DNA from: Escherichia coli | GTDB taxonomy: Bacteria; Pseudomonadota; Gammaproteobacteria; Enterobacterales; Enterobacteriaceae | Assembly: GCF_013315695.1 (NCBI RefSeq) | Contig: NZ_CP054353.1 | Strand: one strand, 5' to 3' | Length of the DNA stretch: 64,000 bases | Part shown: positions 1 to 64,000 of the stretch, piece by piece | How positions within the stretch are numbered: the first letter of the stretch is position 1 | Layout of the letters: each line of letters opens with the position of its first letter | The notes under the pieces: model-generated | What the model was told of the DNA's origin: nothing | Databases searched by the model: none | What the model saw: only the letters and a program-made list of their open reading frames with translations | Translations under genes and position numbers: made by a program

Positions 1-103
1 CGGCATTAATGCGCAAATAAGTCGCTATACTTCGGATTTTTGCCATGCTATTTCTTTACATCTCTAAAACAAAACATAACGAAACGCACTGCCGGACAGA
101 CAA

Positions 104-1291
104 ATGAACTTATCCCTACGACGCTCTACCAGCGCCCTTCTTGCCTCGTCGTTGTTATTAACCATCGGACGCGGCGCTACGCTGCCGTTTATGACCATTT
201 ACTTGAGTCGCCAGTACAGCCTGAGTGTCGATCTAATCGGTTATGCGATGACAATTGCGCTCACTATTGGCGTCGTTTTTAGCCTCGGTTTTGGTATCCT
301 GGCGGATAAGTTCGACAAGAAACGCTATATGTTACTGGCAATTACCGCCTTCGCCAGCGGTTTTATTGCCATTCCTTTAGTGAATAACGTGACGCTGGTG
401 GTGCTCTTTTTTGCCCTTATTAACTGCGCCTATTCCGTCTTTGCTACCGTGTTGAAAGCCTGGTTTGCCGACAATCTTTCGTCCACCAGCAAAACGAAAA
501 TCTTCTCAATCAACTACACCATGCTCAACATTGGCTGGACCATCGGTCCGCCGCTAGGCACGCTGTTGGTGATGCAGAGCATCAATCTGCCCTTCTGGCT
601 GGCAGCTATCTGTTCCGCGTTTCCCATGCTTTTCATTCAAATTTGGGTAAAGCGCAGCGAGAAAATCATCGCTACGGAAACAGGCAGTGTCTGGTCGCCG
701 AAAGTTTTATTACAAGATAAAGCACTGTTGTGGTTTACCTGCTCTGGCTTTCTGGCTTCTTTTGTTAGCGGCGCATTTGCTTCATGCATTTCACAATATG
801 TGATGGTGATTGCTGATGGTGATTTTGCCGAAAAGGTGGTCGCGGTTGTTCTTCCGGTGAATGCTGCCATGGTGGTTACGTTGCAATATTCCGTGGGCCG
901 CCGCCTTAACCCGGCTAACATCCGCGCGCTGATGACAGCAGGCACCCTCTGTTTCGTCATCGGGCTGGTCGGTTTTATTTTTTCCGGCAACAGCCTGCTA
1001 ATGTGGGGTATGTCAGCTGCGGTATTTACTGTCGGTGAAATCATTTATGCGCCGGGCGAGTATATGTTGATTGACCATATTGCACCGCCAGGAATGAAAG
1101 CCAGCTATTTTTCCGCTCAGTCTTTAGGCTGGCTTGGTGCGGCGATTAACCCATTAGTGAGTGGCATAGTGCTTACCAGTCTGCCGCCTTTCTCGCTGTT
1201 TATCATCTTAGCGTTGGTGATCGTTGCTGCGTGGGTGCTGATGTTAAAAGGAATTCGTGCAAGACCGTGGGGGCAGCCCGCGCTTTGTTGA
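104..1291 (+). CDS. ydeE: MFS-type transporter YdeE
   Basis: 395-aa ORF with multi-TM hydrophobic profile; sits immediately upstream of mgtS/dgcZ as in E. coli. Confidence 0.85.
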   Translation: MNLSLRRSTSALLASSLLLTIGRGATLPFMTIYLSRQYSLSVDLIGYAMTIALTIGVVFSLGFGILADKFDKKRYMLLAITAFASGFIAIPLVNNVTLVVLFFALINCAYSVFATVLKAWFADNLSSTSKTKIFSINYTMLNIGWTIGPPLGTLLVMQSINLPFWLAAICSAFPMLFIQIWVKRSEKIIATETGSVWSPKVLLQDKALLWFTCSGFLASFVSGAFASCISQYVMVIADGDFAEKVVAVVLPVNAAMVVTLQYSVGRRLNPANIRALMTAGTLCFVIGLVGFIFSGNSLLMWGMSAAVFTVGEIIYAPGEYMLIDHIAPPGMKASYFSAQSLGWLGAAINPLVSGIVLTSLPPFSLFIILALVIVAAWVLMLKGIRARPWGQPALC

Positions 1292-1417
1292 TTTAAGTCG
1301 AACACAATAAAAATTTAATTCAGCCTTCGTTTAGGTTACCTCTGCTAATATCTTTCTCATTGAGATGAAAATTAAGGTAAGCGAGGAAACACACCACACC
1401 ATAAACGGAGGCAAATA

Positions 1418-1513
1418 ATGCTGGGTAATATGAATGTTTTTATGGCCGTACTGGGAATAATTTTATTTTCTGGGTTTCTGGCCGCGTATTTCAGCCACAA
1501 ATGGGATGACTAA
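1418..1513 (+). CDS. mgtS: small inner-membrane regulatory protein MgtS (31 aa)
   Basis: ATG at 1418; reads MLGNMNVFMAVLGIILFSGFLAAYFSHKWDD then TAA; below the 60-aa ORF-track cutoff, found by direct reading. Confidence 0.8.
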   Translation: MLGNMNVFMAVLGIILFSGFLAAYFSHKWDD

Positions 1514-1543
1514 TGAACGGAGATAATCCCTCACCTAACCGGC

Positions 1544-1579
1544 CCCTTGTTACAACTGTGTACAAGGGGCCTGATTTTT
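1544..1579 (+). terminator. putative rho-independent terminator downstream of mgtS
   Basis: inverted repeat ccccttgta / tacaagggg followed by a T-run. Confidence 0.5.
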
Positions 1580-1588
1580 ATGACGGCG

Positions 1589-1686
1589 AAAAAAAACCGC
1601 CAGTAAACCGGCGGTGAATGCTTGCATGGATAGATTTGTGTTTTGCTTTTACGCTAACAGGCATTTTCCTGCACTGATAACGGATC
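1589..1686 (-). ncRNA. mgrR: MgrR small RNA (PhoPQ-regulated); ends approximate
   Basis: minus strand reads GCAGGAAAATGCCTGTTAGCG...CCGCCGGTTTACTGGCGG followed by a U-run (hairpin terminator); matches MgrR as I remember it; convergent with mgtS. Confidence 0.55.
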
Positions 1687-1731
1687 GTTGACACAGTAGC
1701 ATCAGTTTTCTCAATGAATGTTAAACGGAGC

Positions 1732-2622
1732 TTAAACTCGGTGAATCACGTTTTGTTCGTCAATAAACATGCAGCGATTCCTTCCGGTTTGCTTACCCTC
1801 ATACATTGCCCGGTCCGCTCTTCCAATGACCACATCCAGAGGCTCTTCAGGAAATGCGCGACTCACACCTGCTGTCACGGTAATGTTGATATGCCCTTCA
1901 GAATGTGTGATGGCATGGTTATCGACTAACTGGCAAATTCTGATACCTGCACGACATGCTTCTTCATCATTAGCCGCTTTGACAATAATGATAAATTCTT
2001 CGCCACCGTAGCGATAAACCGTTTCGTAATCGCGCGTCCAACTGGCTAAGTAAGTTGCCAGGGTGCGTAATACTACATCGCCGATTAAATGCCCGTAGGT
2101 ATCATTAACCAATTTAAATCGGTCAATATCCAACAACATTAAATAAAGATTCAGAGGATCAGCATTGCGTAACTGATGATCGAAGGATTCATCAAGAACC
2201 CGACGACCCGGCAATCCCGTCAGAACATCCATATTGCTACGGATCGTCAGCAAATAAATTTTGTAATCGGTTAATGCCGCAGTAAAAGAAAGCAACCCTT
2301 CCTGAAAAGCGTCGAAATGCGCGTCCTGCCAGTGATTTTCAACAATAGCCAGCATTAATTCCCGACCACAGTTATGCATATGTTGATGGGCAGAATCCAT
2401 TAGCCGAACGTAAGGTAATTCATCGTTATCGAGTGGCCCCAGATGATCAATCCACCGACCAAACTGGCACAGTCCATAAGAATGGTTATCCGTTATTTCT
2501 GGCTTACTGGCATCTCTCGCGACCACGCTGTGAAACATACTTACCAGCCACTGGTAGTGGGCATCGATAGCCTTATTGAGATTTAACAAGATGGCATCAA
2601 TTTCCGTTGTCTTCTTGATCAT
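1732..2622 (-). CDS. dgcZ: zinc-sensing diguanylate cyclase DgcZ (YdeH), GGDEF domain
   Basis: RYGGEEF motif in the C-terminal half; 296 aa when started at MIKKTTEIDAILLN; synteny. Confidence 0.9.
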   Translation of the reverse strand: MIKKTTEIDAILLNLNKAIDAHYQWLVSMFHSVVARDASKPEITDNHSYGLCQFGRWIDHLGPLDNDELPYVRLMDSAHQHMHNCGRELMLAIVENHWQDAHFDAFQEGLLSFTAALTDYKIYLLTIRSNMDVLTGLPGRRVLDESFDHQLRNADPLNLYLMLLDIDRFKLVNDTYGHLIGDVVLRTLATYLASWTRDYETVYRYGGEEFIIIVKAANDEEACRAGIRICQLVDNHAITHSEGHINITVTAGVSRAFPEEPLDVVIGRADRAMYEGKQTGRNRCMFIDEQNVIHRV

Positions 2623-2876
2623 TGCCACTCCTTTTTCACAGTTCCTTGTGCGCGCTATTCTAACGGGAGAAAAGCAAAATTACGTCAATATTTTCATAGA
2701 AATCCGAAGTTATGAGCCATCTCTGAGATAACATTGTGATTTAAAACAAAATCAGCAGATAAAAAAGTGTTTAATTCTATAAATTAACTCTGCATTATCG
2801 CAATTAAAAGGATGACAAATAGCATAACCCAATACCCTAATGGCCCAGTAGTTCAGGCCATCAGGCTAATTTATTT

Positions 2877-3269
2877 TTATTTCTGCAAATGAGTGACCCG
2901 AACGACGGCCGGCGCGCTTTTCTTATCCAGACTGCCGCTAATGTTGATCATCTGGTCCGGCTGAACTTCTCGTCCATCAAAGACGGCCGCAGGAATAACA
3001 ACATTAATTTCACCGCTCTTATCGCGAAAAACGTAACGGTCCTCTCCTTTGTGAGAAATCAAATTACCGCGTAGTGAAACCGAAGCGCCATCGTGCATGG
3101 TTTTTGCGAAATCAACGGTCATTTTTTTTGCATCGTCGGTTCCGCGATAGCCATCTTCTATTGCATGAGGCGGCGGTGGCGCTGCATCCTGTTTTAAACC
3201 GCCCGGGTCATCTGCCAACGCATAAGGCATGACAAGAAAACTTGCTAATACAATGGCCTGAAATTTCAT
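2877..3269 (-). CDS. ydeI: periplasmic OB-fold (YgiW/BOF family) protein YdeI
   Basis: 130-aa ORF with N-terminal signal peptide ([19 protein letters not shown]); synteny. Confidence 0.8.
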
Positions 3270-3634
3270 ACTGACTCCTTAATTGCGTTTGGTTTGACTT
3301 ATTAAGTCTGGTTGCTATTTTTATAATTGCCAAATAAGATTACTGCCAATTGTTATAAGGCATTTAAAATCAGGCAACTAGCTGTCAAATATTCAGAGAA
3401 TTTAACTCACTAAAGTTAAGAAGAAGATTAAAGAGTCTTAAACATATTTCAGAATAATCAGATTTATAAATTTGAAAATTATTATAACGGAAGGGTATAC
3501 AAAAAAAGTAATTTTGCTGGCGACTGCGAAACGGCATTCGCATTAGCGGTGAAGTTTGCCCTCGCCCAGCTGCTGCAATTACTGCTATAACGAGGCTGGT
3601 CTGGCGATAAATCCAGGCCAGCCATTGGTTGTGT

Positions 3635-5680
3635 TTATACGTTCAAGCCACGATGTTGCAGCATCGGCATAATCTGAGGTGCCTTACCGCGCCATTGTCG
3701 ATACAGGCGTTCCAGATCCTCGCTGTTACCTCTGGAAAGGATCGCCTCGCGAAAACGCAGCCCATTTTCACGCGTTAATCCGCCCTGCTCAACAAACCAC
3801 TGATAACCATCATCGGCCAACATTTGCGTCCACAGATAAGCGTAATAACCCGCGGCATATCCGCCACCAAAAATATGGGCGAAATAACTGCTGCGATAGC
3901 GTGGCGGTATAGCAGGAAGATCCATATTTTCCGCCACCAGCGCCCGCAATTCGAAATCATCGACATCCTGCATTGCTTCGTTTTCTTCCAGGCAATGCCA
4001 GCGCATATCGAGAAGTGCGGCGCTAAGCAGTTCGCTCATCTCATACCCTTTATTGAACAGGCTGGCATTACGCATTTTCTGTTGCAGTTCGTCAGGCATT
4101 GCTGCCCCGCTCTGATAATGCCGGGCGTAGCGAGCGAATACCTGCGGATGCGTTGCCCAGTGTTCGTTGATTTGCGACGGAAATTCGACAAAATCACGCG
4201 GCGTGTTGGTGCCGGAAAGCGTGGCATAACGCTGGCGGGCAAAAAGGCCGTGCAGCGTATGACCAAATTCATGGAATAAGGTTATTACATCATCCCAGAG
4301 TAACAACGCAGGCTCCCCAGCAGCGGGTTTCTGATAATTGCAGACGTTATAAATTACCGGGTGCGTTTCATTCAGCGTTGATTGCTCAACAAAATTGCCC
4401 ATCCATGCGCCGCCGCTTTTTGAATCACGGGCGAAGAAATCACCGTAAAATAACGCCAGCCCCACACCATTATGATCAAAAATTTCCCACACACGAACGT
4501 CAGGATGGTAGACAGGAATATCAAAACGTTCGACAAACTTAATACCGAAGAGCTGATTCGCAGTCCAGAATACGCCTTCATTCAACACCGTGTTTAATTC
4601 GAAATAAGGCTTGAGCTGCGCTTCATCGAGATCGAATTTATCACGTCTTACCTGCTCGGCATAAAATGCCCAGTCCCACGGCTGCGCGCTAAACCCGCCC
4701 TGCTGCTTATCGATAACCGCCTGTATGGAGGCTAATTCATCGCTCGCACGTTGACGCGCCGCTGGAACAATTTCCCGCATAAAGTTGAGCGCTGCTTCTG
4801 GCGTTTTTGCCATCTGATCGGCGATTTTCCATGCGGCATAATGAGGAAAACCAAGCAGTTTCGCCTGCTGCGCGCGGATCTCCACCAGACGTTGAATGAT
4901 AGCGCGGGTATCATTGGCATCATTTTTTTCCGCTCGCATCCAGCCCGCAGTAAACAGTTTTTCACGCGTCGCACGATCGCGCATTTCGGCAAGCGCCGGT
5001 TGTTGGGTGGTATTCAGCAGCGGAATCAGCCATTTGTTATCCAGACCTTTCTCGCGAGCCGCCTCTGCCGCCAGCACAATCTCTTGCTCACTCATTCCTG
5101 CCAGCTGCGCGATATCGTTCACAACCAGACCGCCGGATTTATTTGCTGCCAGTAACCGCTGGTTAAACTGGCTGGTCAGGGTCGCAGCTTCTGTATTCAG
5201 TACTTTTAATTTTGCTTTATCAGCTTGCGCAAGTTTGGCTCCGGCAAGGACAAAACGTTGATGAATCACCTCCACCAGGCGGATGGATTCACTATCAAGC
5301 CCCAGGGATTCACGGCGCTGCCAGACAGCATCTACCCGCGCGAATAATTCACCGTTCAGATAGATATCATTAGCCAGTTCCGCCAGTTCAGCGGAAAACT
5401 GTTCATCAAGACGCTGTAATTCATCATTGGTATGCGCCGCAGTCATCGCAAAAAAGACGCTGGTAACGCGGGTAAGTAATTCTCCGCTTTGTTCCAGTGC
5501 CAGAATAGTATTGTTGAAATCAGGCGTTTGCGAGTTAAGCGCGATGGCAGTAATTTCTGCCCGCTTTTGCAGCATTCCCTCATCGAATGCCGGGCGATAG
5601 TGATGATTGGCAATTTGATCAAAATGGGGAGCCAGATACGGCAGTGTGCTTTGCACAAGGAAAGGATTCATTGTTGTCAT
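3635..5680 (-). CDS. dcp: dipeptidyl carboxypeptidase II (M3 family zinc metallopeptidase)
   Basis: HEFGH zinc-binding motif; 681 aa when started at MTTMNPFLVQ; the ORF-track start is 22 codons further upstream. Confidence 0.9.
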   Translation of the reverse strand: MTTMNPFLVQSTLPYLAPHFDQIANHHYRPAFDEGMLQKRAEITAIALNSQTPDFNNTILALEQSGELLTRVTSVFFAMTAAHTNDELQRLDEQFSAELAELANDIYLNGELFARVDAVWQRRESLGLDSESIRLVEVIHQRFVLAGAKLAQADKAKLKVLNTEAATLTSQFNQRLLAANKSGGLVVNDIAQLAGMSEQEIVLAAEAAREKGLDNKWLIPLLNTTQQPALAEMRDRATREKLFTAGWMRAEKNDANDTRAIIQRLVEIRAQQAKLLGFPHYAAWKIADQMAKTPEAALNFMREIVPAARQRASDELASIQAVIDKQQGGFSAQPWDWAFYAEQVRRDKFDLDEAQLKPYFELNTVLNEGVFWTANQLFGIKFVERFDIPVYHPDVRVWEIFDHNGVGLALFYGDFFARDSKSGGAWMGNFVEQSTLNETHPVIYNVCNYQKPAAGEPALLLWDDVITLFHEFGHTLHGLFARQRYATLSGTNTPRDFVEFPSQINEHWATHPQVFARYARHYQSGAAMPDELQQKMRNASLFNKGYEMSELLSAALLDMRWHCLEENEAMQDVDDFELRALVAENMDLPAIPPRYRSSYFAHIFGGGYAAGYYAYLWTQMLADDGYQWFVEQGGLTRENGLRFREAILSRGNSEDLERLYRQWRGKAPQIMPMLQHRGLNV

Positions 5681-5816
5681 TTTCTTCTCCTGAACGCGAG
5701 GTGTTCCATAGCGTAGGCTTACTGATAACGGAGTGCAATCTTGCAAACCAGTATTACCCGCTCTTAAGCATCACGTGCTATGTTATTGACACACAAAAGC
5801 GTTGAGGAACAGTGAG

Positions 5817-6563
5817 ATGATCGTTTTAGTAACTGGAGCAACGGCAGGTTTTGGTGAATGCATTACTCGTCGTTTTATTCAACAAGGGCATAAAGTTATC
5901 GCCACTGGCCGTCGCCAGGAGCGGTTGCAGGAGTTAAAAGATGAACTGGGAGATAATCTGTATATCGCCCAACTGGACGTTCGCAACCGCGCCGCTATTG
6001 AAGAGATGCTGGCATCGCTCCCTGCCGAGTGGAGCAATATTGATATCCTGGTAAACAATGCCGGCCTGGCGTTGGGCATGGAGCCTGCGCATAAAGCCAG
6101 CATTGAAGACTGGGAAACGATGATTGATACCAACAACAAAGGCCTGGTATATATGACGCGCGCCGTCTTACCGGGTATGGTTGAACGTAATCATGGTCAT
6201 ATTATTAACATTGGCTCAACGGCAGGCAGCTGGCCGTATGCCGGTGGTAACGTTTACGGTGCGACGAAAGCGTTTGTTCGTCAGTTTAGCCTGAATCTGC
6301 GTACGGACCTGCATGGTACGGCGGTGCGCGTCACCGACATCGAACCGGGTCTGGTGGGTGGCACCGAGTTTTCCAATGTCCGCTTTAAAGGCGATGACGG
6401 TAAAGCGGAAAAAACCTATCAAAATACCGTTGCATTGACGCCAGAAGATGTCAGCGAAGCCGTCTGGTGGGTGTCAACGCTGCCTGCTCACGTCAATATC
6501 AATACCCTGGAAATGATGCCGGTTACCCAAAGCTATGCCGGACTGAATGTCCACCGTCAGTAA
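5817..6563 (+). CDS. ydfG: NADP-dependent 3-hydroxy acid dehydrogenase (short-chain dehydrogenase/reductase)
   Basis: N-terminal Rossmann motif VLVTGATAGFG; 248 aa from MIVLVTG. Confidence 0.9.
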   Translation: MIVLVTGATAGFGECITRRFIQQGHKVIATGRRQERLQELKDELGDNLYIAQLDVRNRAAIEEMLASLPAEWSNIDILVNNAGLALGMEPAHKASIEDWETMIDTNNKGLVYMTRAVLPGMVERNHGHIINIGSTAGSWPYAGGNVYGATKAFVRQFSLNLRTDLHGTAVRVTDIEPGLVGGTEFSNVRFKGDDGKAEKTYQNTVALTPEDVSEAVWWVSTLPAHVNINTLEMMPVTQSYAGLNVHRQ

Positions 6564-6651
6564 TTTTTATACCCGGCGTAACTGCCGGGTTATTGCTTGT
6601 CACAAAAAAGTGGTAGACTCATGCAGTTAACTCACTCACAAGCAAGAACGA

Positions 6652-7338
6652 ATGACCGTCGAAACGCAACTTAATCCCACACAGCCTGTCAATCAGCAGA
6701 TTTATCGTATTCTTCGTCGCGACATTGTCCATTGCCTGATTGCTCCAGGCACACCGTTGTCGGAAAAAGAAGTTTCTGTTCGTTTCAATGTGTCACGCCA
6801 GCCGGTTCGTGAAGCCTTTATTAAACTGGCGGAAAACGGTCTGATTCAAATTCGTCCGCAGCGTGGCAGCTACGTCAACAAAATTTCCATGGCCCAGGTG
6901 CGCAACGGCAGTTTTATCCGTCAGGCCATTGAGTGCGCGGTGGCGCGTCGGGCGGCGAGCATGATTACCGAAAGCCAGTGCTACCAACTGGAACAAAATC
7001 TTCACCAGCAACGCATTGCCATTGAGCGCAAGCAACTGGATGATTTTTTTGAACTTGATGACAACTTCCATCAACTCCTGACGCAGATTGCCGACTGTCA
7101 ACTGGCGTGGGATACCATTGAGAACCTGAAAGCGACCGTTGATCGCGTGCGCTATATGAGTTTCGACCACGTTTCTCCACCAGAAATGCTGTTACGCCAG
7201 CATCTTGAGATTTTCTCTGCCCTGCAAAAACGTGATGGCGATGCGGTAGAACGTGCAATGACGCAACATTTGCAGGAAATCAGCGAATCCGTGCGCCAGA
7301 TCCGCCAGGAAAACAGCGACTGGTTTAGCGAAGAGTAG
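6652..7338 (+). CDS. ydfH: GntR-family transcriptional regulator
   Basis: 228-aa ORF with N-terminal winged-HTH region and FCD-like C-terminal domain; synteny. Confidence 0.8.
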
Positions 7339-7515
7339 TTCATTTCCTCTCATCCCATCCGGGGTGAGAGTCTATTCGCCCCGCCTTATGGCTCATGCAT
7401 GCATCAAAAAAGATGTGAGCTTGATCAAAAACAAAAAATATTTCACTCGACAGGAGTATTTATATTGCGCCCGTTACGTGGGCTTCGACTGTAAATCAGA
7501 AAGGAGAAAACACCT

Positions 7516-7719
7516 ATGACGACCTACGATCGTAACCGTAACGCAATCACCACTGGCAGCCGTGTTATGGTTAGCGGCACCGGTCACACTGGCAAGATCC
7601 TGTCGATTGATACTGAAGGTCTGACCGCTGAGCAAATCCGCCGCGGAAAAACCGTAGTTGTTGAAGGTTGTGAAGAGAAACTGGCACCTCTGGACCTGAT
7701 TCGTCTCGGCATGAACTAA
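7516..7719 (+). CDS. ydfZ: small protein YdfZ (67 aa)
   Basis: 67-aa [24 protein letters not shown]...; good RBS (aggag) upstream; synteny. Confidence 0.8.
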
Positions 7720-7726
7720 GCGTGTG

Positions 7727-7757
7727 AATGCCGCCGATGGCGGCATTGCTTTTTTTA
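7727..7757. terminator. putative bidirectional rho-independent terminator between ydfZ and ydfI
   Basis: aatgccgcc gat ggcggcatt hairpin flanked by a T-run; ydfZ and ydfI are convergent. Confidence 0.5.
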
Positions 7758-9215
7758 CTTCACGGAATATTTCGCCACGGTCGCTTTCGCACCATGCGCT
7801 AATAAAGACAAGTACGCTTCCGTCACTTTTGCAGTAAACAAGCTATTGTCTGGCAAATCATCACCAAAGATCGCCTTAATCGCCAGCAATGACTGGACGC
7901 GCGCTTTCCCTTCGGCACTACTTTGTACAGCCTTCTGAATAACAGGTAACAGTGGGTCACTGATTTCTATCGGATTTCCCTGTTCATCAACACCACCGAC
8001 ATAACGCATCCAACCTGCGACGCCCAGCGCCAGCAGATCGAACTTGCTGTCATGCGCCAGATGCCAGCGAACAGAATCCAACATCCGCTGTGGCAATTTC
8101 TGGCTGCCATCCATAGCAATCTGCCAGGTTCGATGACGTAGCGCCGGGTTGCTATAGCGTTCAATTAATCGGTTAGCGTAATCTTGCAAATCAACGCCCT
8201 GCACTTTCAACGTCGGCGCTTGTTCCTGCAACATCAAGGCATACGCTGCATGACGATAATGTTCATCTTCCATGCAGTCATTAATGTGCTGATATCCGGC
8301 AAGATAACCCAGATACGCCAGGAATGAATGACTGCCGTTGAGCATGCGCAACTTCATCTCTTCATAAGGCAGCACATCACTAACCAGTTCGGCTCCCGCT
8401 TTTTCCCATTCCGGACGTCCGGCAACAAAGTTATCTTCTATTACCCACTGGCGGAAAGGTTCACAGGCAACGCCAGCAGGATCGCGCACACCGGTAAGTT
8501 GTTCGATTTTCGTCAGCATATCCTCTGTCACTGCGGGCACAATACGGTCCACCATTGTTGATGGGAAAGTCACGTTTTCTTCGATCCATTGTGCCAGTTT
8601 TACATCAACAGCTTGCGCGTAGGAAGTGACAACGTCACGCATAACATGACCGTTTTCTGGCATGTTGTCACATGACATGACGGTAAATGCGGGAAGTCCT
8701 GCCGCTTTACGGCGAGCCAGCGCCTCGACAATCACCCCTGTTGCAGTTTTCGGCTGGTGGGGATTTTGAACGTCGGCAACGACCATCGGGTGATCGAGCA
8801 TTAACTGTCCGGTCGCCGGAGAGTGGAAATACCCTTTTTCGGTGATTGTCAGAGAGACAATCGCGATTTGCGGTTCACACATCGCAGCCAACACGGTTTC
8901 TAAGCCATCAATCTGTACGTGCAAGGCTTTTTTAACGACGCCAACGACGCGAGCCGTCCACGCATCGGCCGACATTTCCGCAACGGTATAAAGATTATCT
9001 TGCTGTTGTAAATCGGCAATTTGCTGTTCGCCGCCGATTAAATTGACCTCATAATATCCCCAGTCACTGAAATGTTTTGTAGCAAGAATATCGGCATACA
9101 CGCCCTGATGCGCACGGTGAAATGCACCAAAGCCTAAATGAACAATTCTTGGGGCCAGGTTATTACGATCATAAACAGGGAGCGTCGCTTTTGCTGATAA
9201 CAAATTATTTCCCAT
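7755..9215 (-). CDS. ydfI: mannitol/fructuronate dehydrogenase-family oxidoreductase
   Basis: 486-aa ORF, long-chain mannitol dehydrogenase family by sequence character; synteny. Confidence 0.8.
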
Positions 9216-9303
9216 AACAATTCCTTAAATATAAATATGGCAAGCTACATGTTTTGTTATATGAATAAAAATCCCCTCTCCGGTAAGAGAAGGGATTGAG
9301 GAT

Positions 9304-10587
9304 TTAAAGACTTCTGGAAGGTTGCGCAGCTCTGACAACACGAAGTTGATCTTCCGCAGCGTCTTCCAGCGCACTTAAATCACGGTCTTTCACTTCTGGC
9401 ATTTTCAGCGCAGAGATTAAACCAATCACTGAATATGCCATGATCATAATGGCGATCGGATACCAGGATTCCGTCATGGTGCAGAAAATACCCGCCAGGA
9501 TAGGACCAAAACCGGAAGCGATAAGACCACCAATTTCTTTAGAAATAGCCATCCGGGTAAAGCGGTTTTTACAGCCGAACATTTCTGCCATGGTAATGTT
9601 TTCCAGAGCAAATAATCCCAGCACCGCACAGTTATGAATCACAATCAGTGCAACCATAATGGTGCTCGGGGCATAGCTTTTATCTACGATGATAGAAAGC
9701 ATTGGCCACGCCAGCACAATCGCAGAGGTATTCATAATAATATACGGGATCCGGCGACCTATTTTATCGGATAACCAACCAAGGAACGGAATGGTCATAA
9801 AGCCGAGAATCGAACTGATCATCAATGCATCTGTTGGAATTGCTTTGTTAAACAATAACGTCTGCACTAAATAGCCTGCAAGGAAAGTCTGAATTAAACC
9901 GGAGTTACCAGCCTGACCAAAACGCAGCCCTGTTGCCAGCCAGAAGGATTTGCTCTGGAACATGCTACCAGCAGGTGCAGGTTTTGCTGTCGGTTGGTTG
10001 CTGTCGTTAACCTTCTCAAAGACCGGGCTTTCTTTCAGATTCATACGCAACCAGATAGCAAAGACCATCACGACAACGCTCGCCAGGAACGGTATACGCC
10101 ATCCCCACGCCAGCAGTTCCTCTTTACTGAGAATGAAGAACATAAAGGCCCAGATTGCCGTTGCGCTTAAGGTTCCGCAGTTAGTTCCCATAGCCACAAA
10201 TGAGGAGATAATTCCGCGCTTACCTTTTGGCGCATATTCCGCCAGCATCGTACCGGCACCGGAAATTTCCGCGCCTGCCCCCAGCCCCTGAATAATACGC
10301 AGCGTCACCAGCAAAATTGGCGCAAACACACCAATTTGTGCATAGGTCGGCAGCACACCAATTAAGGTGGTACAGATCCCCATCATAGTTATGGTAATAA
10401 AGAGCACTTTTTTACGCCCGATTCTGTCGCCCATTTTGCCGAAAATAAATGCTCCGACAATACGCGCCACATAACCTGCACCGTAGGTTCCCATTGCCAG
10501 AATTAACGCCATTGCCGTTGATGATTCAGGAAAAAATATTTCATGAAACACTAACGCTGCGCCGAGCGAATATAACTGGAAATCCAT
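9304..10587 (-). pseudogene. ydfJ: MFS (metabolite:H+ symporter family) transporter YdfJ, 3' portion; 5' end displaced by prophage integration
   Basis: 427-aa ORF begins inside the conserved E-[FW]-[YF]-D-F N-terminal motif region; the missing 39 codons lie at the other prophage junction (55642..55761). Confidence 0.75.
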
Positions 10588-11372
10588 AATTCACAGGTGT
10601 TTTTTCCCATCCTGTGGTTTCCTTGGCGTTTTCTAGGTTTTTTCAGATAGTTGCATTTTTTAAAAAGCATCCTAAGTTCGATCTCAGTGTCTATCTGGGG
10701 CCTATTTCTGTCCCATATATGCCCCAAAAAAACTCCTCAACAGATAAGTAGTTTTTTCATGGAGTTACGCGTAAAATCAATAACGGCTGGAAATCATTCA
10801 ATACTCGCACTATCGAAAAATTTACCAGCCAACCGCAGCACGTTCTTGCATAAGGCGTGTCTGCGGTTTTTCAACTATTCAGATACATCACTCCCATCAC
10901 ATTCATTCCTCCGCATCAAAGGCATATAGGCTATATCACCTTGATATTTTTCTTCTTCAGATAAAAACTGTTATCTATGTATACTTTTAAACCCAATCCG
11001 TGTAGAGTCTCTGCATAAGATAGTTTGCAGTTGCCACTTCAGCTTGCGCCATAAACCGCCTGATTTTTGCCGCCATCTGTTAGCATTCCTGTATACCTGA
11101 AACGACAATGTTTATCTACGAACTTTAAGAACACCCAGGATAAAAATTGTCAACTATATCATATATAACACATTACTAATTCGAGGCTATATGAACAGCA
11201 TACTGATAATCACTTCGCTCCTTATCATATTCAGCATTTTTAGTCATGCTCTAATAAAATTAGGGATTGGCATATCCAATAACCCAGACAAAACCGATGT
11301 ATAAGTCAACATATCCTGAATCAGACATACAATATCGCAATGAAAATCAATAATATTTTAAGGAATATATTC

Positions 11373-11606
11373 ATGAAATCAAAAGACACCCTAAAGTGGT
11401 TCCCTGCGCAGCTTCCTGAAGTCAGAATTATCCTAGGGGATGCTGTAGTGGAAGTAGCAAAACAGGGAAGACCTATCAATACCAGAACATTGCTTGATTA
11501 CATTGAAGGAAACATAAAGAAAAAATCATGGCTGGATAACAAAGAATTATTACAAACAGCGATATCAGTTCTTAAAGACAACCAAAATTTAAATGGTAAA
11601 ATGTAA
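11373..11606 (+). CDS. ydfK: cold-shock-associated small protein YdfK
   Basis: 77-aa ORF MKSKDTLKWFPAQLPEVRIILGD...; long AT-rich 5' leader; adjacent to pin recombinase as in Qin. Confidence 0.6.
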   Translation: MKSKDTLKWFPAQLPEVRIILGDAVVEVAKQGRPINTRTLLDYIEGNIKKKSWLDNKELLQTAISVLKDNQNLNGKM

Positions 11607-11922
11607 TATAATAAACTTACTTTTTTATCATTTTTCCACTTTAACAACATTTTGCTCCACTTTTCCACGACCAAACAACTTGAAATCTGGTTAAAATAAC
11701 ACGCAACACTATTCTTCTTCCTTGAGTCCGCCCGGAACTCGAAAAACAAACCGAGTTAAAGCCATTTTTCACAAAATCGATTTTGGGTCTCACCAAAATT
11801 ACGGGGTTGCATACGCATTCGTTTATTTTCGAACGTGTACATACAAACATGCACAAAAATAATCAAAATTATTTTCTGAGATGCATTATGATATGAACAC
11901 CAATTTCGTATAGAGTCTCACT

Positions 11923-12513
11923 ATGTCTCGAATTTTTGCTTACTGTCGGATATCAACGCTGGATCAGACCACCGAAAATCAACGCCGGGAAATCGAAAGT
12001 GCAGGTTTTAAAATCAAACCTCAGCAAATAATCGAAGAACACATTAGCGGCTCAGCAGCAACCAGTGAGCGTCCTGGTTTTAACCGGTTGCTTGCTCGCC
12101 TGAAATGTGGTGATCAATTGATTGTGACAAAACTGGATCGCCTTGGTTGTAATGCAATGGATATCAGGAAAACAGTGGAACAACTGACCGAAACAGGTAT
12201 CAGAGTGCATTGCTTAGCATTGGGGGGCATTGACCTGACCAGTCCAACAGGAAAAATGATGATGCAAGTAATTTCAGCAGTCGCTGAATTTGAACGAGAC
12301 CTTTTACTTGAACGCACTCATTCCGGGATAGTAAGAGCCCGGGGCGCAGGGAAACGTTTTGGTCGACCACCTGTGTTAAATGAAGAACAGAAACAGGTGG
12401 TATTCGAACGGATTAAGTCAGGTGTAAGTATAAGTGCCATTGCCCGGGAATTCAAAACCTCGCGGCAAACCATTTTAAGAGCCAAAGCAAAACTTCAGAC
12501 ACCTGACATATAA
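11923..12513 (+). CDS. pinQ: serine recombinase (resolvase/invertase family)
   Basis: 196 aa; N-terminal catalytic domain with Ser in YCRISTLDQ; C-terminal HTH; position next to tail-fibre genes. Confidence 0.8.
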
Positions 12514-12740
12514 AAAATAATCTCGGTGTGAGATGCCTTACGTCTTCCAAGCCCCCTTCCTTGCCGTAAATGGAAAGATACATCTAATTATAGAATTTAT
12601 ATGTTTTACCCTACGGCAGTGCTGGCCATTCAATATCCTGTGCAGTTGACGTATCAACACGGTTCAGCAACACCCGATACTTCTTCCAGGCTTCCCGCAA
12701 CGAGGTTTCTTCCTCCGTTGCATATACAGCTCACCTTTTT

Positions 12741-13034
12741 TCACCCACGATTAACCAACAGCCAGACCAGCAGACACGCCACCACCGGCACAGCAAAATC
12801 CATCAGGCTTGCCACATCCCACGCACGCGGATCAAAACCGCCCCACCACGGCATATTCATACGCTTGCCATGCCCGAACATTTCAATCCAGCGATATTCT
12901 GCCTGGGTATGTTCACGCGCAATGAAGAACGTACAACCAGCTATCGCCCCGTAAGCCCAGTTTCCGGTAAAAAGACCAACCAGTACCTGCGCAGCCACAG
13001 CACAAAGTGCATGAAGGAAAGGTGTTATATCCAT
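12741..13034 (-). CDS. hypothetical small membrane protein (about 3 TM segments)
   Basis: 97-aa ORF with ATG preceded by AAGGAGG; three hydrophobic stretches; last gene of the stf operon. Confidence 0.45.
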   Translation of the reverse strand: MDITPFLHALCAVAAQVLVGLFTGNWAYGAIAGCTFFIAREHTQAEYRWIEMFGHGKRMNMPWWGGFDPRAWDVASLMDFAVPVVACLLVWLLVNRG

Positions 13035-13044
13035 TACGCCTCCT

Positions 13045-13749
13045 TTATCCGATATCGCTTCGGGAAACGGATAACAACTTTAATTCTGACTCAAGTTCAT
13101 CAACTCTTTCAGTCAGCTTCTGGATATGGTGAATCAGTGGAACAACCAGACGTTCGTACATTACACCTTCGGCAACAAGGCCATTGCTGGAAATGGTTTC
13201 CGGTGCATCATCTTCGTTGGCTGGTCGCCAGTGAACAAACTGAGGGGCAATTTCTCCTACTTCCTCGGCAATCAATCCATAGAATCCCCAGTCACGCCTG
13301 TCATTTTCGCATTGCGACCTGTACCACACAGGGCGCATCCTGAAAATGAGATCGGCGTGCTCTGAATCTATCGTCTCTACTGAATGTTTATAGCGGATAG
13401 ACGATGTTGACCGCAGCACAGACGAAATTGCAGGGTCAGGATTAAGATAAAGATTTGCCGCCGCTGTAGTTGTGCCCAATCCCCATAAATAAAACGCTTC
13501 ACGGCCAGTCAGCGGGTAAAAATCTCCGCCATAACGACCACTTTCCAGATCGTTCACTTCCACTTTGTTTTTCAGCTTATTATCAACTTCAGTTTTTGTG
13601 TATCTGGTGCTGATATCCTGCTTTGCACTGGCCATATCAGTCTGAAGCGTTGATACTTTTCCGTTAATAGAGGAAATATCTTCCTTTGCTTTACTAACAT
13701 CTCCCTTCAGCGTGGTGATGTCTCCCGGAATTACTGTTGATGTAGCCAT
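13045..13749 (-). CDS. tail-fibre-like protein: N-terminal coiled coil plus C-terminal intramolecular-chaperone-like domain
   Basis: 234-aa ORF; ATG with GAGG upstream; heptad-like N-terminus; C-terminal segment GFYGLIAEEV...GVMYERLVVPLIHHIQKL...LESELKLL resembles the self-cleaving chaperone domain of endosialidase-type fibres. Confidence 0.5.
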   Translation of the reverse strand: MATSTVIPGDITTLKGDVSKAKEDISSINGKVSTLQTDMASAKQDISTRYTKTEVDNKLKNKVEVNDLESGRYGGDFYPLTGREAFYLWGLGTTTAAANLYLNPDPAISSVLRSTSSIRYKHSVETIDSEHADLIFRMRPVWYRSQCENDRRDWGFYGLIAEEVGEIAPQFVHWRPANEDDAPETISSNGLVAEGVMYERLVVPLIHHIQKLTERVDELESELKLLSVSRSDIG

Positions 13750-13758
13750 TTCTCTACC

Positions 13759-14040
13759 TCACATCCAGCCACGAAGTTGATGCTCAACAGCAACCGCGTA
13801 TTCATCGAATAATGACGATATTTGCGTATCCTTAATAATGCGCACGTTTACAAAATATCCATCTTCCTTAACACATACCGGTTCGCCATCTTCAGTCAGC
13901 TCTCCGGTTTCTTTGTACACGTTACCTATCACATCAATCAGAATATCATCCTGCATCGACTCGTCATTATAATAGCCAATACTTCCCATAAAGGCCGAAA
14001 AGTCGGCCCTGTCGGCAAATTTGAGTGTTAAATCTTTCAT
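13759..14040 (-). CDS. hypothetical protein, possibly a tail-fibre assembly chaperone
   Basis: 93-aa acidic ORF; its ATG overlaps the reconstructed pre-IS1 stop of stf. Confidence 0.35.
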   Translation of the reverse strand: MKDLTLKFADRADFSAFMGSIGYYNDESMQDDILIDVIGNVYKETGELTEDGEPVCVKEDGYFVNVRIIKDTQISSLFDEYAVAVEHQLRGWM

Positions 14041-14246
14041 TAGATTGACTCCCCCATCTGAGCATCAGTCAATGCCTTGTGCCAAATACGCAGATTTCGA
14101 ACGTGTCCAAATAGGTGACGGTTGCCGGATGATGATTGACCACCAATATTAATGAAGCCTCCTGTATATTTGTGTTTTTTATAAGGAGAAAGGTGATGCT
14201 GCCAACTTACTGATTTAGTGTATGATGGTGTTTTTGAGGTGCTCCA

Positions 14247-14522
14247 GTGGCTTCTGTTTCTATCAGCTGTCCCTCCTGTTCAGCTACTGACGGGGTGGTG
14301 CGTAACGGCAAAAGCACCGCCGGACATCAGCGCTATCTCTGCTCTCACTGCCGTAAAACATGGCAACTGCAGTTCACTTACACCGCTTCTCAACCCGGTA
14401 CGCACCAGAAAATCATTGATATGGCCATGAATGGCGTTGGATGCCGGGCAACAGCCCGCATTATGGGCGTTGGCCTCAACACGATTTTACGTCACTTAAA
14501 AAACTCAGGCCGCAGTCGGTAA
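14247..14522 (+). CDS. insA: IS1 InsA
   Basis: 91-aa [26 protein letters not shown]... (zinc-finger InsA). Confidence 0.9.
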
Positions 14523-14944
14523 CCTCGCGCATACAGCCGGGCAGTGACGTCATCGTCTGCGCGGAAATGGACGAACAGTGGGGCTATGTCGGGGCTAAAT
14601 CGCGCCAGCGCTGGCTGTTTTACGCGTATGACAGGCTCCGGAAGACGGTTGTTGCGCACGTATTCGGTGAACGCACTATGGCGACGCTGGGGCGTCTTAT
14701 GAGCCTGCTGTCACCCTTTGACGTGGTGATATGGATGACGGATGGCTGGCCGCTGTATGAATCCCGCCTGAAGGGAAAGCTGCACGTAATCAGCAAGCGA
14801 TATACGCAGCGAATTGAGCGGCATAACCTGAATCTGAGGCAGCACCTGGCACGGCTGGGACGGAAGTCGCTGTCGTTCTCAAAATCGGTGGAGCTGCATG
14901 ACAAAGTCATCGGGCATTATCTGAACATAAAACACTATCAATAA
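14441..14944 (+). CDS. insB: IS1 InsB
   Basis: 167-aa ORF overlapping insA in the -1 frame, typical IS1 arrangement. Confidence 0.9.
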
Positions 14945-14954
14945 GTTGGAGTCA

Positions 14955-17228
14955 TTACCAAGGAGAAACTACCTTAGCACCAATATTACCGTTAACCACA
15001 ACACACAATTCTCGACTTTCTGTGAATCTAAAGCCGATAATGCTTTTTCTCTCTGGTCGTTCTATAACGCTTTTATATTCTATTTTAGTGCCTTTACCAT
15101 TTGTAATGATTGCGCGTGCTCCCAAAGATGTATACCCCAAATACATATAACTTTCATCTGCAATTTCAGTTGTATCTCCCGTAGTGGAAATATTAAGAAT
15201 ACGTGCGCTACCTTCTTTGTTTGGCGATTCATCCCAATTGGTATTAACTTCTGCTAATGAACTAATAGCGGGATTGCACCAATTTAGAGAAATGGGGACC
15301 GTTACAATATCGCTGGCGCGTGTTACAGGGGATGCGCCTGTTATAATAAACGATGAAGCGCATGCCCCACCTTCAACTTGAGGGGTCGCAATATAAATAT
15401 AATCATCCGCGCCAGTGCCCACTCCTTTTGCCGGGGCATACTGAACCATTCCACCTATCATATTTTCTGTATCAAGTGCCTTAATTGTCGCCTCAAAAAA
15501 GATCCATTTGCTTGCTTCATCTTTAACAGCCCTTGCAGTAATGCGATTAGCGGCACCACCCGTCTTATCAATAGATAAATCTGTCGTATTTAAGTAAGCG
15601 TCACCTAAGAATGTGTAGGTAGAACCATCATAGTTTTCAAATCGTAATCGGCATCTTAAATTTGGAGTGCCACTTTGCACCCTGCATGATATGGTTACAT
15701 ACTTTTCTCCGCCTGTTACATCAAAACCTTTACTGCCGGAAACGGTTACTATGTTAATCGCTGAAATTTGCCCTACCATTTCTGGTTTTAATGTAAATTT
15801 TGCGTACTGGAATCCGAAATCATCTACACCTGATGCACTTAAGATCATATTTGACGACTTGTTCCATTTAGTCGGATTTGTTGAATTGATTAGCAGGTTA
15901 GTTCTTTGCCCCTCAATAAGCAGGCCATCACGTTCAAATCGTGGCTCGTCAATGGCAGCCTCTGTCAGCACACCAGATTTATTAATGTAAGTTGCTTTCG
16001 ATGCGCGTTTAAACTTTACAATCTTGTCGCCAGGCATTGTTATTTCATCGTCGCCAATAACAATTTTTTTATATGATGGCGAAAAGCCCGTAATCATATC
16101 CAGTGAATCATTAAACGGTATCCACACATCGGGCAACGGCTGCAAAACTTGTTTATACGGCTCCGCTGCCTGGCTTGCATACTCTCTGGCTGCGTCTTCA
16201 CTTGCTTTAGCTGCTGTCTGGCTTGCTGCCGATGCTTGCGCCGAGTTCGCCGCCGCAGTCTCGCTCGCCTTTGCGTTGGTTTCACTGGTTTTTGCTGCTT
16301 TTTGACTGTTAGCTGATGCAGTGGCAGAAGCAGCCGCCGCGCTTGCAGAACTGGCTGCGGCACTCTCGCTTTGGGCCGCTGCATCCTGACTGCTTTTCGC
16401 CGCAGTTTCACTGGCTTTGGCATTCGTTTCGCTGGTCTTCGCTGCCGTCTGGCTGGACTTTGCGTTAGTTTCACTCGTCTTCGCAGCTTTCTGGCTGTTA
16501 GCCGCAGCAGTTGCTGATCCAGCTGCTGAAGTCGCAGAACCGGCTGCCGCGCTCTCGCTTTGGGCTGCTGCAACCTGGCTGTTTTTTGCCGCAGTTTCAC
16601 TGGCTTTGGCATTCGTTTCGCTGGTTTTCGCTGCCGTCTGGCTGGACTTTGCGTTGGTTTCGCTCGTCTTTGCGGCTGTCTCGCTATTTTTCGCGTTGGT
16701 TTCTGATTTTTTGGCTGCTGTCGCGGAGTTTGCCGATGCAGTCTTTGAGGTCGCTGCCGCCTGTGCACTATTAGCTGCATTCGTTTCTGAGGTTTTCGCC
16801 GCGTTCTTCGATGATGCCGCTGCAGTTTCGGATTTCTTTGCCGCCGCTGCGCTCTGAGAGGCGGCTTCAGCGTTGCGTGCCGCTTCTTCCACCATTTCCT
16901 CAAAACGACGCAATGCCTCCGGCATGACATCATCTTCCGTCATGGCACCGAGAAAATCATTCAGCGTACCTGGTCTGGAACCTTCATAGACGGTAATGGT
17001 TCCGGCATGTGAAGGCGGAAAACCTTCAACCAGCAGGGTGACGCTGTACTGGCCATACTCAACATCCATGCTGTAACGCCCGGCTTCATCCGGATTTTCA
17101 GAGGCCACTGTGTTGACCAGTACCGTGGTGCTGTTACGCTTTGCCTTCAGTTGAATAGTGCAGTTCTGTATTGGTTTTCCCGCACCATCTTTCAGCACAC
17201 CTGAGATTTTTACTGCTGCCATATCCAC
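14955..17228 (-). CDS. stf: side tail fibre protein Stf, C-terminus replaced by IS1 read-through
   Basis: N-terminus MAAVKISGVLKDGAGKPIQNCTIQLKA... matches lambda Stf as remembered; Ala/Ser/Thr-rich repeat shaft; stop codon lies inside the IS1 end. Confidence 0.8.
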   Translation of the reverse strand: MDMAAVKISGVLKDGAGKPIQNCTIQLKAKRNSTTVLVNTVASENPDEAGRYSMDVEYGQYSVTLLVEGFPPSHAGTITVYEGSRPGTLNDFLGAMTEDDVMPEALRRFEEMVEEAARNAEAASQSAAAAKKSETAAASSKNAAKTSETNAANSAQAAATSKTASANSATAAKKSETNAKNSETAAKTSETNAKSSQTAAKTSETNAKASETAAKNSQVAAAQSESAAAGSATSAAGSATAAANSQKAAKTSETNAKSSQTAAKTSETNAKASETAAKSSQDAAAQSESAAASSASAAAASATASANSQKAAKTSETNAKASETAAANSAQASAASQTAAKASEDAAREYASQAAEPYKQVLQPLPDVWIPFNDSLDMITGFSPSYKKIVIGDDEITMPGDKIVKFKRASKATYINKSGVLTEAAIDEPRFERDGLLIEGQRTNLLINSTNPTKWNKSSNMILSASGVDDFGFQYAKFTLKPEMVGQISAINIVTVSGSKGFDVTGGEKYVTISCRVQSGTPNLRCRLRFENYDGSTYTFLGDAYLNTTDLSIDKTGGAANRITARAVKDEASKWIFFEATIKALDTENMIGGMVQYAPAKGVGTGADDYIYIATPQVEGGACASSFIITGASPVTRASDIVTVPISLNWCNPAISSLAEVNTNWDESPNKEGSARILNISTTGDTTEIADESYMYLGYTSLGARAIITNGKGTKIEYKSVIERPERKSIIGFRFTESRELCVVVNGNIGAKVVSPW

Positions 17229-17230
17229 TC

Positions 17231-17262
17231 CACAAAAAAGCCCGCCTGAACCGGCGGGCTGT
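17231..17262 (-). terminator. putative rho-independent terminator downstream of lom
   Basis: minus strand agcccgcc ggttca ggcgggct followed by TTTTTT. Confidence 0.5.
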
Positions 17263-17286
17263 CATAACACTGTGTTACCTGGCTAA

Positions 17287-17886
17287 TCAGAATTTATAAC
17301 CGACACCAACGATGAAACCGTCAGTGCGCCAGTCGCCACTGCCGGAACCTTCATAAGCAATATCAATGGCCACGGATTCGGTCGGGTTAAACTGCACGCC
17401 AGCCCCCCATGCCAGAGACGTGTCGCTGTGGCGACCGTCATCACTTCCGGTCAGCACATCGTGCGTTTTCCCCTTGTTGTCAGTTACGCGGATATAATCT
17501 CCGGAGAAAGTCGAAACACGGCTGTAAGCCATACCCGCCATCGCATACGCGCTGAACCATTCATTCACGCGCACAGACGGCCCCACCATCACGCTGAACC
17601 AGCGGTTACGCACGGAATCTTCATGCCAGCGGGTATCGCTGTAACGGGTAAGCTGGCGATTCTTGTCTCCTGCATAGCTGAATGACGTCACCATCCCCAG
17701 TGTGTCCGTAAACTCATAACGGTATTTCACGTTAATCCCGTTCAGATCATCGCTGCCGGGAACGTTCGTCGAGGCATGAAGATACCCCGCGCTCAGCGTG
17801 GACTGATGTTCAGATGCCCATGCAGGCGCACCGGATACGGCCAGACAAATGGCTGCGGAAAAAATGGCGGCACAAACTTTACGCAT
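17287..17886 (-). CDS. lom: outer-membrane protein Lom (Ail/Lom family)
   Basis: 199 aa; signal peptide [24 protein letters not shown]; C-terminal VGVGYKF beta-barrel end. Confidence 0.9.
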
Positions 17887-17953
17887 AATTACCTCTCGCT
17901 TTTCTGCAATAAAAAAGGCGCCATTTCTGGCGCCCGTATATGGGTTATAAAAT

Positions 17954-18793
17954 TCAGCTGATACTGATGCCTGCGGTGGCTTTCTTCATCACCACAACCA
18001 GCAGATCGCTGATACTTGCTGTGGGATACCAGTCATTTACCAGCCATGCTGACACCGAAAACTCCAGCGTCATGTGACCGTGACCGGCAGGCATATCAAT
18101 AACGCCACTGTAAATCAGCGTATTATCCAGCGCGGTACGGTTATAAATTTCAGCACCGTTTTTCCGCACTATCAGACGGCATGAGGAGTAAATATCAGTA
18201 TGCTCTCTCTCATGTTTAGCGCCGCTGAATGCCACCGCCGGAATAACAATCTGCCGGTCAAACGGCTGATCGTCATAAACCCTGACGGTAATGGTCCCTG
18301 ATGGCCACCGTTCCGGTGCACGGGAGTCCCGGGGGAAAGCTTTGCCCACTGTTTTAACGAGATCGCCTTCAATCTGGTTCGCGGACAGTTTTCCCAGAAC
18401 CCGACAGTTCTCGTTAATCGTGACGTTGTTGAGCGTCCCGGAGTTCGCATTCACGTTACCACTGATATCCGCATTTTTAGCAGTCAGCTTTCCGTCCGGT
18501 GTCAGGGAAAATGCCGGTGGATTTCCACCACTGGTAATGGTGGGGGCCGTCAGGCGCTTCAGGAACACGTCGTTCATGAATATCTGGTTGCCCTGCGCCA
18601 CAAACATCGGCGTTTCATTCCCGTTTGCCGGGTCAATAAACGCGATACGATTGGCGGCAACCAGAAACTGACTCAGTTTGCCTTCCTCTGTATCCTCCAT
18701 GCTGAGGCCAATACCCGCGACATAATGTTTGCCGTCTTTGGTCTGCTCAATTTTGACAGCCCACATGGCATTCCATTTATCGTTGGCATCCTT
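17954..18793 (-). pseudogene. tail tip/host-specificity protein J, C-terminal about 280 codons only
   Basis: reads ...[40 protein letters not shown]...[12 protein letters not shown], lambda-J-like C-terminus; upstream part replaced by IS end at 18794. Confidence 0.8.
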
Positions 18794-18801
18794 TGTAGTG
18801 G

Positions 18802-21704
<2,903 letters not shown>

Positions 21705-21723
<19 letters not shown>

Positions 21724-22127
21724 TTTCCCGCAGAAACAGGCTCTGCAGGCCCGGCGTCATCTGCCTGTTCAGGGGCATTATTCACCACAAACTCAGACAT
21801 TCCGGACAGACGTAACACCACGTTTTCAGCCTGAGCAATTGCCTCCGTGGGCCAGGTGGTAAGCACTTCCTGCTCAATCTGCGTAATGGCTTCATTCATG
21901 GACGGCAGCTTTGTCTTCTGCGGATGGTTATGCCACAGAGACATCGCCACCAGAAACGCCCCGCCTCTGATAAGATCCTCTACAGACACCTGCAGGTTGC
22001 CGCTGGATTCAGCCTTTTTTTCCTGCTCTTTCAACCAGGCAAGATGCTCAATACGCTGCAGGGCTGACAGTTCAGAAAGCGTGACGGTCACGCCGTTATG
22101 TTCAAATGATTCTGTTTTCAGGAACAT
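21705..22127 (-). CDS. G: tail assembly chaperone G
   Basis: 140 aa; MFLKTESFEHNGVTVTLSELSALQRIEHLA...; overlaps T. Confidence 0.9.
21723..21729 (-). promoter_or_regulatory. programmed -1 ribosomal frameshift slippery site GGGAAAG (G to G-T)
   Basis: heptamer GGGAAAG on minus strand at the G/T overlap. Confidence 0.75.
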
Positions 22128-22142
22128 CGCTGACTCTCCGGA

Positions 22143-22883
22143 TTAACTGGCGGTGACGGTGATTTCTGCAACCGCAGCAAACTCACCATTACCGGATACA
22201 ACCGGAATGTTGACCTTGCCTGCAGCAACGCCGTTCACGGTGATGGTCATACCACTGACCGACACGGTGGCTTTTGTTTTATCCGCTGACACCGCACGGA
22301 AGCTCTTGTCGGTTGCGCCTTCCGGCTGGAAGGCCACGGTCAGCGTGGTGCTCTGCCCTTTCACTACGGAAGCACTGGCTGGCGTTACCGTCATGCCGGT
22401 GGCCGCTGTTACCGTGCTGCGATCTTCTGCCATCGACGGGCGTCCCACATTGGTGACCTTCACCGTGCGGGTGATCACTTCCTTCGCCGTCACCGCTTTA
22501 CCGATACTGCTGACCCAGCCACGGAACACATCGACCGTGCCGTTCGGGAAGCGGATTTTATAGGCACGGGTATCACCTTCATTAAACCACGCCAGCAGCG
22601 CCTGCTGCCCCTGCTCTCCGGGCATCCACGCCAGCGTGAAGCTGGTATCTCCGGCTGATTTCTGCCCCTGCCCGGTCGCAGTCCAGTCCGCATCCTCATC
22701 ATCGAGATAACTGTCGTCATAGGACTCAGCGGTCAGTTCGCCGGGCGTCAGGTCTTTAACTTTTGCCAGACGCGACCAGTCAACGTCTGAAAGCGGGTTC
22801 GCATAAGGGTCACCGCTCCCCTTATAAACCCACAGGGTGGTCCCGGCACCTTTCACCGGCATTACAGGATTTGGTACAGGCAT
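22143..22883 (-). CDS. V: major tail protein V
   Basis: 246 aa from [36 protein letters not shown]... Confidence 0.9.
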
Positions 22884-22890
22884 AGCGTCC

Positions 22891-23286
22891 TCACATTTCA
22901 TAGGTAATGACATAAGTCAGATCGGCTGAACTCCACAGGCCCGCATCATCGTCGCGCCGGTAGTCATAGCCACTGGCCACCATACTGGTGATCAAATCTG
23001 ACAGTGCCGGGATATCGCTCATCACCGGATAAATCCGGGACTCCATCCACGAATCCAGCTCTGAATCCGGCACCTGAGCAGGCAGGAAAACTTCAATATG
23101 CAGCTCCGCCTGCCAGGTATCGCTGTCCAGCTCTTCGCCCGTGTATTCAGCGCCGGTGAGATAAACGGCAATTGCCGGAAAATCTTCCTCATCAAAAACA
23201 GCGGGGCGACCATCAAAAAGCGTCGCCCCGGTGTCATGCTTCTCCAGTGCATCCAGTACGGCTGCACGGAGTTCAGTATGTTTCAT
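22891..23286 (-). CDS. U: tail terminator protein U
   Basis: 131 aa; [22 protein letters not shown]... Confidence 0.9.
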
Positions 23287-23861
23287 CGCTTTATTACCAT
23301 TCTCAGTTGATGCTGCAGCGCATAGCCCAGCTCTTTCGGAAGACGCTCACGCCGTATCCGTTCAATATTCTGTTTAAACGCCGTGGTCAGTGGCACCGCC
23401 ATCGGGATTTTCACCACATCAATGGGGTAACGGTTTTTCCCGGCCACACGCTGCATGACATGCCACCGGCCATTTTTCAGTTGCTGAATAAACGCGCCGG
23501 GAATACGACGGTTTCCCACCACAAGCACGCTGCCGCCACCTTTCAGGGATGAACGCTGCCCCTTTTTACGACGCCTGCGTCGGGACAGGACAACCCGCGC
23601 ATTACCCAGCTTGATTACGGGCAAATCCCCCCGGTTAACCTTGATTCTGGCCTGCGGATTTTTAACCGTGGCCCTTTTCAGCCTGGCCCTTTCCTTTACC
23701 AGTTTCCGGCGTACCTTTGTCTCACGGGCAACCTGTGACGCCGACTGCGATATCGCGGATGAAGCAACGCGGTTAATGGCCATTGCGGCGGCACCAGGCA
23801 CCGCCGTTTTGCTGATACGGCTGAGGTTTTCAACGGCCTGCTCAAGACCCTGTATGGCCAT
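23283..23861 (-). CDS. Z: tail completion protein Z
   Basis: 192 aa from MAIQGLEQAVENLSRISKTAVPGAAAMAINR... Confidence 0.85.
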   Translation of the reverse strand: MAIQGLEQAVENLSRISKTAVPGAAAMAINRVASSAISQSASQVARETKVRRKLVKERARLKRATVKNPQARIKVNRGDLPVIKLGNARVVLSRRRRRKKGQRSSLKGGGSVLVVGNRRIPGAFIQQLKNGRWHVMQRVAGKNRYPIDVVKIPMAVPLTTAFKQNIERIRRERLPKELGYALQHQLRMVIKR

Positions 23862-23917
23862 ACATCCCCCTTTCAACGGCCTGCTCAAGACCTTTTATGG
23901 CCATACATCCCCCTTTC
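23832..23917. repeat. 43-bp tandem duplication (2 copies, 2 mismatches) spanning the RBS, start codon and first 10 codons of Z
   Basis: AACGGCCTGCTCAAGACCCTGTATGGCCATACATCCCCCTTTC then AACGGCCTGCTCAAGACCTTTTATGGCCATACATCCCCCTTTC. Confidence 0.8.
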
Positions 23918-24269
23918 AGCGGCGACGGTTAACGGCAGGCGGAACGCCACGCCCAAGCCAGAGATGACAGCTTCCGCCATCATCCGGCGATACCCGGTCT
24001 ATCCAGAAGTTTTCCTCACCGATGGTCAGCGTGTCTCCACGCCGCAGCTGCCGCACCTCATCAGTCCGGACAAACAGGGACGGGCTGGAGCCTTCAACGC
24101 GCACGCCCTGTCCGGCATAGCTGATATTTTCAGGGTCATCAAAAACACCACGTATTACTGCGCCGGACTGCTCACCGGATGTCATGGTGGCTGACGTTCC
24201 CATGTACCCGCGTATCGTTTCATCGGCGCGGGCAATGGCAGCATCGAACAGGTTATCGAAATCAGCCAC
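23916..24269 (-). CDS. FII: head-tail joining protein FII
   Basis: 117 aa; MADFDNLFDAAIARADETIRGYMGTSA... Confidence 0.9.
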   Translation of the reverse strand: MADFDNLFDAAIARADETIRGYMGTSATMTSGEQSGAVIRGVFDDPENISYAGQGVRVEGSSPSLFVRTDEVRQLRRGDTLTIGEENFWIDRVSPDDGGSCHLWLGRGVPPAVNRRR

Positions 24270-24280
24270 AGCGCCTCCCG

Positions 24281-24676
24281 TTATTGCATTCTGGCCAGGC
24301 CACGTTCTGTCATTTCAGCTGCCACACCGGCAGAGACACGGAACGCCGTTCCCGGCAGCACAAATGCCACAGCCTCATCCCGCGTGGCGTGAAGTGCATC
24401 AGTATGCAGCGTCACCAGTGCCACAACCGTGACCAGATCAGCCGTATCAGTCACGGTATCCGGCTGCGCTGATACAACCTCATTTTCATGTCCGGTCAGC
24501 GCATTTTCCGGGCTGACAGATGTGTCCTGACCGGCAGCGTCATCCGTGTCATCAAGCTCCTCTTCCAGCTCTGCCACACGGAGCACCAGTTCTTCTTTCG
24601 TCCCCGTCAGGCTGACATCACGGTTCAGTTGCTCACCCAGCACCTGAAGACGGGCAATCAGTTCATCTTTCGTCAT
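24281..24676 (-). CDS. FI: DNA-packaging accessory protein FI
   Basis: about 131 aa from MTKDELIARLQVLGEQLNRDVSLTGTKEEL... Confidence 0.85.
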   Translation of the reverse strand: MTKDELIARLQVLGEQLNRDVSLTGTKEELVLRVAELEEELDDTDDAAGQDTSVSPENALTGHENEVVSAQPDTVTDTADLVTVVALVTLHTDALHATRDEAVAFVLPGTAFRVSAGVAAEMTERGLARMQ

Positions 24677-24717
24677 GGACTCCTCCACAAAGAGAAAATG
24701 GCCCCGAAGGGCCATGA

Positions 24718-25743
24718 TTACGCCAGTTGTACGGACACGAACGCATCAGGGTCAGCCAGCAGCATCAGCGGTGCTGACTGAATCATGGTGAACTCACGCG
24801 CCGGATCGCCGGTGGTCACCCAGTTTTTCGGGTAGCGGGCAGAAGCGTTAATACCTTCGCGCTGTGCGTCCGCATCCTGAATGCAGCCATAGGTGCGCAG
24901 ACCGCGTGCCTGAGTGTTCCCCAGCACCATCGTGTTGTCCGGAAGGAAGTTCTTTTTGACGTCGTTTTCCACGTACTGTCCGGAATACACGACGATCGCC
25001 GTATCGCCATACATCCCCTTATAGGACACCGCTTCGCCCAGGTCTTTTACCGCTGTCTCCAGCTCGGAATGAGAGCCGCGACGGGTATCCAGCTTCTCCC
25101 TGACGGCTTTGAAGGAACGGAACAGCGCCCAGCCTTTCGGATCAAACACGATGATATTCACCACGCCGCTGGCGTTCAGCGCATAGGCTTCGATATCGTC
25201 GGTCGGGTCATACGTGGACTTGTCACGCTTGCTCCACTCCGTACCACCGGACTGTGTGATGTTGTTCGCCGCACTGCGGCCCATATCCACTTCAACCGGA
25301 TCGAAGGCTTCACCGGTCATGGTGTATTTGCCCTTAAGCACGGCAGAAACTGCCTGCATCTCTTCGACCTGAGCAATGGCCAGCTCTTCGTCTCGCATGT
25401 TCTGCATGATGATGCGACGGCGGCGGTAAGCCGGGTCCGCCAGATTCTGCGGATCTTCATCCGGCAGGCGACGCAGGGTCATCTGCGGATTCACCTCATG
25501 CTTCGGCTTGACATATCCCGGTGTAAATTCAGAGGTGGAGCCGCCACGGGAGCGGATAACCTCACCGGAAACAATCGGCGAAACGTACAGCGCCATGTTT
25601 ACCAGTCCCGGAATTTGTGAGAGATAGACTTTCTCCGTGGTGAAGGGATAGCTCTCACGGAAAAAGAGACGCAGAAACAGCGGATCAAACTTAAATTTCT
25701 GCTCATTTGCCGCCAGCAGCTGGGCGGTTGTGTACATCGACAT
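24718..25743 (-). CDS. E: major capsid protein E
   Basis: 341 aa from MSMYTTAQLLAANEQKFKFDPLFLRLFFRESYPF... Confidence 0.9.
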   Translation of the reverse strand: MSMYTTAQLLAANEQKFKFDPLFLRLFFRESYPFTTEKVYLSQIPGLVNMALYVSPIVSGEVIRSRGGSTSEFTPGYVKPKHEVNPQMTLRRLPDEDPQNLADPAYRRRRIIMQNMRDEELAIAQVEEMQAVSAVLKGKYTMTGEAFDPVEVDMGRSAANNITQSGGTEWSKRDKSTYDPTDDIEAYALNASGVVNIIVFDPKGWALFRSFKAVREKLDTRRGSHSELETAVKDLGEAVSYKGMYGDTAIVVYSGQYVENDVKKNFLPDNTMVLGNTQARGLRTYGCIQDADAQREGINASARYPKNWVTTGDPAREFTMIQSAPLMLLADPDAFVSVQLA

Positions 25744-25798
25744 AAAAAAATCCCGTAAAAAAAGCCGCACAGGCGGCCTTTAGTGATGAAGGGTAAAG

Positions 25799-26131
25799 TT
25801 AAACGATGCTGATTGCCGTTCCGGCAAACGCGGTCCGTTTTTTCGTCTCGTCGCTGGCAGCCTCCGGCCAGAGCACATCCTCATAACGGAACGTGCCGGA
25901 CTTGTAGAACGTCAGCGTGGTGCTGGTCTGGTCAGCTGCAACAGCCAGAATGCCAACGGCAGCACCGTCGGTGGTGCCATCCCACGCAACCAGCTTACGG
26001 GTGGCGGTGTCAAGCATCAGCGGAGTCATTGCAGGCGCTTTCGCACTCAATCCGCCGGGCGCGGTTGCGGTATGAGCCGGGTCACTGTTGCCCAGCGGCT
26101 GGTAATGGGTAAAGGTTTCTTTGCTCGTCAT
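25799..26131 (-). CDS. D: head decoration protein D
   Basis: 110 aa from [33 protein letters not shown]... Confidence 0.9.
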
Positions 26132-26140
26132 AAACATCCC

Positions 26141-27440
26141 TTACACTGGTGTGTTCAGCAAATCGTTAACGGCATCAGATGCCGGGTTACCTGCAGCCAG
26201 TGGTGCCGGTGCACCCTGCATCAGACGATCCAGCGCAGTGTCACTGCGCGCCTGTGCACTCTGTGGTGCTGCGGCCAGAATGCGGCGGGCCGTTTCCACG
26301 GTCATTCCGGGGGTTTCTGCCAGCACGCGCGCCTGTTCTTCGCGTCCGTGAGCCTCCTCACAGTTGAGGATCCCCATAATGCGGCTGTTTTCTGCCGCAA
26401 CCGCTGCGGTGATCTGCGTGTTCACGTCCGGCTGCGCCGCGCTGGCGTTTTCGCCCTCCGTCGCTTGCACCACGTCAGTAACGTCAGCCTGCGAAGCGGT
26501 GGCTGAAACAGTTGTTGATTGAGTCTCTTTGGTCATTCGCCCTCCTGAGAGACGGGATTTACGTGCATCCAGTGCATCACGCATGACGGTGATCGCATCG
26601 GTGCTGTTAACAAGTTCATCAGCCAGTCCGGCATCAATGGCCTCCTGACCGCTGTACACTGCAGCCTCGGTATCCAGCACAGCCTGCACGGACAGGCCGG
26701 TATATGCCGACACCTTCTGCGCAAACATCCGGCGGGTTGCATCCATCCGGGACTGCAGTGTCTCCCGGACGTCATCCGGAAGATGGCTGTAGGGGTTGCC
26801 ATCCACCTTATGGCTGCCGCTGTAAATCAGCGTGATTTCCACGCCCTGTTTCTCCAGCGCAGCACCGTAATTACTGTGAGCCATCATGACGCCGATGGAG
26901 CCTGTCCGGGCGGTCTGCGTGACCAGACGCCGGGAGGCGGCACTGGCAAGCAGCTGACCTGCGCTGCAGTTCATGTCATTGGCCAGCGCCCATACCGGCT
27001 TTATGTCACGCACACGGGCGATGATGTCAGCGCAGTCAAATGCCCCTGCCACCATCCCGCCTGGCGTATCCATATCGAGCAGAATGCCGTCCACCATCGG
27101 GTCGCTGGCAGCCTGTTGCAGACGGGCGATAATGCCGTTGTAACCGGTCATCCCCGAATACGGCTGCAGCGCCCGCGTCCGGCTGACCAGCGTGCCGGAC
27201 ACCGGCAGCACGGCGATGCCGTTCATGACCTGATAACTGCGGGCCTGCCGTGGTCCGTCATCATCAACGGATAACGCCAGCGCCGCGGGTGCCTCTCCGG
27301 CAGTCAGGCTGTCGCCGGATACCGCATCCGTCAGGCGGCTGATCCCAAGCTGGCCTGCAAGCGCACAAAAGAAAACCCGCGCATAGGCGGGTTCAAGCAT
27401 CAGCGGCTCATTAAAGGCCATACTGGTAATATGCGGGAGA

Positions 27441-27460
<20 letters not shown>
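26141..27460 (-). CDS. C: minor capsid protein C (head protease); scaffold Nu3 shares its in-frame C-terminal part
   Basis: 439 codons from a GTG start (VTAELRNLPHITSMAFNEPLMLEP...); the ORF-track frame extends 45 codons upstream into B. Confidence 0.8.
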
Positions 27461-31141
<3,681 letters not shown>

Positions 31142-31167
<26 letters not shown>

Positions 31168-31687
31168 TCAGCAACCCCGGTATCAGTTCATCCAGCGCGG
31201 CTGCTTTGTTCATGGCTTTGATGATATCCCGTTTCAGGAAATCAACATGTCGGTTTTCCAGTTCCGGAAAACGCCGCTGCACCGACAGGGGGATCCCGTC
31301 GAGAATACTGGCAATTTCACCTGCGATCCGCGACAACACGAAAGTACAGAATGCGGTTTCCACCACTTCAGCGGAGTCTCTGGCATTCTTCAGTTCCTGT
31401 GCGTCGGCCTGCGCACGCGTAAGTCGGTGGCGTTCGTACTCAATAGTCCCTGGCTGGAGATCTGCCTCGCTGGCCTGCCGCAGTTCTTCAACCTCCCGGC
31501 GCAGCTTTTCGTTCTCAATTTCAGCATCCCTTTCGGCATACCATTTTATGACGGCGGCAGAGTCATAAAGCACCTCATTACCCTTGCCACCGCCTCGCAG
31601 AACGGGCATTCCCTGTTCCTGCCAGTTCTGAATGGTACGGATACTCGCACCGAAAATGTCAGCCAGCTGCTTTTTGTTGACTTCCAT
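31142..31687 (-). CDS. nu1: terminase small subunit Nu1
   Basis: 181 aa; MEVNKKQLADIFGASIRTIQNWQEQGMPVLRGGGKGNEV... Confidence 0.9.
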
Positions 31688-31864
31688 TGCTCATTCCACG
31701 GACAAAAACAGAGAAAGGAAACGACAGAGGCCAAAAAGCTCGCTTTCAGCACCTGTCGTTTCCTTTCTTTTCAGGGGGTATTTTAAATAAAAACATTAAG
31801 TTACGACGAAGAAGAACGGAAACGCCTTAAACCGGAAAATTTTCATAAATAGCGAAAACCCGCG

Positions 31865-31876
31865 AGGTCGCCGCCC
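31865..31876 (-). other. cos: cos site: 12-nt cohesive-end sequence (cosN) within the cosQ/cosN/cosB region
   Basis: minus strand GGGCGGCGACCT with flanking sequence CGTTACGGGGCGGCGACCTCGCGGGTTTTCGCTATTTATGAAAATTTTCCGG as in lambda. Confidence 0.8.
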
Positions 31877-32075
31877 CGTAACCTGTCGGATCGCCGGAAA
31901 GGACCCGAAAAATGATAATAATTATCATCTACATGTCACAACGTGCATCTACGCCATCAAACCACGTCAAATAATCAATTATGACGCAGGTATCGTATTA
32001 ATTGATCTGCATCAACTTAACGTAAAAACAACTTCAGACAATACAAATCAGCGACACTGAATACGGGGCAACCTC

Positions 32076-32309
32076 ATGTCAACGAAGAACAGAACCCGCA
32101 GAACAACAACCCGCAACATCCGCTTTCCTAACCAAATGATTGAACAAATTAACATCGCTCTTGAGCAAAAAGGGTCCGGGAATTTCTCAGCCTGGGTCAT
32201 TGAAGCCTGCCGCCGGAGACTGTGCTCAGAAAAAAGAGTTTCTTCTGAAGCAAACAAAGAAAAGAGTGACATTACTGAATTGCTCAGAAAACAGGTCAGA
32301 CCAGATTGA
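32076..32309 (+). CDS. ynfO: small ribbon-helix-helix-like protein
   Basis: 77-aa ORF MSTKNRTRRTTTRNIRFPNQMIEQINIALEQKGSGNFSAWVIEACRRRL...; RHH-like beta-strand/helix pattern; gene name from Qin synteny, moderate certainty. Confidence 0.55.
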   Translation: MSTKNRTRRTTTRNIRFPNQMIEQINIALEQKGSGNFSAWVIEACRRRLCSEKRVSSEANKEKSDITELLRKQVRPD

Positions 32310-32351
32310 AGCAATTTAGATAATCGTGCAGACTACGCCCCCTCATATCAC

Positions 32352-32777
32352 ATGGAAGGTTTATCTATGGATCAGGTAGTCATTTTTAAACAAATATTTG
32401 ATAAAGTTCGAAACGATTTAAACTATCAATGGTTTTATTCTGAGCTAAAACGTCACAATGTCTCACATTACATTTACTATTTAGCCACAGAGAATGTTCA
32501 TATTGTATTAAAAAATGATAATACAGTGTTATTAAAGGGCCTAAAAAACATTGTGTCTGTCAAATTTTCAAAGGATAGGCATCTTATAGAAACGACCTCT
32601 AATAAGCTGAAATCCAGAGAGATCACATTTCAGGAATACAGAAGAAACCTTGCTAAAGCAGGAGTTTTTCGGTGGGTTACAAATATCCACGAACAAAAAA
32701 GATATTACTATACCTTTGATAATTCATTACTATTTACTGAAAGCATCCAGAAAACTACACAGATCTTACCACTCTAA
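32352..32777 (+). CDS. ydfO: hypothetical prophage protein (YdfO-like)
   Basis: 141-aa ORF immediately downstream of ynfO; name by synteny only. Confidence 0.5.
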
Positions 32778-32928
32778 ACCATAACGTCCGGCTTCTCTCA
32801 CTCCTGAGCCGGACTGCATTGGTTTAATAAAAACCATCAACAATTGTGATTTAGATATTCGGAACCATTCAAATATAACAAAACCCCGTAAAAACGAGGT
32901 TTATGGATAAATTTTATTATTGAATACA

Positions 32929-33102
32929 TCAGATTAAATTAATCTTGACATCATAGCTTTCAAGACCCGTCATTTTTTCCCGTGCGGTAAACTGAATACT
33001 GGTAACTTCTTTCCCGGTCTTTTTCTTAAGTTCAATAATTTTTTTTGTTATATATTCAGAAATATCTGCTTCTGCTTTTGTTTTTAAGTTTTCAATATTC
33101 AT
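32929..33102 (-). CDS. gnsB: GnsB (57 aa), multicopy suppressor of secG/fabA
   Basis: minus strand reads MNIENLKTKAEADISEYITKKIIELKKKTGKEVTSIQFTAREKMTGLESYDVKINLI; below ORF-track cutoff, coordinates approximate. Confidence 0.7.
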   Translation of the reverse strand: MNIENLKTKAEADISEYITKKIIELKKKTGKEVTSIQFTAREKMTGLESYDVKINLI

Positions 33103-33273
33103 CATTTCCTCTTTTAGTCTGTTATGACTTTCCAGTTACACAGTAAGTCGATTATATGGTGCAAACGTGTAAAAGATAAGATGAAACATCGCAATAATCA
33201 ACATACGATAGTCTAAATTTTACACAAACAGACAAAGAGAATTTTCCTGAATTATCAATGCAATAGCATCAAA

Positions 33274-33504
33274 TCAACTCAAGAGCCTTATTGCTGCTTC
33301 CAGAATTTCTTCTGAAGTAACATGTCGATCCGCGGCTACATAAATGACTTTATGATCTCCGGTCAGAGATGGAAACCCTGCGGCCATTACAGTAAGGTGT
33401 GTTTTTTCGCCATTTGGATATTCACGCATGATGGTGTTAACTCCAGTCATCGCTGGCACTACCACTGCTGGTTCAGAGTTAAAAAAAACTATGATTTTTT
33501 TCAT
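33274..33504 (-). CDS. hypothetical small prophage protein
   Basis: about 76 aa from MKKIIVFFNSEPAVVVPAMTGVNTIMREYPNGEKTHL...; lies where Qin carries ynfN, identity not confirmed. Confidence 0.4.
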   Translation of the reverse strand: MKKIIVFFNSEPAVVVPAMTGVNTIMREYPNGEKTHLTVMAAGFPSLTGDHKVIYVAADRHVTSEEILEAAIRLLS

Positions 33505-33775
33505 GATGTTACCGTAGTATGTGAGTACCCATCGAATAGACACCAAGCAAAAAAGCTCCCGAAGGAGCCTTCATTTTCACTTTTTTAAATCCAACGACAG
33601 ACGGCTGGCATTTAAGTATTGTGAAATATTATCAAATGTAATCATCATTGATTTACAAAAGATACATTTTGCCCCGAAAGGATTCATGTCAGAAACATCA
33701 AAAGATGATGTTCTATACTGGGAACCATGACAACACGGGCATCTAAAGTGAATATGGTTTGTAATATTGTCTACC

Positions 33776-33988
33776 TCAAAGCGCCACTACATGAACAGCG
33801 GCAGGACCTTTAGGTCCGTTCTCAATACCAAATTCAACTTCCTGATTCTCAGTTAATGTTTTGAAATCGTTGCTCTGAATTGCTGAGAAATGGACAAACA
33901 CATCTTTGCTGCCATCTTTCGGCGTGATGAAACCAAAACCTTTTTCAGGGTTAAACCATTTCACTAAACCAGTCATTTTGTTAGACAT
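33776..33988 (-). CDS. cspI: cold-shock protein CspI
   Basis: 70 aa; [38 protein letters not shown]... (CSD fold). Confidence 0.9.
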
Positions 33989-34353
33989 AATTATTACCTT
34001 TTGAAGAAATTAGCCCTTGGGCAGAATGGTCCGAAAAAAAATATCAGAGAGAAAAACCAACAAGGAAATCTCAAGAGGTACAAATAATAAAATTATAACA
34101 ATGACTGCTTCAGATAAATTTGTAACAAACCAGAACACCATTAACGCATGATTAACCACCCATAGCAAGGATTACTTTTGTAAAGAAAAACACAGCAATG
34201 AAAGAATAGCTTTATTTATTAATAAAACGTGTCATTCTGATTAAGACCTTTTATCTTACCCTTAAGATTTCAGGAATTTTGGCTCATGGAAGAGTCCTTT
34301 TTATTTAAATTTTACATTCCGCGATGTAAATGTTCCGATTTAATATTACCCTA

Positions 34354-35373
<1,020 letters not shown>

Positions 35374-35377
<4 letters not shown>

Positions 35378-35685
35378 AGATATTTATGATGAGGACGCTC
35401 GTGCTTATTGGCAGGATTTTCAATCTTAAAGGAGTACTGATGCTGCAGATAAGACTCAACTTTTTCTGACAATTTTTCTGCTACTTCCAGGAAGACTTGC
35501 CGGACGCTCCTTCTGGCTGCTGCCTCATAAAACTCCAGCGCAGCTCCTTCAACACGGTCCATGGCGACATCCAGGTCAAAAATTTCACCGTCAAAGCGTT
35601 CTTTGTCCTGTAAGGCTACAGTTACCGTAACTTTATTCTCAAAATTACGGACTCCTTTCACAACCAGTTCATAGTCTTGAGTCAT
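35374..35685 (-). CDS. ydfR: hypothetical prophage protein (YdfR-like)
   Basis: 103-aa ORF between holin and endolysin; name by synteny. Confidence 0.55.
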
Positions 35686-35689
35686 TGGA

Positions 35690-35905
35690 TTACTCTCCTC
35701 TCGCAGCCTTACGCCTGTCTTCTTTAATCTTGAAATAAAGATTTGTCAGATACGTCAGCAGGCCAAAAACCAGGCTACCCAGCACACCGATTGCAGCCCA
35801 CTGTGACGGAGTTACTTTATCGAGTAACTGCAATGCCCAGAAACCAGCATTACCCGCCGATGTGCCATAGGCAACACCTGTTGTTAACTTATCCATTGAT
35901 TTCAT
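35690..35905 (-). CDS. essQ: holin (two-TM, pinholin-like)
   Basis: 71 aa from [28 protein letters not shown]...; charged C-terminal tail [13 protein letters not shown]. Confidence 0.8.
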
Positions 35906-36124
35906 ATCCTCACCCCGATGTACACGGATGGTGCAATATGTTTGAAAAGCTCGGAGTCTACGGGGTAGTTTTGACAGCACACGTTGTTCTCAACGGCGCT
36001 AAAAAAACATACACATTAAAAATGTGGGTAATTATTTTGAAAGAAAGTCATATATAAAATAATAATACGAGAAATGTTTTCATATTTAGTGTACTGTATA
36101 CGGCCATTTATACAGGAAAAGCCT

Positions 36125-36295
36125 ATGTCAGAACGTAAAAACTCAAAATCACGCCGTAATTATCTCGTTAAATGTTCCTGCCCAAACTGCACCCAAGAGT
36201 CAGAACACAGTTTTTCAAGAGTACAAAAAGGTGCCCTTTTGATCTGCCCTCATTGCAACAAAGTATTCCAGACAAATCTTAAAGCTGTAGCCTGA
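36125..36295 (+). CDS. small zinc-ribbon protein
   Basis: 56 aa from MSERKNSKSRRNYLVKCSCPNCTQ...ICPHCNKVF; two CxxC pairs. Confidence 0.4.
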   Translation: MSERKNSKSRRNYLVKCSCPNCTQESEHSFSRVQKGALLICPHCNKVFQTNLKAVA

Positions 36296-36658
36296 TTGAT
36301 TTTATTAGTAACAAGTATTTTTTATATTTTAATAATATATTTAAAGCAGATAATAAAAAACCCGCCTGAGCGGGTTTGAGATTGTGGTGCTTTTTGTGGG
36401 AGTCATCCACTTACGCACTTTGTTTTGCCATGCCAGCAGTTAGCTTCTGCTGTAAAACTATTCATGCAGCAAACCTGCACTTCACCACAATGGTTAGCAT
36501 ACTTTTCCTGATTAAGATTTTGCCAAATATGCTAGCCATTGTTTCATGTATTGGACCTCCTTACTTTTTATTAAAGAGATCCAATATTCACTACTCTGTC
36601 CGTATCTCTACTCAGGCATCAGCCTTCTTCGTTATCGTATACAGACGAGCGATGAATT

Positions 36659-36874
36659 TTAATCAGTAATGATGACATTTGCTGCTGCAGGACCTTTAGC
36701 ACCACTCTCTATAGAGAAGGTAACCTTTTGACCTTCAAATAAGGTTCGATAATTATCATTCTGAATCGCAGAAAAATGCACAAACACATCTTTACTACCA
36801 TCAACAGGAGAAATAAAGCCGAAACCTTTATCAGCGTTAAACCATTTTACTAAACCAGTCATTTTATTTGACAT
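36659..36874 (-). CDS. cspB: cold-shock protein CspB
   Basis: 71 aa; [34 protein letters not shown]... Confidence 0.9.
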
Positions 36875-37174
36875 TCTACATTCCTTAACTTGAGCCTTTC
36901 GGCATAAATGGTTTGCATAACAGAAACGACTTCGTACTTAATTGGAGAGACTCAAAGAAGGAATAAGTGAATAACACCTGAAATGAGAACTGCTTTAGTA
37001 AACTACTTCGTATATCGTCTGTTCTTCAAACCGACGCAATCATTAACGCATAGTTGAACATATGAAGCAATGTTTATTTTAGACATCCAGCCATCTTCAA
37101 CCCCATCAAAAAACTATAGCTTTCTTCAGGAACGTGTGTATAGTGCGCCAAGTTATCAGTATTAAGGAATTTTT

Positions 37175-37387
37175 TTGTCCCGCAAAATGACAGGAATTGT
37201 CAAAACCTTTGACGGCAAAAGCGGCAAGGGTCTTATCACCCCATCCGATGGTCGTATCGATGTCCAGCTTCATGTTTCAGCGCTCAATCTCCGCGATGCA
37301 GAAGAAATTACCACCGGATTACGCGTGGAATTTTGCCGGATAAATGGTCTGCGTGGCCCTTCAGCTGCCAATGTTTACCTTTCATGA
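37175..37387 (+). CDS. cspF: cold-shock-like protein CspF
   Basis: 70 aa; [37 protein letters not shown]... Confidence 0.85.
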
Positions 37388-37808
37388 GCTATATTAAAGC
37401 TTTAATTTCAGGCCCCATCGGATCACACATGGAGAGTTTTTATGAATAACCCCGTCTGTCTTGATGACTGGTTGATTGGCTTTAAAAGCTTATGCTGTAC
37501 TTTGGCCGTAATAGCTCTGCTAATAATATAATAAGCAGACTCATTGTGTTTAGGGACATTGTACTGGAAGAAAACATTTTAAACATCAGGCAAATAACCA
37601 AGTCACCAGCTAAATAATAAGTTAACAGACATGAGTCCCGGGATGAGATTCAACATTACCATTGCCCCATTTAAAGCACAAAACCCGCTCATCAGCGGGT
37701 TTTCTACTTTTTCTTAACGTCGGGTATACAAAGCCCATCGTTGAAAAAATTTTATCCATATTTTTTGAAAAATGCAAACATCATGTCGCCATCTTCAGCA
37801 AAAATCAT

Positions 37809-38561
37809 TTATCTCGTCACCTTCCTCAATTGCGCTTCCGCGTATGCTTCTTCCTGCCAGCACTTTGTTACCAGTTTACCAATGACGTCCGCATACCCCT
37901 TATACCACTGATAATCGGTCAGGTCTGGTACCAGCTTCTGGACATGACGTCGTGCCAGCGTGGTCGGTAAACGACTAAACCGGTTTCCATTACAACGCCC
38001 ACAAATCTTATATACCGGTACGCCATGAAACCGGGTTCTTTTTTCATCCAGAACAATCCCTTTACCCTTACACCCTCTGCACGCTGTGCTGGCTTCGCCC
38101 TTACCATGGCAATGCTGACATAGTTCCTTCACCCATTCTTCCTTGATTACAGATTCCCCGCGTCTGTAGTGTTTCACCACTTCGCGCAATACATTATAAA
38201 ATCCCGTACCTGAACAATGCTCACAGCGAGCCTTACTTGCCGCAGACCTGGAGTAATCAGCAAAGGCAAAACTCACGAGGTAAGGAATAATCTGTAACCG
38301 GATTTCTTCACTCAATTTGTTCAATGTCGGGTTATTCAGTGCCATCGCGTAATTTAGCAGGCCTTCAATCGCAAACTGAGGGTCCTGAACACCAACTTTT
38401 GCCAGAAATAAGGCCAACCCAAGTGGTGCTTTCGACTGCACCATCCCCTGCGCTGCCATTACATCCGTAATTGTTAAACAACCGGTGCCTGTCGCTGGAG
38501 CGTCATCGCTCAATTTTGGAGATTTTGGGGAGTAATATTTTGGTAAGGCTTCAAGGTTCAT
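37809..38561 (-). CDS. quuQ: late-gene antiterminator Q-like protein
   Basis: 250 aa from MNLEALPKYYSPKS...; several CxxC zinc-finger pairs; position upstream of lysis genes. Confidence 0.75.
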   Translation of the reverse strand: MNLEALPKYYSPKSPKLSDDAPATGTGCLTITDVMAAQGMVQSKAPLGLALFLAKVGVQDPQFAIEGLLNYAMALNNPTLNKLSEEIRLQIIPYLVSFAFADYSRSAASKARCEHCSGTGFYNVLREVVKHYRRGESVIKEEWVKELCQHCHGKGEASTACRGCKGKGIVLDEKRTRFHGVPVYKICGRCNGNRFSRLPTTLARRHVQKLVPDLTDYQWYKGYADVIGKLVTKCWQEEAYAEAQLRKVTR

Positions 38562-38574
38562 GCTCGTTCTCCAC

Positions 38575-39663
38575 TTACGCCAGTACGCCAATTGCCAGCG
38601 CGCGATCGATAAAACGAAATATCAGCTCCAGTTGGGAGCCATACTTATCTTCAAATGCCACTGTATCCGTATGCAGCTCGTTGTGATGCTTTCTGCACAA
38701 AGGCAACACAAAGAGATCATGTGCTTTTGTTCCCATTCCGCCCTGCCCGTGACCAATCAGATGATGCGGATCGTCGGCTGGCATACCGCAGCAAGCACAC
38801 GGCTGTGTCTTAACCCAACGTGTGTATTTCTCCTTAACCCAGCGGCGACGTTTAGGCAGCTTCATGAAAGATTCCGGAGACTCTGGATCAACGGTGATGC
38901 TTACCACCGTCTTTTCCTGTGGTGATTTTTGTTGCTGGTGGGCGTAAGGCAACGGTGCAAGATTTTTTGTGCGTTGTTTCAATATGCTGGTGGCGGTCTG
39001 CTCTCCCGGTACGATGTCGCTTTCGCGGTACACCGAGCAGATTTTTTCCGCTGGTAATCCCAGCGAACGACGCGATACAGCCTCAGGTAGTGCATCCACC
39101 ACCTGATTGCAGACCGCCCACCAGGATAATTCAGCCAAAGATAATTCCCGCTCCTGCGTACCGCTTATTGCGTGACGGATGACGTCAATCACCCATGCTG
39201 TCAGATTTTGTTGAGCAAGCAGCTCCAGTGATTCCGATGTCTGGTCACGCAGTTGGTTGTCGCAGTGCCAGCACAACACCATTGCGCCGGTACCATAACG
39301 GTGAATGACTGTTTCAGTGTGATGGTAATCGCCATTAGGCCACTGGCAGGATGTAACATGACGTAATAGCCAGTCGGACAATGCGCCAACGCCGCCAGCA
39401 GCACGAATCACCCGTTCGTTACTAAAAAACGGCAGCAATGTTTTGTCTTCCGCCAGCGGCTGGCGAACGGCAGGAACGACTCCGGATGGCAGATTACGCA
39501 TGCTTTTTGGTTCCGGTTCCACCAGCACTCGAGGATTATGAAATATCTGTATGGATTCACGGCCCGGCTTAAGGACCACCAGCCCAAGCTCAGGCACCAG
39601 AACAGGTCTAAGTAATACCCGCACGTTACCTCCAGATCCGTTGCTGGAAAGTGCGGGACGCAC
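38575..39663 (-). CDS. ydfU: hypothetical prophage protein with cysteine/histidine-rich C-terminus (YdfU-like); start uncertain
   Basis: 362-aa ORF-track frame; ...CACCGMPADDPHHLIGHGQGGMGTKAHD...CRKHHNELH motifs. Confidence 0.55.
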   Translation of the reverse strand: MRPALSSNGSGGNVRVLLRPVLVPELGLVVLKPGRESIQIFHNPRVLVEPEPKSMRNLPSGVVPAVRQPLAEDKTLLPFFSNERVIRAAGGVGALSDWLLRHVTSCQWPNGDYHHTETVIHRYGTGAMVLCWHCDNQLRDQTSESLELLAQQNLTAWVIDVIRHAISGTQERELSLAELSWWAVCNQVVDALPEAVSRRSLGLPAEKICSVYRESDIVPGEQTATSILKQRTKNLAPLPYAHQQQKSPQEKTVVSITVDPESPESFMKLPKRRRWVKEKYTRWVKTQPCACCGMPADDPHHLIGHGQGGMGTKAHDLFVLPLCRKHHNELHTDTVAFEDKYGSQLELIFRFIDRALAIGVLA

Positions 39664-39970
39664 GTGGTGGGCGTTCGGAATAAGGCAGCCTGACAGAGAT
39701 TATCCAGTGCCGATAGTCGAGACTGAGAGCTTTCTTAACCTCGAACCCGCGCCTGCGGTAAGAATGAATCAGCCATTCGGCCTGTTCTGCAGTGCATGGA
39801 GGGTGCCGGAACCATTCAGACTTGAATGCGTGAGAATACCGCCCGTGCGTGCAGGCAAGAACGGGCGAATTATCAGAATTGTAATATTTTGCGTTGCGTG
39901 CCATCGGTTTTCTCCGGTGGCACGGTGTTACTCAGCGGGAGTTCAGCCCCGCGCAAGATTGTAGATGAGT

Positions 39971-40222
39971 TTATTCTTCTGAAAAAGCAGAAAAGCCAGC
40001 TTTTATTCCGATCTCTTTCAATACCTGTAATGAAGTGACAAACTCACCGTCGCGCAAGATAAATCCGTCCGTCACTCGGGCATCCACAAAATTAATTAAC
40101 GCAGCCCCATTTTTTTGCAAACACACAATGCGGTAATGACTAACAATATTTCCATTTTCAACGCACACAGCATAGAGGCCATCTTCACAAAAAATTTTAC
40201 GCAGTTCTTCGATGTTCATCAT
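39971..40222 (-). CDS. rem: hypothetical prophage protein Rem
   Basis: 83-aa ORF directly upstream of hokD-relE-relB as in Qin. Confidence 0.6.
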   Translation of the reverse strand: MMNIEELRKIFCEDGLYAVCVENGNIVSHYRIVCLQKNGAALINFVDARVTDGFILRDGEFVTSLQVLKEIGIKAGFSAFSEE

Positions 40223-40438
40223 CAGAATCCTTCCGGATAATTAGCTCTCCCCTTTAAGGGACCATCCCTCTTATCCCTGCGCGCTACTTAAGTATTTTTG
40301 ATTCTATTCCGGCACCGTCCAGAACTTCAAATGCGTTGAAAATAAAAACAAAAACCCGCCGAAGCGGGTTAAGTGCGGGTGCGTTGAGAATGCCTGCCAC
40401 ATCAGAGGTGGCGAGGGATTTCTCCCTCGCCGGGTCTC

Positions 40439-40594
40439 TTACTCCTCAGGTTCGTAAGCTGTGAAGACAGCGACCTCCGTCTGGCCGGTTCGGATTCGTA
40501 CCTCGCAGAGGTCTTTCCTCGTTACCAGTGCCGTCACTATGACGGTTAAACAGATGACGATCAGGGCGATTAACATCGCCTTTTGCTGCTTCAT
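40439..40594 (-). CDS. hokD: Hok-family membrane toxin HokD (RelF), 51 aa
   Basis: minus strand reads MKQQKAMLIALIVICLTVIVTALVTRKDLCEVRIRTGQTEVAVFTAYEPEE; below ORF-track cutoff. Confidence 0.85.
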   Translation of the reverse strand: MKQQKAMLIALIVICLTVIVTALVTRKDLCEVRIRTGQTEVAVFTAYEPEE

Positions 40595-40665
40595 AGCCTG
40601 CTTCTCCTGTCAACGCAAAGCAGAAGTGTCACCTTCGGTGCGAAACAGAGATGTCATGCTTTGGT

Positions 40666-40953
40666 TCAGAGAATGCGTTTGACCGCCTCGCTATATACTT
40701 CCGAGCGTTCTCTTTTCCCAACAGAAATCACGAAAACGACAACTTTCTCGTCTATAACCTGGTATACAAGGCGATAGCCTGAAGACCGGAGCTTAATCTT
40801 GTAACAATCAGGCATACCACGGAGCTTGTTTGCTTCAATCCGGGGTGACTCAAGTACTTCAACCAGCTTCTTTTTCAACTGTTCACGTACCGTCGAGCCC
40901 AGCTTTCGCCATTCCTTTAGTGCCCGCTCGTCAAAATCCAGAAAATACGCCAT
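40666..40953 (-). CDS. relE: RelE mRNA-interferase toxin
   Basis: 95 aa; MAYFLDFDERALKEWRKLGSTVREQLKKKLVEV... Confidence 0.9.
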   Translation of the reverse strand: MAYFLDFDERALKEWRKLGSTVREQLKKKLVEVLESPRIEANKLRGMPDCYKIKLRSSGYRLVYQVIDEKVVVFVISVGKRERSEVYSEAVKRIL

Positions 40954-41192
40954 CAGAGTTCATCCAGCGTCACACGTACTGGCTTAGGATTACGAAGCCG
41001 TTCTTTCACTATCTCCACAAGTTCAGCATCTTCATCACTCAGGAGTGTCTGTTTGAACGGCAAGCGTTCATTGTCAGCGATATACTCGAGCATGAGACGA
41101 AGCGCTTCAGAAGGAGTTACACCCATTTTTTCAAGCGCGGCGTAAGAACGCGCTTTAAGTTCATCGTCAATACGCAGGTTAATGCTACCCAT
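40953..41192 (-). CDS. relB: RelB antitoxin
   Basis: 79 aa; MGSINLRIDDELKARSYA...; overlaps relE start. Confidence 0.9.
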   Translation of the reverse strand: MGSINLRIDDELKARSYAALEKMGVTPSEALRLMLEYIADNERLPFKQTLLSDEDAELVEIVKERLRNPKPVRVTLDEL

Positions 41193-41216
41193 GTCTTACA
41201 CCTCTTGTAATTACAA

Positions 41217-41522
41217 ATGTCATTACAAGTATCGCACTACAACATGCTTAGGGCAAGTCACGAAGGAAGTCAGAAAGTAGTCGTAAGAACGGTGATCACT
41301 GTCCGCTTTGTGCCAGGAGCAGCCATTGCTAAGTCCATCCTGTATTGTGCAGGTCAGCTCGTTTTTAAAGAGTCCGGCCATCATCTTACTGGTACAGACA
41401 CCATATACTTTGTGACGGTCAGGCTACATATGCACAACTCAACTTATTCATCTATTTTTTGCTTTAGCATGTCAGTGTTGCTTTCTCGTCGGCGGGTGAG
41501 CGGTGACCTGACCTGTCGATAA
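41217..41522 (+). CDS. ydfV: hypothetical prophage protein (YdfV-like)
   Basis: 101-aa ORF divergent from relB; name by synteny only. Confidence 0.45.
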   Translation: MSLQVSHYNMLRASHEGSQKVVVRTVITVRFVPGAAIAKSILYCAGQLVFKESGHHLTGTDTIYFVTVRLHMHNSTYSSIFCFSMSVLLSRRRVSGDLTCR

Positions 41523-41724
41523 AGGAACGTAACACGTTTTATGCAACACCCGCATGCGGCAGAAAATTATTGCCGAACGTTTACCCCTGTCAACAAGCTT
41601 TACTTTCTGAGGCGCGCCAGCCCGCGAGGAAAACAATCTGAACATCAAACAATTAATGACACAAGAAATACGATTAAAGATTTTTTTGTGCATGCCGATA
41701 GTGCTTTTTTAAAAGGAGAAATCT

Positions 41725-42057
41725 ATGTCTGTCACAATTCAGGGAAATACCTCAACCGTTATTTCAAACAACTCCGCCCCGGAAGGAACATCAGAAATAG
41801 CCAAAATCACAAGACAAATTCAGGTGCTGACTGAAAAGCTTGGGAAAATCTCATCGGAAGAGGGGATGACGACACAGCAGAAAAAAGAAATGGCTGCATT
41901 GGTACAGAAGCAAATTGAAAGCCTCTGGGCTCAACTGGAGCAGTTGTTAAGGCAGCAGGCAGAGAAAAAGAATGAAGACGCGACAGTTCAGCCTGATAAA
42001 AAAGAAGAGAAAAAAGACGATACAAATACCGCTGGCACCATTGATATTTACGTCTAA
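41725..42057 (+). CDS. flxA: FlxA
   Basis: 110 aa; MSVTIQGNTSTVISNNSAPEGTSEIAKITRQIQVLTEKL... Confidence 0.85.
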   Translation: MSVTIQGNTSTVISNNSAPEGTSEIAKITRQIQVLTEKLGKISSEEGMTTQQKKEMAALVQKQIESLWAQLEQLLRQQAEKKNEDATVQPDKKEEKKDDTNTAGTIDIYV

Positions 42058-42071
42058 GTGACAGCCGTATT

Positions 42072-42095
42072 GTGGCCCTCATCGGGCCACTTTTC
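42072..42095 (+). terminator. rho-independent terminator after flxA
   Basis: gtggccc tcatc gggccac followed by TTTT. Confidence 0.55.
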
Positions 42096-42493
42096 GCCAT
42101 CAGCCTTTTCTTTAAAGACATATTATCTTTGTATCATTTCTGATAGTTAACATTACAAGATATAAGTAATGGACGCACTCCCAATTAGTCTATTTAAATC
42201 GCCACGAGTTTAACTGACAACCCATGATCAATTATGAATTGCAACTATTTCTGTAGTCACTTTTGTGGGGACAGTCCACAAAACTGCCAACTTCCGCTTC
42301 TTGCTCTTAGCGGACATTAGCATAGGCTATTTACCATAACGCCTCATTACGCGCACCGCCCAGACTGACTCAGCGCGTTTCTGGCATATCCCCGGTAAAA
42401 CAAGTAACAAACCACCCGAAAATGAACACCAGAAACGCGACTTAAGAATCTACCCTATGAATGGATATGCACTCAACCGAATCGATCTTGGTT

Positions 42494-43807
42494 TCAATCT
42501 TTTTTATCGGGATCAGGCTTCTTTTTAGGTAACTTCGGGGGCTTAACTTGCTGATGACTTTGCGTTCGGCGCGTAAGCCAGGGATGGTCAGCTTTAGGTT
42601 TAACATAGTATTTTGAGCGTAAATCAATACGGGCATTATCCACTCGTTCATGGACACTCTTTTCATCATCCAGTGGTATAGGCTCCGGGCCATCAACATA
42701 CTTTTCCCAGCCCAGCGCTTTCCCGTCATACAGAACGTTAATTTCACCGTCAAAGTTCTCGCATACAGTAACAACCGAATGCCTAAGTCGATATCCCCGG
42801 CCCTCACTGCGTACCTGAAACGCACTGCTTTTGTACTGGAAAGTGAGATTTTTAGACAGAACGCGCTTCGCCTGTAGGCTGAAGATATAACCCAGTTCCT
42901 CTTCAGAATGGTGCACATCAAGATGAGCATTATCAGTAGTACGAGGCGACGTAGCGAACCGGTTGTTATAGGCTTCAATAAAGGTCGGCAACCATGCATT
43001 TGCTGTTTCAATATCACTGATATTCTGAAGCCGCATTTCTTTGACCAGCCTGTCCTGTAGTGTCTGATTGGCGCGCTCTACCCGCCCTTTTGCCTGCGGG
43101 CTGTTGGCATGGATTGGCTCGATGCCCAGTGTCTTTATCGCACGAGTGAACTGGGTCAGCTCACCTTCCCGCTCTGGGTTATTTACCCTGAATATACTGT
43201 GTCTATCAGAGTAGAGAGCGAGCGGTACGCCATGATCATTAAGGTAACCCCGGAGGGTTTCCATGTAAGCCCGGGTTGTTTCAGCAGGCACAAAACGCAA
43301 CGCCATCAACGCACTGGTGGCATCATCAATGAAAACGATCAGTGTACATCTGGGGCCTCGATTTTCAAACCAGTCATGAGGTGAGCCATCAATCTGGATC
43401 AGTTCACCGTAAGATGGTCGTCGCATGCGGCGTTGATATATACGGGCAATTTTACGACGGCGTTCACGCCATAACCCCTCTTCTATCATCCACTTTCTGA
43501 GAGTTTCAACGGATAAAGATAAACCGTGTATCTCGCGCAATTTTTCGCACGCAAACGTAGGTCCAAAATCAGCGTAACGGCCTTTGAGGAGTGAAATTAC
43601 TGTTGCTCTGAATTCAGTAGAAAAGGAATTATTAGGACGCTTTCCACGTCGGTGGGAAACCAGAGCAGAAGGCCCTTCATTTCTATACCGTTGCACCAGA
43701 CGTTTAACCTGCCGAATAGAAATGCCAATGCGTGCCGCAGCTTGTTCCTGAATAATCTGAAGTCGGTGGAGTTCCTTATGACTCATCGTAACAGTCTCTT
43801 TGATCAT
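42494..43807 (-). CDS. DDE integrase-core (rve-like) transposase/integrase-like protein
   Basis: 437 aa; N-terminal HTH-like region then catalytic core (...LIQIDGSPHDWF...VFIDDATS...LYSDRHSIF...QAKGRVERANQTLQDRL...); no terminal inverted repeats found by eye. Confidence 0.6.
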   Translation of the reverse strand: MIKETVTMSHKELHRLQIIQEQAAARIGISIRQVKRLVQRYRNEGPSALVSHRRGKRPNNSFSTEFRATVISLLKGRYADFGPTFACEKLREIHGLSLSVETLRKWMIEEGLWRERRRKIARIYQRRMRRPSYGELIQIDGSPHDWFENRGPRCTLIVFIDDATSALMALRFVPAETTRAYMETLRGYLNDHGVPLALYSDRHSIFRVNNPEREGELTQFTRAIKTLGIEPIHANSPQAKGRVERANQTLQDRLVKEMRLQNISDIETANAWLPTFIEAYNNRFATSPRTTDNAHLDVHHSEEELGYIFSLQAKRVLSKNLTFQYKSSAFQVRSEGRGYRLRHSVVTVCENFDGEINVLYDGKALGWEKYVDGPEPIPLDDEKSVHERVDNARIDLRSKYYVKPKADHPWLTRRTQSHQQVKPPKLPKKKPDPDKKD

Positions 43808-44141
43808 GAAAAATCCCCCAGAGAATTGTCTGGGGACATTTTAGAATGGTTCAAAGGGGACATTACAGCTTGGTGTTAACAATAGCCTGCTTCTCCGTGC
43901 CTTTCGGCACGTAAGAGGCTAACCTACATGTGTCTAGCATGAAATTGGCCTCAGATTAATGTTAAGCGTCTTGCAGGACGCGTAATGTTAACTGGGGCTT
44001 TTCTCTATCTGCCGTTGGTGTCCATGCCCGAGGCAGATAGCCTCAAGCACCCGCAGTCATTCTACTTAACTAAGATTTCCCCGCAAACCGTTTTTGTCCA
44101 GCACAGTAAATATCCAACTAAACCAATGGAGTTCGCTGTAT

Positions 44142-44360
44142 TTACCGCCAGTATTCAATGCACATGACCGCCATGAACACCCCTAAAAAAAGGGCATTTA
44201 TATATCCAAATATTAATATCAAAACATCAACTTTTTCCATATACCTTGCTGTGAAGATGATGGGCATACATGATGCGAACAACCAGAACGCAACAAACAA
44301 AAACTGCAATGCGTTTTTCATTATTCCTCCTACAATCAATGTGCAATTACATTTAAACAC
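44142..44360 (-). CDS. hypothetical small membrane protein (2 TM)
   Basis: 72-aa ORF, very hydrophobic; AT-rich context; could be spurious. Confidence 0.25.
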   Translation of the reverse strand: MFKCNCTLIVGGIMKNALQFLFVAFWLFASCMPIIFTARYMEKVDVLILIFGYINALFLGVFMAVMCIEYWR

Positions 44361-44575
44361 ACCTCAATTTGGCCGGACATATAAATATCTAAACCAGAAA
44401 AAATCACTTACATAGCGTTACAAACTCTTTAGTCTAAAGGTTCATCGTAAAACATTCCCCATACTTATCAGTCCGTTCCGCGCCAGGTAGCTCATTGCCT
44501 TATCTGGCAACCTGTAATCAGGTTTCCGCTTTTTCAGTTGGCTGGTCGTTTAACCGACATAGTTAATCCATTAAT

Positions 44576-44863
44576 CTAGTTGCCGGATGTTGGTGGATTT
44601 TCGCGTTTTAGTTGTTCATAAAAGTGCACAGCTTTAACCAGTTCTTCTGATGTAACTGGGACTGGTGAGGCAGTGAATAAGGCCTGAATTTGATAGTTCG
44701 GCCTGTCGTTACAATCCTCTTTTTTCGGTACATATTTCCAGTCACCAGACCACTACTTCCCCTGAAAGTCCGTAACGCCTTTTTTTACGTAGCGATATCG
44801 CCATGCCACTGGTTTTGCTTGCCCCGCCGTTTCATGCCCTTCCTGATAATTAATCTCGCTCAT
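44576..44863 (-). pseudogene. small early-region gene interrupted by an in-frame TAG
   Basis: MSEINYQEGHETAGQAKPVAWRYRYVKKGVTDFQGK - TAG at 44753..44755 - WSGDWKYVPKKEDCNDRPNYQIQALFTASPVPVTSEELVKAVHFYEQLKRENPPTSGN. Confidence 0.45.
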
Positions 44864-45473
44864 TCATCGCCCCACTCATCACAATATGCTTCGACCGGAG
44901 TTTTTCCCGCTTCATAGTCATCACGCTAGGATTCGACATCAGCAGCACTTCCACCGCGTAACTCACCATAGTCCATTAATAGTTCATCCCGCTCTTCAAA
45001 ACTGATGTTATATTTAGCTGAACAAAAATCAGCCACTTTGTTCTTCCTCATCGTCTTTTATTTCGTGGTATGAGTAATTGCAGTAGTTAAAGAAAATTTC
45101 TTATGCTCCGTCATGAATTTCCTCAGGTGTTGCGTCATCGTCCACTTCGAATACATCCTCAAAATCTCCACCAGCTATTCCCGTTTCAATAATAATTTTG
45201 AACTTTCGCATTTCACTACCGCCCTTTCGGGCGGCCTCCTGATGTTCTGAGGGTGCAGAAATCCATCCGGTTAAGGATTAAATTTTATTTACAGAACTGA
45301 ATTTAATTATTCAGATATACGTATCTGTAGCCTTACGAATCTACTCACTGGATGCCTCTTTCATAAAAATAATCCAGTGGGTTTTATCGTTTTTTCCCTG
45401 TTCGTTGACAGATAACAGGTTTTCTGTCTGTCAGTGCCAGAATCTGGCTTACCGGTATTTGCGTTTCATTCCA

Positions 45474-45830
45474 TTAAAAAATCAGAACGCCGTGCGGCCT
45501 CAACACCCGAAAGGCTTCTTTAAATCTCTGTCGCGAATCATCACGCCAGGCATCTTTATTCAGCCGTCCATATTTCTTTCCCATCCAGGCGTTATCACCA
45601 ACACTCTCAAGATGCGGAGGGTCTAATACAACCATCGAAAAAGATGCGTCTGCAAATGATAATGCACGAAAATCTGCGATAATGTCAGGGCTGATAATCA
45701 AGCGTCTCCCATTGCGTAATGTGTATCCTTCTTTTCTGATATCGCTGAATATCGCCCGTTCGTCAGACTTATCGAACCAGAACATGCGGCTGCCACAGCA
45801 CATATCAAGAATGGTTGCCGGTGCACTCAC
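45474..45830 (-). CDS. putative DNA methyltransferase, unusually short (possibly truncated)
   Basis: 118 aa; SAM-binding-like LDMCCGSRMF and catalytic-like VVLDPPH motifs; start overlaps upstream gene stop. Confidence 0.45.
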   Translation of the reverse strand: MSAPATILDMCCGSRMFWFDKSDERAIFSDIRKEGYTLRNGRRLIISPDIIADFRALSFADASFSMVVLDPPHLESVGDNAWMGKKYGRLNKDAWRDDSRQRFKEAFRVLRPHGVLIF

Positions 45831-46249
45831 TGCGCCACGTCCTGAAAATTACCCTGATAGAAAGCCAGTATGCGCTGCATAACTTCGCTCTTCCGGCACT
45901 CGCGACAGATTATGTTTAGGCGACTGTCGTAGCGACGTATTTCTCCGTCAGGTGATGACCAGATAAGGTCCGGATCAACCACAGCAGGTTTCTTCACCTT
46001 TGCCCTCGAGAGTTTTTTGCGGGCGTTTTGCCAGTCCTTACGCGCCTGTTCAGAGGGGAATAACCCGTAGCCGGAGTTGTATACATCGCCACTGGCTACC
46101 AGCTCTCTGGCAAGAACGCTCATCAGATATCTAGTCGCACCTGTTTTAGCTTCCAGTTGCCGTAACGTCTCACGGCCGCTCTGGCGCACGAGTTCCACCA
46201 CCTGCCATTTAATTTTTTCCCGCTCTTCTTGTGTAAAAACTTTTGCCAC
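45827..46249 (-). CDS. hypothetical phage replication-region protein
   Basis: 140-aa ORF translationally coupled between the O-like gene and the methyltransferase. Confidence 0.4.
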   Translation of the reverse strand: MAKVFTQEEREKIKWQVVELVRQSGRETLRQLEAKTGATRYLMSVLARELVASGDVYNSGYGLFPSEQARKDWQNARKKLSRAKVKKPAVVDPDLIWSSPDGEIRRYDSRLNIICRECRKSEVMQRILAFYQGNFQDVAQ

Positions 46250-46289
46250 AAGTCCCCCTTAAAATTACCTCATGACCTGAAATCAACAC

Positions 46290-47309
46290 TTATCCTCTGA
46301 AACCAGGCGGAATTTCTGTATCCGGTTCAGAAATATGATTAACACAACGCTGTACAGGTGAACGTCCCAGGCGGATGACCAGTTCGTCCCATTTTTCGCG
46401 GAGCTTTGACGGGCTCATGATGTTTTTTACCCAGAATGGATCTCGCTGAACCCGACCAAACATTTCGCAAATTTGTCTGTGGCTTCTGCCATCCAGCATC
46501 CGCATTGTGCGCACGTCATTGGCCCAGGCAGTCCAGTTAGGCTCTTTTGGTCGCATGATCTCGCCATCATCACTGGCTGCCTGTTCGTAGAGACCCACGA
46601 TCCGCCCCCAGATCCACTGCGCACACGCCAAATCCTCCCTGCTACCCCACTGGCGTTTTTTCGCACTAAACACAACCGCGTCGGAGTTCCGGGTTAAAAA
46701 ATCCTGTTCAGTCGTCTGCGGGTCCGGTTGCGAAGCTTCCGGACGAAAAGTGTTTTTATTCTCTGTAGTAATCTCTGTTGTATTCTCTGTAAGATCATCA
46801 GGCCATTTTGACCCGATGACATTGGGTCGTTTTGAACCAATGGAGCGTTTCATTTTGACCTCTTCCATCGTGTCATTTTGACCTGATGGAGCGGCGCATT
46901 TTGAACCGATGGATTCGCTCAATTTGCCACCATCTAAAAGCTCGCTCCCATAGTTGATCGTGTAGAAATTGGTCATATCGCGCTTTGATTTATTGAGCTT
47001 TTCACAACGCAAAAGCCCCAGCGTTTTCAGACTTGCAAACGCGCGCTTTAACGTTGACTCTGACCAGAATGGGAACTGTTCCAGCCATTGTTCCGTTGTG
47101 TTATAAATCCAGCGAACACCATCACATTCCATGCCGGAGTTGGTATCTCTCAACCAGTAGTGCAGTTGTTGCAAAACAATGGCTTCGTTTAAGCCAATTT
47201 TCATTGCCAGCTGCGTGTTTATAACCAGTGGGCGTTCAGCAAAAAGAAGGCTCATAATTCCATCCAGCTTTTTGTTGGTATTGCTGTCGATACGCAAGTT
47301 TGAAAGCAA
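46290..47309 (-). CDS. replication initiation (O-like/replisome organizer) protein
   Basis: 339 aa; position immediately downstream of the cro-like/cII-position genes; acidic low-complexity linker; start uncertain (overlaps upstream ORF). Confidence 0.5.
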   Translation of the reverse strand: MLSNLRIDSNTNKKLDGIMSLLFAERPLVINTQLAMKIGLNEAIVLQQLHYWLRDTNSGMECDGVRWIYNTTEQWLEQFPFWSESTLKRAFASLKTLGLLRCEKLNKSKRDMTNFYTINYGSELLDGGKLSESIGSKCAAPSGQNDTMEEVKMKRSIGSKRPNVIGSKWPDDLTENTTEITTENKNTFRPEASQPDPQTTEQDFLTRNSDAVVFSAKKRQWGSREDLACAQWIWGRIVGLYEQAASDDGEIMRPKEPNWTAWANDVRTMRMLDGRSHRQICEMFGRVQRDPFWVKNIMSPSKLREKWDELVIRLGRSPVQRCVNHISEPDTEIPPGFRG

Positions 47310-47757
47310 TTGCTTTTTCTATAAGTTCGTCAGTTTCACGATCCACTACGGCAGGATCAGCAAAAAGCAGTCCGGACTCCACCACATCGCCATATTCTTT
47401 GTTTAACCCGGCGATCATGCACGTGATGCTTTTTCCGTCAGTAATTTCACGATACAACCTGAAATCATTAATCCGGATAGCCTCCATAATTGCAGGCACT
47501 AGCGCCGTGAACTTTTCACGCTTATCCCTAGTGTCGATAGCCTTCCAGCGTTCAAATATCTTCACTCGATTAACGCCAAGCGCTCGCTGATCAATCGCGC
47601 CACCTTCATATGTGACACGCTGAACATCGATGTTCGGGCGCTCTTTCAAAGCCCAGAATGCTTCAGTGATTAATATCGTCGCCTGCTCCTGTGTCATTCC
47701 TGGTCGACATATCCAGGCATCCAGAGCCTCACGAGCCTGTTCAGGAGTGATTTTCAT
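47236..47757 (-). CDS. hypothetical protein at the cII position
   Basis: 173-aa ORF directly downstream of dicC. Confidence 0.4.
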   Translation of the reverse strand: MKITPEQAREALDAWICRPGMTQEQATILITEAFWALKERPNIDVQRVTYEGGAIDQRALGVNRVKIFERWKAIDTRDKREKFTALVPAIMEAIRINDFRLYREITDGKSITCMIAGLNKEYGDVVESGLLFADPAVVDRETDELIEKAIAFKLAYRQQYQQKAGWNYEPSFC

Positions 47758-47971
47758 TGTTCAACCGCCCCGCCCGCTTCGTCTTACGATATTCATCATA
47801 AACTTTGGGATCATACTGAAGCTCCCCGCCAGATGCCTCCTGTAGACGCATCGCGCGACCTTCGGGAACTAAATCCCCTTTCCAGCTATAAAGCGAAGCC
47901 AAACGAATACCTGCTGCTTGTGCAAGTTTTGTTTTTGAACCGAAATACAAAAGAGCGTCAGTTTTAAGCAT
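47741..47971 (-). CDS. dicC: Cro-like repressor DicC
   Basis: 76 aa; MLKTDALLYFGSKTKLAQAAGIRLASLYSWKGD...; divergent from dicA. Confidence 0.85.
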   Translation of the reverse strand: MLKTDALLYFGSKTKLAQAAGIRLASLYSWKGDLVPEGRAMRLQEASGGELQYDPKVYDEYRKTKRAGRLNNENHS

Positions 47972-47987
47972 TTAAAACACCTTTATT

Positions 47988-48051
47988 GTTAGTCATAACT
48001 AACAAGATAGATGTTAACAAAAACATAGTCAATACGATTTAGCATTAGCTA
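47988..48051. promoter_or_regulatory. dicA/dicC divergent promoter-operator region with palindromic operator-like sites
   Basis: GTTAGTCATAACTAAC and TAGCATTAGCTA palindromes in the 83-bp intergenic region. Confidence 0.5.
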
Positions 48052-48054
48052 ACT

Positions 48055-48462
48055 ATGGAAACAAAAAATTTAACTATCGGCGAACGCATCAGGTATCGTC
48101 GGAAAAACCTCAAACACACCCAAAGGTCTCTTGCTAAAGCCCTGAAAATCTCCCATGTGTCTGTATCACAATGGGAACGGGGTGATAGTGAACCTACAGG
48201 GAAGAACCTTTTTGCCCTCAGCAAAGTATTGCAATGCTCACCAACATGGATTCTATTTGGCGATGAAGACAAGCAACCAACACCACCTGTTGAGAAGCCA
48301 GTTGCCTTATCCCCCAAAGAACTAGAGCTCCTTGAGCTGTTTAATGCACTGCCAGAATCAGAACAGGATACCCAGCTCGCCGAAATGCGAGCTCGAGTAA
48401 AAAACTTCAATAAACTCTTTGAAGAATTACTAAAAGCCCGTCAGCGGACAAATAAAAGATAA
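48055..48462 (+). CDS. dicA: repressor DicA (cI-like, HTH_XRE)
   Basis: 135 aa; METKNLTIGERIRYRRKNLKHTQRSLAKALKISHVSVSQWERGD... Confidence 0.9.
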   Translation: METKNLTIGERIRYRRKNLKHTQRSLAKALKISHVSVSQWERGDSEPTGKNLFALSKVLQCSPTWILFGDEDKQPTPPVEKPVALSPKELELLELFNALPESEQDTQLAEMRARVKNFNKLFEELLKARQRTNKR

Positions 48463-48497
48463 CATCATCAATGAGTTATCTTTTACCACATCAATTA

Positions 48498-48550
48498 TGT
48501 TAGCTATAGCATACAAAATCACTTGACCGATATGTTAGTCATGGCTAATC
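48498..48550. promoter_or_regulatory. second pair of operator-like palindromes upstream of ydfA/dicB operon
   Basis: TTAGCTATAGCATA and TTAGTCATGGCTAA, same half-sites as the dicA/dicC intergenic sites. Confidence 0.45.
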
Positions 48551-48628
48551 TTGTTTGCATCAACACACCGCACGGTGTTCTCAGCAAACAGTTCCGCTAC
48601 CCCAGCGTTAAGGGGAAATGAGGTCAGC

Positions 48629-48784
48629 ATGGATACTATCGATCTTGGCAACAACGAATCTCTGGTGTACGGCGTGTTTCCAAACCAGGACGGCACGTTC
48701 ACCGCAATGACGTATACCAAAAGCAAAACGTTTAAAACCGAAAATGGTGCCCGTCGCTGGCTGGAAAGAAACTCAGGTGAGTGA
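48629..48784 (+). CDS. ydfA: small protein YdfA (51 aa)
   Basis: MDTIDLGNNESLVYGVFPNQDGTFTAMTYTKSKTFKTENGARRWLERNSGE. Confidence 0.75.
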   Translation: MDTIDLGNNESLVYGVFPNQDGTFTAMTYTKSKTFKTENGARRWLERNSGE

Positions 48785-48785
48785 T

Positions 48786-48914
48786 ATGGATTTCGACACA
48801 ATCATGGAAAAGGCTTACGAAGAATACTTCGAAGGCCTTGCCGAAGGCGAAGAAGCTCTCAGCTTCAGTGAGTTTAAACAGGCGCTTTCCAGTTCGGCAA
48901 AATCTAACGGCTGA
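48786..48914 (+). CDS. ydfB: small protein YdfB (42 aa)
   Basis: MDFDTIMEKAYEEYFEGLAEGEEALSFSEFKQALSSSAKSNG; below ORF-track cutoff. Confidence 0.65.
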   Translation: MDFDTIMEKAYEEYFEGLAEGEEALSFSEFKQALSSSAKSNG

Positions 48915-48943
48915 TAAGCGAAACAGCACCGCGAGGAATCAGT

Positions 48944-49162
48944 ATGCAGAAACGAGAACCCGTCATCATCGCGCCAGACTATACCGATGATGAACTTTAT
49001 GAGTGGATGCGCCAGAAAATTAATGCAGCGCAGGATCTGAAATGGGCTAATGAAGCCAGGGCTAAGCAGGCTGAAAATCTGTTCTCTCTGGAGCAGGATA
49101 TCACCAGGCTGGAAAAAGCAGCGGCATTAAGCATTGCCAGAATGATTACATACCCGCGTTAA
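48944..49162 (+). CDS. ydfC: small protein YdfC (72 aa)
   Basis: MQKREPVIIAPDYTDDELYEWMRQKINAAQDLKWANEARAKQ... Confidence 0.75.
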   Translation: MQKREPVIIAPDYTDDELYEWMRQKINAAQDLKWANEARAKQAENLFSLEQDITRLEKAAALSIARMITYPR

Positions 49163-49502
49163 TAGCTAACCAACGAAGCTAAGGTTGGTAATTAAGGAGT
49201 TCTCCACGGGTGAGGTGGAGTGCGTGCGCCGGACACGGGTGAGCATCCGGCACTGACAGTTTACTGAAAGGATATTTCCATGAAAAGTCAGACCATAACG
49301 CGAAAGCGCACGGCGAGGTAGCTGGTTCATAGATAGCCTGTCGTTAAATTTTCGTCGACCGTGCGCTTCCGGTTGTGGCAACCCGCGAAATGGCGCGGCG
49401 GTAAGTATGGCGGGGTTATTCCTTCCCCGTTGAGGACACCGGGTTGTCAGGTTGACCATACGCTTAAGTGACAACCCCGCTGCAACGCCCTCTGTTATCA
49501 AT

Positions 49503-49560
49503 TTTCTGGTGACGTTTGGCGGTATCAGTTTTACTCCGTGACTGCTCTGCCGCCCTTTTT
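49503..49560 (+). ncRNA. dicF: DicF small RNA (cell-division inhibitor, ftsZ antisense)
   Basis: TTTCTGGTGACGTTTGGCGGTATCAGTTTTACTCCGTGACTGCTCTGCCGCCCTTTTT: hairpin plus U-run, matches DicF as remembered. Confidence 0.8.
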
Positions 49561-49729
49561 AAAGTGAATTTTGTGATGTGGTGAATGCGGCTGAGCGCAC
49601 GCGGAACAGTTAAAACCAAAAACAGTGTTATGGGTGGATTCTCTGTATCCGGCGTTAATTGTTAACTGGTTAACGTCACCTGGAGGCACCAGGCACTGCA
49701 TCACAAAATTCATTGTTGAGGACGCGATA

Positions 49730-49918
49730 ATGAAAACGTTATTACCAAACGTTAATACGTCTGAAGGTTGTTTTGAAATTGGTGTCACTATCAGTAACCC
49801 AGTATTTACTGAAGATGCCATTAACAAGAGAAAACAAGAACGGGAGCTATTAAATAAAATATGCATTGTTTCAATGCTGGCTCGTTTACGTCTGATGCCA
49901 AAAGGATGTGCACAATGA
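49730..49918 (+). CDS. dicB: cell-division inhibitor DicB (62 aa)
   Basis: MKTLLPNVNTSEGCFEIGVTISNPVFTEDAINKRKQERELLNKICIVSMLARLRLMPKGCAQ. Confidence 0.85.
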   Translation: MKTLLPNVNTSEGCFEIGVTISNPVFTEDAINKRKQERELLNKICIVSMLARLRLMPKGCAQ

Positions 49919-50106
49919 ATTCAGCATTTGTGCTTGTTCTGACAGTTTTTCTTGTTTCCGGAGAGCCAGTTGATATTGCAGTCAGTGTTCACAGGACAAT
50001 GCAGGAGTGTATGACTGCAGCAACCGAACAGAAAATTCCCGGTAACTGTTACCCGGTCGATAAAGTTATTCACCAGGATAATATCGAAATCCCGGCAGGT
50101 CTTTAA
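49915..50106 (+). CDS. ydfD: small membrane protein YdfD (63 aa)
   Basis: MNSAFVLVLTVFLVSGEPVDIAVSVHRTMQECMTAATEQKIPGNCYP... Confidence 0.75.
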   Translation: MNSAFVLVLTVFLVSGEPVDIAVSVHRTMQECMTAATEQKIPGNCYPVDKVIHQDNIEIPAGL

Positions 50107-50198
50107 AACAGTTCCGTAATAAATATCCGGTTTCATTCTTATATGCCAACAATGGCAGGGATTTGTTCATCCTTAAATCTGTCATGAGGTTAAAACAA

Positions 50199-51299
50199 AT
50201 GAGTAAAGTCTTTATTTGCGCCGCTATTCCTGACGAACTGGCAACAAGGGAAGAAGGCGCTGTGGCTGTAGCCACAGCCATTGAAGCTGGCGACGAACGC
50301 CGTGCTCGAGCAAAATTTCACTGGCAATTCCTGGAACATTATCCGGCTGCTCAGGACTGCGCTTATAAATTTATTGTCTGCGAGGATAAACCTGGCATAC
50401 CCCGCCCTGCCCTCGATTCATGGGATGCTGAATATATGCAGGAAAACCGCTGGGATGAGGAGTCTGCTTCTTTTGTCCCGGTTGAGACTGAATCCGATCC
50501 GATGAACGTCACTTTTGACAAGCTGGCCCCTGAAGTACAGAACGCTGTCATGGTTAAGTTCGACACATGTGAAAACATCACCGTTGATATGGTTATTAGC
50601 GCACAGGAATTGTTGCAGGAAGACATGGCAACATTCGACGGACATATCGTTGAAGCGTTGATGAAAATGCCAGAAGTTAACGCCATGTATCCGGAGCTTA
50701 AGCTGCATGCCATCGGGTGGGTTAAGCATAAATGTAAGCCTGGTGCCAAATGGCCCGAAATTCAGGCAGAGATGCGCATCTGGAAAAAACGTCGCGAAGG
50801 TGAACGTAAGGAAACCGGAAAATACACGTCTGTTATTGATCTCGCCCGCGCCAGAACCAATCAACAGCACAGTGAAAATTCAACAGGAAAAATCAGCCCG
50901 GTCATTGCTGCCATTCATCGCGAATACAAGCAGACATGGAAAACACTGGATGACGAACTGGCCTACGCTCTCTGGCCTGGTGATGTGGATGCCGGAAACA
51001 TTGACGGCAGCATCCATCGCTGGGCAAAAAATGAAGTTATCGACAACGACCGCGAAGACTGGAAGCGTATCTCGGCATCAATGCGCAAACAGCCTGATGC
51101 CCTTCGCTACGACCGCCAAACTATTTTTGGCCTTGTCCGTGAGCGTCCGATCGACATTCACAAAGATCCCGTAGCACTGAACAAATATATCTGCGAATAC
51201 CTGACGACAAAGGGCGTGTTTGAGAATGAAGAAACAGACCTGGGCACTGTTGATGTTCTCCAGTCATCAGAAACACAAACTGATGCAGTGGAAACTGAG
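50199..51299 (+). pseudogene. ydfE: YdfE-like protein, reading frame runs into IS2
   Basis: frame from MSKVFICAAIPDELATREEG... continues to ...TDAVETE, then the last 8 codons (YFQTSVIT) are IS2 sequence. Confidence 0.6.
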
Positions 51300-52202
51300 T
51301 ATTTCCAGACATCTGTTATCACTTAACCCATTACAAGCCCGCTGCCGCAGATATTCCCGTGGCGAGCGATAACCCAGCGCACTATGCGGATGCCATTCGT
51401 TATAATGCTCGAACGCCTCTGCAAGGTTCTTTGCTGCCGTTAACCCGTCTGGTTTGGGCATGATACTGATGTAGTCACGCTTTATCGTTTTCACGAAGCT
51501 CTCTGCTATTCCGTTACTCTCCGGACTCCGCACCGCCGTGTTCTTCGGTTCAAGTCCCAACATCCGGGCGAACTGGCGTGTTTCATTAGCCCGGTAGCAT
51601 GAACCATTATCCGTCAGCCACTCCACTGGAGACGACGGAAGATCGTTGCCGAAGCGGCGTTCCACCGCTCCCAGCATGACGTCCTGTACTGTTTCACTGT
51701 TGAAGCCGCCGGTAGTGACCGCCCAGTGCAGTGCCTCACGATCACTGCAGTCCAGCGCGAACGTGACACGCAGTCTCTCTCCGTTATCACAGCAGAACTC
51801 GAACCCGTCAGAGCACCATCGCTGATTGCTTTCTTTCACGGCCACTCTGCCTGTATGTGCCCGTTTCGATGGCGGTACAGCAGGTTTTCGCTCAAGCAAC
51901 AGCGCATTCTGGCGCATGATCCGGTAAACACGTTTGGCATTGATCGCAGGCATACCATCAAGTTCTGCCTGTCTGCGAAGCAGCGCCCATACCCGACGAT
52001 AACCATACGTGGGCAGCTCTCCGATAACATGGTGTATACGGAGAAGCACATCCGTATCATCAGTGTGACGACTGCGGCGGCCATCCATCCAGTCATCGGT
52101 TCGTCTGAGAATGACGTGCAACTGCGCACGCGACACCCGGAGACAACGGCTGACTAAGCTTACTCCCCATCCCCGGGCAATAAGGGCGCGTGCGCTATCC
52201 AC
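51267..52202 (-). CDS. insD: IS2 transposase InsD, C-terminus extended into flanking DNA
   Basis: ...[31 protein letters not shown] followed by 10 extra codons because the natural TAG lies in the missing terminal 14 bp. Confidence 0.8.
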
Positions 52203-52616
52203 TTTTTTGCCCGTCCATATTCAACGGCTTCTTTGAGGAGTTCATTTTCCATCGTTTTCTTGCCGAGCAGGCGCTGGAGTTCTTTAATCTGCTTCATGGC
52301 GGCAGCAAGTTCAGAGGCAGGAACAACCTGTTCTCCGGCGGCGACAGCAGTAAGACTTCCTTCCTGGTATTGCTTACGCCAGAGAAATAACTGGCTGGCT
52401 GCTACACCATGTTGCCGGGCAACGAGGGAGACCGTCATCCCCGGTTCAAAGCTCTGCTGAACAATTGCGATCTTTTCCTGTGTGGTACGCCGTCTGCGTT
52501 TCTCCGGTCCTAAGACATCAATCATCTGCTCTCCAATGACTAGTCTAAAAACTAGTATTAAGACTATCACTTAAATAAGTGATACTGGTTGTCTGGAGAT
52601 TCAGGGGGCCAGTCTA
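51300..52616. mobile_element. IS2, missing about 14 bp of its insD-proximal terminal repeat
   Basis: insC/insD on minus strand; intact end ...GGGGGCCAGTCTA at 52616; other end starts at TATTTCCAGACATCTG without the outer TGGATTTGCCCCTA. Confidence 0.8.
52160..52525 (-). CDS. insC: IS2 InsC
   Basis: 121 aa from [40 protein letters not shown]... Confidence 0.9.
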
Positions 52617-53991
52617 TGAGGTATCTGATATCCCAAAAAATGAAACCGCGCCGGAAGCTGAACCATCTGTAGAGCGTGAGGGGCCGTTCTATTTCCTCTT
52701 CGCAGATAAGGACGGAGAAAAATGCGGTCGCGCAAACAAACTTTCTGGTCTGGATAAGGCACTGGCTGCTGGCGCCACTGAAATCACAAAAGAAGAATAT
52801 TTTGCCCGAAAAAATGGCACATACACGGGCTTACCGCAAAATGTAGATACCGCTGAAGATTCAGAACAACCAGAGCCGATAAAAGTTACCGCTGACGAAG
52901 TAAACAAAATTATGCAGGCAGCCAATATCAGCCAGCCTGACGCCGATAAGTTGCTTGCTGCATCACGTGGTGAATTTGTTGAAGGGATTAGTGACCCGAA
53001 TGATCCGAAATGGGTTAAGGGGATCCAGACCCGCGATTCTGTGAACCAGAACCAGCATGAATCGGAACGGAACTACCAAAAAGCGGAACAAAACAGCCCA
53101 AATGCGTTACAAAACGAGCCAGAAACGAAACAGCCTGAACCAGTGGCGCAACAGGAAGTGGAAAAAGTCTGCACCGCCTGCGGTCAGACCGGCGGCGGCA
53201 ACTGCCCTGATTGTGGCGCGGTGATGGGCGACGCAACATACCAGGAAACATTCGATGAAGAGTATCAGGTTGAAGTTCAGGAAGATGATCCGGAGGAAAT
53301 GGAAGGCGCTGAACATCCACACAAGGAGAACACTGGCGGCAATCAGCATCACGATAGCGATAATGAAACTGGCGAGACGGCAGATCGCTCAATTAAGGTG
53401 AACGGTCATCACGAAATCACATCCACCAGCAGGACGTGTGACCATCTAATGATCGACCTTGAAACCATGGGAAAAAATCCTGATGCCCCGATCATCTCAA
53501 TAGGTGCAATATTTTTCGATCCGCAAACCGGAGATATGGGACCGGAATTTAGTAAGACTATCGATCTGGAAACTGCTGGCGGAGTCATTGATCGGGACAC
53601 CATTAAATGGTGGCTTAAGCAATCACGCGAAGCGCAATCTGCCATTATGACCGATGAAATCCCGTTAGATGATGCACTGTTACAATTGCGGGAATTTATC
53701 GACGAAAACTCCGGTGAATTTTTTGTTCAGGTTTGGGGAAATGGAGCCAACTTCGACAACACGATTTTGCGCCGTTCATACGAACGGCAGGGGATCCCCT
53801 GCCCGTGGCGTTACTACAACGATCGCGATGTACGCACAATCGTTGAGCTGGGGAAAGCCATAGACTTCGATGCCAGAACGGCTATTCCATTCGAAGGTGA
53901 GCGCCATAATGCACTTGATGACGCCCGTTACCAGGCAAAATACGTTTCAGTTATCTGGCAAAAACTGATCCCGAGTCAGGCTGATTCTTAA
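52617..53991 (+). pseudogene. 3' part of a phage gene encoding a DnaQ-like (DEDD) 3'-5' exonuclease domain; no own start
   Basis: frame open from the IS2 boundary; acidic/Gln-rich linker with CxxC...CxxC; C-terminal [10 protein letters not shown]...GANFDNTIL...HNALDDARY exonuclease motifs. Confidence 0.6.
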
Positions 53992-54063
53992 TGTTCAACT
54001 GTCGCCGGTTGTGACTGGTATTCTGCAACCGGCGCTCGTCTGATGTAAGAGATAAAGAAATCG

Positions 54064-54315
54064 ATGAGCGAAGTAATCATGATTGTCTCTCCCGGCAAAT
54101 GGGTATCCGAAGAGCAGTTAATTGCGCTGAAAGGAATAAAAAAAGGTACGTTAAAAAAGGCCCGGGAAAAATCGTTTATGGAAGGAAGGGAATATAAGCA
54201 TGTCGCTCATGACGGTATGCCATGGGATAACAGTCCATGCTTTTACAACCTGGAAGAAATTGATCGCTGGATTGAGCGCCAGGCATCAGCGAGACCAAGA
54301 CGTCATCTTACTTGA
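54064..54315 (+). CDS. putative excisionase/recombination directionality factor
   Basis: 83-aa ORF immediately upstream of the integrase, same strand. Confidence 0.5.
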   Translation: MSEVIMIVSPGKWVSEEQLIALKGIKKGTLKKAREKSFMEGREYKHVAHDGMPWDNSPCFYNLEEIDRWIERQASARPRRHLT

Positions 54316-54349
54316 CTAAAAACCACACTAACTAATGAGAGAAGTTGAA

Positions 54350-55630
54350 ATGAAATATCCGACAGGCGTGGAAAACCATGGAGGGAAATTACGTATCTGG
54401 TTTGTTTATAAAGACGTAAGAGTCAGGGAAAATCTGGGGGTTCCTGACACAGCAAAAAACAGGCGCGTTGCAGGTGAACTACGCTCCTCTGTTTGTTACG
54501 CAATAAAAACTGGTGTTTTCGACTATGCAAAACAGTTTCCCTCCTCACGCAATCTGGAAAAATTTGGTGAGGCCCGACAAGATTTAACCATAAAAGAACT
54601 GGCTGAAAAATTTCTGGCACTGAAAGAAACTGAAGTCGCCAAAACATCACTCAACACATACCGTGCCGTCATCAAAAATATCCTGAGCATAATCGGTGAA
54701 AAAAATCTTGCCTCATCGATTAATAAAGAAAAATTACTGGAGGTTCGTAAAGAGTTACTGACTGGATACCAGATCCCCAAAAGTAACTATATTGTTACAC
54801 AACCAGGGAGATCGGCTGTAACTGTAAATAATTACATGACAAATCTTAACGCCGTGTTCCAGTTTGGTGTTGATAACGGTTACCTGGCAGATAATCCGTT
54901 TAAGGGGATCTCGCCATTAAAGGAATCAAGAACCATTCCGGATCCTCTTTCGCGGGAAGAATTTATCCGTCTTATCGATGCGTGCAGAAATCAGCAAGCA
55001 AAAAATTTATGGTGTGTTTCTGTTTATACTGGAGTTCGCCCTGGTGAGCTGTGTGCACTTGGATGGGAGGACATAGATCTGAAAAATGGAACAATGATGA
55101 TCAGGAGAAATTTAGCAAAAGACCGTTTCACGGTACCAAAAACACAGGCGGGAACCAATCGGGTCATTCATCTTATTAAGCCAGCAATCGACGCTCTCCG
55201 GAGTCAGATGACATTAACGAGACTGAGCAAAGAGCATATCATTGATGTTCACCTCAGAGAGTATGGCAGAACAGAAAAACAAAAATGCACCTTTGTTTTT
55301 CAACCTGAAATGTCAGCGAGAGTAAAAAATTATGGTGACCATTTTACCGTTGACTCAATAAGGCAGATGTGGGACGCAGCGATAAAACGTGCCGGACTCC
55401 GCCATCGAAAATCATATCAGTCGAGACATACTTATGCCTGCTGGTCGCTGACAGCTGGTGCTAACCCGGCATTTATAGCAAACCAGATGGGCCATGCAGA
55501 TGCGCAAATGGTATTTCAGGTATACGGAAAATGGATGTCTGAAAACAATAATGCACAGGTAGCTTTGTTAAATACACAGTTAAGCGAGTTTGCCCCAACC
55601 ATGCCCCATAACGAAGCAATGAAAAATTAA
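54350..55630 (+). CDS. intQ: tyrosine recombinase (phage integrase)
   Basis: 426 aa from MKYPTGVENHGGKLRIWFVYKD...; C-terminal catalytic region (...RHTYACWSLTAGANPAFIANQMGHADAQMVFQVYGKW...); adjacent to att junction. Confidence 0.8.
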   Translation: MKYPTGVENHGGKLRIWFVYKDVRVRENLGVPDTAKNRRVAGELRSSVCYAIKTGVFDYAKQFPSSRNLEKFGEARQDLTIKELAEKFLALKETEVAKTSLNTYRAVIKNILSIIGEKNLASSINKEKLLEVRKELLTGYQIPKSNYIVTQPGRSAVTVNNYMTNLNAVFQFGVDNGYLADNPFKGISPLKESRTIPDPLSREEFIRLIDACRNQQAKNLWCVSVYTGVRPGELCALGWEDIDLKNGTMMIRRNLAKDRFTVPKTQAGTNRVIHLIKPAIDALRSQMTLTRLSKEHIIDVHLREYGRTEKQKCTFVFQPEMSARVKNYGDHFTVDSIRQMWDAAIKRAGLRHRKSYQSRHTYACWSLTAGANPAFIANQMGHADAQMVFQVYGKWMSENNNAQVALLNTQLSEFAPTMPHNEAMKN

Positions 55631-55641
55631 TTTAATATTTA

Positions 55642-55761
55642 TCAAATAGTTAACACGCATGACTCTTGAAATCCATAAAATTCAAGCGCAGTGCCCAGCC
55701 ATCCCGATACTGCTGCTTTCACCAAATCCTTAGTGCTTCTTTCGTGTTTTTCTATTGTCAT
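55642..55761 (-). pseudogene. ydfJ: 5' fragment of ydfJ (first about 30 codons) at the right prophage junction
   Basis: MTIEKHERSTKDLVKAAVSGWLGTALEFYGFQ... then phage-derived codons; complements the 5'-truncated ydfJ at 9304..10587. Confidence 0.7.
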
Positions 55762-55818
55762 AATGGTTATCTCTAAAAAAGAGGTAAGATGCGTACTACT
55801 TACTCGCCGTTATTGGTA

Positions 55819-56838
55819 TTATTCAGAAAAAGTGAGTAAGACTTTGCAGCAATGCTTTTGATCCTGTTCAAATAAACTAATGGCATCAGCAACATGCTGG
55901 AAATCAAACGTATGGGTAATTAGTTTTTCTGGTTTAATTAACCCTTTACTTAACCAGTCGATAACGACCGGGAATTTATTTGCATTTAAGCGTGAAGAGA
56001 AAATAGAGAGTTCTTTTCCGGTAATTCCTTGCTGAATCACTTCAGACGGTTCACTGGAGAAGCCCATCAATACAATACGTGCCGCTGGAGAAGCCAGCGT
56101 TACGGCTTCTTTCAGGATTGAAGGATGACAAGCCGCATCGATAATTAATGTCGGCTTTATGCCTTTTTCAGCGAAAATCTCGCCAAGCGGTGTCTGGCTG
56201 TTATTAATCGCCCAGTCTGCCCCGCTCTCTTTCGCTTTTTCCAGTCGTTCATCAATGCGATCGGCAACAATCACATTCTTAACGTTATAGACGCCTTTTA
56301 ATACCTGAACGATCGTCAGGCCGATTGGACCTGCACCGTAAACCAGAACGGTATCATTTTCAGTCGGTTGACCATGACCGGTTACGTTCGCCGCAATGGT
56401 AAAAGGTTCGATCATCACCGCATATTGATCGGCCACTGCTTCAGGAATTTTCCACGCATTTTTTGCCGGCACCACGGCATATTCACTGAAACCACCGTCA
56501 GCGTGCACACCTAATACAGCCAGTGTCGTACAAACGTTCGGCTTACCTATAGAGCACGGATAGCAATGCCCACAGCTGACCACCGGATCGACAGCAACGC
56601 GTTCACCGACTCTGTCGCTTTCCACGCCTTCACCCACTGCATCAATGACGCCAAAGAATTCATGTCCAATGACGCGCGGATATTTCGCAAAAGGATTATG
56701 CCCACGATAAATATGGCTATCTGAACCACAAATTCCGGCAAGTTTCACTTTTACTCGTACTTCACCAGCTGACGGGGTGGGTATTTCGCGTTCGATAATT
56801 GCCAGTTGATTCGGTTTTTCAATTAAAATGCTTTTCAT
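55819..56838 (-). CDS. rspB: starvation-sensing protein RspB (Zn-dependent medium-chain dehydrogenase)
   Basis: 339 aa from MKSILIEKPNQ...; GHEFFGVIDAVG and GAGPIG motifs. Confidence 0.9.
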   Translation of the reverse strand: MKSILIEKPNQLAIIEREIPTPSAGEVRVKVKLAGICGSDSHIYRGHNPFAKYPRVIGHEFFGVIDAVGEGVESDRVGERVAVDPVVSCGHCYPCSIGKPNVCTTLAVLGVHADGGFSEYAVVPAKNAWKIPEAVADQYAVMIEPFTIAANVTGHGQPTENDTVLVYGAGPIGLTIVQVLKGVYNVKNVIVADRIDERLEKAKESGADWAINNSQTPLGEIFAEKGIKPTLIIDAACHPSILKEAVTLASPAARIVLMGFSSEPSEVIQQGITGKELSIFSSRLNANKFPVVIDWLSKGLIKPEKLITHTFDFQHVADAISLFEQDQKHCCKVLLTFSE

Positions 56839-56849
56839 TATCTTACTCC

Positions 56850-57860
56850 TTACCAGTTCCACAGCGTGCCATCTTCCAGACGTGCGACTGGCAGATAAGC
56901 AGGTTCATAGGGATATTTCGCCGCCAGCTTTTCATCGAATTCGATGCCAAGACCCGGTTTGTCTCCCGGATGCATATAGCCGTTATCAAAAGTCCAGTTG
57001 TGCGGGAAGACTTCAAGCATTTGTTCGGAATAACCCATGTATTCCTGGACACCGAAATTGGGGACCCACAGATCAAAGTGCAGCGCCGCAGCCATGCAGA
57101 CTGGCGACAAATCGGAAGGACCGTGTGAGCCAGTACGTACCTGATACAGCGAAGCAAAATCGGCAATCCGGCGCATACCGGTAATCCCCCCCGCGTGAGT
57201 CAGCGTGGTGCGGATATAGTCGATAAGTTGTTCTTCAATCAGCTGTTTGCAGTCCCAGATGCTGTTGAAGACTTCACCCACTGCAATTGGCGTGACGGTG
57301 TGTTGGCGAATCAGGCGGAAACACTCCTGGTTTTCCGCAGGCGTCGGGTCTTCCATCCAGAACATGCGATAATCTTCAATGCTTTTACCAAAGCGCGCCG
57401 CTTCAATAGGCGTTAAGCGATGGTGCATGTCATGCAGCAAATGTTCATTAAAACCAAACTTGTTACGTACCGCGTCAAACAATTTCGGCATGAAATCGAG
57501 GTATTTCTCCGTCGACCACAGCTGCTCTTCCGGCCACTGTCCTTTGGTTGCGGGTTCATAAGCCAGACCTTTACCTTTCGACATGCCATAGGTGGTTTTC
57601 ATACCAGGGATTCCGCACTGCACGCGGATGGCTTTGAATCCCAGCTCCTGATGACGGGCATAATCATCCAGAGCTTCATCAATACTGTGACCGGTGAGCT
57701 GCGGACAAAGGTGATCCTGCAAATAAGAGGCCACGGAAAGCTCACGTCCATTTAGGGTGGCATCCCCAAGGCCCGTAATACCGTCCTCAGTGGTGATTTT
57801 TAATGTGACGAAATTACGCCCCGGACAGGTAACAAAAACTTCAGCCTTTACGATCTTCAT
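56850..57860 (-). CDS. rspA: starvation-sensing protein RspA (enolase-superfamily dehydratase), apparently shortened by an internal in-frame deletion
   Basis: 336 aa from [17 protein letters not shown]...; N-terminal capping domain only about 55 aa before the barrel region (...LCPQL|[26 protein letters not shown]...). Confidence 0.8.
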
Positions 57861-58065
57861 GTTCGATTCCTTGCATCGCTTGTCGTGATGCATGAAATCT
57901 ACGCAACTGAGCTACTACCATACAAGTATGAAGATCAAAAAAAGCCGGAGTGATCACAAAAAAAGGCGTATATTTGCGCCGTGAATGGTTGACAAAAGAT
58001 GAAATAGAATACCTTTTGTCAGCTGACACTTCCTCGTATCTTATTGATAAAGTGGATTTATGTTC

Positions 58066-58392
58066 CTACGTGCGCCCCCAGCCCGCAACAATGATCAACA
58101 TGCCGCAAAGCGCAATCAACGCCCCCGTCCAGTCATAAAGAGTCAGTTTCACTCCATCCACAACGCGCAGCCAAATCAACGCCGTGCAGACATAAACGCC
58201 ACCATAAGCCGCGTAAACACGCCCACTCGCCGCAGGATGCAACGTTAACAACCAGACAAACAGCGCCAGTGAAATCCCTGCCGGAAGCAACAGCCAGATA
58301 CTGGCGTTTCGCTTCAACCACAGCCAGGGCAAAAAGCACCCAATAATTTCACACAGCGCAGTAGCAAAAAATAGTAACGTTGTTTTAATCAT
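58066..58392 (-). CDS. ynfA: UPF0060 small membrane protein YnfA
   Basis: 108 aa from [26 protein letters not shown]... Confidence 0.85.
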
Positions 58393-58526
58393 CTTTGTCA
58401 CTTATTGACATCATGTATAGTTATAGGACGACATAATATCATCAATATAAACACCCTCCTTGAACGTTTTGCGTTCGCAGTGGATGGTGTAGAATCAGCT
58501 TTAATCATTCATACAGGGAATGAATT

Positions 58527-58868
58527 ATGAAAATCACTCTCAGCAAACGAATCGGCCTGCTCGCTTTTCTGCTGCCTTGCGCACTGGCATTGAGCACAAC
58601 TGTTCGTGCCGAAACTAACAAACTGGTGATTGAGTCTGGCGACAGTGCACAAAGCCGCCAGCACGCCGCTATGGAAAAAGAGCAATGGAATGACACGCGC
58701 AATCTGCGCCAGAAAGTGAATAAACGCACTGAAAAAGAGTGGGATAAAGCCGACGCCGCTTTTGATAACCGCGATAAATGTGAGCAAAGCGCCAACATCA
58801 ATGCCTACTGGGAGCCAAATACTTTGCGCTGCCTGGACCGTCGAACTGGCCGCGTTATTACCCCCTAA
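58527..58868 (+). CDS. ynfB: secreted protein YnfB
   Basis: 113 aa; signal peptide [28 protein letters not shown]. Confidence 0.85.
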
Positions 58869-58902
58869 CCTGTTATTGATTTAAGGAATGTAAGGACACG
58901 TT

Positions 58903-59463
58903 ATGCCAAGCGCCCACAGTGTTAAGCTACGCCCGCTGGAGCGTGAAGATTTACGCTATGTACATCAACTCGACAATAACGCCAGTGTGATGCGTTACTG
59001 GTTTGAGGAACCCTACGAAGCCTTTGTTGAACTCTCTGATCTGTACGATAAGCATATTCACGATCAGAGCGAACGGCGCTTTGTGGTGGAATGTGACGGC
59101 GAAAAAGCCGGTCTGGTGGAGCTGGTGGAAATTAACCATGTTCATCGCCGCGCAGAATTTCAGATAATTATCTCCCCGGAATATCAGGGGAAAGGTCTGG
59201 CAACGCGTGCCGCAAAATTAGCAATGGACTATGGCTTCACCGTTCTCAATCTCTATAAGCTGTATCTGATCGTCGATAAAGAGAATGAAAAAGCGATTCA
59301 CATTTACCGCAAGCTTGGCTTTACGGTTGAAGGTGAATTGATGCATGAGTTCTTTATTAATGGTCAATATCGGAATGCCATTCGCATGTGCATATTCCAG
59401 CATCAGTATCTGGCAGAGCACAAAACACCGGGTCAGACTCTCCTGAAGCCGACCGCACAATAG
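58903..59463 (+). CDS. speG: spermidine N1-acetyltransferase (GNAT)
   Basis: 186 aa; [41 protein letters not shown]... Confidence 0.9.
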
Positions 59464-59465
59464 CA

Positions 59466-60176
59466 TTAATAATAATCGATAGTATTTTTGATGGTGTAAA
59501 CCCGTTCGACGGCGGGTTTTACTCCTTCATCAACAATGATTAGCTGACAGTCTACCGGATTGGCGTAACTGTCATATTCACAGCTCTGTTTTACATTACC
59601 AACCCGTTGATTATTCAGTAAAGTAACCGCTGTGTAATCTAATTTTTTGATCGGATCCGTTGATGGCGTAGCGCTAACAGATAATGTTTTGTCGTTACTT
59701 TTCGTGGTTTTACCCAGCGGATAACCCTGATCATCATAGCGATATTCCATCTGCATCTGTTTGCTGCTGGCTTTAATCACAAAGCCATTATCATCGGTTT
59801 CCCAACTCACCCCGGCAGAAGGTAATTCTGCTAGCTGGCATTTTCCCTGCAAACGAACTCTTTTCTCCAATGTCTGGGCATCACGGTAATAATTGGCGTC
59901 CAGTACCAGGGCAACCACGGTATTATTTTCCAGATCCAGTAATTCGAGAGAATCAAAACAGCCTTCTTCCGACAAAGTCCCCGAAACACGTTTCGTCACT
60001 TCACCTTGCTCATCCATTAATGTCTGAGTGAAATCTTTTACGGGACCACGCAGCGGATCAAAATCGAATTCATTAGAGAAACTGGCCATCTCCGGGGTAA
60101 ATGAAAGTGTTACCTCTGTGCGGTCACATCCTGTGAGGAATATCGCGAGTAAGCATGGCAGTAATTTGTATTTCAC
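59466..60176 (-). CDS. ynfC: lipoprotein YnfC
   Basis: 236 aa from a GTG start; lipobox LTGC in KYKLLPCLLAIFLTGCDRTEV. Confidence 0.8.
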   Translation of the reverse strand: MKYKLLPCLLAIFLTGCDRTEVTLSFTPEMASFSNEFDFDPLRGPVKDFTQTLMDEQGEVTKRVSGTLSEEGCFDSLELLDLENNTVVALVLDANYYRDAQTLEKRVRLQGKCQLAELPSAGVSWETDDNGFVIKASSKQMQMEYRYDDQGYPLGKTTKSNDKTLSVSATPSTDPIKKLDYTAVTLLNNQRVGNVKQSCEYDSYANPVDCQLIIVDEGVKPAVERVYTIKNTIDYY

Positions 60177-60283
60177 AACAGTCACATGAGAGTAGAGATG
60201 ATTCTCAATCATAGTAGCAAATACAGTACTTTACACGTTAAATGCTATGCTTAAAGAAGTTATCTTCGCGTAAGGAGCTTATG

Positions 60284-60589
60284 ATGAAACTCTCAACCTG
60301 CTGTGCCGCGCTTCTGCTCGCCCTCGCCTCACCCGCGGTACTCGCCGCGCCGGGATCCTGTGAGCGCATACAGACCGATATATCACAGCGCATTATCAAT
60401 AATGGCGTACCCGAAAGCAGCTTCACGTTAAGTATTGTACCCAATGACCAGGTTGATCAGCCTGATTCCCAGGTCGTCGGGCATTGCGCTAATGATACGC
60501 ATAAAATTCTCTACACCCGCACCACCAGCGGTAACGTCTCTGCTCCCGCGCAGTCTACCCAGGATGGCGCGCCTGCCGAACCGCAGTAA
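60284..60589 (+). CDS. ynfD: secreted protein YnfD (DUF1161-like)
   Basis: 101 aa from MKLSTCCAALLLALASPAVLAAPGSCERIQ... Confidence 0.8.
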   Translation: MKLSTCCAALLLALASPAVLAAPGSCERIQTDISQRIINNGVPESSFTLSIVPNDQVDQPDSQVVGHCANDTHKILYTRTTSGNVSAPAQSTQDGAPAEPQ

Positions 60590-60787
60590 CACATTATCGA
60601 CTGAACGCCGGATACGACACATCCGGCGATTTGAACATACAACATAATCCCACCTTATTACTCATACCCTTCTATTGATATGGATTAATAATTCTTAACC
60701 CAAAATAGGTAGACTCCCTCTATTGTTAGCGCGCTAAATATTCAATATATAAACTTTTATATAACGATAAAGAACAGGGAGTGAGTT

Positions 60788-63214
60788 ATGTCCAAAAATG
60801 AACAAATGGTGGGCATCAGCCGCAGAACACTCGTTAAATCTACCGCGATAGGTTCTCTGGCGCTGGCTGCAGGCGGTTTTTCTTTACCGTTCACCCTGCG
60901 CAGTGCAGCGGCAGCGGTACAACAGGCCAGCGAGAAAGTGGTCTGGGGTGCCTGTTCCGTCAACTGTGGTAGCCGCTGTGCACTTCGTCTGCATGTTAAA
61001 GATAATGAAGTGACCTGGGTGGAAACTGACAACACCGGCAACGACGAGTATGGCAATCATCAAGTACGTGCCTGTTTGCGCGGTCGCTCCATCCGTCGGC
61101 GTATTAATCATCCCGATCGCTTGAATTACCCAATGAAACGCGTGGGCAAACGCGGCGAAGGCAAATTCGAACGGATTAGCTGGGATGAAGCCCTGGATAC
61201 TATCGCCAGTAGCCTGAAAAAAACCGTCGAACAATATGGCAATGAGGCTGTATATATTCAGTACTCTTCAGGGATCGTTGGCGGCAATATGACCCGCTCT
61301 TCACCATCAGCCTCGGCGGTCAAACGCCTGATGAACTGCTACGGCGGTTCACTCAATCAGTATGGCTCCTACAGCACCGCGCAAATTTCCTGTGCCATGC
61401 CCTACACCTACGGCAGTAATGATGGCAACAGCACCACGGATATTGAAAACAGCAAGCTGGTCGTGATGTTTGGTAACAACCCGGCAGAAACCCGCATGAG
61501 CGGCGGTGGCATCACTTATCTTCTTGAAAAAGCGCGCGAGAAATCGAACGCAAAAATGATTGTTATCGATCCGCGATATACCGATACGGCTGCTGGTCGT
61601 GAAGACGAATGGCTACCTATTCGCCCGGGCACCGATGCCGCGCTGGTTGCGGGTATTGCCTGGGTATTGATTAACGAAAATCTCGTTGATCAACCTTTTC
61701 TCGATAAATACTGCGTCGGCTATGACGAAAAAACCTTACCCGCAGATGCACCAAAAAATGGTCACTATAAAGCCTATATTCTTGGTGAAGGTGATGATAA
61801 AACAGCGAAAACGCCGCAGTGGGCTTCGCAAATTACCGGTATCCCGGTGGACCGTATCATCAAGCTGGCGCGTGAAATTGGCACAGCAAAACCCGCTTAT
61901 ATCTGCCAGGGCTGGGGACCGCAACGCCAGGCAAACGGCGAGCTGACTGCACGCGCTATTGCGATGTTGCCTATTCTGACGGGCAATGTCGGCATCAGCG
62001 GCGGGAATAGTGGCGCGCGTGAATCGACCTATACCATTACCATAGAACGCCTGCCGGTGCTGGATAATCCGGTCAAAACGTCAATCTCCTGCTTCAGCTG
62101 GACAGATGCTATCGATCATGGCCCGCAAATGACGGCAATCCGCGACGGTGTCCGGGGCAAAGATAAACTGGATGTGCCCATTAAGTTCATCTGGAACTAC
62201 GCGGGAAATACCCTGGTTAATCAGCATTCTGACATCAACAAAACGCATGAAATTCTGCAGGACGAATCGAAATGCGAAATGATTGTGGTCATCGAAAACT
62301 TTATGACCTCATCGGCAAAATATGCCGACATTCTGCTGCCAGACCTGATGACCGTTGAGCAGGAAGATATTATTCCTAACGACTACGCCGGTAACATGGG
62401 ATATCTCATTTTCCTTCAGCCAGTCACCAGCGAAAAATTCGAACGCAAACCGATTTACTGGATCCTGAGTGAAGTCGCGAAACGTCTTGGACCTGACGTC
62501 TATCAAAAGTTCACTGAAGGTCGCACCCAGGAACAATGGTTACAACATCTGTACGCCAAAATGCTTGCCAAAGATCCGGCGTTACCGTCTTACGACGAAC
62601 TGAAAAAAATGGGTATCTATAAGCGTAAAGATCCCAATGGTCATTTTGTCGCCTACAAAGCATTTCGTGACGACCCCGAGGCAAATCCACTTAAAACGCC
62701 TTCCGGTAAGATTGAAATTTATTCCAGCAAGCTGGCGGAAATTGCCCGTACCTGGGAACTGGAAAAAGATGAAGTGATAAGCCCACTGCCGGTTTATGCC
62801 TCAACCTTTGAAGGCTGGGACTCCCCTGAACGTAGTACCTTCCCACTGCAACTGTTTGGTTTCCATTACAAATCCCGTACGCACTCGACCTACGGCAACA
62901 TTGATGTCCTGAAGGCAGCCTGCCGTCAGGAAGTGTGGATCAACCCTATAGATGCACAGAAACGTGGGATTGCCAACGGCGATATGGTGCGGGTGTTTAA
63001 CCATCGTGGCGAAGTTCGGCTACCAGCCAAAGTGACACCACGCATTCTCCCTGGAGTTAGTGCTATGGGCCAGGGAGCCTGGCACGAGGCCAATATGTCT
63101 GGCGATAAAATCGACCACGGCGGCTGTGTGAATACGCTAACCACTCTGCGCCCTTCACCACTGGCGAAGGGAAACCCGCAGCACACTAATCTGGTCGAGA
63201 TCGAAAAAATATAA
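60788..63214 (+). CDS. ynfE: Tat-exported molybdopterin oxidoreductase catalytic subunit (DMSO-reductase family; putative selenate reductase)
   Basis: 808 aa; twin-arginine signal SRRTLVKSTAIGSLALAAGG; Fe-S cysteine cluster CSVNCGSRCALRLHV. Confidence 0.9.
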   Translation: MSKNEQMVGISRRTLVKSTAIGSLALAAGGFSLPFTLRSAAAAVQQASEKVVWGACSVNCGSRCALRLHVKDNEVTWVETDNTGNDEYGNHQVRACLRGRSIRRRINHPDRLNYPMKRVGKRGEGKFERISWDEALDTIASSLKKTVEQYGNEAVYIQYSSGIVGGNMTRSSPSASAVKRLMNCYGGSLNQYGSYSTAQISCAMPYTYGSNDGNSTTDIENSKLVVMFGNNPAETRMSGGGITYLLEKAREKSNAKMIVIDPRYTDTAAGREDEWLPIRPGTDAALVAGIAWVLINENLVDQPFLDKYCVGYDEKTLPADAPKNGHYKAYILGEGDDKTAKTPQWASQITGIPVDRIIKLAREIGTAKPAYICQGWGPQRQANGELTARAIAMLPILTGNVGISGGNSGARESTYTITIERLPVLDNPVKTSISCFSWTDAIDHGPQMTAIRDGVRGKDKLDVPIKFIWNYAGNTLVNQHSDINKTHEILQDESKCEMIVVIENFMTSSAKYADILLPDLMTVEQEDIIPNDYAGNMGYLIFLQPVTSEKFERKPIYWILSEVAKRLGPDVYQKFTEGRTQEQWLQHLYAKMLAKDPALPSYDELKKMGIYKRKDPNGHFVAYKAFRDDPEANPLKTPSGKIEIYSSKLAEIARTWELEKDEVISPLPVYASTFEGWDSPERSTFPLQLFGFHYKSRTHSTYGNIDVLKAACRQEVWINPIDAQKRGIANGDMVRVFNHRGEVRLPAKVTPRILPGVSAMGQGAWHEANMSGDKIDHGGCVNTLTTLRPSPLAKGNPQHTNLVEIEKI

Positions 63215-63271
63215 CCCACTACGACCATAAATTTTGACATGACATTTTGTTTGAAAAGCAATAAGTGAGTA

Positions 63272-64000
63272 ATGATGAAAATCCATACCACAGAGGCGCT
63301 CATGAAGGCTGAAATCAGCCGTAGAAGTCTGATGAAAACCTCCGCACTTGGCAGTCTTGCGCTGGCAAGCAGTGCTTTCACTCTGCCATTTTCCCAAATG
63401 GTCCGAGCGGCAGAGACACCGGTAGAAGAGAAAGCGGTCTGGAGTTCCTGCACCGTTAACTGCGGGAGCCGCTGTCTGTTACGTTTGCATGTGAAAGATG
63501 ACACCGTGTACTGGGTGGAGTCTGATACGACAGGAGACGACGTTTACGGTAATCATCAGGTTCGGGCATGTTTACGCGGGCGCTCTATCCGCCGACGGAT
63601 GAATCATCCTGACAGGTTGAAATATCCCATGAAGCGCGTCGGCAAGCGCGGTGAAGGTAAATTTGAACGGATAAGTTGGGATGAAGCCCTGGATACCATC
63701 AGTGATAATCTTCGGCGGATCCTGAAAGATTACGGCAATGAGGCTGTACATGTCCTGTACGGAACAGGCGTAGATGGCGGAAACATCACCAACTCGAACG
63801 TCCCGTACCGTCTGATGAACTCTTGCGGTGGTTTTCTCAGTCGCTATGGCAGCTACAGTACCGCACAGATCAGTGCCGCGATGAGTTATATGTTCGGTGC
63901 CAATGATGGCAACAGCCCGGATGATATCGCCAATACGAAACTGGTCGTTATGTTCGGAAATAACCCGGCAGAAACCCGGATGAGCGGCGGTGGTGTCACT
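63272..64000 (+). CDS. ynfF: DMSO-reductase-family catalytic subunit paralog, 5' portion (runs off window end)
   Basis: MMKIHTTEALMKAEISRRSLMKTSALGSLALASSAFTLP...CTVNCGSRCLLRLHV...; near-duplicate of ynfE N-terminus. Confidence 0.85.
   Translation, partial: MMKIHTTEALMKAEISRRSLMKTSALGSLALASSAFTLPFSQMVRAAETPVEEKAVWSSCTVNCGSRCLLRLHVKDDTVYWVESDTTGDDVYGNHQVRACLRGRSIRRRMNHPDRLKYPMKRVGKRGEGKFERISWDEALDTISDNLRRILKDYGNEAVHVLYGTGVDGGNITNSNVPYRLMNSCGGFLSRYGSYSTAQISAAMSYMFGANDGNSPDDIANTKLVVMFGNNPAETRMSGGGVT

Follow-up and report, generated by a model that had tools for sequence, protein, structure and literature searches.

Two small genes that face each other across a few nucleotides may end their transcripts independently, or they may run into and regulate one another. 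Which of these holds is the question raised by a locus near the start of the 64,000-nt stretch of E. coli DNA analysed here (the window). A sequence-only reading of the window had described a 31-codon gene, mgtS, and an opposing small RNA (sRNA) gene, mgrR, closed by back-to-back hairpin terminators about 10 bp apart, and it held both to be regulated by PhoPQ. We therefore ask which locus this is, where its RNAs end, and whether the two units are insulated from each other.

The interval in question, 1418-1686, runs exactly from the mgtS start to the 5' end of mgrR. Window positions were converted to those of NC_000913.3 (MG1655 RefSeq) with a fixed offset of 1621228. In this reference, mgtS (b4599) lies at 1622646-1622741, which is 1418-1513 of the window, and mgrR (b4698) at 1622817-1622914 (-), which is 1589-1686. 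The reference annotation thus puts mgrR exactly where the sequence-only reading had, and not elsewhere. A third annotated gene, mgtT (b4775), occupies 1513-1617 (+). Gene order, orientation and offset coordinates of K-12 mgtS (yneM, b4599), mgtT (b4775) and mgrR (b4698) are equal to those of the window, and the two loci are separated by strain-level polymorphism only, with 4 of 269 positions differing. The difference at 1474, within mgtS, is synonymous and leaves the MgtS protein identical; those at 1555-1556 fall in the loop of hairpin 1 and give the single MgtT substitution V15T; and that at 1683 is nucleotide 4 of MgrR, its single substitution. As the window strain is not K-12, the experimental data cited below are carried over from K-12/BW25113. 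Segment 1250-1800 is 100% identical to several complete E. coli genomes, and of the 5426 complete genomes of this species, 5416 carry it. No evidence contradicting the identification was found, and this is the known E. coli low-magnesium (PhoQ/PhoP) locus between ydeE and dgcZ. It has an annotation in the reference genome and a literature of several papers, and practically all E. coli have it; its genes, their regulation, the RNA ends and the additional small ORFs have all been published already, and nothing reported here is new. That neither gene appears in the ORF track, as had been remarked, fits their nature: with 31 codons mgtS is below the usual 60-aa cut-off, and mgrR is non-coding.

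Features of the mgtS-mgrR locus, in order of window position.
Feature	Position in window	Strand	Description or basis
ydeE	104-1291	+	Flanking gene
Putative PhoP box, mgtS promoter	1317..1333	+	AATTCA-N5-CGTTTA
Candidate extended -10 of mgtS	1343..1351	+	TGcTAATAT; from sequence
CDS58	1365-1418	+	17-codon upstream ORF MKIKVSEETHHTINGGK; same sequence as PIRT-Seq 'CDS58'
mgtS (formerly yneM)	1418-1513	+	31 aa, small inner-membrane protein
mgtT (b4775)	1513-1617	+	34-aa ORF, MG1655 annotation
Hairpin 1 with interrupted U-tract, GGGGCCUGAUUUUUAU	1540..1581	+	Intrinsic terminator of main mgtS transcript
MgrR intrinsic terminator (hairpin 2)	1589..1615	-	8-bp GC-rich stem, 1615 to 1596; U8 tract to 1589
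mgrR (b4698)	1589-1686	-	98-nt Hfq-dependent small RNA
MgrR base-pairing seed region U55-A68, UAUCCAUGCAAGCA	1619..1632	-	Position from PMC6239178, mapped to window
A-rich (ARN-type) Hfq-binding stretch of MgrR, AAAAGCAAAACACAAA	1635..1650	-	Sequence
MgrR 5' stem-loop (nt 5-35)	1652..1682	-	Folding, alignment
Candidate mgrR -10 hexamer	1693..1698	-	TACTGT; from sequence, alignment
mgrR PhoP box	1722..1737	-	GTTTA-N6-GTTTA; at -51 to -36 from annotated 5' end
dgcZ	1732-2628	-	Flanking gene

On the plus strand, the ORF at 1418..1513 has 31 codons and the translation MLGNMNVFMAVLGIILFSGFLAAYFSHKWDD. MgtS is a protein that stabilises MgtA and modulates PitA. The window protein matches Pfam PF22865 over positions 1-31 of 31 with 88.2 bits (cut-off 27), and the NCBIfam equivalog NF033842 end to end with 80.6 bits (cut-off 35). 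Together with the MG1655 annotation, these matches bear out the 31-codon mgtS placed at 1418 by the sequence-only reading. Its pN/pS of 0.07 indicates strong purifying selection, and pairwise diversity among 18 orthologs is concentrated at the third codon position (0.054, 0.029 and 0.223 for the three positions). The gene evolves as a protein-coding gene.

Upstream of mgtS, the putative PhoP box lies 12 nt from an extended -10 element. The box is degenerate, with half-site matches of 3/6 and 5/6, and the ortholog alignment shows a PhoP-box-like repeat, AGTTCA-N5-TGTTTA, in Citrobacter; we assign it tentatively, from its position and conservation. The -10 element is conserved as TGCTA(A/C)TAT in the alignment of Escherichia and Citrobacter, which would put the mgtS transcription start near 1358-1359. 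PhoQP-dependence of mgtS has been reported (PMC11429745, PMC3536696, 10.1101/2021.06.30.450655). A scan of the locus for sigma-70 consensus promoters found none. For PhoP-activated promoters that have no -35 element, no hit is expected, and this result is uninformative. Further upstream, a terminator-like hairpin at 1266-1282 (+), CGTGGGGGCAGCCCGCG followed by CTTTGTTGAT, lies within the last ydeE codons and precedes the putative PhoP box by ~35 bp; by it, the number of ydeE transcripts that continue into mgtS may be reduced.

On the minus strand, the window matches the RNA family RF01407 (STnc560, the Salmonella name for MgrR) with 280.2 bits against a gathering score of 55, over model positions 1-214 and with all helices formed. 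This match and the position of b4698 bear witness to an mgrR sRNA opposing mgtS, as had been proposed. The model covers 1720-1507 (-) of the window; the annotated RNA spans only 1686-1589. Beyond MgrR, it takes in promoter-proximal sequence, the spacer, the opposite-strand hairpin 1 and the junction of mgtS stop and mgtT start. RF01407 matches therefore overstate the extent of the gene, as the 214-nt model is wider than MgrR, whose length is 98 nt (PMC6239178). Further along the window, other Rfam families score above their gathering scores, namely isrC, two cspA-type thermoregulator leaders, the sok antitoxin RNA and DicF (21084-21206 (-), 33749-34134 (-), 36643-37035 (-), 43881-44052 (-) and 49504-49555 (+)); together these matches suggest cryptic-prophage (Qin-like) sequence there.

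To compare MgrR among relatives, orthologs were retrieved by an exact-match scan of genome contigs with a 20-nt MgrR core as the probe, so that this 20-mer necessarily looks invariant in the resulting alignment. In the 20-sequence alignment, the 5' stem-loop has 90% of its cells paired and one pair changed on both sides. The seed region and the A-rich stretch are invariant in 20 of 20 orthologs, an invariance that is partly forced, as the probe covers the A-rich stretch for the most part and reaches five bases into the start of the seed. The ARN-type motif of MgrR has been described previously, as have its Hfq dependence and its repression of eptB and ygdQ (PMC6239178, 10.1101/2021.06.30.450655). 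The candidate -10 hexamer of mgrR lies 7 nt upstream of the annotated 5' end and is kept as TAnnnT in Citrobacter. The exact GTTTA-N6-GTTTA box upstream of it is the sole match in the 64-kb window, where ~0.1 would be expected by chance (by our own arithmetic), and its proximal half-site is conserved in orthologs. Allowing one mismatch, the pattern occurs 5 times in the window against 4 expected and is no commoner than chance, so only the exact box upstream of mgrR carries weight. PhoP dependence of mgrR is documented (PMC6239178, PMC3536696, 10.1101/2021.06.30.450655). Convergent transcription and PhoP dependence of the pair are likewise described in the literature (PMC11429745, 10.1101/2021.06.30.450655, PMC6239178, PMC3536696), with 'directly activated by PhoP' as the wording of PMC3536696, which supports the PhoPQ regulation that the sequence-only reading had given for both genes.

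We next consider where the two converging transcripts end. Arms 1541-1550/1562-1571 form hairpin 1, extended by three pairs on the inside and by C1540-G1573 on the outside; next comes GAUUUUUAU, in which the T-run 1575-1579 gives a U5 tract interrupted by GA. The folding energy of hairpin 1 is -21.9 kcal/mol (z -4.6), a value reached by 0 of 200 shuffles, and that of hairpin 2, the terminator of MgrR, is -13.7 kcal/mol (z -2.75). The distance from stem to stem is 22 nt (1574-1595). With the T-tract ending at 1579 and the A-tract starting at 1589, 9 nt lie between the two, so the spacing of about 10 bp had been a fair estimate. A simple terminator scan, expected to return 0.8 matches by chance in 700 bp, called hairpin 2 and missed hairpin 1, as the apical part of the latter exceeds the loop limit of the scan; hairpin 1 was detected by repeat search and folding. 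Among 20 distinct orthologous sequences, 93% of the cells of hairpin 1 are paired and four pairs are changed on both sides, against 22-52% pairing in slid controls, and the MgrR terminator is 100% paired in the 20 sequences.

Short ORFs and inverted repeats are common, and with 0.8 terminator matches expected in 700 bp, one might regard the hairpins and the small ORF as functionless chance features of an intergenic region. The probability of this is practically nil. It is refuted by family-model scores far above their cut-offs, by the folding z-scores of -4.6 and -2.75, by covariation, by purifying selection on mgtS, by near-universal presence in E. coli and by published experiments. A bidirectional terminator was also considered and rejected, as neither hairpin carries a U-tract on both strands; the flanks on the other side are GUUAGG after hairpin 1 on the minus strand and GAAUGC after hairpin 2 on the plus strand. 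As in convergent pairs with one shared bidirectional terminator, only a few nucleotides separate the ends of the two units, but unlike in such pairs, each unit in the window owns a hairpin.

RNA 3' ends mapped by Term-seq in K-12 (tables of Adams et al. 2021, PMC7815308 supplementary file 1) agree with this anatomy. On the plus strand, a 3' end at 1622804, corresponding to window 1576, is present in 2 of 3 lists, and on the minus strand ends at 1622824/1622819, corresponding to 1596/1591, are present in 3 of 3; no other 3' end is recorded within K-12 1622600-1622999 (PMC7815308). As these K-12 ends fall at the two hairpins, both hairpins mark real RNA ends. The back-to-back terminators of the sequence-only reading are therefore sustained at each level, both hairpins being found, folded and conserved, with Term-seq 3' ends in both U-tracts. 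The main convergent 3' ends are 14-19 nt apart in K-12 and do not overlap, and the MgrR signal is ~500-1000x that of the plus strand (2.4-5.3 million versus 2.6-10 thousand).

Term-seq shows steady-state 3' ends, however, and alone cannot separate termination from 3' processing. Hairpin 1 might then serve mainly to stabilise or process the 3' end, or to bind Hfq as a module within the mgtS 3' UTR, and not as a terminator, with the end at 1576 left by exonucleolytic trimming of longer mgtS-mgtT transcripts. The imperfect U-tract of Escherichia and the annotated, translated ORF that crosses hairpin 1 are consistent with this. Yet a strong GC-rich stem with a U-run directly after it is the canonical anatomy of an intrinsic terminator, orthologs carry perfect U7-U8 tracts, compensatory changes maintain the pairing of the stem, and no plus-strand 3' end is recorded downstream. 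We consider it quite unlikely that processing is the main role of hairpin 1, and we continue to read it as the intrinsic terminator of the main mgtS transcript.

The translated ORF mentioned above is mgtT. The sequence-only reading had the gene identities and the arrangement right, but it was incomplete, omitting both mgtT (1513-1617) and CDS58 (1365-1418). As mgtT spans 1513-1617, the gap in which the back-to-back terminators lie has a coding annotation of its own in E. coli. MgtT matches Pfam PF23498 over positions 1-34 of 34 with 93.3 bits (cut-off 27). The gene was found in K-12 by Ribo-RET/Onc112 profiling and SPA tagging (10.1101/511675) and detected again by PIRT-Seq (PMC12350097). Reportedly, mgtT is PhoQP-dependent as part of an mgtS-mgtT operon, MgtT is not a membrane protein, and neither deletion nor overexpression of mgtT gave a phenotype (PMC11429745). 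At the TAATG junction (1511-1515), the ATG of mgtT shares the A of the mgtS TAA. From there, mgtT crosses hairpin 1, has its stop codon (1615-1617) inside the MgrR terminator, and overlaps mgrR by 29 nt (MgrR nt 70-98). The main mRNA 3' end at 1576 falls in codon 22 of mgtT. Terminated mRNAs therefore carry an mgtT without a stop codon, and would in E. coli be substrates of tmRNA, and full-length MgtT requires read-through of hairpin 1. Since full-length MgtT was detected, some read-through probably occurs.

CDS58 is joined to mgtS in the same manner, its TAA overlapping the mgtS ATG as TAATG. It is listed in supplement file 5 of PMC12350097, with a weak western signal. Its frame is not kept in the Citrobacter alignment, and its ATG is only ~6 nt from the predicted mgtS transcription start.

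We then compared the locus across relatives. As an exact match was required, the MgrR core led to Escherichia, Citrobacter, S. arizonae and one Raoultella MAG only; MgtS, searched exhaustively with phmmer, added five more loci with divergent MgtS, L024/L025 and L027/L029 being pairs with identical MgtS protein. The loci carried into the comparison were L023, L024, L026, L027 and L029. Among the retrieved contigs, one labelled as a Caldithrix sp. MAG (SMXE01000224.1) shares 98.7% identity over positions 1-399 with the mgtS-mgrR region of E. coli; almost certainly, this is contaminating E. coli DNA that was binned with a Caldithrix genome assembled from a metagenome. The STnc100 sRNA (RF02076, 78 bits) was observed at 2710-2891 (-) of L023 (GCA_900116535.1), ~1 kb from mgtS. 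In Escherichia, Citrobacter and Salmonella arizonae the two genes are convergent neighbours, and so they are in four divergent MgtS loci besides. The one exception among the loci compared is C. amalonaticus, which has mgrR without an adjoining mgtS: at ~644-785 of its contig (L020), mgrR comes with a terminator and PhoP-box-like upstream sequence, no mgtS or mgtT stands beside it, and a different hairpin with a T-run occupies their place.

At L027 (783-830) and L029 (1626-1678), 5 nt separate the mgtS stop from the A-run with which the MgrR terminator begins on this side, and neither hairpin 1 nor an mgtT-like ORF was found. The MgtS of these loci is called with 41 aa, of which a 31-aa core starting from an internal ATG is the likely protein. 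As no second hairpin is present there, that of MgrR is the sole candidate terminator for both genes, and one hairpin appears to serve the convergent pair.

A start codon overlapping the mgtS stop is found in every Escherichia, Citrobacter and Salmonella locus having mgtS, as well as in L023 and L024, and as GTG in L026; the junction reads TAATG/TGATG, or TAGTG in one lineage. The ORF behind it varies from 8 to 66 codons across relatives and has no coding signature. It encodes 34 aa in E. coli and E. albertii, 30 aa in E. whittamii, 14 aa in most Citrobacter (with the stop in the hairpin loop), 9 to 66 aa in other Citrobacter and S. arizonae, 8 aa in L023, 33 aa in L024 and 29 aa, from the GTG start, in L026. 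The mgtT frame has a pN/pS of 0.42-0.66, without third-position bias, and conservation of MgtT as a protein was not found beyond Escherichia among the relatives examined. The window ORF is the E. coli form of MgtT, and its membership of PF23498 is unaffected by this poor conservation. As the downstream ORF varies or is absent elsewhere, the 34-aa MgtT is a feature of Escherichia; judged by this comparison of sequences, hairpin 1 and the convergent arrangement are older than it. One may speculate that the selected trait is re-initiation on the mgtS stop, with ribosomes running into or up to the hairpin, and not the MgtT peptide, an idea to which we give rather low odds.

The comparison also bears on whether the two units meet as sense and antisense RNAs. 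Transcripts reading through hairpin 1 would then pair with the 3' end or body of MgrR, RNase III would cut the paired RNA, and mgtS-mgtT and MgrR would regulate each other; ribosomes translating mgtT into hairpin 1 would perhaps help the read-through. In favour of this, mgtT overlaps mgrR by 29 nt, and the detected MgtT protein implies some read-through. However, the dominant 3' ends do not overlap, and as MgrR far exceeds the plus-strand signal, little of it could be titrated. An RNase III-dependent site at K-12 1622816 (window 1588), which its authors attribute to a previously described antisense RNA (PMC5371410), adjoins the MgrR 3' end and is compatible with occasional sense/antisense overlap, but those data are unstranded and cleavage in vitro failed (PMC5371410). 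The overlapping start codon is kept across genera though the ORF behind it varies, which speaks for such coupling; against it, mgtT deletion is without phenotype (PMC11429745), and L027/L029 do without hairpin 1 and the mgtT-like ORF altogether. Finally, the U-tract of hairpin 1 is interrupted in Escherichia (UGAUUUUUAU), whereas it is U7 in Citrobacter, a further point for coupling. Yet no correlation between ORF length and U-tract quality was seen across orthologs: L024 has a U8 tract and still a 33-codon ORF running through it. The idea of translation acting in anti-termination is therefore weakened. Taken together, mutual antisense regulation is unlikely.

The reading best supported is that of two separate PhoP-activated units, each insulated by its own intrinsic terminator, with a probability of roughly 94%. 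On the plus strand, a PhoP-activated promoter (putative box ~1317-1333, candidate -10 at 1343-1351) drives a short mRNA with up to three tiny ORFs, CDS58-mgtS-mgtT, chained by TAATG overlaps. Most of this mRNA ends at the hairpin of 1540-1573, near 1576 and inside mgtT, and a minority of transcripts would read through. MgrR (1686-1589) is made from another PhoP-activated promoter, on the minus strand (box 1737-1722, candidate -10 at 1698-1693); it binds Hfq and ends at its own intrinsic terminator. The two terminators keep the main convergent transcripts apart, and MgtS and MgrR act separately on magnesium-stress physiology. Of this scheme, the present analysis shows which genes are there and where, the hairpins with their covariation, and the conserved arrangement; PhoP dependence, the RNA 3' ends and the translation of mgtT and CDS58 are known from published work, and we infer the promoter elements, where mgtS transcription starts, and the read-through of hairpin 1. 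SgrS/SgrT and the synthetic MgtSR chimera likewise pair a small protein with a base-pairing sRNA of one regulon, both answering to one signal; the MgtSR chimera is one man-made RNA, and here the two are separate convergent transcripts (10.1101/2021.06.30.450655).

The locus also serves as a calibration case. A sequence-only reader located a 31-codon gene and a 98-nt sRNA with single-base accuracy, and the same reading overlooked two published tiny ORFs chained to mgtS via stop-start overlaps. A small point that is left concerns mgtT, a gene that crosses the terminator ending most of its own mRNA and is not conserved as a protein outside Escherichia, and the question it poses is whether the peptide or its translation is what is relevant. 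If re-initiation on the mgtS stop were indeed the selected trait, it could tune termination, read-through antisense to MgrR, or the fate of the mRNA 3' end.

Follow-up and report, generated by a model that had tools for sequence, protein, structure and literature searches.

The locus between ydeI and dcp raises the question of what became of ydeJ, the gene that stands between them in Escherichia coli K-12. The window analyzed here is a 64,000-nucleotide stretch of E. coli chromosome (contig NZ_CP054353.1) that is colinear with K-12 MG1655 from ydeE onwards. Open reading frame calling identified an intact ydeI at 2877–3269 on the minus strand, which encodes a 130-residue YdeI/BOF-family OB-fold stress protein. 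Its coding sequence is 99.0% identical to K-12 at the nucleotide level, and it is annotated as WP_000671726.1 in a genome that is 100% identical over the stretch. The intact dcp gene, also on the minus strand, encodes a 681-residue peptidyl-dipeptidase and occupies 3635–5680 according to the ORF call and the annotation in the identical genome. The mechanical ORF extends to 5746, and 5680 is the start annotated in the identical genome; over 3635–5680 the nucleotide identity to K-12 is 97.6%. The spacer runs from the base next to the ydeI start codon (3269) to the base before the dcp stop codon (first base 3635) and measures 365 bp (3270–3634). The spacer is 36.2% G+C and its left 241 bp are 27.4% G+C, compared to 48.1% for the whole window. 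The order in K-12 MG1655 is ydeI (b1536), ydeJ (b1537; 519 bp, 172 codons, plus strand), and dcp (b1538), and the distance between ydeI and dcp is 837 bp compared to 365 bp in the window. An earlier note on this DNA had given that order, had expected a CinA-family gene of about 172 codons in the slot, and had reported only 365 bp of AT-rich sequence in its place. The K-12 genome bears out that order and the expected gene, and the absence of ydeJ from the window is real except for its tail. The protein encoded by the 172-codon K-12 ydeJ scores 162 bits against the Pfam CinA family PF02464 (E = 9e-48; cut-off 23.5). The spacer is almost certainly what a single, simple chromosomal deletion of 475 bp left behind in the ancestry of the strain's lineage.

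The window and K-12 were compared by affine-gap global alignment, a check against a reference that the earlier note had proposed. The alignment contains one 475-bp gap, and the rest of the spacer is aligned. The gap covers K-12 L002 6738–7212 (NC_000913.3 1,624,737–1,625,211), begins 36 bp 5′ of the ydeJ GTG start codon, and ends past the first base of codon 147. Codons 1–146 of ydeJ are missing from the window. On the left, 3270–3510 aligns end to end with K-12 L002 6499–6737 at 91.7% identity, and the only indels are one of 3 bp and one of 1 bp. This segment is the kept part of the divergent ydeI–ydeJ intergenic region, and it contains the ydeI upstream region together with any ydeJ upstream DNA that lies beyond the 36 bp preceding the start codon of ydeJ. 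The deletion junction lies within 3509–3512, and the breakpoint at 3510/3511 is ambiguous by one A. The window reads ACAAAAAAAGTAA joined to TTTTGCTGGCGAC, and the corresponding K-12 sequences are ...ACAGAAAAAGCAA followed by ATCACC at the left breakpoint and ...GGTTATGCA followed by TTTTGCTGG at the right breakpoint. Comparison of the two K-12 breakpoints (...AAAAAGCAA before ATCACC and ...TTATGCA before TTTTGCT) reveals a single nucleotide, A, in common at the join, and the GCA triplets near the breakpoints are out of register with the deletion product. With K-12 as the stand-in for the true ancestor, we found no multi-base direct repeat shared by the two breakpoints. There is no foreign DNA at the junction, as the K-12 alignment has zero unaligned bases. 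A repeat search of the junction did not detect an IS remnant, IS-like terminal inverted repeats, a target-site duplication, or direct repeats, and the inverted repeats within 3200–3700 are weak, AT-rich ones only. These data identify a clean deletion with almost no homology that is neither IS-mediated nor a replacement by foreign DNA. The 1-nt homology points to end-joining or replication slippage as the probable mechanism. The deletion took away the ydeJ ribosome-binding region and start codon along with codons 1–146 of 172. It spared the AT-rich intergenic DNA next to ydeI, a dead 25-codon ydeJ tail, and the hairpin between ydeJ and dcp, and both neighboring genes are intact.

The right side of the junction carries the ydeJ 3′ remnant (3511–3590, plus strand). 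It consists of 2 nt of codon 147, 25 codons at 3513–3587 (FAGDCETAFALAVKFALAQLLQLLL), and a TAA stop codon at 3588–3590. The earlier note had read the frame ending in ...KKSNFAGDCETAFALAVKFALAQLLQLLL with a stop at about 3588..3590 as a protein C terminus with no upstream body, and this frame is indeed the end of ydeJ. The tail is identical to the 3′ end of K-12 ydeJ (7213–7292) at 76 of 80 nt (95.0%) in the same position and orientation, and its 25 residues match positions 148–172 of the 175 positions in NF002972, the YdeJ equivalog model, with E = 2.1e-6. The match in place and the match to the model together exclude a chance resemblance. The arrangement of ydeJ is also conserved, between ydeI and dcp on the plus strand and convergent with dcp. 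The tail peptide is FAGDCETAFALAVKFALAQLLQLLL in the window compared to FAGDCETVLALAVRFALAQLLQLLL in K-12. Of the four nucleotide differences, three are nonsynonymous (V>A, L>F, and R>K), as would be expected in the absence of selection, although the number is small. The remnant represents only the C-terminal 15% of ydeJ, and it scores 27.6 bits on NF002972 against a cut-off of 201, compared to 329 bits for full-length K-12 YdeJ. The 52-codon open frame has no Pfam match. No in-frame ATG, GTG, or TTG in the remnant frame gives an ORF of at least 30 residues, and the sole in-frame start codon is a GTG located 14 codons ahead of the stop. The score below the cut-off, the lack of a Pfam match, and the lack of the start codon show that this is a gene fragment and not a functional YdeJ family member. 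A tail without its start codon is not expected to be translated, which makes it a pseudogene fragment. We did not detect a second ydeJ in the 64-kb window, where a tblastn search with YdeJ matched the remnant alone, and close relatives of the strain, such as CFSAN061771, have one partial ydeJ match genome-wide.

The distribution of the two forms was determined in 5,426 complete E. coli genomes. Of these, 3,607 (66%) carry full-length ydeJ, scored as a match to 80% or more of the gene. The junction was detected with an 80-bp probe centered on it (window 3471–3550) at an E-value limit beyond the reach of a 40-nt half-match. The probe identified 1,761 genomes, and every match is contiguous and at least 95% identical. 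About 58 genomes fall into neither class at the thresholds used. The identical junction in 1,761 of 5,426 genomes establishes the deletion as a common inherited allele, carried by roughly one in three sequenced E. coli, and excludes both an assembly error and a mutation private to this strain. The E. coli core genome does not include ydeJ, which is full-length in 66% of the complete genomes and dead in at least 32%. The earlier note had named two observations that would count against its reading, the same spacer in other genomes and a ydeJ located elsewhere. The same spacer does occur in these 1,761 genomes, yet the reading stands because all of them carry the same ydeJ tail. The gene has not moved elsewhere, as judged from the tblastn search of the window and the single partial match in close relatives. 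Four genomes, including GF131, MS 21-1, and MSB1_4I, are 100% identical to the window over 2870–4200, and ST648 strains are 99.4% identical over the same interval. Among the matches listed, the spacers of deleted alleles are 95–100% identical to the window compared to 91.6–92.6% for alleles that retain ydeJ. These two spacer haplotype groups indicate that the deletion rides on its own old haplotype, consistent with one old event. A single origin of the deletion is probable from the shared junction and the haplotype linked to it, and recombination may have spread the alleles between lineages.

The same locus carries a second, nested deletion that removes most of ydeI. Among the matches listed in the spacer search, those of many genomes cover the spacer's right part alone. 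The nested junction in FDAARGOS_1251 reads GGTCCGGCTGAA joined to TTTGAAAATTATTATAACGG, which connects window-equivalent position 2965 to 3471 with 2 nt of homology at the join. The deletion removes about 505 bp (window-equivalent 2966–3470), comprising the first ~101 codons of ydeI and ~200 bp upstream, and it is seen in L003 at 2914–3046. An 80-bp probe for the nested junction identified 1,038 of the 1,761 genomes with the ydeJ junction, including ATCC 11775, Nissle 1917, and MS20674, and the same double-deletion pattern is found in 536, UM146, and ST131 isolates. We take the group of 536, UM146, Nissle 1917, ATCC 11775, and ST131 to be phylogroup B2. The window's own allele, with ydeJ deleted and ydeI intact, is carried by about 723 genomes (13%), a value obtained by subtraction (1,761 − 1,038). 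The nested deletion is always on the ydeJ-deleted background, and the order of events is therefore clear, with ydeJ lost first. The locus is decaying stepwise. The background that had lost ydeJ later lost most of ydeI through the nested deletion in a group of genomes that includes 536, UM146, Nissle 1917, ATCC 11775, and ST131 strains. The right edge of the nested deletion falls midway along an AT-rich imperfect palindrome of 17 nt (window 3453–3480). The locus was also found in a few records labeled as plasmids (for example, NZ_CP141085.1, 385,579 bp), with the ydeJ junction in three places and the nested junction in two. These records are probably chromosomal fragments or mislabeled replicons.

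Homologues outside E. coli give independent support for the direction of the change. Among the matches listed, Enterobacter chuandaensis and Lelliottia nimipressuralis each have a 172-residue YdeJ orthologue with 55–56% identity, and in both species ydeJ is located about 1.1 kb from a divergent YdeI homologue (62–63% identity). The contig scan with YdeJ, whose listing was dominated by the generic pattern AESCTGGK, yielded Enterobacter and Lelliottia orthologues at 55–60% identity plus distant CinA proteins among the matches listed. Salmonella Typhimurium 14028s also has ydeJ (STM14_1830, renamed rdsA; PMC7387798). The presence of ydeJ homologues in Enterobacter, Lelliottia, and Salmonella indicates that the intact gene is ancestral. 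The short spacer is the derived form, because the tail of a gene cannot predate the gene.

The opposite polarity would make the short spacer ancestral, with ydeJ inserted in K-12-like lineages and the tail no remnant at all. The short form is frequent (1,761 genomes), and it is present in 536, UM146, Nissle 1917, ATCC 11775, ST131, and ST648, strains of phylogroups B2 and F that are often regarded as early branching. However, the 80 nt at the right of the junction are 95% identical to the end of ydeJ, run in frame to the same stop codon, and encode a C-terminal match to the HMM, and genomes into which ydeJ had never been inserted could not contain the 3′ end of the gene. The location of ydeJ beside ydeI homologues in Enterobacter and Lelliottia and its presence in Salmonella (PMC7387798) also contradict this polarity, and we consider it extremely improbable. 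The probability that the gap is an assembly or sequencing artefact of one genome is smaller still and close to negligible, given the same junction in 1,761 independent complete genomes and the four genomes that are 100% identical over 2870–4200. A third alternative is recurrent deletion at a fragile site, with many independent origins. The region is AT-rich and contains the 17-nt imperfect palindrome at 3453–3480, and the right edge of the nested deletion falls exactly there, which suggests that the region is deletion-prone. The 1-nt homology at the ydeJ junction, in contrast, provides nothing that would steer repeat events to the same base. Each of the 1,761 matches to the junction probe has 95% identity or more across its 80 bp, and the deleted alleles have a distinct linked spacer haplotype. 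Recurrence is thus very unlikely. The evidence favors a single inherited deletion. The gene order differs from K-12 through this common allele and not through an error or an unusual element, and the locus is a case of ordinary gene decay with no sign of a new element.

The DNA that remains on either side of the junction was analyzed for regulatory content. A G+C-rich hairpin that is terminator-like on the plus strand is located at 3594–3623, where the ydeJ remnant and dcp converge. Its stem is 11 bp long with 8 G–C pairs, and AUUGGUUGUGUUUAU follows it. The predicted folding energies are −25.6 kcal/mol for the plus strand (z = −5.7) and −18.2 kcal/mol for the minus strand (z = −3.7). The plus-strand tail, ATTGGTTGTGTTTAT, is T-rich but interrupted, and the minus-strand tail on the dcp side, TCGTTATAG, is a poor U-tract. 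The hairpin is kept in K-12 with small differences, which are one stem position changed from C to T (giving a G–U pair), loop changes, and a 1-nt indel. The gap between ydeJ and dcp is the segment of the locus most diverged from K-12 (86% identity). Sigma-70-like matches on the plus strand at 3294–3321 and 3343–3370 have counterparts in K-12, and the hexamers of 3343–3370 correspond to a 10/12 match there. The scans of the window and K-12 did not reveal promoter-like matches above chance, their count being no higher than in shuffled sequence. No Rfam 15 covariance model matched the spacer at E ≤ 1. The only Rfam match in 1–8000 at this limit is the sRNA MgrR (STnc560, 280 bits) at 1507–1720 on the minus strand, which has the same location as in K-12, with mgtS/mgtT on one side and dgcZ on the other. 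The surviving DNA next to ydeI would include any element that regulates ydeI; RcdA reportedly binds the ydeI–ydeJ spacer, and YdeI is reported to be stress-induced (PMC3535384). An exact RcdA box (TTGTnnACA) was not found in the K-12 ydeI–ydeJ spacer.

A further reading is that the remnant has been reused, with the ydeJ upstream region driving a transcript of ~100–250 nt that ends at the 3594–3623 hairpin and serves as an sRNA or encodes a micro-peptide. The deletion begins just 36 bp before the start codon, so a promoter located further upstream would survive, and the hexamers at 3343–3370 with their 10/12 counterpart in K-12 and the well-folding hairpin are the elements that such a transcript would use. 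The Salmonella ydeJ promoter is active and supercoiling-sensitive (PMC7387798). These points are countered by promoter-like matches that are no commoner than in shuffled sequence, by the absence of an Rfam match at E ≤ 1, by a coding potential limited to the GTG 14 codons before the stop, and by tail substitutions that are mostly nonsynonymous. In addition, the nested deletion removes the promoter-like sites in 1,038 genomes, which shows that the sites are dispensable. Reuse of the remnant is therefore highly improbable.

Several other differences from K-12 were noted elsewhere in the window. The segment at 12722–31159 places about 18.4 kb where K-12 has 1.4 kb (1,634,421–1,635,839) inside the cryptic prophage Qin, and the many large minus-strand ORFs in this segment indicate that the Qin-like prophage of the strain is much more complete. 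The Qin segments in common with K-12 are 99.3–99.9% identical, whereas the chromosomal flanks are only 97.8–98.0% identical. About 4.8 kb at 42678–47478 is not in K-12 and lies at K-12 position 1,647,358, in the ydfW/ydfX area of Qin. A rearranged IS2-related stretch is located near the intQ end (50965–54471); it includes about 2.5 kb absent from K-12, and its 51300–51991 portion is inverted compared to IS2E of K-12. The rspA gene (ORF 56850–57893, minus strand) lacks 204 bp at 57696/57697 that are present in K-12 (1,654,774–1,654,977). This loss corresponds to 68 codons in frame and leaves an open frame of about 336 residues compared to 404 in K-12.

The consequences of ydeJ loss depend on the function of its product. 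YdeJ is one of three E. coli proteins with a CinA/PncC domain, and it is reported to be without NMN deamidase activity and to have substitutions at catalytic positions (PMC3855486). PncC (YgaD) is the active copy, so NMN deamidation would probably be unaffected by the loss of ydeJ. In Salmonella, negative supercoiling represses the ydeJ promoter (PMC7387798). The Salmonella ydeJ deletion mutant has more negatively supercoiled DNA, hence the name rdsA, and RdsA reportedly reduces negative supercoiling (PMC7387798). RefSeq names the product of ydeJ and of the remnant either '2-oxo-tetronate isomerase', the label of NF002972, or 'hypothetical protein'. We rejected the first name as a functional clue for YdeJ. 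In the literature searched, the term belongs to OtnI/YgbM (b2739), a hydroxypyruvate-isomerase-type protein of an unrelated family, and a link of this activity to any CinA-domain protein was not found. The label on NF002972 is probably a curation error, and the RefSeq product name for ydeJ should not be taken as a function. ST131 and other major successful lineages tolerate the loss of the gene, which suggests that ydeJ is dispensable in E. coli, and its loss appears to carry little or no fitness cost. A more speculative proposal is that the loss of ydeJ and then ydeI in the 536, Nissle 1917, and ST131 group was non-neutral and shifted the supercoiling set-point, possibly with an orphan promoter that produces an sRNA from the 80-nt tail and the hairpin. 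This proposal draws on the more negatively supercoiled DNA of Salmonella rdsA mutants (PMC7387798), and we consider it very unlikely. The deletion strains, including the 536, Nissle 1917, and ST131 group that is also without ydeI, are natural nulls for testing the role of RdsA in supercoiling.

The remnant is a feature that is already annotated in RefSeq. The pseudogenes V9Z47_RS13650 (NZ_CP146670.1) and ACHP5R_RS11250 (NZ_CP172134.1) have the identical sequence and coordinates (window 3510–3590, 81 nt), and PGAP describes the 81-nt CDS as 'incomplete; partial in the middle of a contig; missing N-terminus'. The double-deletion allele of FDAARGOS_1251 retains the ydeJ junction and the remnant unchanged and is 100% identical to window 3469–3634, but both ydeI and ydeJ are dead in that allele, whereas ydeI is intact in the window. 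The pncC gene (ygaD) belongs to the same CinA/PncC family as ydeJ, but it is at a different locus outside the window and encodes an active NMN deamidase (PMC3855486). The closest known counterpart is K-12 ydeJ itself (b1537), which occupies the same slot on the same strand, has the last 25 codons and the stop codon at 95% nucleotide identity, and is followed by the same downstream hairpin. Compared to this gene, the window is without the 36 bp before the start codon and without codons 1–146, and no YdeJ protein can be made from it.

Follow-up and report, generated by a model that had tools for sequence, protein, structure and literature searches.

A probable side tail-fibre cassette, interrupted by IS1, that closes the late operon in a Qin-site lambdoid prophage of Escherichia coli

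Three minus-strand ORFs are found downstream of the main fibre gene stf in the 64,000-nt stretch of Escherichia coli DNA analysed here (the window), all of them where a preliminary description had located them. They code for a 93-aa acidic protein (13759–14040; PHROG 1361), a 234-aa protein assigned as a short distal fibre (13045–13749; PHROG 3299 over its C-terminal part) and a 97-aa small inner-membrane protein (12741–13034; PHROG 1443), whose gene lies 10 nt past the 234-aa gene and is the final gene of the late operon. The good ribosome binding sites attributed to them are present as the Shine-Dalgarno-like sequences GGGGGAG, GAGGTAGAG and AAGGAGG, respectively, and a simple promoter and terminator scan around the trio found no minus-strand promoter or terminator that would point to separate expression in a lysogen. 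Comparison with related alleles gives median dN/dS values of 0.20 for the 93-aa, 0.09 for the 234-aa and 0.12 for the 97-aa gene. This purifying selection on all three, together with the membership of each in a PHROG, identifies them as real genes.

The position assigned earlier to stf holds for its true 3′ end, which overlaps the start of the 93-aa gene, but not for the main body of the gene, which is split off by an insertion sequence. This IS1 copy (insA/insB; 14195–14959, plus strand), read directly from the sequence, is flanked by the 9-bp target-site duplication AAGGAGAAA at 14186–14194 and 14960–14968. It separates the 5′ part of stf (14955–17228, minus strand), recognised by Pfam, NCBIfam, PDB and BLASTP matches, from the displaced 3′ end (14040–14194, minus strand), recognised by its sequence and by the conserved terminal motif ...IGGQSSSGNRHLFGHVRNLRIWHKALTDAQMGESI that it encodes. 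The TAA stop codon of stf overlaps the ATG of the 93-aa gene in the sequence TAATG. The order of domains in Stf is a tail-attachment amino terminus (residues 3–132, matching Pfam phage_tail_N), an Ala/Ser/Thr-rich shaft, a domain similar to the RcGTA head spike fibre (residues ~405–645; PDB 6tb9, E 7.5e-5; NCBIfam GTA_spike_fiber, E 1.6e-16), then a hypervariable distal domain and, last, an invariant motif at the carboxyl terminus. The truncated Stf is identical to the reconstructed intact protein through residue 753 of 804, continues with 4 residues encoded by IS1 and retains most of the hypervariable distal domain. In E. coli GABEEC10 an otherwise matching locus is found without IS1, and its stf is intact and codes for 801 aa. 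Since IS1 removes the final 51 residues of Stf, invariant motif included, and cuts the trio off from the late promoter, the fibre cassette present in the window is probably inactive.

The other side of the trio is occupied by pinQ (11923–12513, plus strand), which codes for a serine DNA invertase according to family matches, and by a 111-nt 3′ remnant of a tail fibre assembly gene, tfa (12611–12721, minus strand), defined by sequence comparison. Homology to the K-12 Qin-type arrangement (ynfT-ydfK-pinQ-tfaQ 3′ end) ends at ~12722. The remnant beside pinQ is the sole Tfa sequence found, and none of the three proteins of the trio matches a Tfa family of PHROG, NCBIfam or Pfam; the Tfa-type genes expected next to a Pin recombinase are indeed replaced here. 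Both the IS1 copy inside stf and the tfa remnant had escaped the preliminary description.

The trio had been regarded as unusual cargo, a view that fails because the fibre operon of related phages and prophages contains these three genes almost invariably. Of 80 related E. coli prophage loci, nearly all show the order Stf, 93-aa protein, short fibre, 97-aa protein; in these IMG/VR loci the 93-aa gene is followed by the short fibre and then by a member of the 97-aa family in essentially all cases with enough flanking sequence, the short fibre being present as a 234-aa or a 346-aa allele. An identical gene order occurs in phages PhiR49_1 and HannyBb and in E. coli GABEEC10, and it is carried by viable lambdoid phages (a literature search on phage PhiR49_1 found no papers). 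At least 80% of the segment composed of pinQ and the trio is present in 282 of 5426 complete E. coli genomes. Some virulent phages of the T1-like, T5-like and 9g-like types also encode Stf, the 93-aa protein and a distal fibre side by side, the combination being found in Drexlerviridae (KarlJaspers), Seuratvirus (VogelGryff), Nonagvirus (ESCO3) and T5-like phages (EC142, IrisVonRoten). The fibre and the 93-aa gene occur without the second fibre in phage 21, PhiR41_1 and the rV5-like phage nimi.

The 93-aa product is a small acidic protein, as had been noticed (pI 4.2; 19 D+E versus 8 K+R). Its family is found on hundreds of E. coli contigs, and scans of viral contigs returned 2 loci with the Drexler-type 93-aa query and 3 with the T5-type one. 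The fibre stop codon overlaps the 93-aa start by 1 or 4 nt in 98 of 99 loci, and the upstream fibre ends in the motif HLFG...R(I/V/L)W in 95 of them. The 93-aa gene stays with this fibre type even where the second fibre is missing. It lies within a conserved junction block (13690–14120, minus strand) that runs from ~27 codons before the end of stf through the complete 93-aa gene to codon ~20 of the 234-aa gene. In a mosaic map of the 80 related prophage loci this block is kept in 78–80, the distal Stf domain matches in only 2 and the body of the short fibre in 43. The block is also ~90% identical in nucleotide sequence in the virulent Nonagvirus ESCO3, with the sequence on either side varying. 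The receptor-binding parts that flank the conserved junction block are swapped between phages. No Pfam or NCBIfam match was obtained for the 93-aa protein, and its alignment profile found nothing among PDB sequences. Comparison of this profile by hhalign with a 188-aa neighbour in Comamonas was not significant (E 0.05, probability 1%), the two proteins being related only through PHROG 18574, which both match. Judging from its gene arrangement, the 93-aa protein accompanies this fibre type as a small conserved partner; it is predicted to be translationally coupled to stf, and its role would be that of either an assembly factor or a joint component.

The 234-aa protein had been depicted as a stand-alone short protein with a heptad-rich amino terminus and a chaperone-like carboxyl terminus, and both features are borne out. 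It has an N-terminal docking-type motif, MATSTVIPGDITTLKGDVS, a coiled coil (residues ~8–62), a small tip (~70–115) and a Peptidase_S74 domain (116–234). The amino terminus, helical and heptad-like, weakly matches the coiled coil of the P22 gp26 needle, while the carboxyl terminus matches Pfam Peptidase_S74 (PF13884; residues 116–172, E 2.2e-5), the carboxyl terminus of DT57C LtfA (PDB 8hqz_d, E 1.2e-7) and MYRF (7dc3, E 0.023). Alignment places the predicted autoproteolytic Ser-Lys dyad at Ser116 and Lys121, within the sequence SSIRYK (codons at 13387–13404, minus strand) that aligns with the cleavage-site regions of MYRF and LtfA. The Ser-x4-Lys dyad is intact, S116 being nearly invariant and K121 invariant in an alignment of 11 sequences, and autocleavage before the domain that begins at Ser116 is predicted to leave a mature fragment of 115 residues. 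The short-fibre N-terminal motif M(A/V)TxTxIPxDIxxLK is common to several phage families, and is found also on proteins of 343–576 aa that bear real distal domains. The ~340 extra residues that Gp24 of IrisVonRoten and the EC142 protein have between the coiled coil and the tip-plus-chaperone part are missing from the 234-aa protein. Since its mature part is very short and the receptor-binding domains of the longer alleles are absent from it, it may contribute little to binding. A single-sequence AlphaFold model of the protein is of low confidence (pLDDT 41).

The explanation that we consider likely is that a Qin-site lambdoid prophage carries, as the last part of its late operon, a horizontally mobile cassette for a side (lateral) tail fibre, the trio being the downstream half of this cassette. 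The 234-aa protein would trimerise, helped by its C-terminal chaperone domain, and would then cut this domain off at Ser116. By analogy with the Gp22/Gp24 model of T5-like phage IrisVonRoten, the remaining 115-residue coiled-coil stub would dock with its amino terminus first onto the distal end of Stf, to give a two-part or branched fibre. The 93-aa protein, made in step with Stf, would act on the conserved Stf tail. Since part of Stf matches the RcGTA head spike fibre, the receptor of the fibre is probably a surface polysaccharide. Comparison of the lists of organisms shows that virulent phages carrying the fibre module lack the 97-aa gene, and since these phages have the same fibre, the 97-aa protein would be dispensable for fibre building. 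It would rather be a membrane accessory of temperate phages, placed beside glycan-binding receptor-binding proteins, whose most plausible effect is to modify or mask a surface glycan or to exclude related phages in some other way.

The 97-aa product is a membrane protein (GRAVY 0.52), as had been proposed, although the three transmembrane spans then assigned to it are only plausible, two or three fitting its sequence. Its hydrophobic stretches are a long one at residues ~5–39 and a second one at ~75–95, and the record of phage 21 annotates 2 membrane spans. The family amounts to 344 clusters at 50% identity and features the conserved motif RE-x2-QAEYRWI...NMPWWGGFDPR-x-W, with H8, R40-E41, QAE and W72 as conserved residues. 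No Pfam or NCBIfam match was found for it, its alignment profile detected nothing among PDB sequences and it matched none of the defence families described in PADLOC, in which no match was obtained for any protein of the trio, the 97-aa protein being searched at E values up to 1. A function as holin was considered and rejected: only 1 of 61 family members has a weak match to Phage_holin_8 (E 3.6e-3) and the gene, located past the fibre genes, is far from where this prophage type has its lysis genes.

A relative of the 97-aa protein is found alone immediately after the tailspike gene of the P22-like phage Gally, another adjoins a pectate-lyase-type protein in one phage contig, and in Comamonas and Chelativorans the gene lies immediately 3′ of a fibre gene whose product has the same type of C-terminal motif. 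Relatives are encoded inside kps-type capsule loci in ~22 alphaproteobacterial species, many others are solitary in unrelated, non-phage chromosomal contexts, and further ones belong to virulent Aeromonas phages and to the early regions of Aeromonas phages. Several distant relatives are found on contigs too short for their neighbourhood to be read. The kps-type neighbourhood makes a role in surface polysaccharide a candidate function of the 97-aa protein, against which the solitary relatives and those in early regions of Aeromonas phages speak. The accessory module for receptor modification or superinfection exclusion evoked in the preliminary description provides the best lead for the 97-aa gene, but it is inapplicable to the 93-aa and 234-aa genes, since both belong to the fibre.

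The strongest competing account, possible although we do not favour it, views the 97-aa protein as a classical membrane protein of superinfection exclusion or immunity, unrelated to surface glycans, that blocks DNA entry or periplasmic steps as do T4 Imm and HK97 gp15. Its small size, its inner-membrane nature, its position as last gene beside receptor-binding genes and its restriction to temperate phages among the carriers of the fibre module are all in line with this proposal. Exclusion genes often adjoin receptor-binding genes, as found for llp of T5 and for cor of T1, phi80 and N15. However, matches in PADLOC, Pfam and NCBIfam are lacking, relatives occur in virulent Aeromonas phages as well, and the kps-locus and non-phage contexts are not predicted by a pure anti-phage function, which is thereby disfavoured. 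A more ambitious reading, unlikely in our estimate, is that the 97-aa protein represents an undescribed family of small inner-membrane proteins in the biogenesis of surface polysaccharide (kps-type capsule or related glycan), which temperate phages whose fibres or tailspikes bind glycans would have acquired in order to alter or hide the receptor glycan, either on the lysogen or on the cell undergoing lysis, and that the 93-aa protein is a new class of dedicated partner for fibres with lectin-like ends that replaces Tfa.

The 234-aa protein could alternatively be a trans-acting chaperone rather than a structural fibre, its S74 domain helping Stf or another fibre to fold and being discarded afterwards. 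This is quite unlikely, even if BASEL records label homologues of the protein as “putative lateral tail fiber chaperone” (a literature search for the phrase “lateral tail fiber chaperone” found nothing) and its predicted 115-residue mature part shows no recognisable receptor-binding domain. S74 domains are known as cis-acting C-terminal modules (PMC4728585), the N-terminal motif is shared with longer proteins having real distal domains, and the homologous protein of IrisVonRoten is modelled as a distal fibre (PMC11990801). In addition, phage 21 and rV5-like phages produce a fibre of this type although they have no 234-aa gene, which argues that folding of Stf is independent of it.

An assignment of all three genes as morons or defence cargo, unrelated to the fibre, is very improbable. 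The end of the late operon is a known moron position, where the trio is indeed located, and the 93-aa and 97-aa proteins have no annotated function. Nevertheless, the 93-aa and 234-aa genes co-occur with the fibre type in at least five phage families, virulent ones included, and are tied to it by the start-stop overlap and by the conserved junction; PADLOC matches are nil. Hardly credible is the earlier proposal that the trio remains from an invertible host-range switch driven by Pin, as its alternative receptor-binding cassette: pinQ lies ~230 bp from the 97-aa gene with the tfa 3′ fragment in between, and HannyBb likewise juxtaposes the cassette and a DNA invertase, but the whole 64-kb window has 0 matches to the Gin/Hin/Cin/Pin crossover consensus TTNTCNNAAACCNNGGTTTNNGANAA with up to 3 mismatches, inverted repeats within 11300–17400 are at chance level only (best 22 nt at 73%), the fibre genes are all co-oriented without a second Stf C-terminal segment, the complete cassette is found in phages lacking any nearby invertase, and the pinQ-tfa fragment is simply the K-12 Qin end.

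The assignment of the trio to a side tail-fibre cassette removes a false lead, the genes being neither exotic cargo nor a Pin switch. The cassette is common and exchangeable and is present in both temperate and virulent coliphages. The fixed junction block between swappable receptor-binding parts defines a boundary that is useful for engineering or predicting host range across lambdoid, T1-like, T5-like and 9g-like phages. If the more ambitious reading of the 97-aa protein is true, its gene would represent a new kind of gene for lysogenic conversion or receptor masking, with a genetic link to fibres of the lectin type.

The cassette occupies the genomic position of the lambda-type Stf-Tfa systems of Ur-lambda and K-12 Qin (stfQ-tfaQ), downstream of J and lom where the late operon ends, and its Stf has the same N-terminal tail-attachment domain (Pfam phage_tail_N), whereas the distal Stf half and the assembly partners belong to another type. 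RcGTA head spikes, as Westbye et al. are said to have found in 2016, bind capsule polysaccharide. The spike fibre Rcc01080 (PDB 6tb9) is similar to a domain in Stf, but this domain belongs to a head spike in RcGTA and is found here inside a tail fibre, followed by the hypervariable distal domain. Like the S74 domains of endosialidases, T5 pb1 and MYRF, that of the 234-aa protein follows a trimeric coiled-coil segment and ends in a helix; the difference is that S74 domains usually end long fibres or tailspikes, while here the domain makes up half of a 234-aa protein. LtfA and LtfB, which form the branched lateral tail fibres of the T5-like phages DT57C and DT571/2 (PMC4728585, PMC10713586), are likewise two separately encoded fibre proteins, the second of which is thought to be attached to the first, and carry C-terminal Peptidase_S74 domains with predictable cleavage sites. 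In DT57C, however, the S74 domain is present on both proteins, whereas the proximal fibre of the cassette has a lectin-like end without S74, and a small gene of the 93-aa type is not described in these two papers.

The closest described counterpart of the cassette is the Gp22-Gp23-Gp24 set of IrisVonRoten (Bas32), composed of a proximal and a distal lateral fibre with a small protein encoded between them. The two systems have the same gene order and the same overlap of the fibre stop with the start of the small gene. Stf is 47% identical to Gp22 over 763 aa, terminal motif RHLFGH...R(I/V)WHK..LTD included, the 93-aa protein is 38% identical to Gp23, and the 234-aa protein matches Gp24 by BLASTP at its amino terminus (E 5e-4) and in the chaperone domain (E 1e-7), with the motif MATSTVIPGDITTLK corresponding to MVTKTVIPTDITKLK. 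Gp24 was modelled with AlphaFold-Multimer as a distal “T-shaped” fibre on the proximal Gp22, which bears a galectin-like C-terminal domain (PMC11990801). Gp24 is a 574-aa protein with two receptor-binding domains, whereas in the 234-aa protein the cleavage site is preceded by only a coiled coil and a tip of ~45 residues, the two domains of a T-shaped distal fibre being absent. The IrisVonRoten set belongs to a virulent T5-like phage devoid of a 97-aa gene, while the cassette described here is that of a temperate lambdoid phage and includes this gene.

The window contains a lambdoid prophage of E. coli that occupies the Qin site and is flanked by ydfI, truncated ydfJ, ynfT, ydfK and pinQ. Three minus-strand genes separate stf, coding the side tail fibre Stf, from pinQ. 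In the stf to pinQ direction they code proteins of 93 aa (13759-14040), 234 aa (13045-13749) and 97 aa (12741-13034), spaced by 9 nt and then 10 nt. The preliminary description of this trio was accurate: each ORF is preceded by a Shine-Dalgarno-like sequence, the 93-aa product is acidic (pI 4.2) and the 97-aa product hydrophobic (residues ~5-39 and ~75-95). All three are real and common genes, whose median dN/dS against related alleles is 0.20, 0.09 and 0.12, respectively. The 93-aa and 97-aa proteins belong to PHROG 1361 and PHROG 1443, while the match of the 234-aa protein is to the C-terminal 240 of the 1385 positions in PHROG 3299, a fibre profile. The trio had been regarded as unusual cargo, but it is nearly universal in the fibre operon of related prophage loci and phages. 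The order Stf, 93-aa protein, short fibre (the 234-aa protein or longer alleles), 97-aa protein is also found in phages PhiR49_1 and HannyBb, and megablast matches extend across the cassette region in IdasGreatGrand, Tritos and 2G7b (a sequence match, gene order not being inspected). Of 80 IMG/VR prophage loci retrieved with the 93-aa protein, essentially all that have enough flank show the 93-aa gene followed by a short fibre and a member of the 97-aa family; their short fibres share the same N-terminus and have two main alleles, of 234 and 346 aa. Of 5426 complete E. coli genomes, 282 cover at least 80% of the segment formed by pinQ and the trio. The trio is thus a near-invariant element of this operon in related phages, the outcome that the preliminary description itself had named as speaking against its reading.

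The reading of the region as a remnant of a Pin-type host-range switch was rejected: no match to the Gin/Hin/Cin/Pin crossover consensus was found in the 64-kb window at up to 3 mismatches (a threshold that, by a hand check, would admit gixL and hixL), inverted repeats in 11300-17400 are at chance level, the fibre genes are all co-oriented, and complete cassettes exist in phages without a nearby invertase. A 111-nt remnant of the tfa 3' end (12611-12721) lies between pinQ and the 97-aa gene, and homology to the K-12 Qin type (pinQ plus the tfaQ 3' end) stops at ~12722. Here lies an old recombination joint, at which a plain Qin end of K-12 type, made up of pinQ and the tfa stub, meets a different fibre cassette. 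The joint is also found in phage HannyBb, and megablast matches beginning at the query start (window position 12560) suggest its presence in Tritos and PhiR63_1.

Like the tfa remnant, a further feature was absent from the preliminary description: an IS1 (14195-14959) lies within stf, bordered by a target duplication of 9 bp, AAGGAGAAA, at 14186-14194 and 14960-14968. Stf is interrupted 51 codons before its end and the shortened ORF closes with 4 IS1-encoded residues, while the true 3' end of stf is found at 14040-14194, where its stop codon (TAA) overlaps the 93-aa start codon (ATG). The prophage of E. coli strain GABEEC10 is identical to the window over 11300-14191, lacks the IS1 and codes an intact Stf of 801 aa. 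Since the insertion removes the last 51 Stf residues, among them an invariant motif, and cuts the trio off from the late operon, the cassette is probably inactive in the window strain. The trio genes themselves are intact and identical to their GABEEC10 counterparts. Note that the head and tail structural region (18610-32289) gives no alignment with the GABEEC10 prophage, while both ends align at 97-99% identity; the two prophages are mosaics with a common fibre end, lysis and regulatory regions. The Ala/Ser/Thr-rich repeats of the stf shaft (16024-16933) also generate several long spurious ORFs in other frames of both strands, such as an arginine-rich one of 279 aa (16094-16933, minus) and one of 146 aa (16417-16857, plus), which are repeat frame artefacts and no genes.

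The modular anatomy of the cassette was defined by placing the 80 related prophage loci onto the window. The Stf N-terminus and shaft (15920-17228) are matched in ~72 of them (at ≥80% identity), the next ~180 Stf codons (~15320-15860) in 35 and the distal ~120 codons (~14960-15260 plus 14120-14194) in only 2. There follows a junction block (13690-14120) that runs from the final ~27 codons of stf through the 93-aa gene into the first ~20 short-fibre codons; it is matched in 78-80 loci and is ~90% identical at the nucleotide level in the virulent Nonagvirus ESCO3. The body of the 234-aa gene (13045-13690) is matched in 43 loci, the remainder having the 346-aa allele, and the 97-aa gene (12741-13034) in 63-66. 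Stf tail types and short-fibre alleles occur in reassorted combinations across the loci. As the conserved joint sits between exchangeable receptor-binding parts, we infer that the Stf tail, the 93-aa protein and the short-fibre N-terminus may work together physically.

The 93-aa family is found in 169-179 phage records, directly behind a tail fibre gene in every record inspected. Its carriers are lambdoid phages (including phage 21); Drexlerviridae (e.g., KarlJaspers); Dhillonvirus; Nonagvirus and Seuratvirus (e.g., ESCO3, VogelGryff); T5-like phages (e.g., EC142, IrisVonRoten); and rV5-like myoviruses (e.g., nimi). In 95 of 99 loci the final 45 residues of the upstream fibre carry HLFG...R(I/V/L)W, with the fuller consensus IRIGGQxxxGxRHLFGH(I/V)RN(F/L)RIWHKxLTDxQ, and in 98 the ATG of the 93-aa gene overlaps the fibre stop by 1 or 4 nt. 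The fibre-like third genes of this set all begin with M(A/V)TxTxIPxDIxxLK whatever their length (225 to 576 aa). Because the 93-aa gene accompanies the fibre in phage 21, PhiR41_1 and rV5-like phages, which have no second fibre, it is tied to the proximal fibre type and not to the second fibre. AlphaFold (33-sequence alignment) confidently predicts a small alpha/beta domain (pLDDT 85.6), for which a BFVD fold search returned only uncharacterised phage proteins; there was no match in Pfam, NCBIfam or PDB sequences. Judged by its strict genetic coupling to the conserved-tail fibre, independent of the variable receptor-binding surface, the 93-aa protein could be an assembly factor for the conserved Stf tail domain or a component of the joint. 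In Pantoea and Comamonas (L127 at 7484-7999, L133, L137) the gene preceding the 97-aa homologue codes a protein of 171-188 aa, whose N-terminal ~90 residues in the Comamonas representative (L133) match PHROG 18574, the second family of the 93-aa protein. The longer protein may be the small partner in a fused or extended form; direct profile comparison of the two proteins was not significant (E 0.05).

The suspected chaperone-like domain of the stand-alone 234-aa protein was confirmed. Pfam identifies a Peptidase_S74 intramolecular chaperone domain at residues 116-172, and residues 109-222 match the C-terminus of DT57C LtfA (PDB 8hqz_d, E 1e-7) and MYRF. Aligned longer relatives keep K121 without exception and S116 nearly so (SSIRYK), and by sequence these two residues are the family's Ser-x4-Lys dyad. 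The first 60 residues are helical with a heptad-like pattern, and the segment just ahead of the predicted cleavage site (~70-115), together with the chaperone domain, recurs C-terminally in proteins of other, unrelated fibre architectures (P0036, P0042, P0045). In our reading, the protein would be a minimal fibre in four parts, a docking motif followed by a coiled coil, then a small tip and finally a self-cleaving chaperone, whose predicted cleavage would yield a mature product of 115 residues. Relative to the window allele, 5 of 20 distinct full-length 234-aa alleles (L058, L062, L072, L073, L075) have an in-frame stop; they are probably the shorter C-terminal variants of 223-229 aa of the protein search.

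Among phages with the fibre module, the 97-aa gene is present in temperate ones only. The 70 phage records that match the protein are lambdoid, P22-like, one phage-plasmid and Aeromonas phages, with no Drexlerviridae, T5-like or 9g-like phage among them; as it is missing from these fibre-module phages, the protein is apparently dispensable for fibre construction. The family (344 clusters at 50% identity; 80 species in a scan of one genome per species) matched no Pfam entry and conserves H8, R40-E41, Q44-A45-E46 and W72. A family gene stands alone in the tailspike gene to int interval of the P22-like phage Gally (L098, 3501-3788), which in P22 is the usual place of O-antigen conversion genes. 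The gene lies immediately 5' of a pectate-lyase-type protein gene in a metagenomic phage contig, and in Comamonas and Chelativorans directly after fibres with the same type of C-terminal motif. Other relatives stand alone or sit in early regions of Aeromonas phages. In ~22 alphaproteobacterial loci, mostly of Sphingomonadales, the homologue is found within a kps-type capsule locus. Among them are L108, L140, L143-L146, L155, L159, L166, L171, L181, L182, L187 and L195, with the match at ~8001-8290 in most of these and at 4109-4360 (L143), 3233-3475 (L155), 3257-3526 (L159), 7529-7804 (L166) and 2836-3144 (L108). Its neighbours are a co-oriented Poly_export gene ~50 bp upstream, KpsF at ~2.2 kb and KpsC/KpsS at ~5.3 kb; a direct KpsS-type neighbour matches NCBIfam NF050054. 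No description of such a small membrane protein in kps-type loci was found with the tools used. That the 97-aa protein is a classical exclusion protein is a serious rival explanation. Its tailspike and fibre neighbours and the kps-type loci suggest an inner-membrane role connected with surface polysaccharide, and with such a role the protein could, in a temperate phage, alter or mask the receptor. The family thereby provides one testable lead.

Stf residues ~405-645 match the RcGTA head spike fibre (PDB 6tb9, E 7.5e-5; NCBIfam GTA_spike_fiber). The latter binds capsule polysaccharide, hence a glycan receptor is the most likely fibre target. The closest known system is that of the T5-like phage IrisVonRoten: its Gp22 shares 47% identity with Stf over 763 aa, its Gp23 shares 38% with the 93-aa protein, and its Gp24 is matched by the 234-aa protein at the N-terminus and in the chaperone domain. 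AlphaFold-Multimer models in the second BASEL paper (PMC11990801) have the distal fibre Gp24 attached to the proximal fibre Gp22, whose protruding galectin-like C-terminal domain is proposed as an additional receptor-binding domain; the portions of that paper used here do not discuss the small Gp23 and its role. Note that the proximal fibre is named Gp22 in its Fig 12 legend and Gp23 in its main text; the genome record assigns Gp22 to the fibre (796 aa) and Gp23 to a 92-aa protein homologous to the 93-aa one. The first BASEL paper describes lateral fibres of small siphoviruses and T5-like phages built from one or at least two proteins, and LtfA/LtfB of DT57C are a genetic precedent for a branched fibre (PMC4728585, PMC10713586). 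The cassette, with its two abundant small components, is a two-part lateral fibre cassette of an already known kind.

Follow-up and report, generated by a model that had tools for sequence, protein, structure and literature searches.

We argue with considerable confidence that a single IS1A insertion has truncated stf, the side tail fibre gene of a decaying Qin-like prophage, and that this was most likely a neutral, recent and strain-private step of decay. The event is real, but as genome decay it is ordinary. The DNA analysed, called the window here, is a stretch of 64,000 nt from Escherichia coli (contig NZ_CP054353.1, assembly GCF_013315695.1). The host element is a lambdoid prophage of the Qin type at ydfJ, and the strain is close to isolates AF3 and MSB1_4I. 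The features of the locus are collected in Table 1.

Table 1. Features of the stf locus, in window coordinates
Feature	Position	Strand	Basis
97-aa protein, last gene of the module	12741..13034	-	phrog_1443, E 3.5e-59; hypothetical in relatives
234-aa tail-fibre-domain protein with C-terminal intramolecular chaperone (Peptidase_S74)	13045..13749	-	PF13884, 27.2 bits, cut-off 22
93-aa gene, ATG overlapping the stop of intact stf	13759..14040	-	phrog_1361, E 3e-44
Orphaned 3' end of stf, 47 codons and TAA	14040..14183	-	in-silico excision
Left copy of the 9-bp target duplication, AAGGAGAAA	14183..14191	.	direct reading
Complete IS1 (IS1A type), 768 bp, antisense to stf	14192..14959	+	identity, both inverted repeats
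insA, 91 aa	14247..14522	+	ORF list
insB' reading frame	14441..14944	+	ORF list
Truncated side tail fibre gene stf, 755 aa from ATG	14955..17222	-	PF08400; identity to lambda orf-401
Right copy of the 9-bp target duplication, AAGGAGAAA	14960..14968	.	direct reading
Retained N-terminal 124 residues of the LamG/concanavalin-like domain	14961..15332	-	AF2 model, Foldseek
GTA head-spike-fibre-like Stf domain, residues 437-638 (GTG numbering)	15315..15920	-	NF048003; PDB 6TB9
lom	17287-17886		ORF list
J remnant	17954-18805		ORF list

The insertion and its empty site

Many E. coli genomes have annotated IS1A copies that match the inserted element at 100% identity from end to end. The termini of the element are GGTGATGCTGCCAACTTACTGAT and, as reverse complement, GGTAATGACTCCAACTTATTGAT; compared with each other, they form imperfect inverted repeats of about 23 bp. 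This is the only place in the window where IS1 ends match. An A6C frameshift motif can be read at 14498-14504. IS1 makes insB' as an InsAB' fusion through -1 frameshifting, and the IS1 copy of locus L002, 99.87% identical to this one, is annotated with a "programmed frameshift" transposase. Length, termini, insA/insB' with A6C, 9-bp duplication and AT-rich target are all those of IS1A from Escherichia coli and Shigella. The element itself is no different from known IS1A. The insertion site alone has not been seen elsewhere: a megablast of 13700-15500 found this allele in 0 of 5426 complete E. coli genomes.

The first-pass annotation had described an IS1 insertion flanked by a perfect direct repeat. 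On re-examination both copies are present, identical and directly adjoining IS1. The whole 64 kb holds just 5 occurrences of the 9-mer, and the probability that chance alone repeats a given 9-mer at a fixed position is ~4e-6. The target stretch is AT-rich (36-43% G+C). The decisive evidence is the empty site in relatives, which was sought with a 1000-nt junction from which 14192-14968 had been deleted. At least 59 complete E. coli genomes carry this junction uninterrupted and with a single copy of the 9-mer, nine of them at 100% identity, and this is the comparison with IS1-free alleles that the earlier reading had called for. Element identity, both ends, perfect repeats and empty site all agree, and nothing speaks against the insertion itself. 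IS1 arrived here by simple transposition, duplicating 9 bp of the target.

One could instead suppose that IS1 mediated a rearrangement here, a deletion, an inversion or a recombination of two IS1 copies, and that the flanks were not originally contiguous. IS1 does promote adjacent deletions and inversions, and the same prophage holds other IS scars. However, a rearrangement would destroy the identical 9-bp duplication, which is the signature of simple transposition. The joined flanks also equal the relatives' sequence exactly over 1000 nt and give a full-length member of a protein family. The empty-site comparison refutes this scenario, and we give it next to no weight.

An artefact is a different kind of objection. 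IS1 and its repeats could come from assembly or from chance, with a collapsed or misplaced IS copy, and the stf of the real strain would then be intact. An exact scan with 40 nt of the left junction gave 0 matches in genome_contigs and 0 in metagenome_contigs, and an exact-sequence look-up of the truncated 755-aa Stf returned no record. Since the junction is seen nowhere else among the genomes and metagenomes searched, the allele is supported by one sequence alone. However, a misassembly would not yield a perfect 9-bp duplication of a sequence that is single in the empty-site alleles. Both flanks are colinear with the relatives to the base, and IS1 is complete, with neither end missing. In other strains, homologous loci have also taken up IS1 independently, again with 9-bp duplications. 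We therefore consider an artefact very improbable. The partial megablast matches H49 to H51 are not the insertion described here but different IS1 insertions nearby.

The truncated gene and its restored form

The present stf ends ...VVSP-W-stop, with the stop inside the right end of IS1. Its last codon is a hybrid that joins the T of the duplication to GG of IS1 and reads as Trp; TAA comes next, 5 nt into the element. The first-pass annotation had the allele end three codons into IS1 and lose about its last 36 codons. Instead a single hybrid codon precedes the stop, and excision in silico shows that 47 codons are lost. An alternative GTG start at 17228 would make the truncated product 757 aa.

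Excision gives an stf frame of 803 codons from the GTG or 801 from the ATG, ending in VVSPYKKHKYTGGFINIGGQSSSGNRHLFGHVRNLRIWHKALTDAQMGESI and a stop. The restored C-terminal peptide had been quoted with two misread residues: ININGG should read INIGG, and WHRALT should read WHKALT. The restored protein differs from the annotated intact protein of AF3, WP_000741767.1, at 4 of 801 residues, and it matches the phage tail protein family phrog_1419 end to end (residues 4-803 against profile positions 1-793). The earlier claim that removal of IS1 restores the reading frame thus holds. In our reading one IS1A copy has transposed into codon 755/756 of the 801, duplicating AAGGAGAAA and swapping the last 47 Stf residues for a single Trp.

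The identity of the gene is clear from its other end. The N-terminal domain is the prophage tail fibre N-terminal domain PF08400 (E 7.4e-67, 223.9 bits, cut-off 26.6), and an alignment of 304 residues shows 61% identity between the N-terminal part and lambda orf-401. The gene lies downstream of J and lom, as in a lambdoid late operon, and relatives are annotated likewise. The middle domain scores 61.2 bits against NCBIfam NF048003 (cut-off 36) and matches Rcc01080 in PDB 6TB9 with E 4.9e-5. This GTA-head-spike-like part was confident in the first AF2 model, which covered the C-terminal 448 aa.

For annotation this means that stf here is a pseudogene disrupted by IS1. The 144-nt stretch 14040-14183 is the orphaned 3' end of stf and not intergenic DNA. 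Beyond correct annotation the importance of the event is small.

The lost tip domain

The restored tail had been said to hold a LamG/concanavalin-like tip different from that of lambda Stf, and both parts of this claim are borne out. The Stf C-terminal 448 residues have no similarity to lambda orf-314 (best E 4.4), while the N-terminal part is the conserved one. The tip itself matches PF13385 with E 3e-4 and 21.4-21.6 bits. Since this is below the gathering threshold of 27.6, the family assignment rests on homologues and on predicted structure. PF13385 matches 24 of the 29 aligned homologues at E<=0.01 (best 1.1e-24), and the family profile of the tip matches the pentraxin 3FLP.

For the fold we set aside the first AlphaFold run (C-terminal 448 aa, 31 close homologues), where the last domain had a mean pLDDT of 60, dropping under 50 toward its end. 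When the input was cut down to the final 171 aa and an exhaustive search supplied more divergent homologues, a second run modelled the restored domain with mean pLDDT 85.4 and pTM 0.85. Foldseek with this model gave 150 matches in the PDB at E<=0.001, led by 3FLP, 3SH4 (TMq 0.67), PAPP-A, BoNT Hcn and CBM40. The matches listed (the top 50) all have probability 1.00 and are without exception ConA-like lectin domains: LamG, pentraxin, CBM40 and others. A concanavalin-like/LamG fold for the C-terminal domain is supported by this model. The predicted fold is the one shared by the Laminin_G_3/concanavalin A-like superfamily (PF13385), with TM up to 0.67 and probability 1.00. The strand R-x-[LF]-R-[IV]-W-x-x-A-L-[TS], a C-terminal hallmark, is common to query and family, although the query itself scores below the Pfam gathering threshold.

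The 47 lost residues are the last two beta-strands and the terminal helix of this domain, including the motif V-R-N-L-R-I-W-H-K-A-L-T. DSSP of the 171-aa model puts strands 134-137 and 150-158 and helix 164-167 in the lost segment. The PF13385 alignment covers the same segment with profile positions 92-149 of 151. Two of the three invariant columns of the family alignment and four of the seven near-invariant ones fall there too. Loss of these strands and the helix would be expected to stop the domain from folding, and with it the function of the fibre would probably be lost. The domain is presumed to be a glycan-binding tip. Infectious phages keep their tips at full length: the C-terminal 448 aa are matched over at least 80% of their length in 198 phage records. 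The N-terminal and shaft regions might still allow the truncated Stf to assemble.

The downstream genes

Three genes follow stf in the module. The 93-aa protein is 40% identical to the product of its positional counterpart in phage KurtStettler. The 234-aa protein aligns with the C-terminal end of phrog_3299, and its N-terminus is 45% identical to the N-terminus of the third KurtStettler gene. The restored stf and the 93-aa gene share one A in TAATG. An overlap of stop and start by 1 nt or 4 nt is annotated in loci L002, L003, L004 and L006 as well as in KurtStettler, which is infectious. The overlap that had been claimed is thus seen after excision, and it is the same in IS1-free relatives and in that phage.

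In the present allele the 93-aa gene is about 0.9 kb away from the translated end of stf. The antisense IS1 and the target duplication put 777 bp between stf and the three genes, which abolishes the overlap of stop and start. From what is generally known of IS1, polarity on the 93-aa, S74-fibre and 97-aa genes is probable. A strong terminator-like hairpin stands after lom, ahead of the stf operon, and lambdoid late genes depend on late antitermination. For these reasons the operon is probably silent in the lysogen.

The prophage and the neutrality of the insertion

AF3, the nearest relative, is colinear over window 1-48779, and the only structural differences are the IS1 here and an IS110 in AF3. 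For MSB1_4I the structural differences over window 8199-52616 come down to the IS1 and a single 189-nt repeat unit. The colinear relatives have the J remnant, the IS3 remnant and an IS30 where the H-to-J tail genes belong, with the same ORF layout in the window. The prophage has been without tape-measure, tip-assembly and most J genes since the shared ancestor, where the IS3/IS30 scar arose, and it cannot build tails. Since it cannot, the IS1 insertion is most likely selectively neutral. The tail genes were already gone in the shared ancestor, and IS1 came later, in one strain. This makes a clean and datable stepwise decay of a cryptic Qin-like prophage: IS3/IS30 first, then IS1 here and IS110 in the sister strain.

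Neutrality has one competitor. The insertion might have been selected, with a truncated fibre or silenced downstream genes helping the host, or with IS1 driving its neighbours. A possible benefit would be the removal of a surface-exposed or toxic product of the cryptic prophage. Genes of the cryptic prophages Qin and Rac can influence the physiology of the host, and some genes of defective prophages are still expressed and serve the host. At least two other strains also have independent IS1 insertions in homologous stf modules: in strain 2900 the element lies in the middle of the gene, in FFFEB2 immediately downstream of it. However, IS1 is very abundant in E. coli genomes (median 11 places per genome) and the target is AT-rich, so repeated strikes are expected without selection. 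The allele is private while the intact junction is widely kept. A consensus scan turned up no promoter-like site directed outward from IS1 at the 93-aa gene, and the operon behind its hairpin is probably silent anyway. We consider selection very improbable, and a neutral strain-private insertion remains our reading.

A role for a DNA switch was also considered and rejected. The neighbouring pinQ invertase could suggest that IS1 disrupts a shufflon-like switch, but the surroundings of the locus have no AAACCNNGGTTT-type crossover core, and convincing inverted repeats are absent as well. A fragment is all that there is of tfa, further downstream of the module.

Comparison with known fibres

The closest textbook case is lambda Stf (orf-401/orf-314). 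It has the same place after J and lom, the same PF08400 attachment domain and, like the gene here, an Ala/Ser/Thr-rich repeat shaft. In laboratory lambda PaPa stf is reportedly frameshifted. Both genes are then naturally inactivated, by a frameshift in PaPa and by IS1 here. The distal parts differ. In place of a lambda/T4 gp37-type tip, a GTA-head-spike-like domain here leads into a LamG/ConA-like domain, and downstream there is a 93-aa protein with an S74-chaperone fibre protein instead of Tfa.

The better match for the C-terminal half is found in lateral tail fibres of small siphoviruses and T5-like phages. These include the Seuratvirus KurtStettler (bas22_0022-0024) and the Drexlerviridae EC125, swan01 and tuinn, and the C-terminal 448 residues are 65-73% identical. 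Modules of the KurtStettler type have the same order, beginning with the fibre, going on to a gene of about 93 aa whose start overlaps the fibre stop, and ending with a second fibre or chaperone protein. There the module is intact and in infectious virions, whereas here it is interrupted and in a tail-less cryptic prophage. The lateral fibres of these phages are thought to bind O-antigen glycans (BASEL paper, PMC8594841). The remaining likeness is to the head spike fibre Rcc01080 of the Rhodobacter capsulatus GTA (PDB 6TB9), by the sequence match to the middle domain. Here that domain is in a tail fibre rather than on a capsid, and an additional LamG-like domain follows it.

A literature search for a lateral tail fibre of the head-spike plus concanavalin type found no paper. 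It is tempting to see stf, the 93-aa gene and the S74-fibre gene as an uncharacterised and widely exchanged lateral-fibre cassette, with the LamG-like domain as a glycan tip and the small gene as a coupling-dependent assembly factor. We offer this only tentatively, and think it could easily be wrong. Such a cassette may range over lambdoid prophages, Drexlerviridae, Seuratvirus and T5-like phages. This suggestion bears on the fibre family rather than on the IS1 insertion, and if it were true the IS1 allele would provide, ready-made, a natural knock-out of tip and coupling alike. There is also a modest use in reading phage host-range determinants, as this common lateral fibre class combines GTA-head-spike-like and LamG/concanavalin-like domains in a conserved three-gene module.

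The insertion and its empty site

A complete IS1 interrupts the side tail fibre gene (stf) of a Qin-like prophage. Its two ends were read from the sequence: it starts with GGTGATGCTGCCAACTTACTGAT and finishes with the reverse complement of GGTAATGACTCCAACTTATTGAT. Over all 768 bp it matches, at 100% identity, copies that many E. coli genomes label 'IS1-like element IS1A family transposase', and it is the single IS1 in the 64-kb window. The first-pass annotation proposed a 9-bp target duplication, and this holds. AAGGAGAAA directly flanks the element on both sides and is present as one copy in genomes with an empty site. This 9-mer occurs 5 times in the 64 kb, and the chance of its matching at one fixed position is p ~4e-6.

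The empty site is the decisive evidence for an insertion beyond chance. The annotation had also suggested excising IS1 and comparing IS1-free alleles. Removal of 14192-14968 in silico gave a 1000-nt junction, which served as the query in a search of 5426 complete E. coli genomes. The uninterrupted junction is found in 59 (9 at 100% identity), each with one copy of the 9-mer. This comparison excludes an IS1-mediated rearrangement. An assembly artefact is unlikely, as the duplication is exact and colinearity with relatives is perfect to the base. What happened is a real, simple transposition: IS1 entered the 3' end of stf when the prophage was already defective.

IS1 occupies this position in 0 of the 5426 genomes. 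The junction sequence was found neither in the species-representative genome set nor in metagenome contigs, and an exact-sequence look-up gave no record of the truncated Stf protein. It seems that only the source strain has this allele. IS1A is well known, and so is the tail fibre family, whose members carry annotations in hundreds of genomes and phages. The insertion site is the sole new item.

Features of the fibre module, IS1 and the neighbouring prophage genes
Feature	Position in window	Strand	Remarks
pinQ	11923-12513		196-aa serine invertase; Resolvase and HTH_7 domains
tail-fibre-assembly gene fragment	12611-12721		adjoins pinQ
97-aa gene			third after stf; phrog_1443
234-aa gene	13045-13749	-	tail-fibre N-terminus and Peptidase_S74 intramolecular chaperone (PF13884, 27.2 bits, cut-off 22)
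93-aa gene			directly after stf; phrog_1361
target duplication	14183-14191 and 14960-14968		AAGGAGAAA
IS1	14192-14959	antisense to stf	complete, 768 bp
insA	14247-14522	+
insB' frame	14441-14944	+
A6C slippery motif	14498-14504		of IS1
stf	start 17222 (ATG) or 17228 (GTG), present end 14955	-
PF08400	Stf residues 5-134		prophage tail fibre N-terminal domain, E 7e-67
NF048003	Stf residues 437-638		NCBIfam 'phage head spike fiber domain', 61.2 bits, cut-off 36
tail-gene scar	~18802-21238		IS3-family remnant, complete IS30, another transposase fragment
IS30 transposase	19772-20923

The truncated and restored gene

Stf now ends ...G-A-K-V-V-S-P-W-stop. The Trp codon is a hybrid of T from the duplication and GG from IS1, and TAA comes next, so the reading frame reaches just 5 nt into IS1. 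Excision restores an 801-aa Stf (from the ATG) ending ...VVSPYKKHKYTGGFINIGGQSSSGNRHLFGHVRNLRIWHKALTDAQMGESI. The loss is therefore 47 residues rather than the roughly 36 codons first estimated, and the peptide originally given for the restored tail had two residues misread. With such small numerical corrections the original interpretation is supported. The restored protein differs from WP_000741767.1, annotated as intact in the close relative AF3 (NZ_OZ547117), at 4 positions that are all in the repeat shaft. Its residues 4-803 match positions 1-793 of the 793 in PHROG 1419 ('tail protein').

The Ala/Ser/Thr-rich shaft contains a 189-nt tandem repeat (window 16251-16685, 2.3 copies, 83% matches). 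The stf of MSB1_4I, another close relative, is one repeat unit (63 aa) shorter, giving 738 aa against 801 aa. A strong terminator-like hairpin of 8 pairs (7 G-C) and a T run lies between lom and the stf start (17239-17260, - strand); stf expression would require read-through or antitermination.

In FDAARGOS_1259 (NZ_CP069559, L001 6349-8751) stf is IS1-free with an intact 800-aa reading frame. RefSeq labels this gene a pseudogene (6751-8751, 'missing C-terminus'), yet AF3 and MSB1_4I have nearly the same gene annotated as intact. The labels seem inconsistent, and the unusual tip domains are the probable cause. Two other strains, NZ_CP103633 (L003 5540-6307) and NZ_OZ001728 (L002 4001-4768), carry independent IS1 copies at homologous fibre modules, each flanked by a 9-bp duplication of its own. 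One copy is mid-stf (TAACAACCT) and the other just past the module (CGATTAACT).

The tip domain and what is removed

Up to about residue 280, the N-terminal part of Stf shares 61% identity with lambda orf-401 (304-residue alignment, E 1e-73) and is followed by a long Ala/Ser/Thr-rich repeat shaft. Residues 437-638 match the Rhodobacter GTA head spike fibre Rcc01080 (PDB 6TB9, E 4.9e-5). Lambda orf-314, which is the C-terminal half of lambda's own Stf, shows no similarity to the last 448 residues here (best E 4.4); this bears out the earlier claim that the tip differs from that of lambda.

A LamG-like tip had been guessed from a motif. Laminin_G_3 (PF13385) matches the last 171-178 residues at E 3e-4 (21.4 bits, under the gathering score of 27.6), with the alignment covering 92-149 of the 151 profile positions; the orphaned tail lies in precisely this stretch. 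When 1.84 billion representatives were searched exhaustively with HMMER, 55 relatives of the domain came up, 28 of which were aligned with the query (alignment A2). PF13385 matches 24 of these 29 members at E<=0.01 (best 1.1e-24). The A2 profile has the Limulus SAP-like pentraxin 3FLP as its top PDB match (E 1.5e-3), with sialidase lectin domains weaker. AlphaFold2 on A2 gave a confident model (mean pLDDT 85.4, pTM 0.85). Foldseek found 150 PDB matches to this predicted model at E<=0.001, and every one of the best 50 is a concanavalin-like fold. Among the matches listed are pentraxins, perlecan LG3 (TMq 0.67), PAPP-A LamG modules, botulinum toxin Hcn, CBM40, neurexin and agrin LG and sialidase lectin domains. 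Profile, transitive homology and predicted fold thus support the LamG reading.

IS1 cuts after residue 124 of the 171-residue domain. The lost residues 125-171 hold predicted beta-strands 134-137 and 150-158 and a terminal helix (164-167), with pLDDT 84-95 across most of the segment. The segment has 2 of the 3 invariant A2 columns (G138, W158) and 4 of the 7 near-invariant ones (G150, N154, L162, Q166), and among close homologues no other part of the domain is as well conserved. We infer that a jelly roll without its last two strands would not fold, which would inactivate the fibre tip.

Downstream genes

The final A of the restored stf TAA is shared with the start of the 93-aa gene (TAATG), as first described. 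The annotated overlap is 1 nt in three compared E. coli loci (L002, L004, L006) and 4 nt in L003 and the infectious Seuratvirus phage KurtStettler. The 93-aa start is now 914 nt past the new stf stop, so any translational coupling would be lost. IS1 insertions can exert polarity, and polarity on the genes downstream is likely here, with IS1 antisense. A consensus scan gave no promoter-like site directed outward from IS1 toward the 93-aa gene.

KurtStettler has the same order of lateral tail fibre, 92-aa protein and 'putative lateral tail fiber chaperone'. Its 92-aa protein is 40% identical to the 93-aa product (E 6e-24), and its chaperone N-terminus is 45% identical to that of the 234-aa protein. 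Among phage records, 198 cover 80% or more of the 448-residue C-terminal region; they include Drexlerviridae, Seuratvirus and T5-like phages. Lateral fibres such as these have been proposed to bind O-antigen glycans (BASEL paper, PMC8594841).

The 234-aa protein is just the C-terminal end of the long-fibre family phrog_3299 (positions 1147-1384 of 1385), with a short conserved N-terminus that also occurs in the third gene of KurtStettler, which is far longer (510 aa). The 234-aa protein could be a second fibre in minimal form, or else a remnant that has lost its central part.

The defective prophage and its relatives

The chromosomal order is ydeE-dgcZ-dcp-ydfG-rspR-ydfI-ydfJ', then the Qin-like lambdoid prophage with ydfK, pinQ, the fibre module, lom, a J remnant, head genes, nohA, lysis genes, relBE, hokD and dicABC. 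A crossover-site core and flanking inverted repeats were looked for around pinQ and none were found. Therefore pinQ seems to be an orphan invertase, and it looks like one remaining after loss of the invertible segment.

Over the chromosomal flank (1-12000), AF3 and MSB1_4I show 100% identity to the window. AF3 is colinear with window 1-48779, the sole structural differences being IS1 (window only) and an IS110 (AF3 only). MSB1_4I matches 8199-52616 and differs structurally only by IS1 and one 189-nt repeat unit within stf. In all three strains the IS3/IS30 scar takes the place of the tail genes between T/G and the last ~280 codons of J, including the tape measure H and M, L, K and I. This implies that the scar is older than the IS1 insertion, and that the prophage could no longer make tails by the time IS1 inserted. 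The insertion is most plausibly neutral decay. One can imagine that it was selected, and this has no support.

The extra IS110-family element of AF3 (~1.37 kb, L006 29669-31039) sits inside the IS3 remnant, where the window lacks it (~19111-19115). Since they split, each of the two sister lineages has acquired an IS that the other lacks.

What the first reader, a model, noticed from the sequence alone, without database searches (positions are those of the whole stretch)
16100..16900. Tandem Ala/Ser/Thr-rich decapeptide-like repeats in the stf shaft generate long shadow ORFs
stf encodes many copies of motifs such as AAKTSETNAK(S/A)S(E/Q)T, including a near-exact duplication of about 90 codons (NSQKAAKTSETNAK...AAAQSESAAA occurs twice). 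The repetitive GC-rich DNA produces long open frames on both strands that are not genes. Repeat-number variation here could change fibre length.
Basis: seen in the sequence. Interest (0 to 1): 0.15.

Follow-up and report, generated by a model that had tools for sequence, protein, structure and literature searches.

The report
Heptad-repeat coiled-coil shaft of prophage side tail fibre
The repeats are real, but they are the known 7-residue (not 10-residue) coiled-coil rod of a lambda-type side tail fibre gene, here broken by an IS1 insertion; the long extra ORFs are by-products of its composition, and related phages carry one, two or three copies of a 63-residue block, so the finding is ordinary.

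Summary
Window 16161-16901 (minus strand) lies inside a lambda-type side tail fibre gene, stf (start 17222). The gene order is J-lom-stf, and the N-terminal domain matches PF08400 and the solved lambda Stf collar.

- **Repeat unit.** The unit is a heptad, not a decapeptide. There are 35 uninterrupted heptads, x-[A/N]-A-[K/A]-x-S-[E/A/Q], with DNA periods of 21 nt and 189 nt.
- **Duplication.** The repeated block is 63 codons (9 heptads), not about 90. It is present in 2.3 copies at 82-85% nucleotide identity.
- **Likely structure.** The array aligns with the proximal coiled-coil domain of Ur-lambda Stf (a trimer of Stf chains) and is predicted to be helical throughout. It most likely forms a rod of about 37 nm that holds the distal fibre away from the tail tip.
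- **Shadow ORFs.** They are real ORFs (279 aa in the +1 frame; 146, 93 and 87 aa antisense). The +1 frame stays open in every synonymous shuffle, the antisense lengths fall within the null, and substitutions fit selection on the stf frame only.
- **Copy number.** Natural alleles carry 1, 2 or 3 copies of the 63-residue block, and almost all length differences are multiples of 7 residues.
- **State of the gene here.** IS1 interrupts it, with a 9-bp target duplication.

This is known biology and of low interest. Two side notes: lambda's annotated orf206b and PHROG family 560 appear to be the same antisense shadow ORF.

The parts
14960..17222 (-). stf, 5' part (754 codons of the native reading frame). 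As it stands the ORF runs on to a stop at 14955 inside IS1. The mechanical ORF list starts it at GTG 17228; annotated homologues start at ATG 17222.
   Evidence: ORF. (PF08400, E=6.8e-67). [quoted passage not shown] (phrog_1419, tail protein).
16938..17222 (-). N-terminal collar domain of Stf (aa 1-95), which docks on the tail tip in lambda.
   Evidence: aa 5-97 align with PDB 9e7m/9mgh 'Tail fiber protein' (lambda Stf 1-94) at E=7.8e-49; the paper describes this domain as a collar around the gpV/gpM junction; predicted beta strands at aa 4-78.
16161..16901 (-). Heptad-repeat array (aa 108-354, about 35 heptads, single register). Inferred to be the proximal trimeric alpha-helical coiled-coil rod, about 37 nm long.
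   Evidence: register and position-specific composition. (21-nt periodicity). (AF2 helices 102-244 and 252-358). (contiguous alignment with lambda Stf). (lambda Stf residues 102-393 form the proximal coiled coil of the trimeric fibre).
16491..16679 (-). Higher-order unit copy 1 (aa 182-244; 63 codons = 9 heptads).
16302..16490 (-). Higher-order unit copy 2 (aa 245-307). It is 85% identical in DNA to copy 1, and a partial third copy follows at about 16251-16301.
16094..16933 (-). Shadow ORF, 279 aa, in the +1 frame of stf (Arg/Gln/Lys/Pro-rich translation). Judged not to be a gene.
   Evidence: ORF. (this frame stays open for 281 codons in 1000 of 1000 synonymous shuffles, because only 3 of 247 codons have T at position 2). 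(82% of substitutions change its amino acids, against 40% for stf). (no family match).
16417..16857 (+). Shadow ORF, 146 aa, antisense to stf in the frame whose wobble positions coincide with those of stf. It is the counterpart of lambda orf206b. Judged not to be a gene.
   Evidence: (155 stop-free codons observed; null mean 148, 5th-95th percentile 89-255). (no excess constraint). (weak match to phrog_560, the orf206b family).
16024..16305 (+). Shadow ORF, 93 aa, antisense.
16511..16774 (+). Shadow ORF, 87 aa, antisense.
15315..15920 (-). Distal-part domain of this Stf (aa 435-636), resembling the 'phage head spike fiber' domain.
   Evidence: NF048003 GTA_spike_fiber, E=1.6e-16, 61 bits against a cut-off of 36.
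14192..14959 (+). IS1 element (768 bp) inserted in stf, flanked by a 9-bp target duplication AAGGAGAAA at 14183-14191 and 14960-14968.
   Evidence: alignment to the uninterrupted homologue, IS1 inverted repeat, duplicated 9-mer. (IS1 transposase ORFs). (none of 5426 complete E. coli genomes shares the junction).
14040..14191 (-). 3' remnant of stf (last ~47 codons plus stop), separated from the rest of the gene by IS1.
   Evidence: window 14191-13706 aligns to L001 6261-6746 at 97.7% identity. The stf homologue there ends at L001 6412, which corresponds to window 14040.

Best explanation
The repeats are the proximal shaft of a lambda-type side tail fibre (Stf) encoded by a defective lambdoid prophage.

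About 35 uninterrupted heptads place small residues (Ala/Asn, Ala, Ser) on one face of a long alpha-helix. Three Stf chains would pack these faces into a parallel trimeric coiled-coil rod of roughly 37 nm. The rod joins the N-terminal collar domain on the tail tip to the distal, receptor-recognising part of the fibre.

The array has a higher-order 63-residue (9-heptad, 189-nt) unit. Unequal recombination between units adds or removes whole units, so alleles with 1, 2 or 3 units exist, giving rods of about 27, 37 and 46 nm. Smaller length changes are also whole heptads, which keeps the coiled-coil register.

The extra ORFs are automatic consequences of the Ala/Ser/Thr/Lys/Glu codon set and are not genes. 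In this window the gene is inactivated or truncated by IS1.

- **Shown here:** gene identity, heptad register, periodicities, allele series, ORF null models, IS1 insertion.
- **Inferred:** trimeric coiled-coil assembly (by homology to Ur-lambda Stf) and the physical lengths (0.148 nm per residue).
For: - **Gene identity.** PF08400 at E=7e-67. The lambda Stf collar structure 9e7m matches at E=8e-49. J-lom-stf order. 61% identity to lambda Stf over 285 aa, running from the collar into the repeats, with one gap of 14 residues = 2 heptads.
- **Heptad array.** A single phase runs across aa 108-354, with Ala 32/35 at position 3, Ser 32/34 at position 6 and Ala/Asn 32/35 at position 2. The same register is found in lambda Stf (aa 121-353) and K-12 StfR (aa 114-451).
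- **Helix.** The AF2 monomer model is helical over 102-244 and 252-358, with pLDDT 60-79.
- **Published structure.** For Ur-lambda, cryo-EM and cryo-ET combined with AlphaFold3 give collar 1-91, linker 92-101, proximal coiled coil 102-393 and hinge 394-422 in a fibre made of three Stf chains. The cryo-EM map resolves a trimeric bundle joined to three collar domains by flexible linkers (PMC12617516).
- **Copy number.** Among 118 homologue clusters with both anchors, the anchor-to-anchor distance is 247 aa in 52 and 184 aa (-63) in 50. Differences of -49, -28, -14 and -7 also occur. In total 111 of 118 are multiples of 7, and only 4 show a phase break. Phage IdasGreatGrand has 26 heptads, PhiR11_1 has 32, and 2G7b, PhiR46_1 and ev207 have 35. 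Seventy-one distinct IMG/VR proteins have about 33, 36 or 45 heptads, all in a single phase. The alleles carry 1, 2 or 3 AAAQSESAAA-containing units. The single unit of IdasGreatGrand is a unit1/unit2 hybrid, as unequal crossing-over would produce.
- **Shadow ORFs.**
Against: - No solved atomic structure covers this repeat. In the depolymerases that share the motif (7LZJ, 7VYV) the segment up to residue 185, which contains it, is not visible in the cryo-EM map.
- The AF2 model has low confidence overall (mean pLDDT 57, pTM 0.22). It folds the helix back on itself, which is an artefact of modelling a monomer.
- An Ala/Ser core is atypical for canonical coiled coils, and the oligomeric state was not tested here.
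- Seven of 118 homologue clusters differ by lengths that are not multiples of 7.
- The functional effect of length variation is untested.
- The gene in this window is interrupted, so nothing here is likely to function in this genome.
Confidence: 0.85

Rival explanations
1. The Ala/Ser/Thr-rich region is a flexible, intrinsically disordered low-complexity linker rather than a structured coiled-coil rod. On this view repeat number only changes tether length.
For: The composition is low-complexity (A 37%, S 19%, T 11%). The core positions carry Ala and Ser rather than Leu, Ile or Val. AF2 confidence is modest. The matching segment is not visible in the Depo32 cryo-EM map.
Against: A disordered linker has no reason to keep a strict 7-residue register over 35 repeats, or to restrict indels to multiples of 7. 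The whole array is predicted helical. The homologous lambda segment appears as a trimeric bundle and a straight proximal rod in cryo-EM and cryo-ET.
Confidence: 0.05
2. One of the overlapping ORFs is a real gene embedded in stf. The strongest candidate is the antisense ORF in the wobble-coinciding frame, the lambda orf206b / phrog_560 family.
For: Lambda RefSeq annotates orf206b as a hypothetical protein antisense to the same array. It defines phrog_560 (E=1.7e-59), which the window's 146-aa ORF also hits (E=2.3e-7). This frame stays open for 120-262 codons in all homologues examined. Among stf-synonymous transversions, antisense-nonsynonymous changes are slightly fewer than expected (22% against 35%, n=59).
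Against: The ORF length is what the Stf protein sequence gives by itself: null mean 148 codons, observed 155, and 39% of shuffles reach or exceed it. In this frame stops can arise only at Tyr codons, or at Gln/His codons that follow a T-ending codon. Pooling transitions and transversions shows no net constraint (21 observed against about 25 expected). Conservation in this frame is confounded by the shared wobble positions. There are no Pfam or NCBIfam matches. PGAP and recent phage annotations do not call it. Knocking down orf206b has no phenotype, though the same is true of stf in laboratory lambda.
Confidence: 0.04
3. The main significance of the repeated DNA is as a recombination substrate. 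Shared heptad-coding sequence would let divergent stf genes exchange distal receptor-binding modules, and rod-length variation would be incidental.
For: Similarity to other alleles breaks off at the start of the array (L008, at about aa 100), inside it (PhiR11_1, 96% falling to 65% at about aa 300; phage hits ending at nt 897) or after it (2G7b, at about aa 450). The same KTSETNAK-type heptads occur in many PHROG tail-fibre families and in Klebsiella phage depolymerases.
Against: This reading complements the structural one and does not exclude it. Junctions also lie outside the array. The breakpoint distribution was not tested statistically here.
Confidence: 0.3

Closest known systems
[quoted passage not shown]
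   Same: Both have a PF08400 collar domain (about 90% identical over aa 3-97), followed by a linker and then an unbroken Ala/Ser/Thr-rich heptad array in the same register. Both genes lie after J and lom.
   Different: The repeats here are more regular (TAAKTSE/TNAKxSE) and carry a 63-residue higher-order unit. The distal part is not the lambda/T4 gp37-like module but contains a GTA-spike-fibre-like domain. Separate small tail-fibre genes follow it. The gene is interrupted by IS1.
E. coli K-12 Rac prophage StfR and Qin-region prophage tail fibre genes
   Same: They share the N-terminal domain and the heptad array: StfR has about 48 heptads in one phase. The uninterrupted homologue in E. coli 755 sits next to pinQ, ydfK and ydfJ, which is Qin-like.
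   Different: Array length and distal modules differ. DNA similarity to K-12 stfR covers only the first 131 nt of the query, at about 85%.
Lambda orf206b (lambdap90) / PHROG phrog_560
   Same: It is an antisense ORF inside the stf heptad array, in the same relative frame as window 16417-16857, with a similar Ala/Phe/Val/Ser/Asp-rich translation.
   Different: It is annotated as a protein in lambda, and nothing here supports that. In the window the ORF is shorter (146 aa against 206 aa) and matches the family only weakly.
N-terminal 'helical bundle' segment of Klebsiella phage K2 depolymerases DpK2 (7LZJ) and Depo32 (7VYV, 7VZ3)
   Same: A short stretch of the same heptads (…KTSEDNAKSSENAAKNSE…) lies between the anchor domain and the enzymatic body.
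   Different: It is only about 6 heptads long, is unresolved in the cryo-EM map, and the proteins are otherwise unrelated tailspikes.

Membership tests
Lambda-type side tail fibre (Stf) | N-terminal 'prophage tail fibre N-terminal' collar domain (PF08400) | tested here: met
   E=6.8e-67, 224 bits against a cut-off of 26.6. PDB 9e7m (lambda Stf 1-94) at E=7.8e-49.
Lambda-type side tail fibre (Stf) | Position in the tail module, downstream of J and lom | tested here: met
   a J C-terminal fragment at 17954-18805 and lom at 17287-17886 lie immediately upstream on the same strand. The order is the same in phages 2G7b, PhiR46_1, IdasGreatGrand and lambda.
Lambda-type side tail fibre (Stf) | Proximal Ala/Ser-rich heptad segment continuous with the collar domain | tested here: met
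   the register is the same as in lambda Stf and StfR, and the alignment is contiguous.
Lambda-type side tail fibre (Stf) | Intact reading frame with a distal receptor-binding part and an assembly chaperone | tested here: not met
   IS1 at 14192-14959 separates the last ~47 codons, so the gene here is a disrupted copy. A tfa-type chaperone was not looked for in the window.
Alpha-helical coiled coil (parallel trimer) | Heptad periodicity with a continuous register | tested here: met
   21-nt periodicity (z=14) and one phase over 247 residues.
Alpha-helical coiled coil (parallel trimer) | Apolar residues at the a and d positions | tested here: inconclusive
   the stripe is Ala (32/35), Ser (32/34) and Ala/Asn (32/35). 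These residues are small but not classically hydrophobic.
Alpha-helical coiled coil (parallel trimer) | Helical secondary structure | tested here: met
   helices 102-244 and 252-358 in the AF2 model. Confidence is moderate, with block means of 58-79 over most of the two helices, falling to 39-52 around the modelled turn at aa 245-251.
Alpha-helical coiled coil (parallel trimer) | Trimeric parallel assembly | not testable with these tools
   Only monomer prediction is available. The assembly is inferred from Ur-lambda cryo-EM and cryo-ET.
Contingency locus (phase-variable simple-sequence repeat) | Short, near-identical tandem units whose slippage switches the reading frame or expression | tested here: not met
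   the units are 21 and 189 nt long, always in frame, and only 66-85% identical. The observed variation preserves the frame and the heptad register.
Overlapping protein-coding gene (for the shadow ORFs) | ORF longer than the host gene's sequence would produce by itself, and independent purifying selection | tested here: not met
   (lengths within the null; the +1 frame is open in 100% of synonymous shuffles). (82-89% of substitutions are non-synonymous in the alternative frames; no net constraint in the wobble-sharing antisense frame).

The most novel reading that the evidence does not exclude
The 1-, 2- and 3-unit alleles (about 27, 37 and 46 nm of proximal rod) might be an adaptive length polymorphism rather than neutral recombination products. 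Cassettes of 9 heptads gained or lost by unequal crossing-over would tune how far the receptor-binding tip reaches, matching host O-antigen or capsule thickness. The heptad-coding DNA would also serve as the preferred crossover site for swapping distal modules.
Probability: 0.2. Interest if true: 0.4.

Novelty: already known. Interest (0 to 1): 0.1.

Why it matters
The finding matters little as a discovery. The gene, its coiled-coil shaft and the spurious ORFs are all established features of lambdoid phages, and this copy is a transposon-disrupted prophage remnant.

It has three minor practical uses:
- The heptad rule and the 63-residue cassette give a simple way to annotate Stf alleles and to design fibres of different length.
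- Lambda orf206b and PHROG family 560 look like annotation artefacts and should be flagged as such.
- The array is a place where gene callers and assemblers can go wrong.

Tried and rejected
- **Solved structure of the repeat.** I searched PDB sequences for one. Only the lambda collar domain (9e7m/9mgh) is solved. The depolymerases that share the motif have that segment unresolved.
- **Monomer AlphaFold2 of aa 1-441.** It supports helicity, but confidence is low and the helix folds into a hairpin. It says nothing about oligomeric state, so I did not run a fold search on it. I also chose not to model a linker-joined pseudo-trimer, because the linkers would bias helix orientation.
- **Exact-sequence look-ups of the shadow ORFs.** None was found. 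The positive control, lambda orf206b, was not found either, so these results are uninformative.
- **Literature search on heptad number and fibre length.** It returned nothing relevant.
- **Decapeptide period.** Rejected: the self-match at lag 30 nt is not enriched.
- **Contingency-locus reading.** Rejected: the units are long, divergent and always in frame.
- **Shared IS1 junction.** I checked whether any complete E. coli genome has the same IS1/stf junction. None of 5426 does.
Full report
**What is at the coordinates**

The region lies inside a 757-codon ORF on the minus strand (14955-17228). Annotated homologues start at the ATG at 17222.
- The product matches Pfam PF08400 'prophage tail fibre N-terminal' at E=6.8e-67.
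- Residues 5-97 match the solved N-terminal collar domain of lambda Stf (PDB 9e7m/9mgh) at E=7.8e-49.
- The protein falls in PHROG tail-protein family 1419.
- Immediately upstream on the same strand are lom (17287-17886, PF06316, E=7e-120) and a C-terminal fragment of the J tip-attachment protein (17954-18805). This is the J-lom-stf order of lambda and of phages 2G7b, PhiR46_1 and IdasGreatGrand.
- The DNA is 99.6% identical over 2269 nt to an 801-codon gene in E. coli strain 755. There it sits beside pinQ, ydfK and ydfJ, a Qin-like prophage site.

**Checking the repetition**

- Tandem Repeats Finder reports a 189-nt period (2.3 copies, 83% matches, score 604, 16251-16685) and shorter 21- and 42-nt periods.
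- The repeat finder gives families of 8-10 copies spaced at multiples of 21 nt, and no inverted repeats.
- A self-match profile of 16164-16889 peaks at lag 21 (0.51 against 0.29, z=14) and lag 189 (0.64, z=16.5). Against codon-permuted controls, which keep codon usage and the 3-nt period, these are still z=8.8 and z=15.5. All other strong lags (match fraction 0.45 or more, z 7-12) are multiples of 21; a few weak ones are not (12, 27, 90, 216, 279, 321; z 4-5). Lag 30 is not enriched, and the rest of the gene shows nothing comparable.
- Written in sevens, the protein reads as 35 consecutive heptads in one unbroken register: x-[A/N]-A-[K/A]-x-S-[E/A/Q]. Position 3 is Ala in 32 of 35, position 6 is Ser in 32 of 34, and position 2 is Ala or Asn in 32 of 35.
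It is not a decapeptide.
- The duplication is a 63-codon (9-heptad) unit. Its two full copies are 82-85% identical in DNA and 86% in protein. It is not about 90 codons and not near-exact.
- The array is 57% G+C, against 48% for the window, and has only 8.7% T on the coding strand.

**What it is**

- The same register runs through lambda Stf (aa 121-353) and K-12 StfR (aa 114-451).
- The window protein aligns with lambda Stf continuously from the collar into the repeats (61% identity over 285 aa). The only gap is 14 residues, which is two heptads.
- For Ur-lambda, cryo-EM and cryo-ET combined with AlphaFold3 gave this layout: collar 1-91, flexible linker 92-101, proximal coiled-coil domain 102-393, hinge 394-422, distal domain. 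[quoted passage not shown]
- An AlphaFold2 monomer model of aa 1-441 gives beta strands for the collar and helices at 102-244 and 252-358. These cover exactly the heptad array. Confidence is only moderate (mean pLDDT 57; 58-79 over most of the helices, lower around the modelled turn), and the model contains a hairpin that is a monomer artefact.
- I conclude that the array is the proximal trimeric coiled-coil rod. At 0.148 nm per residue, 247 residues give about 37 nm.
- The trimeric state and the physical length are inferred, not shown here.
- The small Ala/Ser/Asn stripe is unusual for a coiled-coil core. No atomic structure covers such a segment: in the Klebsiella depolymerases that share a few of these heptads, that part is invisible in the maps.

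**Copy-number variation**

- Among the 120 best homologue clusters, 118 have both flanking anchors. The anchor-to-anchor distance is 247 residues in 52 clusters and 184 (-63, one unit) in 50. Smaller groups lie at -49, -28, -14 and -7.
- In all, 111 of 118 differ by a multiple of 7, and only 4 show a break in heptad phase.
- Isolated phages differ too. IdasGreatGrand has 26 heptads, PhiR11_1 has 32, and 2G7b, PhiR46_1 and ev207 have 35.
- Seventy-one distinct proteins from IMG/VR contigs have about 33, 36 or 45 heptads, every one in a single phase.
- The alleles carry one, two or three copies of the AAAQSESAAA-containing unit.
- The single unit of IdasGreatGrand resembles window unit 1 at its 5' end and unit 2 at its 3' end, as expected from unequal crossing-over. 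The extra unit of the three-copy allele is 93% identical to its neighbour.
The counts are of sequence clusters, not independent events, and no functional consequence has been tested.

**Shadow ORFs**

The ORFs exist as described. Several tests indicate that they are by-products.
- With the Stf protein kept and synonymous codons shuffled, the +1 frame stays open for 281 codons in 1000 of 1000 trials. Stops in that frame need T at codon position 2, and only 3 of 247 codons have it.
- The three antisense frames have observed stop-free lengths of 69, 155 and 90 codons. These lie well inside the shuffled distributions: 84%, 39% and 21% of shuffles reach or exceed them.
- Against six equal-length homologues, 63-100% of substitutions fall at stf codon position 3. 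The +1 frame collects 2-4 times more amino-acid changes than stf.
- Pooling 284 unique substitutions from 71 homologues, 40% are non-synonymous in stf and 82-89% in four other frames. The antisense frame that shares wobble positions with stf shows 45%.
- In that frame, stf-synonymous changes are antisense-nonsynonymous about as often as expected overall (21 observed against about 25 expected).
- No Pfam or NCBIfam family matches any of the ORFs. Current genome and phage annotations do not call them.

**A related observation**

The lambda reference genome annotates orf206b (lambdap90, 'hypothetical protein') antisense to the same heptad array and in the same relative frame. It defines PHROG family 560 (E=1.7e-59). 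The window's 146-aa antisense ORF also hits that family weakly (E=2.3e-7). A CRISPRi essentiality screen listed orf206b as a gene. On the evidence above, this 'family' is most simply a collection of shadow ORFs.

**State of the gene in this window**

- An IS1 element (14192-14959) is inserted 47 codons before the natural stop. It is flanked by a 9-bp target duplication, AAGGAGAAA.
- The 3' remnant (14040-14191) and the downstream small genes continue the uninterrupted homologue at 97.7% identity.
- None of 5426 complete E. coli genomes shares the junction.
- J is also truncated, next to IS3-family and IS30 transposase genes. The prophage is therefore defective.

**Mosaicism**

Identity to other alleles drops at different points: at the start of the array (L008), inside it near aa 300 (PhiR11_1), or after it near aa 450 (2G7b). 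This fits the known modular exchange of tail-fibre parts. I did not test whether junctions are enriched in the array.

**Verdict**

Its period and duplication size were mis-described. It is the known coiled-coil shaft of lambda-type side tail fibres. The extra ORFs are artefacts of composition, and natural copy-number alleles exist. Novelty: already known. Interest: low.

Noticed in passing
window 14183-14968: An IS1 element (14192-14959) is inserted near the 3' end of stf, with a 9-bp target-site duplication AAGGAGAAA. The stf 3' remnant is retained at 14040-14191. None of 5426 complete E. coli genomes has this junction.
   Followed up: yes
window 17954-20923: The J (tail tip) gene is reduced to a C-terminal 283-codon ORF. 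It abuts an IS3-family transposase ORF (18802-19548, minus strand), which is followed by an IS30 transposase gene (19772-20923). The prophage is heavily degraded by IS elements, a density reminiscent of Shigella-like genomes, but the organism was not identified.
   Followed up: partly
L010 (lambda NC_001416) 1248-1868, minus strand: Lambda's reference annotation carries orf206b (lambdap90, hypothetical protein) antisense to the stf heptad array, in the wobble-sharing frame. It matches PHROG phrog_560 at E=1.7e-59, and the window's antisense ORF 16417-16857 hits the same family at E=2.3e-7. This PHROG family of 'unknown function' is probably made up of shadow ORFs.
   Followed up: partly
window 15315-15920 (Stf aa 435-636): The distal part of this Stf matches NCBIfam NF048003 'phage head spike fiber domain' (GTA spike fibre) rather than the lambda/T4 gp37-like distal module. 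The gene is followed by a 93-aa ORF (13759-14040, phrog_1361) and a 234-aa tail-fibre-like ORF (13045-13749). A Pin-type invertase gene lies at 11923-12513 on the opposite strand.
   Followed up: partly
L006 (phage PhiR11_1), L008 (E. coli GPEC1054) and L003 (phage 2G7b) compared with window stf: Mosaic junctions between stf alleles fall at the start of the heptad array (about aa 100), inside it (about aa 300) and after the hinge (about aa 450). The array may act as a crossover zone for exchanging modules.
   Followed up: partly
L033 (IMGVR_UViG_2541047862_000009) and L002 (phage IdasGreatGrand PP925829): A three-unit allele (855-aa Stf, about 45 heptads) and a one-unit allele (731 aa, 26 heptads) bracket the two-unit allele in the window. 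The one-unit copy is a unit1/unit2 hybrid, consistent with unequal crossing-over.
   Followed up: yes
PDB 7LZJ, 7VYV and 7VZ3, residues about 130-192: Klebsiella phage K2 capsule depolymerases (DpK2, Depo32) carry a short run of the same KTSE(D/T)NAKSSE heptads in their N-terminal 'helical bundle', which is not resolved in the cryo-EM map. The motif is a widely shared spacer module in phage receptor-binding proteins.
   Followed up: partly

Follow-up and report, generated by a model that had tools for sequence, protein, structure and literature searches.

The FII-Z junction of the lambdoid prophage analysed here carries a 43-bp tandem duplication of the region in which translation of Z begins, and our overall reading, which we consider probable, is that it is a rare, heritable, microhomology-bounded allele of single origin that leaves Z intact and is close to neutral, and not a regulator that has been selected. 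The allele would be near-neutral because it is rare and arose once, although a weak selective effect is still compatible with both. Throughout, "the window" is the whole stretch of Escherichia coli DNA that was analysed, 64,000 nucleotides in length; positions are those of the window, and the genes discussed lie on its minus strand, so that their coordinates are read downwards. An odd repeat in a well-known phage operon is thereby identified as a genuine inherited polymorphism, which is mostly of housekeeping value and of low general interest.

The repeat and its reading frames

A repeat search of the window found two abutting 43-nt copies, identical at 41 of their 43 positions (Table 1). Tandem Repeats Finder reported the interval 23828-23923 (period 43, 2.2 copies, score 171), which consists of two full head-to-tail copies of the lambda FII-Z junction and a 10-nt partial third copy. 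The expectation of finding 41/43 identity between adjacent units by chance anywhere in the window is about 3e-15. The initial annotation had described a 43-bp tandem duplication of the Z initiation region at 23832-23917; it is present, and those positions denote the same unit shifted by 4 nt. In the minus-strand reading each copy is GAAAGGGGGATGTATGGCCATA, comprising a ribosome-binding site, an ATG and Z codons 1-11, and no spacer separates the copies, the distance from start to start being 43 nt for a unit of 43 nt. On the coding strand, the end of FII runs into copy 1 as CGC CGC TGA AAGGGGGATGT ATG GCC ATA AAA GGT CTT GAG CAG GCC GTT GAA A, followed by copy 2 as GGGGGATGT ATG GCC ATA CAG GGT CTT GAG CAG GCC GTT GAA AAC. 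Both mismatches between the copies fall in codon 4 of Z, which is AAA (K) in copy 1 and CAG (Q) in copy 2. The sequence diagnostic of the duplication is the junction between the copies, GAGCAGGCCGTTGAAAGGGGGATG.

Table 1. Positions of the repeat, its parts and the neighbouring genes in the window
Feature	Position	Strand	Evidence or remark
E	25770-24718	-	ORF
FI	24715-24281	-	ORF; expected Pfam family
FII, head-tail joining protein, 117 aa	23916..24269	-	ORF; collinear annotations; PF05354 on the homologous gene
Boundary direct repeat 1, GCCGCTGAAA	23914..23923	-	last FII codons and stop
Copy 1 ribosome-binding site, AAGGGGG	23915-23909	-	ATG at 23904-23902
Copy 1, FII-proximal	23871..23913	-	K allele AAA at 23895-23893; identical to the native lambda junction
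Predicted helix, 5' arm, UGUAUGGCCAUA	23896..23907	-	includes the decoy AUG; inverted repeat; MFE and centroid folds
Upstream "decoy" ORF, 20 codons and stop, MAIKGLEQAVERGMYGHTGS	23842..23904	-	ORF from the ATG at 23904-23902
Boundary direct repeat 2, GCCGTTGAAA	23871..23880	-	novel junction between the copies; served as diagnostic sequence
Copy 2 ribosome-binding site	23872-23866	-	upstream of the real Z ATG
Copy 2	23828..23870	-	real Z ATG at 23861-23859; Q allele CAG at 23852-23850
Predicted helix, 3' arm, UAUGGCCAUACA	23851..23862	-	includes the Z AUG; inverted repeat; MFE and centroid folds
Z, tail completion protein, 192 aa	23283..23861	-	ORF; PF06763 Minor_tail_Z on the exact protein
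Boundary repeat 3, GCCGTTGAAA	23837-23828	-	end of copy 2
U	23286-22891	-	ORF; expected Pfam family
V	ends at 22143	-	ORF; expected Pfam family

The order of the genes on the minus strand is E-FI-FII-Z-U-V, as in lambda, according to the ORFs, the collinear annotations and the Pfam families. FII ends with a TGA at 23918-23916, from which the upstream ATG is 11 nt away and the real Z ATG 54 nt away. The lambda arrangement, in which Z has one start at 11 nt from the FII stop, is absent, and the decoy ORF occupies that position. Judged by its sequence, the locus is a structural variant of the lambda-type FII-Z-U module and still a member of it.

Because the two starts are 43 nt apart, the frames of the decoy ORF and of Z differ by one nucleotide, and the decoy ORF terminates at a TGA (23844-23842) that occupies positions +18 to +20 of Z, that is, 17 nt inside the gene. 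Translation of the ORF from 23904 returned exactly the 20-residue out-of-frame peptide that the initial annotation had given for the FII-proximal copy. Its assignment of the real Z start to the second copy also stands: read from the second ATG, Z is identical to lambda gpZ at 191 of 192 residues, with K4Q as the sole difference, and it is annotated from there in every carrier record fetched, both by PGAP and by the depositors of phage PhiR49_1, leaving a 54-nt "intergenic" gap. For annotation, the second ATG is the correct start of Z, and a complete native start site is hidden in that gap.

The Z frame is also open upstream into copy 1, as a 201-aa ORF with a TTG start, and the decoy ORF, whose stop overlaps the Z frame by +1, contains a rare AGG codon and an AGGGGG motif. 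These features would be in keeping with a +1 frameshift of ribosomes from the upstream ATG, either at the rare AGG or at the UCU-UGA stop, that produces an N-terminally extended Z, an explanation that we hold to be exceedingly improbable. Programmed +1 frameshifting of the prfB type involves a slippery codon at the stop and a Shine-Dalgarno-like element about 3 nt upstream of it. At the end of the decoy ORF the sequence is GGG UCU UGA, where the P-site tRNA would find no slippery codon for re-pairing in the +1 frame, and the distance from AGGGGG to the stop is about 20 nt, against 3 nt in prfB. Scans of both strands of the junction region for promoters, terminators and Rfam families returned no match, the Rfam result being a further point against a frameshift element, and translation from the second ATG by itself gives lambda gpZ but for the one substitution. 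Both a frameshift fusion and a prfB-type programmed shift were rejected on these grounds.

Occurrence of the duplication and its prophages

In the phage collection, about 80 records besides lambda match the region as one copy with a shortfall of 43 nt, and only PhiR49_1 and PhiR49_1_star match the full 1001 nt in one piece. A 71-nt query spanning the novel junction was found at 100% identity in six records, corresponding to five distinct genomes, among 5,426 complete E. coli genomes; since the ordinary junction is present in 3,497 complete E. coli genomes, the duplication occurs in 5 of about 3,497. At least four more carrier assemblies were found by looking up the exact Z protein, which brings the other E. 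coli assemblies with the duplication to at least nine in all, and every carrier has the identical 86-bp repeat sequence. The carriers with complete genomes come from five countries and hold the allele in prophages at three chromosomal sites: ompT/envY in ST3 (Italy) and KK19-02 (Germany), prfC in CEA212U (France), and the Qin site, ydfJ/dcp, in AF3 (UK) and MSB1_4I (Australia). Exact junction scans of IMG/VR and of JGI metagenome contigs gave 0 matches, and the duplication is absent from all 80 of the 80 IMG/VR Z loci.

Short tandem repeats are prone to mis-assembly, and the initial annotation had itself raised an assembly artefact, in which the repeat would have been falsely expanded in a genome that is truly single-copy; the window, moreover, has a C at 23919 that is found in no other carrier. 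Against this, the same junction occurs in at least nine independent assemblies and in one phage record, and the 86 bp are identical among assemblies from different laboratories and countries and among all three sites. The repeat is also linked to rare flanking SNPs, which is not expected from an artefact. An assembly or sequencing artefact is therefore excluded for practical purposes and effectively refuted, and the duplication is a genuine, rare, inherited polymorphism.

On comparison with these genomes, the prophage in the window is a Qin-site lambdoid prophage of the AF3/MSB1_4I lineage. The ends of the window are the E. coli core genes ydeE/dcp and ynfE/ynfF, 100% identical to those of AF3 and MSB1_4I, and the window aligns collinearly with AF3 at 99.7-99.98% identity. 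As in AF3, the tail genes after T have been replaced by IS30 and IS3 sequences (the IS30 transposase lies at 19772-20923), and in the window the tail genes H through I are missing and J is reduced to a C-terminal piece. The window prophage is thus tail-defective through IS elements, and the expression of Z is there without consequence for phage production. Full sets of head and tail genes are present in the prophages of ST3, KK19-02 and CEA212U, and PhiR49_1 has a complete lambda-type gene set from int to stf. The GenBank entry for PhiR49_1 was deposited as a complete phage genome and names a propagation host; a literature search for a paper on the PhiR phages found none, and that entry is the evidence that a phage with the duplication is viable.

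Origin of the two copies

The duplicated unit is bounded by direct repeats of the form GCCG(C/T)TGAAA. Lambda and the 53 classified full-length IMG/VR loci all have a direct repeat whose two elements, GCCGCTGAAA closing FII and GCCGTTGAAA at Z codons 9-11, lie 43 nt apart and match at 9 of 10 positions, and in the single-copy relatives on the carrier haplotype the repeat at the FII end is a perfect GCCGTTGAAA. Because the endpoints of the duplication lie inside these direct repeats, slipped-strand mispairing or unequal recombination at microhomology, acting between 10-nt repeats 43 nt apart, would have produced it.

The two differences between the copies have a natural counterpart. Among single-copy loci, lambda has K at codon 4, as do 51 of the 53 classified full-length IMG/VR loci, while the other two and one partial locus have Q; Q is also present in about 230 complete E. 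coli genomes, as judged from partial junction matches. The natural alleles read AAAAGG (K) and ACAGGG (Q), and the duplication has the former in its upstream copy and the latter in its downstream copy. Drift of the copies after duplication was considered as the source of the two mismatches and rejected, the mismatches being the natural single-copy K and Q alleles. Simple intramolecular slippage could not have produced one K and one Q copy, which implies that recombination between two phage alleles was involved, presumably when the duplication formed or shortly after.

All carriers share a rare haplotype around the repeat. Position 23943 is T in every carrier and in 0 of the 53 classified full-length single-copy IMG/VR loci, which have A or G, and A at 23991 is common to all carriers except MSB1_4I; more distant flanking sites vary among the carriers, and do so in blocks. 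Such a pattern is consistent with a duplicated allele that arose once and was then carried by homologous recombination between mosaic prophages, so as to reach at least three prophage backgrounds. An arrangement with clean parental flanks, K-type upstream and Q-type downstream, was rejected, as both flanks belong to the one rare haplotype.

The same haplotype also exists with one copy. When the carrier-specific FII end was used as the query, four single-copy genomes were recovered (from baboon, cattle and chicken, and an NCTC strain) that share the rare SNPs, all of them with the K allele, A2V in Z and a perfect GCCGTTGAAA at the FII end. Look-up of the exact Z protein added at least two single-copy Q loci on the carrier haplotype, L099 and L102, so that the haplotype occurs in three states: single-K, single-Q and duplicated. 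Between 23500 and 24300, L099 differs from the window at no variable site, apart from the missing unit and the boundary base. Further out it is mosaic, with 78 mismatches to the window in 3.6 kb, and the idea that L099 is a whole-lineage revertant of the window was rejected because the identity is limited to about 800 bp around the junction.

The single-K and single-Q forms would be the products expected from deletion of one unit from the K-Q duplication, the position of the crossover relative to codon 4 deciding which allele is left; alternatively, they could be the parents of an unequal crossover. For L099, reversion is favoured, since slippage from a single-Q locus would give Q-Q and none was observed. 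The 43-bp unit has therefore probably also been lost precisely, by a deletion that would return the locus to a single copy. At 23919, all 10 other carriers have T, and so a perfect GCCGTTGAAA, and the window alone has C; this is most simply a derived change, by mutation, micro-conversion or sequencing error, because the clonal relatives of the window have T.

The bounding repeats and the natural identity of the two mismatches, like the defective state of the window prophage, are points that the initial annotation had not described. For the study of phage evolution, the locus provides a natural example of a microhomology-bounded duplication and its probable reversion, with two alleles caught in the two copies, and of a small allele carried by recombination into different lambdoid prophages.

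Translation of Z and comparison with known systems

Two frameworks have been put forward for translational coupling, RNA unfolding and scanning/reinitiation, and in the latter the start nearest to the stop is the one used (PMC12548453). According to the summary in that paper, constructs of the phage fr used the start nearest the stop exclusively, and backward restarts over 38-50 nt occur in phages fr and MS2 (PMC12548453). In E. coli, reinitiation is nearly abolished at a spacing of about 20 nt (PMC10666635). Termination-reinitiation goes with stop and start codons that overlap or lie within about 10 nt of each other; the 11 nt that separate the FII stop from the upstream ATG fit this, and the 54 nt to the Z ATG do not. 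The real Z start retains the native sequence from -13 to +30 only. The proposal of the initial annotation, that the upstream start might reduce Z translation or couple it, is on this geometry a reasonable hypothesis, since the upstream copy keeps the lambda context and its 11-nt spacing and the real start has been displaced to 54 nt.

Copy 1 would then initiate as the native Z does, with whatever coupling native Z has to the termination of FII 11 nt before it, and the FII-coupled ribosomes would enter the short ORF, make the 20-residue peptide and stop 17 nt inside Z, transiently covering the Z ribosome-binding site. Z itself, an intact gene, would be read from the downstream copy by ribosomes that initiate independently at its own, duplicated ribosome-binding site, possibly with an additional share from ribosomes that finish the short ORF and reinitiate backwards.

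Folding predictions add a further element. The start region contains a self-complementary UAUGGCCAUA, and its duplication yields a predicted 12-bp helix in which 23907-23896 pairs with 23862-23851; it appears in both the MFE and the centroid folds of the duplicated mRNA and is absent from those of single-copy mRNAs. The bases of the Q allele lengthen the helix to 12 bp, and K in copy 2 would give 10 bp. The stability of the 151-nt fold is in no way exceptional (z = -0.44). In a partition-function calculation with 361 nt of context, opening the real Z ribosome-binding site is predicted to cost 14.4 kcal/mol, compared with 16.3-16.6 kcal/mol in single-copy mRNAs, and a modelled ribosome on the FII stop lowers the cost at the real start from 14.4 to 13.0 kcal/mol and at the upstream start from 18.0 to 6.0 kcal/mol, all of these being figures from a crude thermodynamic model. 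The idea that Z translation depends on the opening of this helix by ribosomes from FII or from the short ORF is weakened, as the Z site is predicted to be no harder to open than in the single-copy form.

A damaging effect has to be considered in this light. The duplication might be a lesion in which the decoy captures the FII-coupled ribosomes and blocks the Z start, so that Z is under-produced, the phage is crippled and the prophage has taken a step towards decay. The real start lies well beyond the roughly 20 nt at which termination-reinitiation is already nearly abolished (PMC10666635), the geometry would place short-ORF ribosomes over the Z ribosome-binding site, and three carriers, the window included, are defective prophages. 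We nevertheless consider such a lesion unlikely. The loss of tail genes at the Qin site is due to IS elements and not to the repeat, the prophages of the other three complete carriers have kept their head and tail sets, and the copied Z ribosome-binding site, unchanged from -13 to +30, is accessible according to the model. Furthermore, PhiR49_1 was deposited as a complete phage with full structural genes, and Z is listed as essential in lambda (PMC10695390), although the authors of that list caution on CRISPRi polarity; a complete phage genome with the duplication and an essential Z together mean that any reduction of Z cannot be crippling. On balance, the duplication most likely alters Z output only modestly and is tolerated, as far as sequence and modelling can indicate.

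At the opposite extreme, the main source of Z might be a three-step relay, from FII to the upstream ATG and from the end of the short ORF by backward reinitiation to Z, kept for tuning the dosage of Z or its dependence on FII. We regard this relay as distinctly unlikely; if it were true, the K-Q carriers and the single-K and single-Q forms would make a near-isogenic series for testing the scanning model of coupling against the RNA-unfolding model. In the more general form of a selected regulatory device, the short ORF would set Z dosage, or pass ribosomes from FII to Z, by way of the 12-bp helix. The upstream start sits exactly at the lambda restart position for ribosomes terminating on FII, the short ORF ends 17 nt into Z, within the range given for backward reinitiation in fr and MS2 (PMC12548453), the predicted helix joins both AUGs in the MFE and centroid folds, and the allele has persisted across several prophage backgrounds. 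Even so, we hold a selected device to be highly unlikely, because the allele is rare (5 of about 3,497 genomes, none of the 80 IMG/VR loci, and no exact match in either IMG/VR or the JGI metagenomes), arose once, appears to have been lost through reversion and is present in IS-wrecked prophages where Z is useless. The helix, too, is predicted to be no barrier to the Z site in the 361-nt context, where a ribosome on the FII stop shifts the cost only from 14.4 to 13.0 kcal/mol.

With the duplication read as a tolerated, near-neutral allele, it may still serve as a natural test case for the choice that ribosomes make between two starts after a stop codon, for which the forms of the haplotype and PhiR49_1 provide the material. 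The closest experimental parallel is found in the coat-lysis constructs of the RNA phages fr and MS2, which, as summarised in PMC12548453, likewise present two equivalent starts, one further from an upstream stop than the other, together with a short overlap between the terminating ORF and the next start. Those constructs were engineered and their expression was measured, whereas here the allele is natural, is known from sequence and has a strong ribosome-binding site at each start.

The short ORF also resembles bacterial upstream ORFs and leader peptides, in that it has its own start and ribosome-binding site and overlaps the downstream initiation region, a resemblance at the level of sequence only. 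Regulatory leader ORFs are conserved across relatives, whereas the decoy ORF is a rare allele of single origin, absent from lambda and from nearly all relatives, and neither conservation nor independent recurrence was found for it (5 of about 3,497 genomes, on one haplotype).

The initial annotation had pointed to the FII-Z junction of lambda as the reference, and there (NC_001416) one copy is present, with the FII stop at 7963-7965, the Z ATG at 7977, a gap of 11 nt and AAA (K) at codon 4. Copy 1 and the sequence upstream of it are almost base-for-base those of lambda, with the same AAGGGGG, the same 11-nt spacing and K. In the window, however, that native start opens just a 20-codon out-of-frame ORF, and Z itself starts in the second copy, 43 nt further downstream and 54 nt from the FII stop, with the Q allele.

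Most closely of all, the locus resembles the duplications and deletions that arise between direct repeats by slippage or unequal crossing-over: the copies are head-to-tail, a 10-nt repeat pre-existed at a distance of 43 nt, and single-copy forms on the carrier haplotype are consistent with precise loss of one unit. It is another case of this known type of event, and the mechanism is not new; what sets it apart is that the two copies here hold two different natural alleles, K and Q.

Tail module and tail-fibre region

The tail module of the window's Qin-site prophage is cut down. Gene T is the last tail gene before a stretch with a partial transposase, an IS30 transposase and IS3 fragments, beyond which only the C-terminal part of J is found; having lost H, M, L, K and I, the prophage is defective. 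The same structure is seen in AF3 and MSB1_4I, relatives with the same FII-Z duplication, except for an additional IS110 of approximately 1.4 kb in AF3. Immediately downstream of the tail-fibre ORF lies a 768-bp insertion, which begins with GGTGATGCTGCCAACTTACTGAT and, by its size, ends and ORF, we take to be IS1; it is not present in AF3 and MSB1_4I, the closest relatives. The tail-fibre ORF itself contains a tandem repeat with a 189-bp period, in which periods of 42 and 21 bp are nested, presumably representing a repeated segment of the fibre shaft.

Features of the window discussed in this section
Feature	Coordinates	Strand	Remarks
768-bp insertion	14192-14959		9-bp target duplication AAGGAGAAA at both sides
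ORF in insertion	14441-14944		167 aa
Tail-fibre ORF	14955-17228		757 aa
189-bp-period repeat	16251-16685		2.3 copies, 83% matches
J, C-terminal part	17954-18805		after IS stretch
Reduced tail module	18800-21240		
IS30 transposase	19772-20923		with partial transposase and IS3 fragments
Gene T	21289-21723		
Cluster of differences	22816-22885		U/V boundary
C at FII end	23919		
12-nt tandem repeat	46760-46791		
23-nt tandem repeat	46830-46913		3.7 copies
rspA ORF with deletion	56850-57893	minus	
204-bp deletion in rspA	~57696		

Variation around FII-Z and U/V

The end of FII reads CGC CGC TGA in the window, whose C is shared with single-copy phages outside the carrier haplotype (the rare flanking-SNP background of the duplication). 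In contrast, all ten other duplication carriers, near-identical relatives included, have a T (CGC CGT TGA), and the single-copy relatives with that haplotype share this base. The difference is synonymous, and the C could be explained by back-mutation, by micro-conversion from a co-resident prophage, or by a sequencing error. Four of these single-copy relatives, E. coli PapM-36-2, C41, GPEC1446 and NCTC9038 (loci L089-L092), carry GTC instead of GCC at codon 2 of Z (A2V; locus positions about 1296-1320), a change that disrupts the start-codon palindrome UAUGGCCAUA.

Over 3.6 kb, the window differs from its closest relatives there, the loci L095 and L096, at eight positions. Because six of them cluster within 70 nt at the U/V boundary, a short gene-conversion patch is suggested, with another lambdoid prophage as the donor.

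rspA and the replication gene

The gene for the starvation-sensing protein RspA lacks 204 bp that are present in AF3, where the product has 404 aa; the deletion is in frame, and no obvious direct repeat was found at its breakpoints. By collinearity with AF3, the 12-nt and 23-nt tandem repeats fall within the prophage replication gene O; this location makes it likely that they represent origin iterons like those of lambda.
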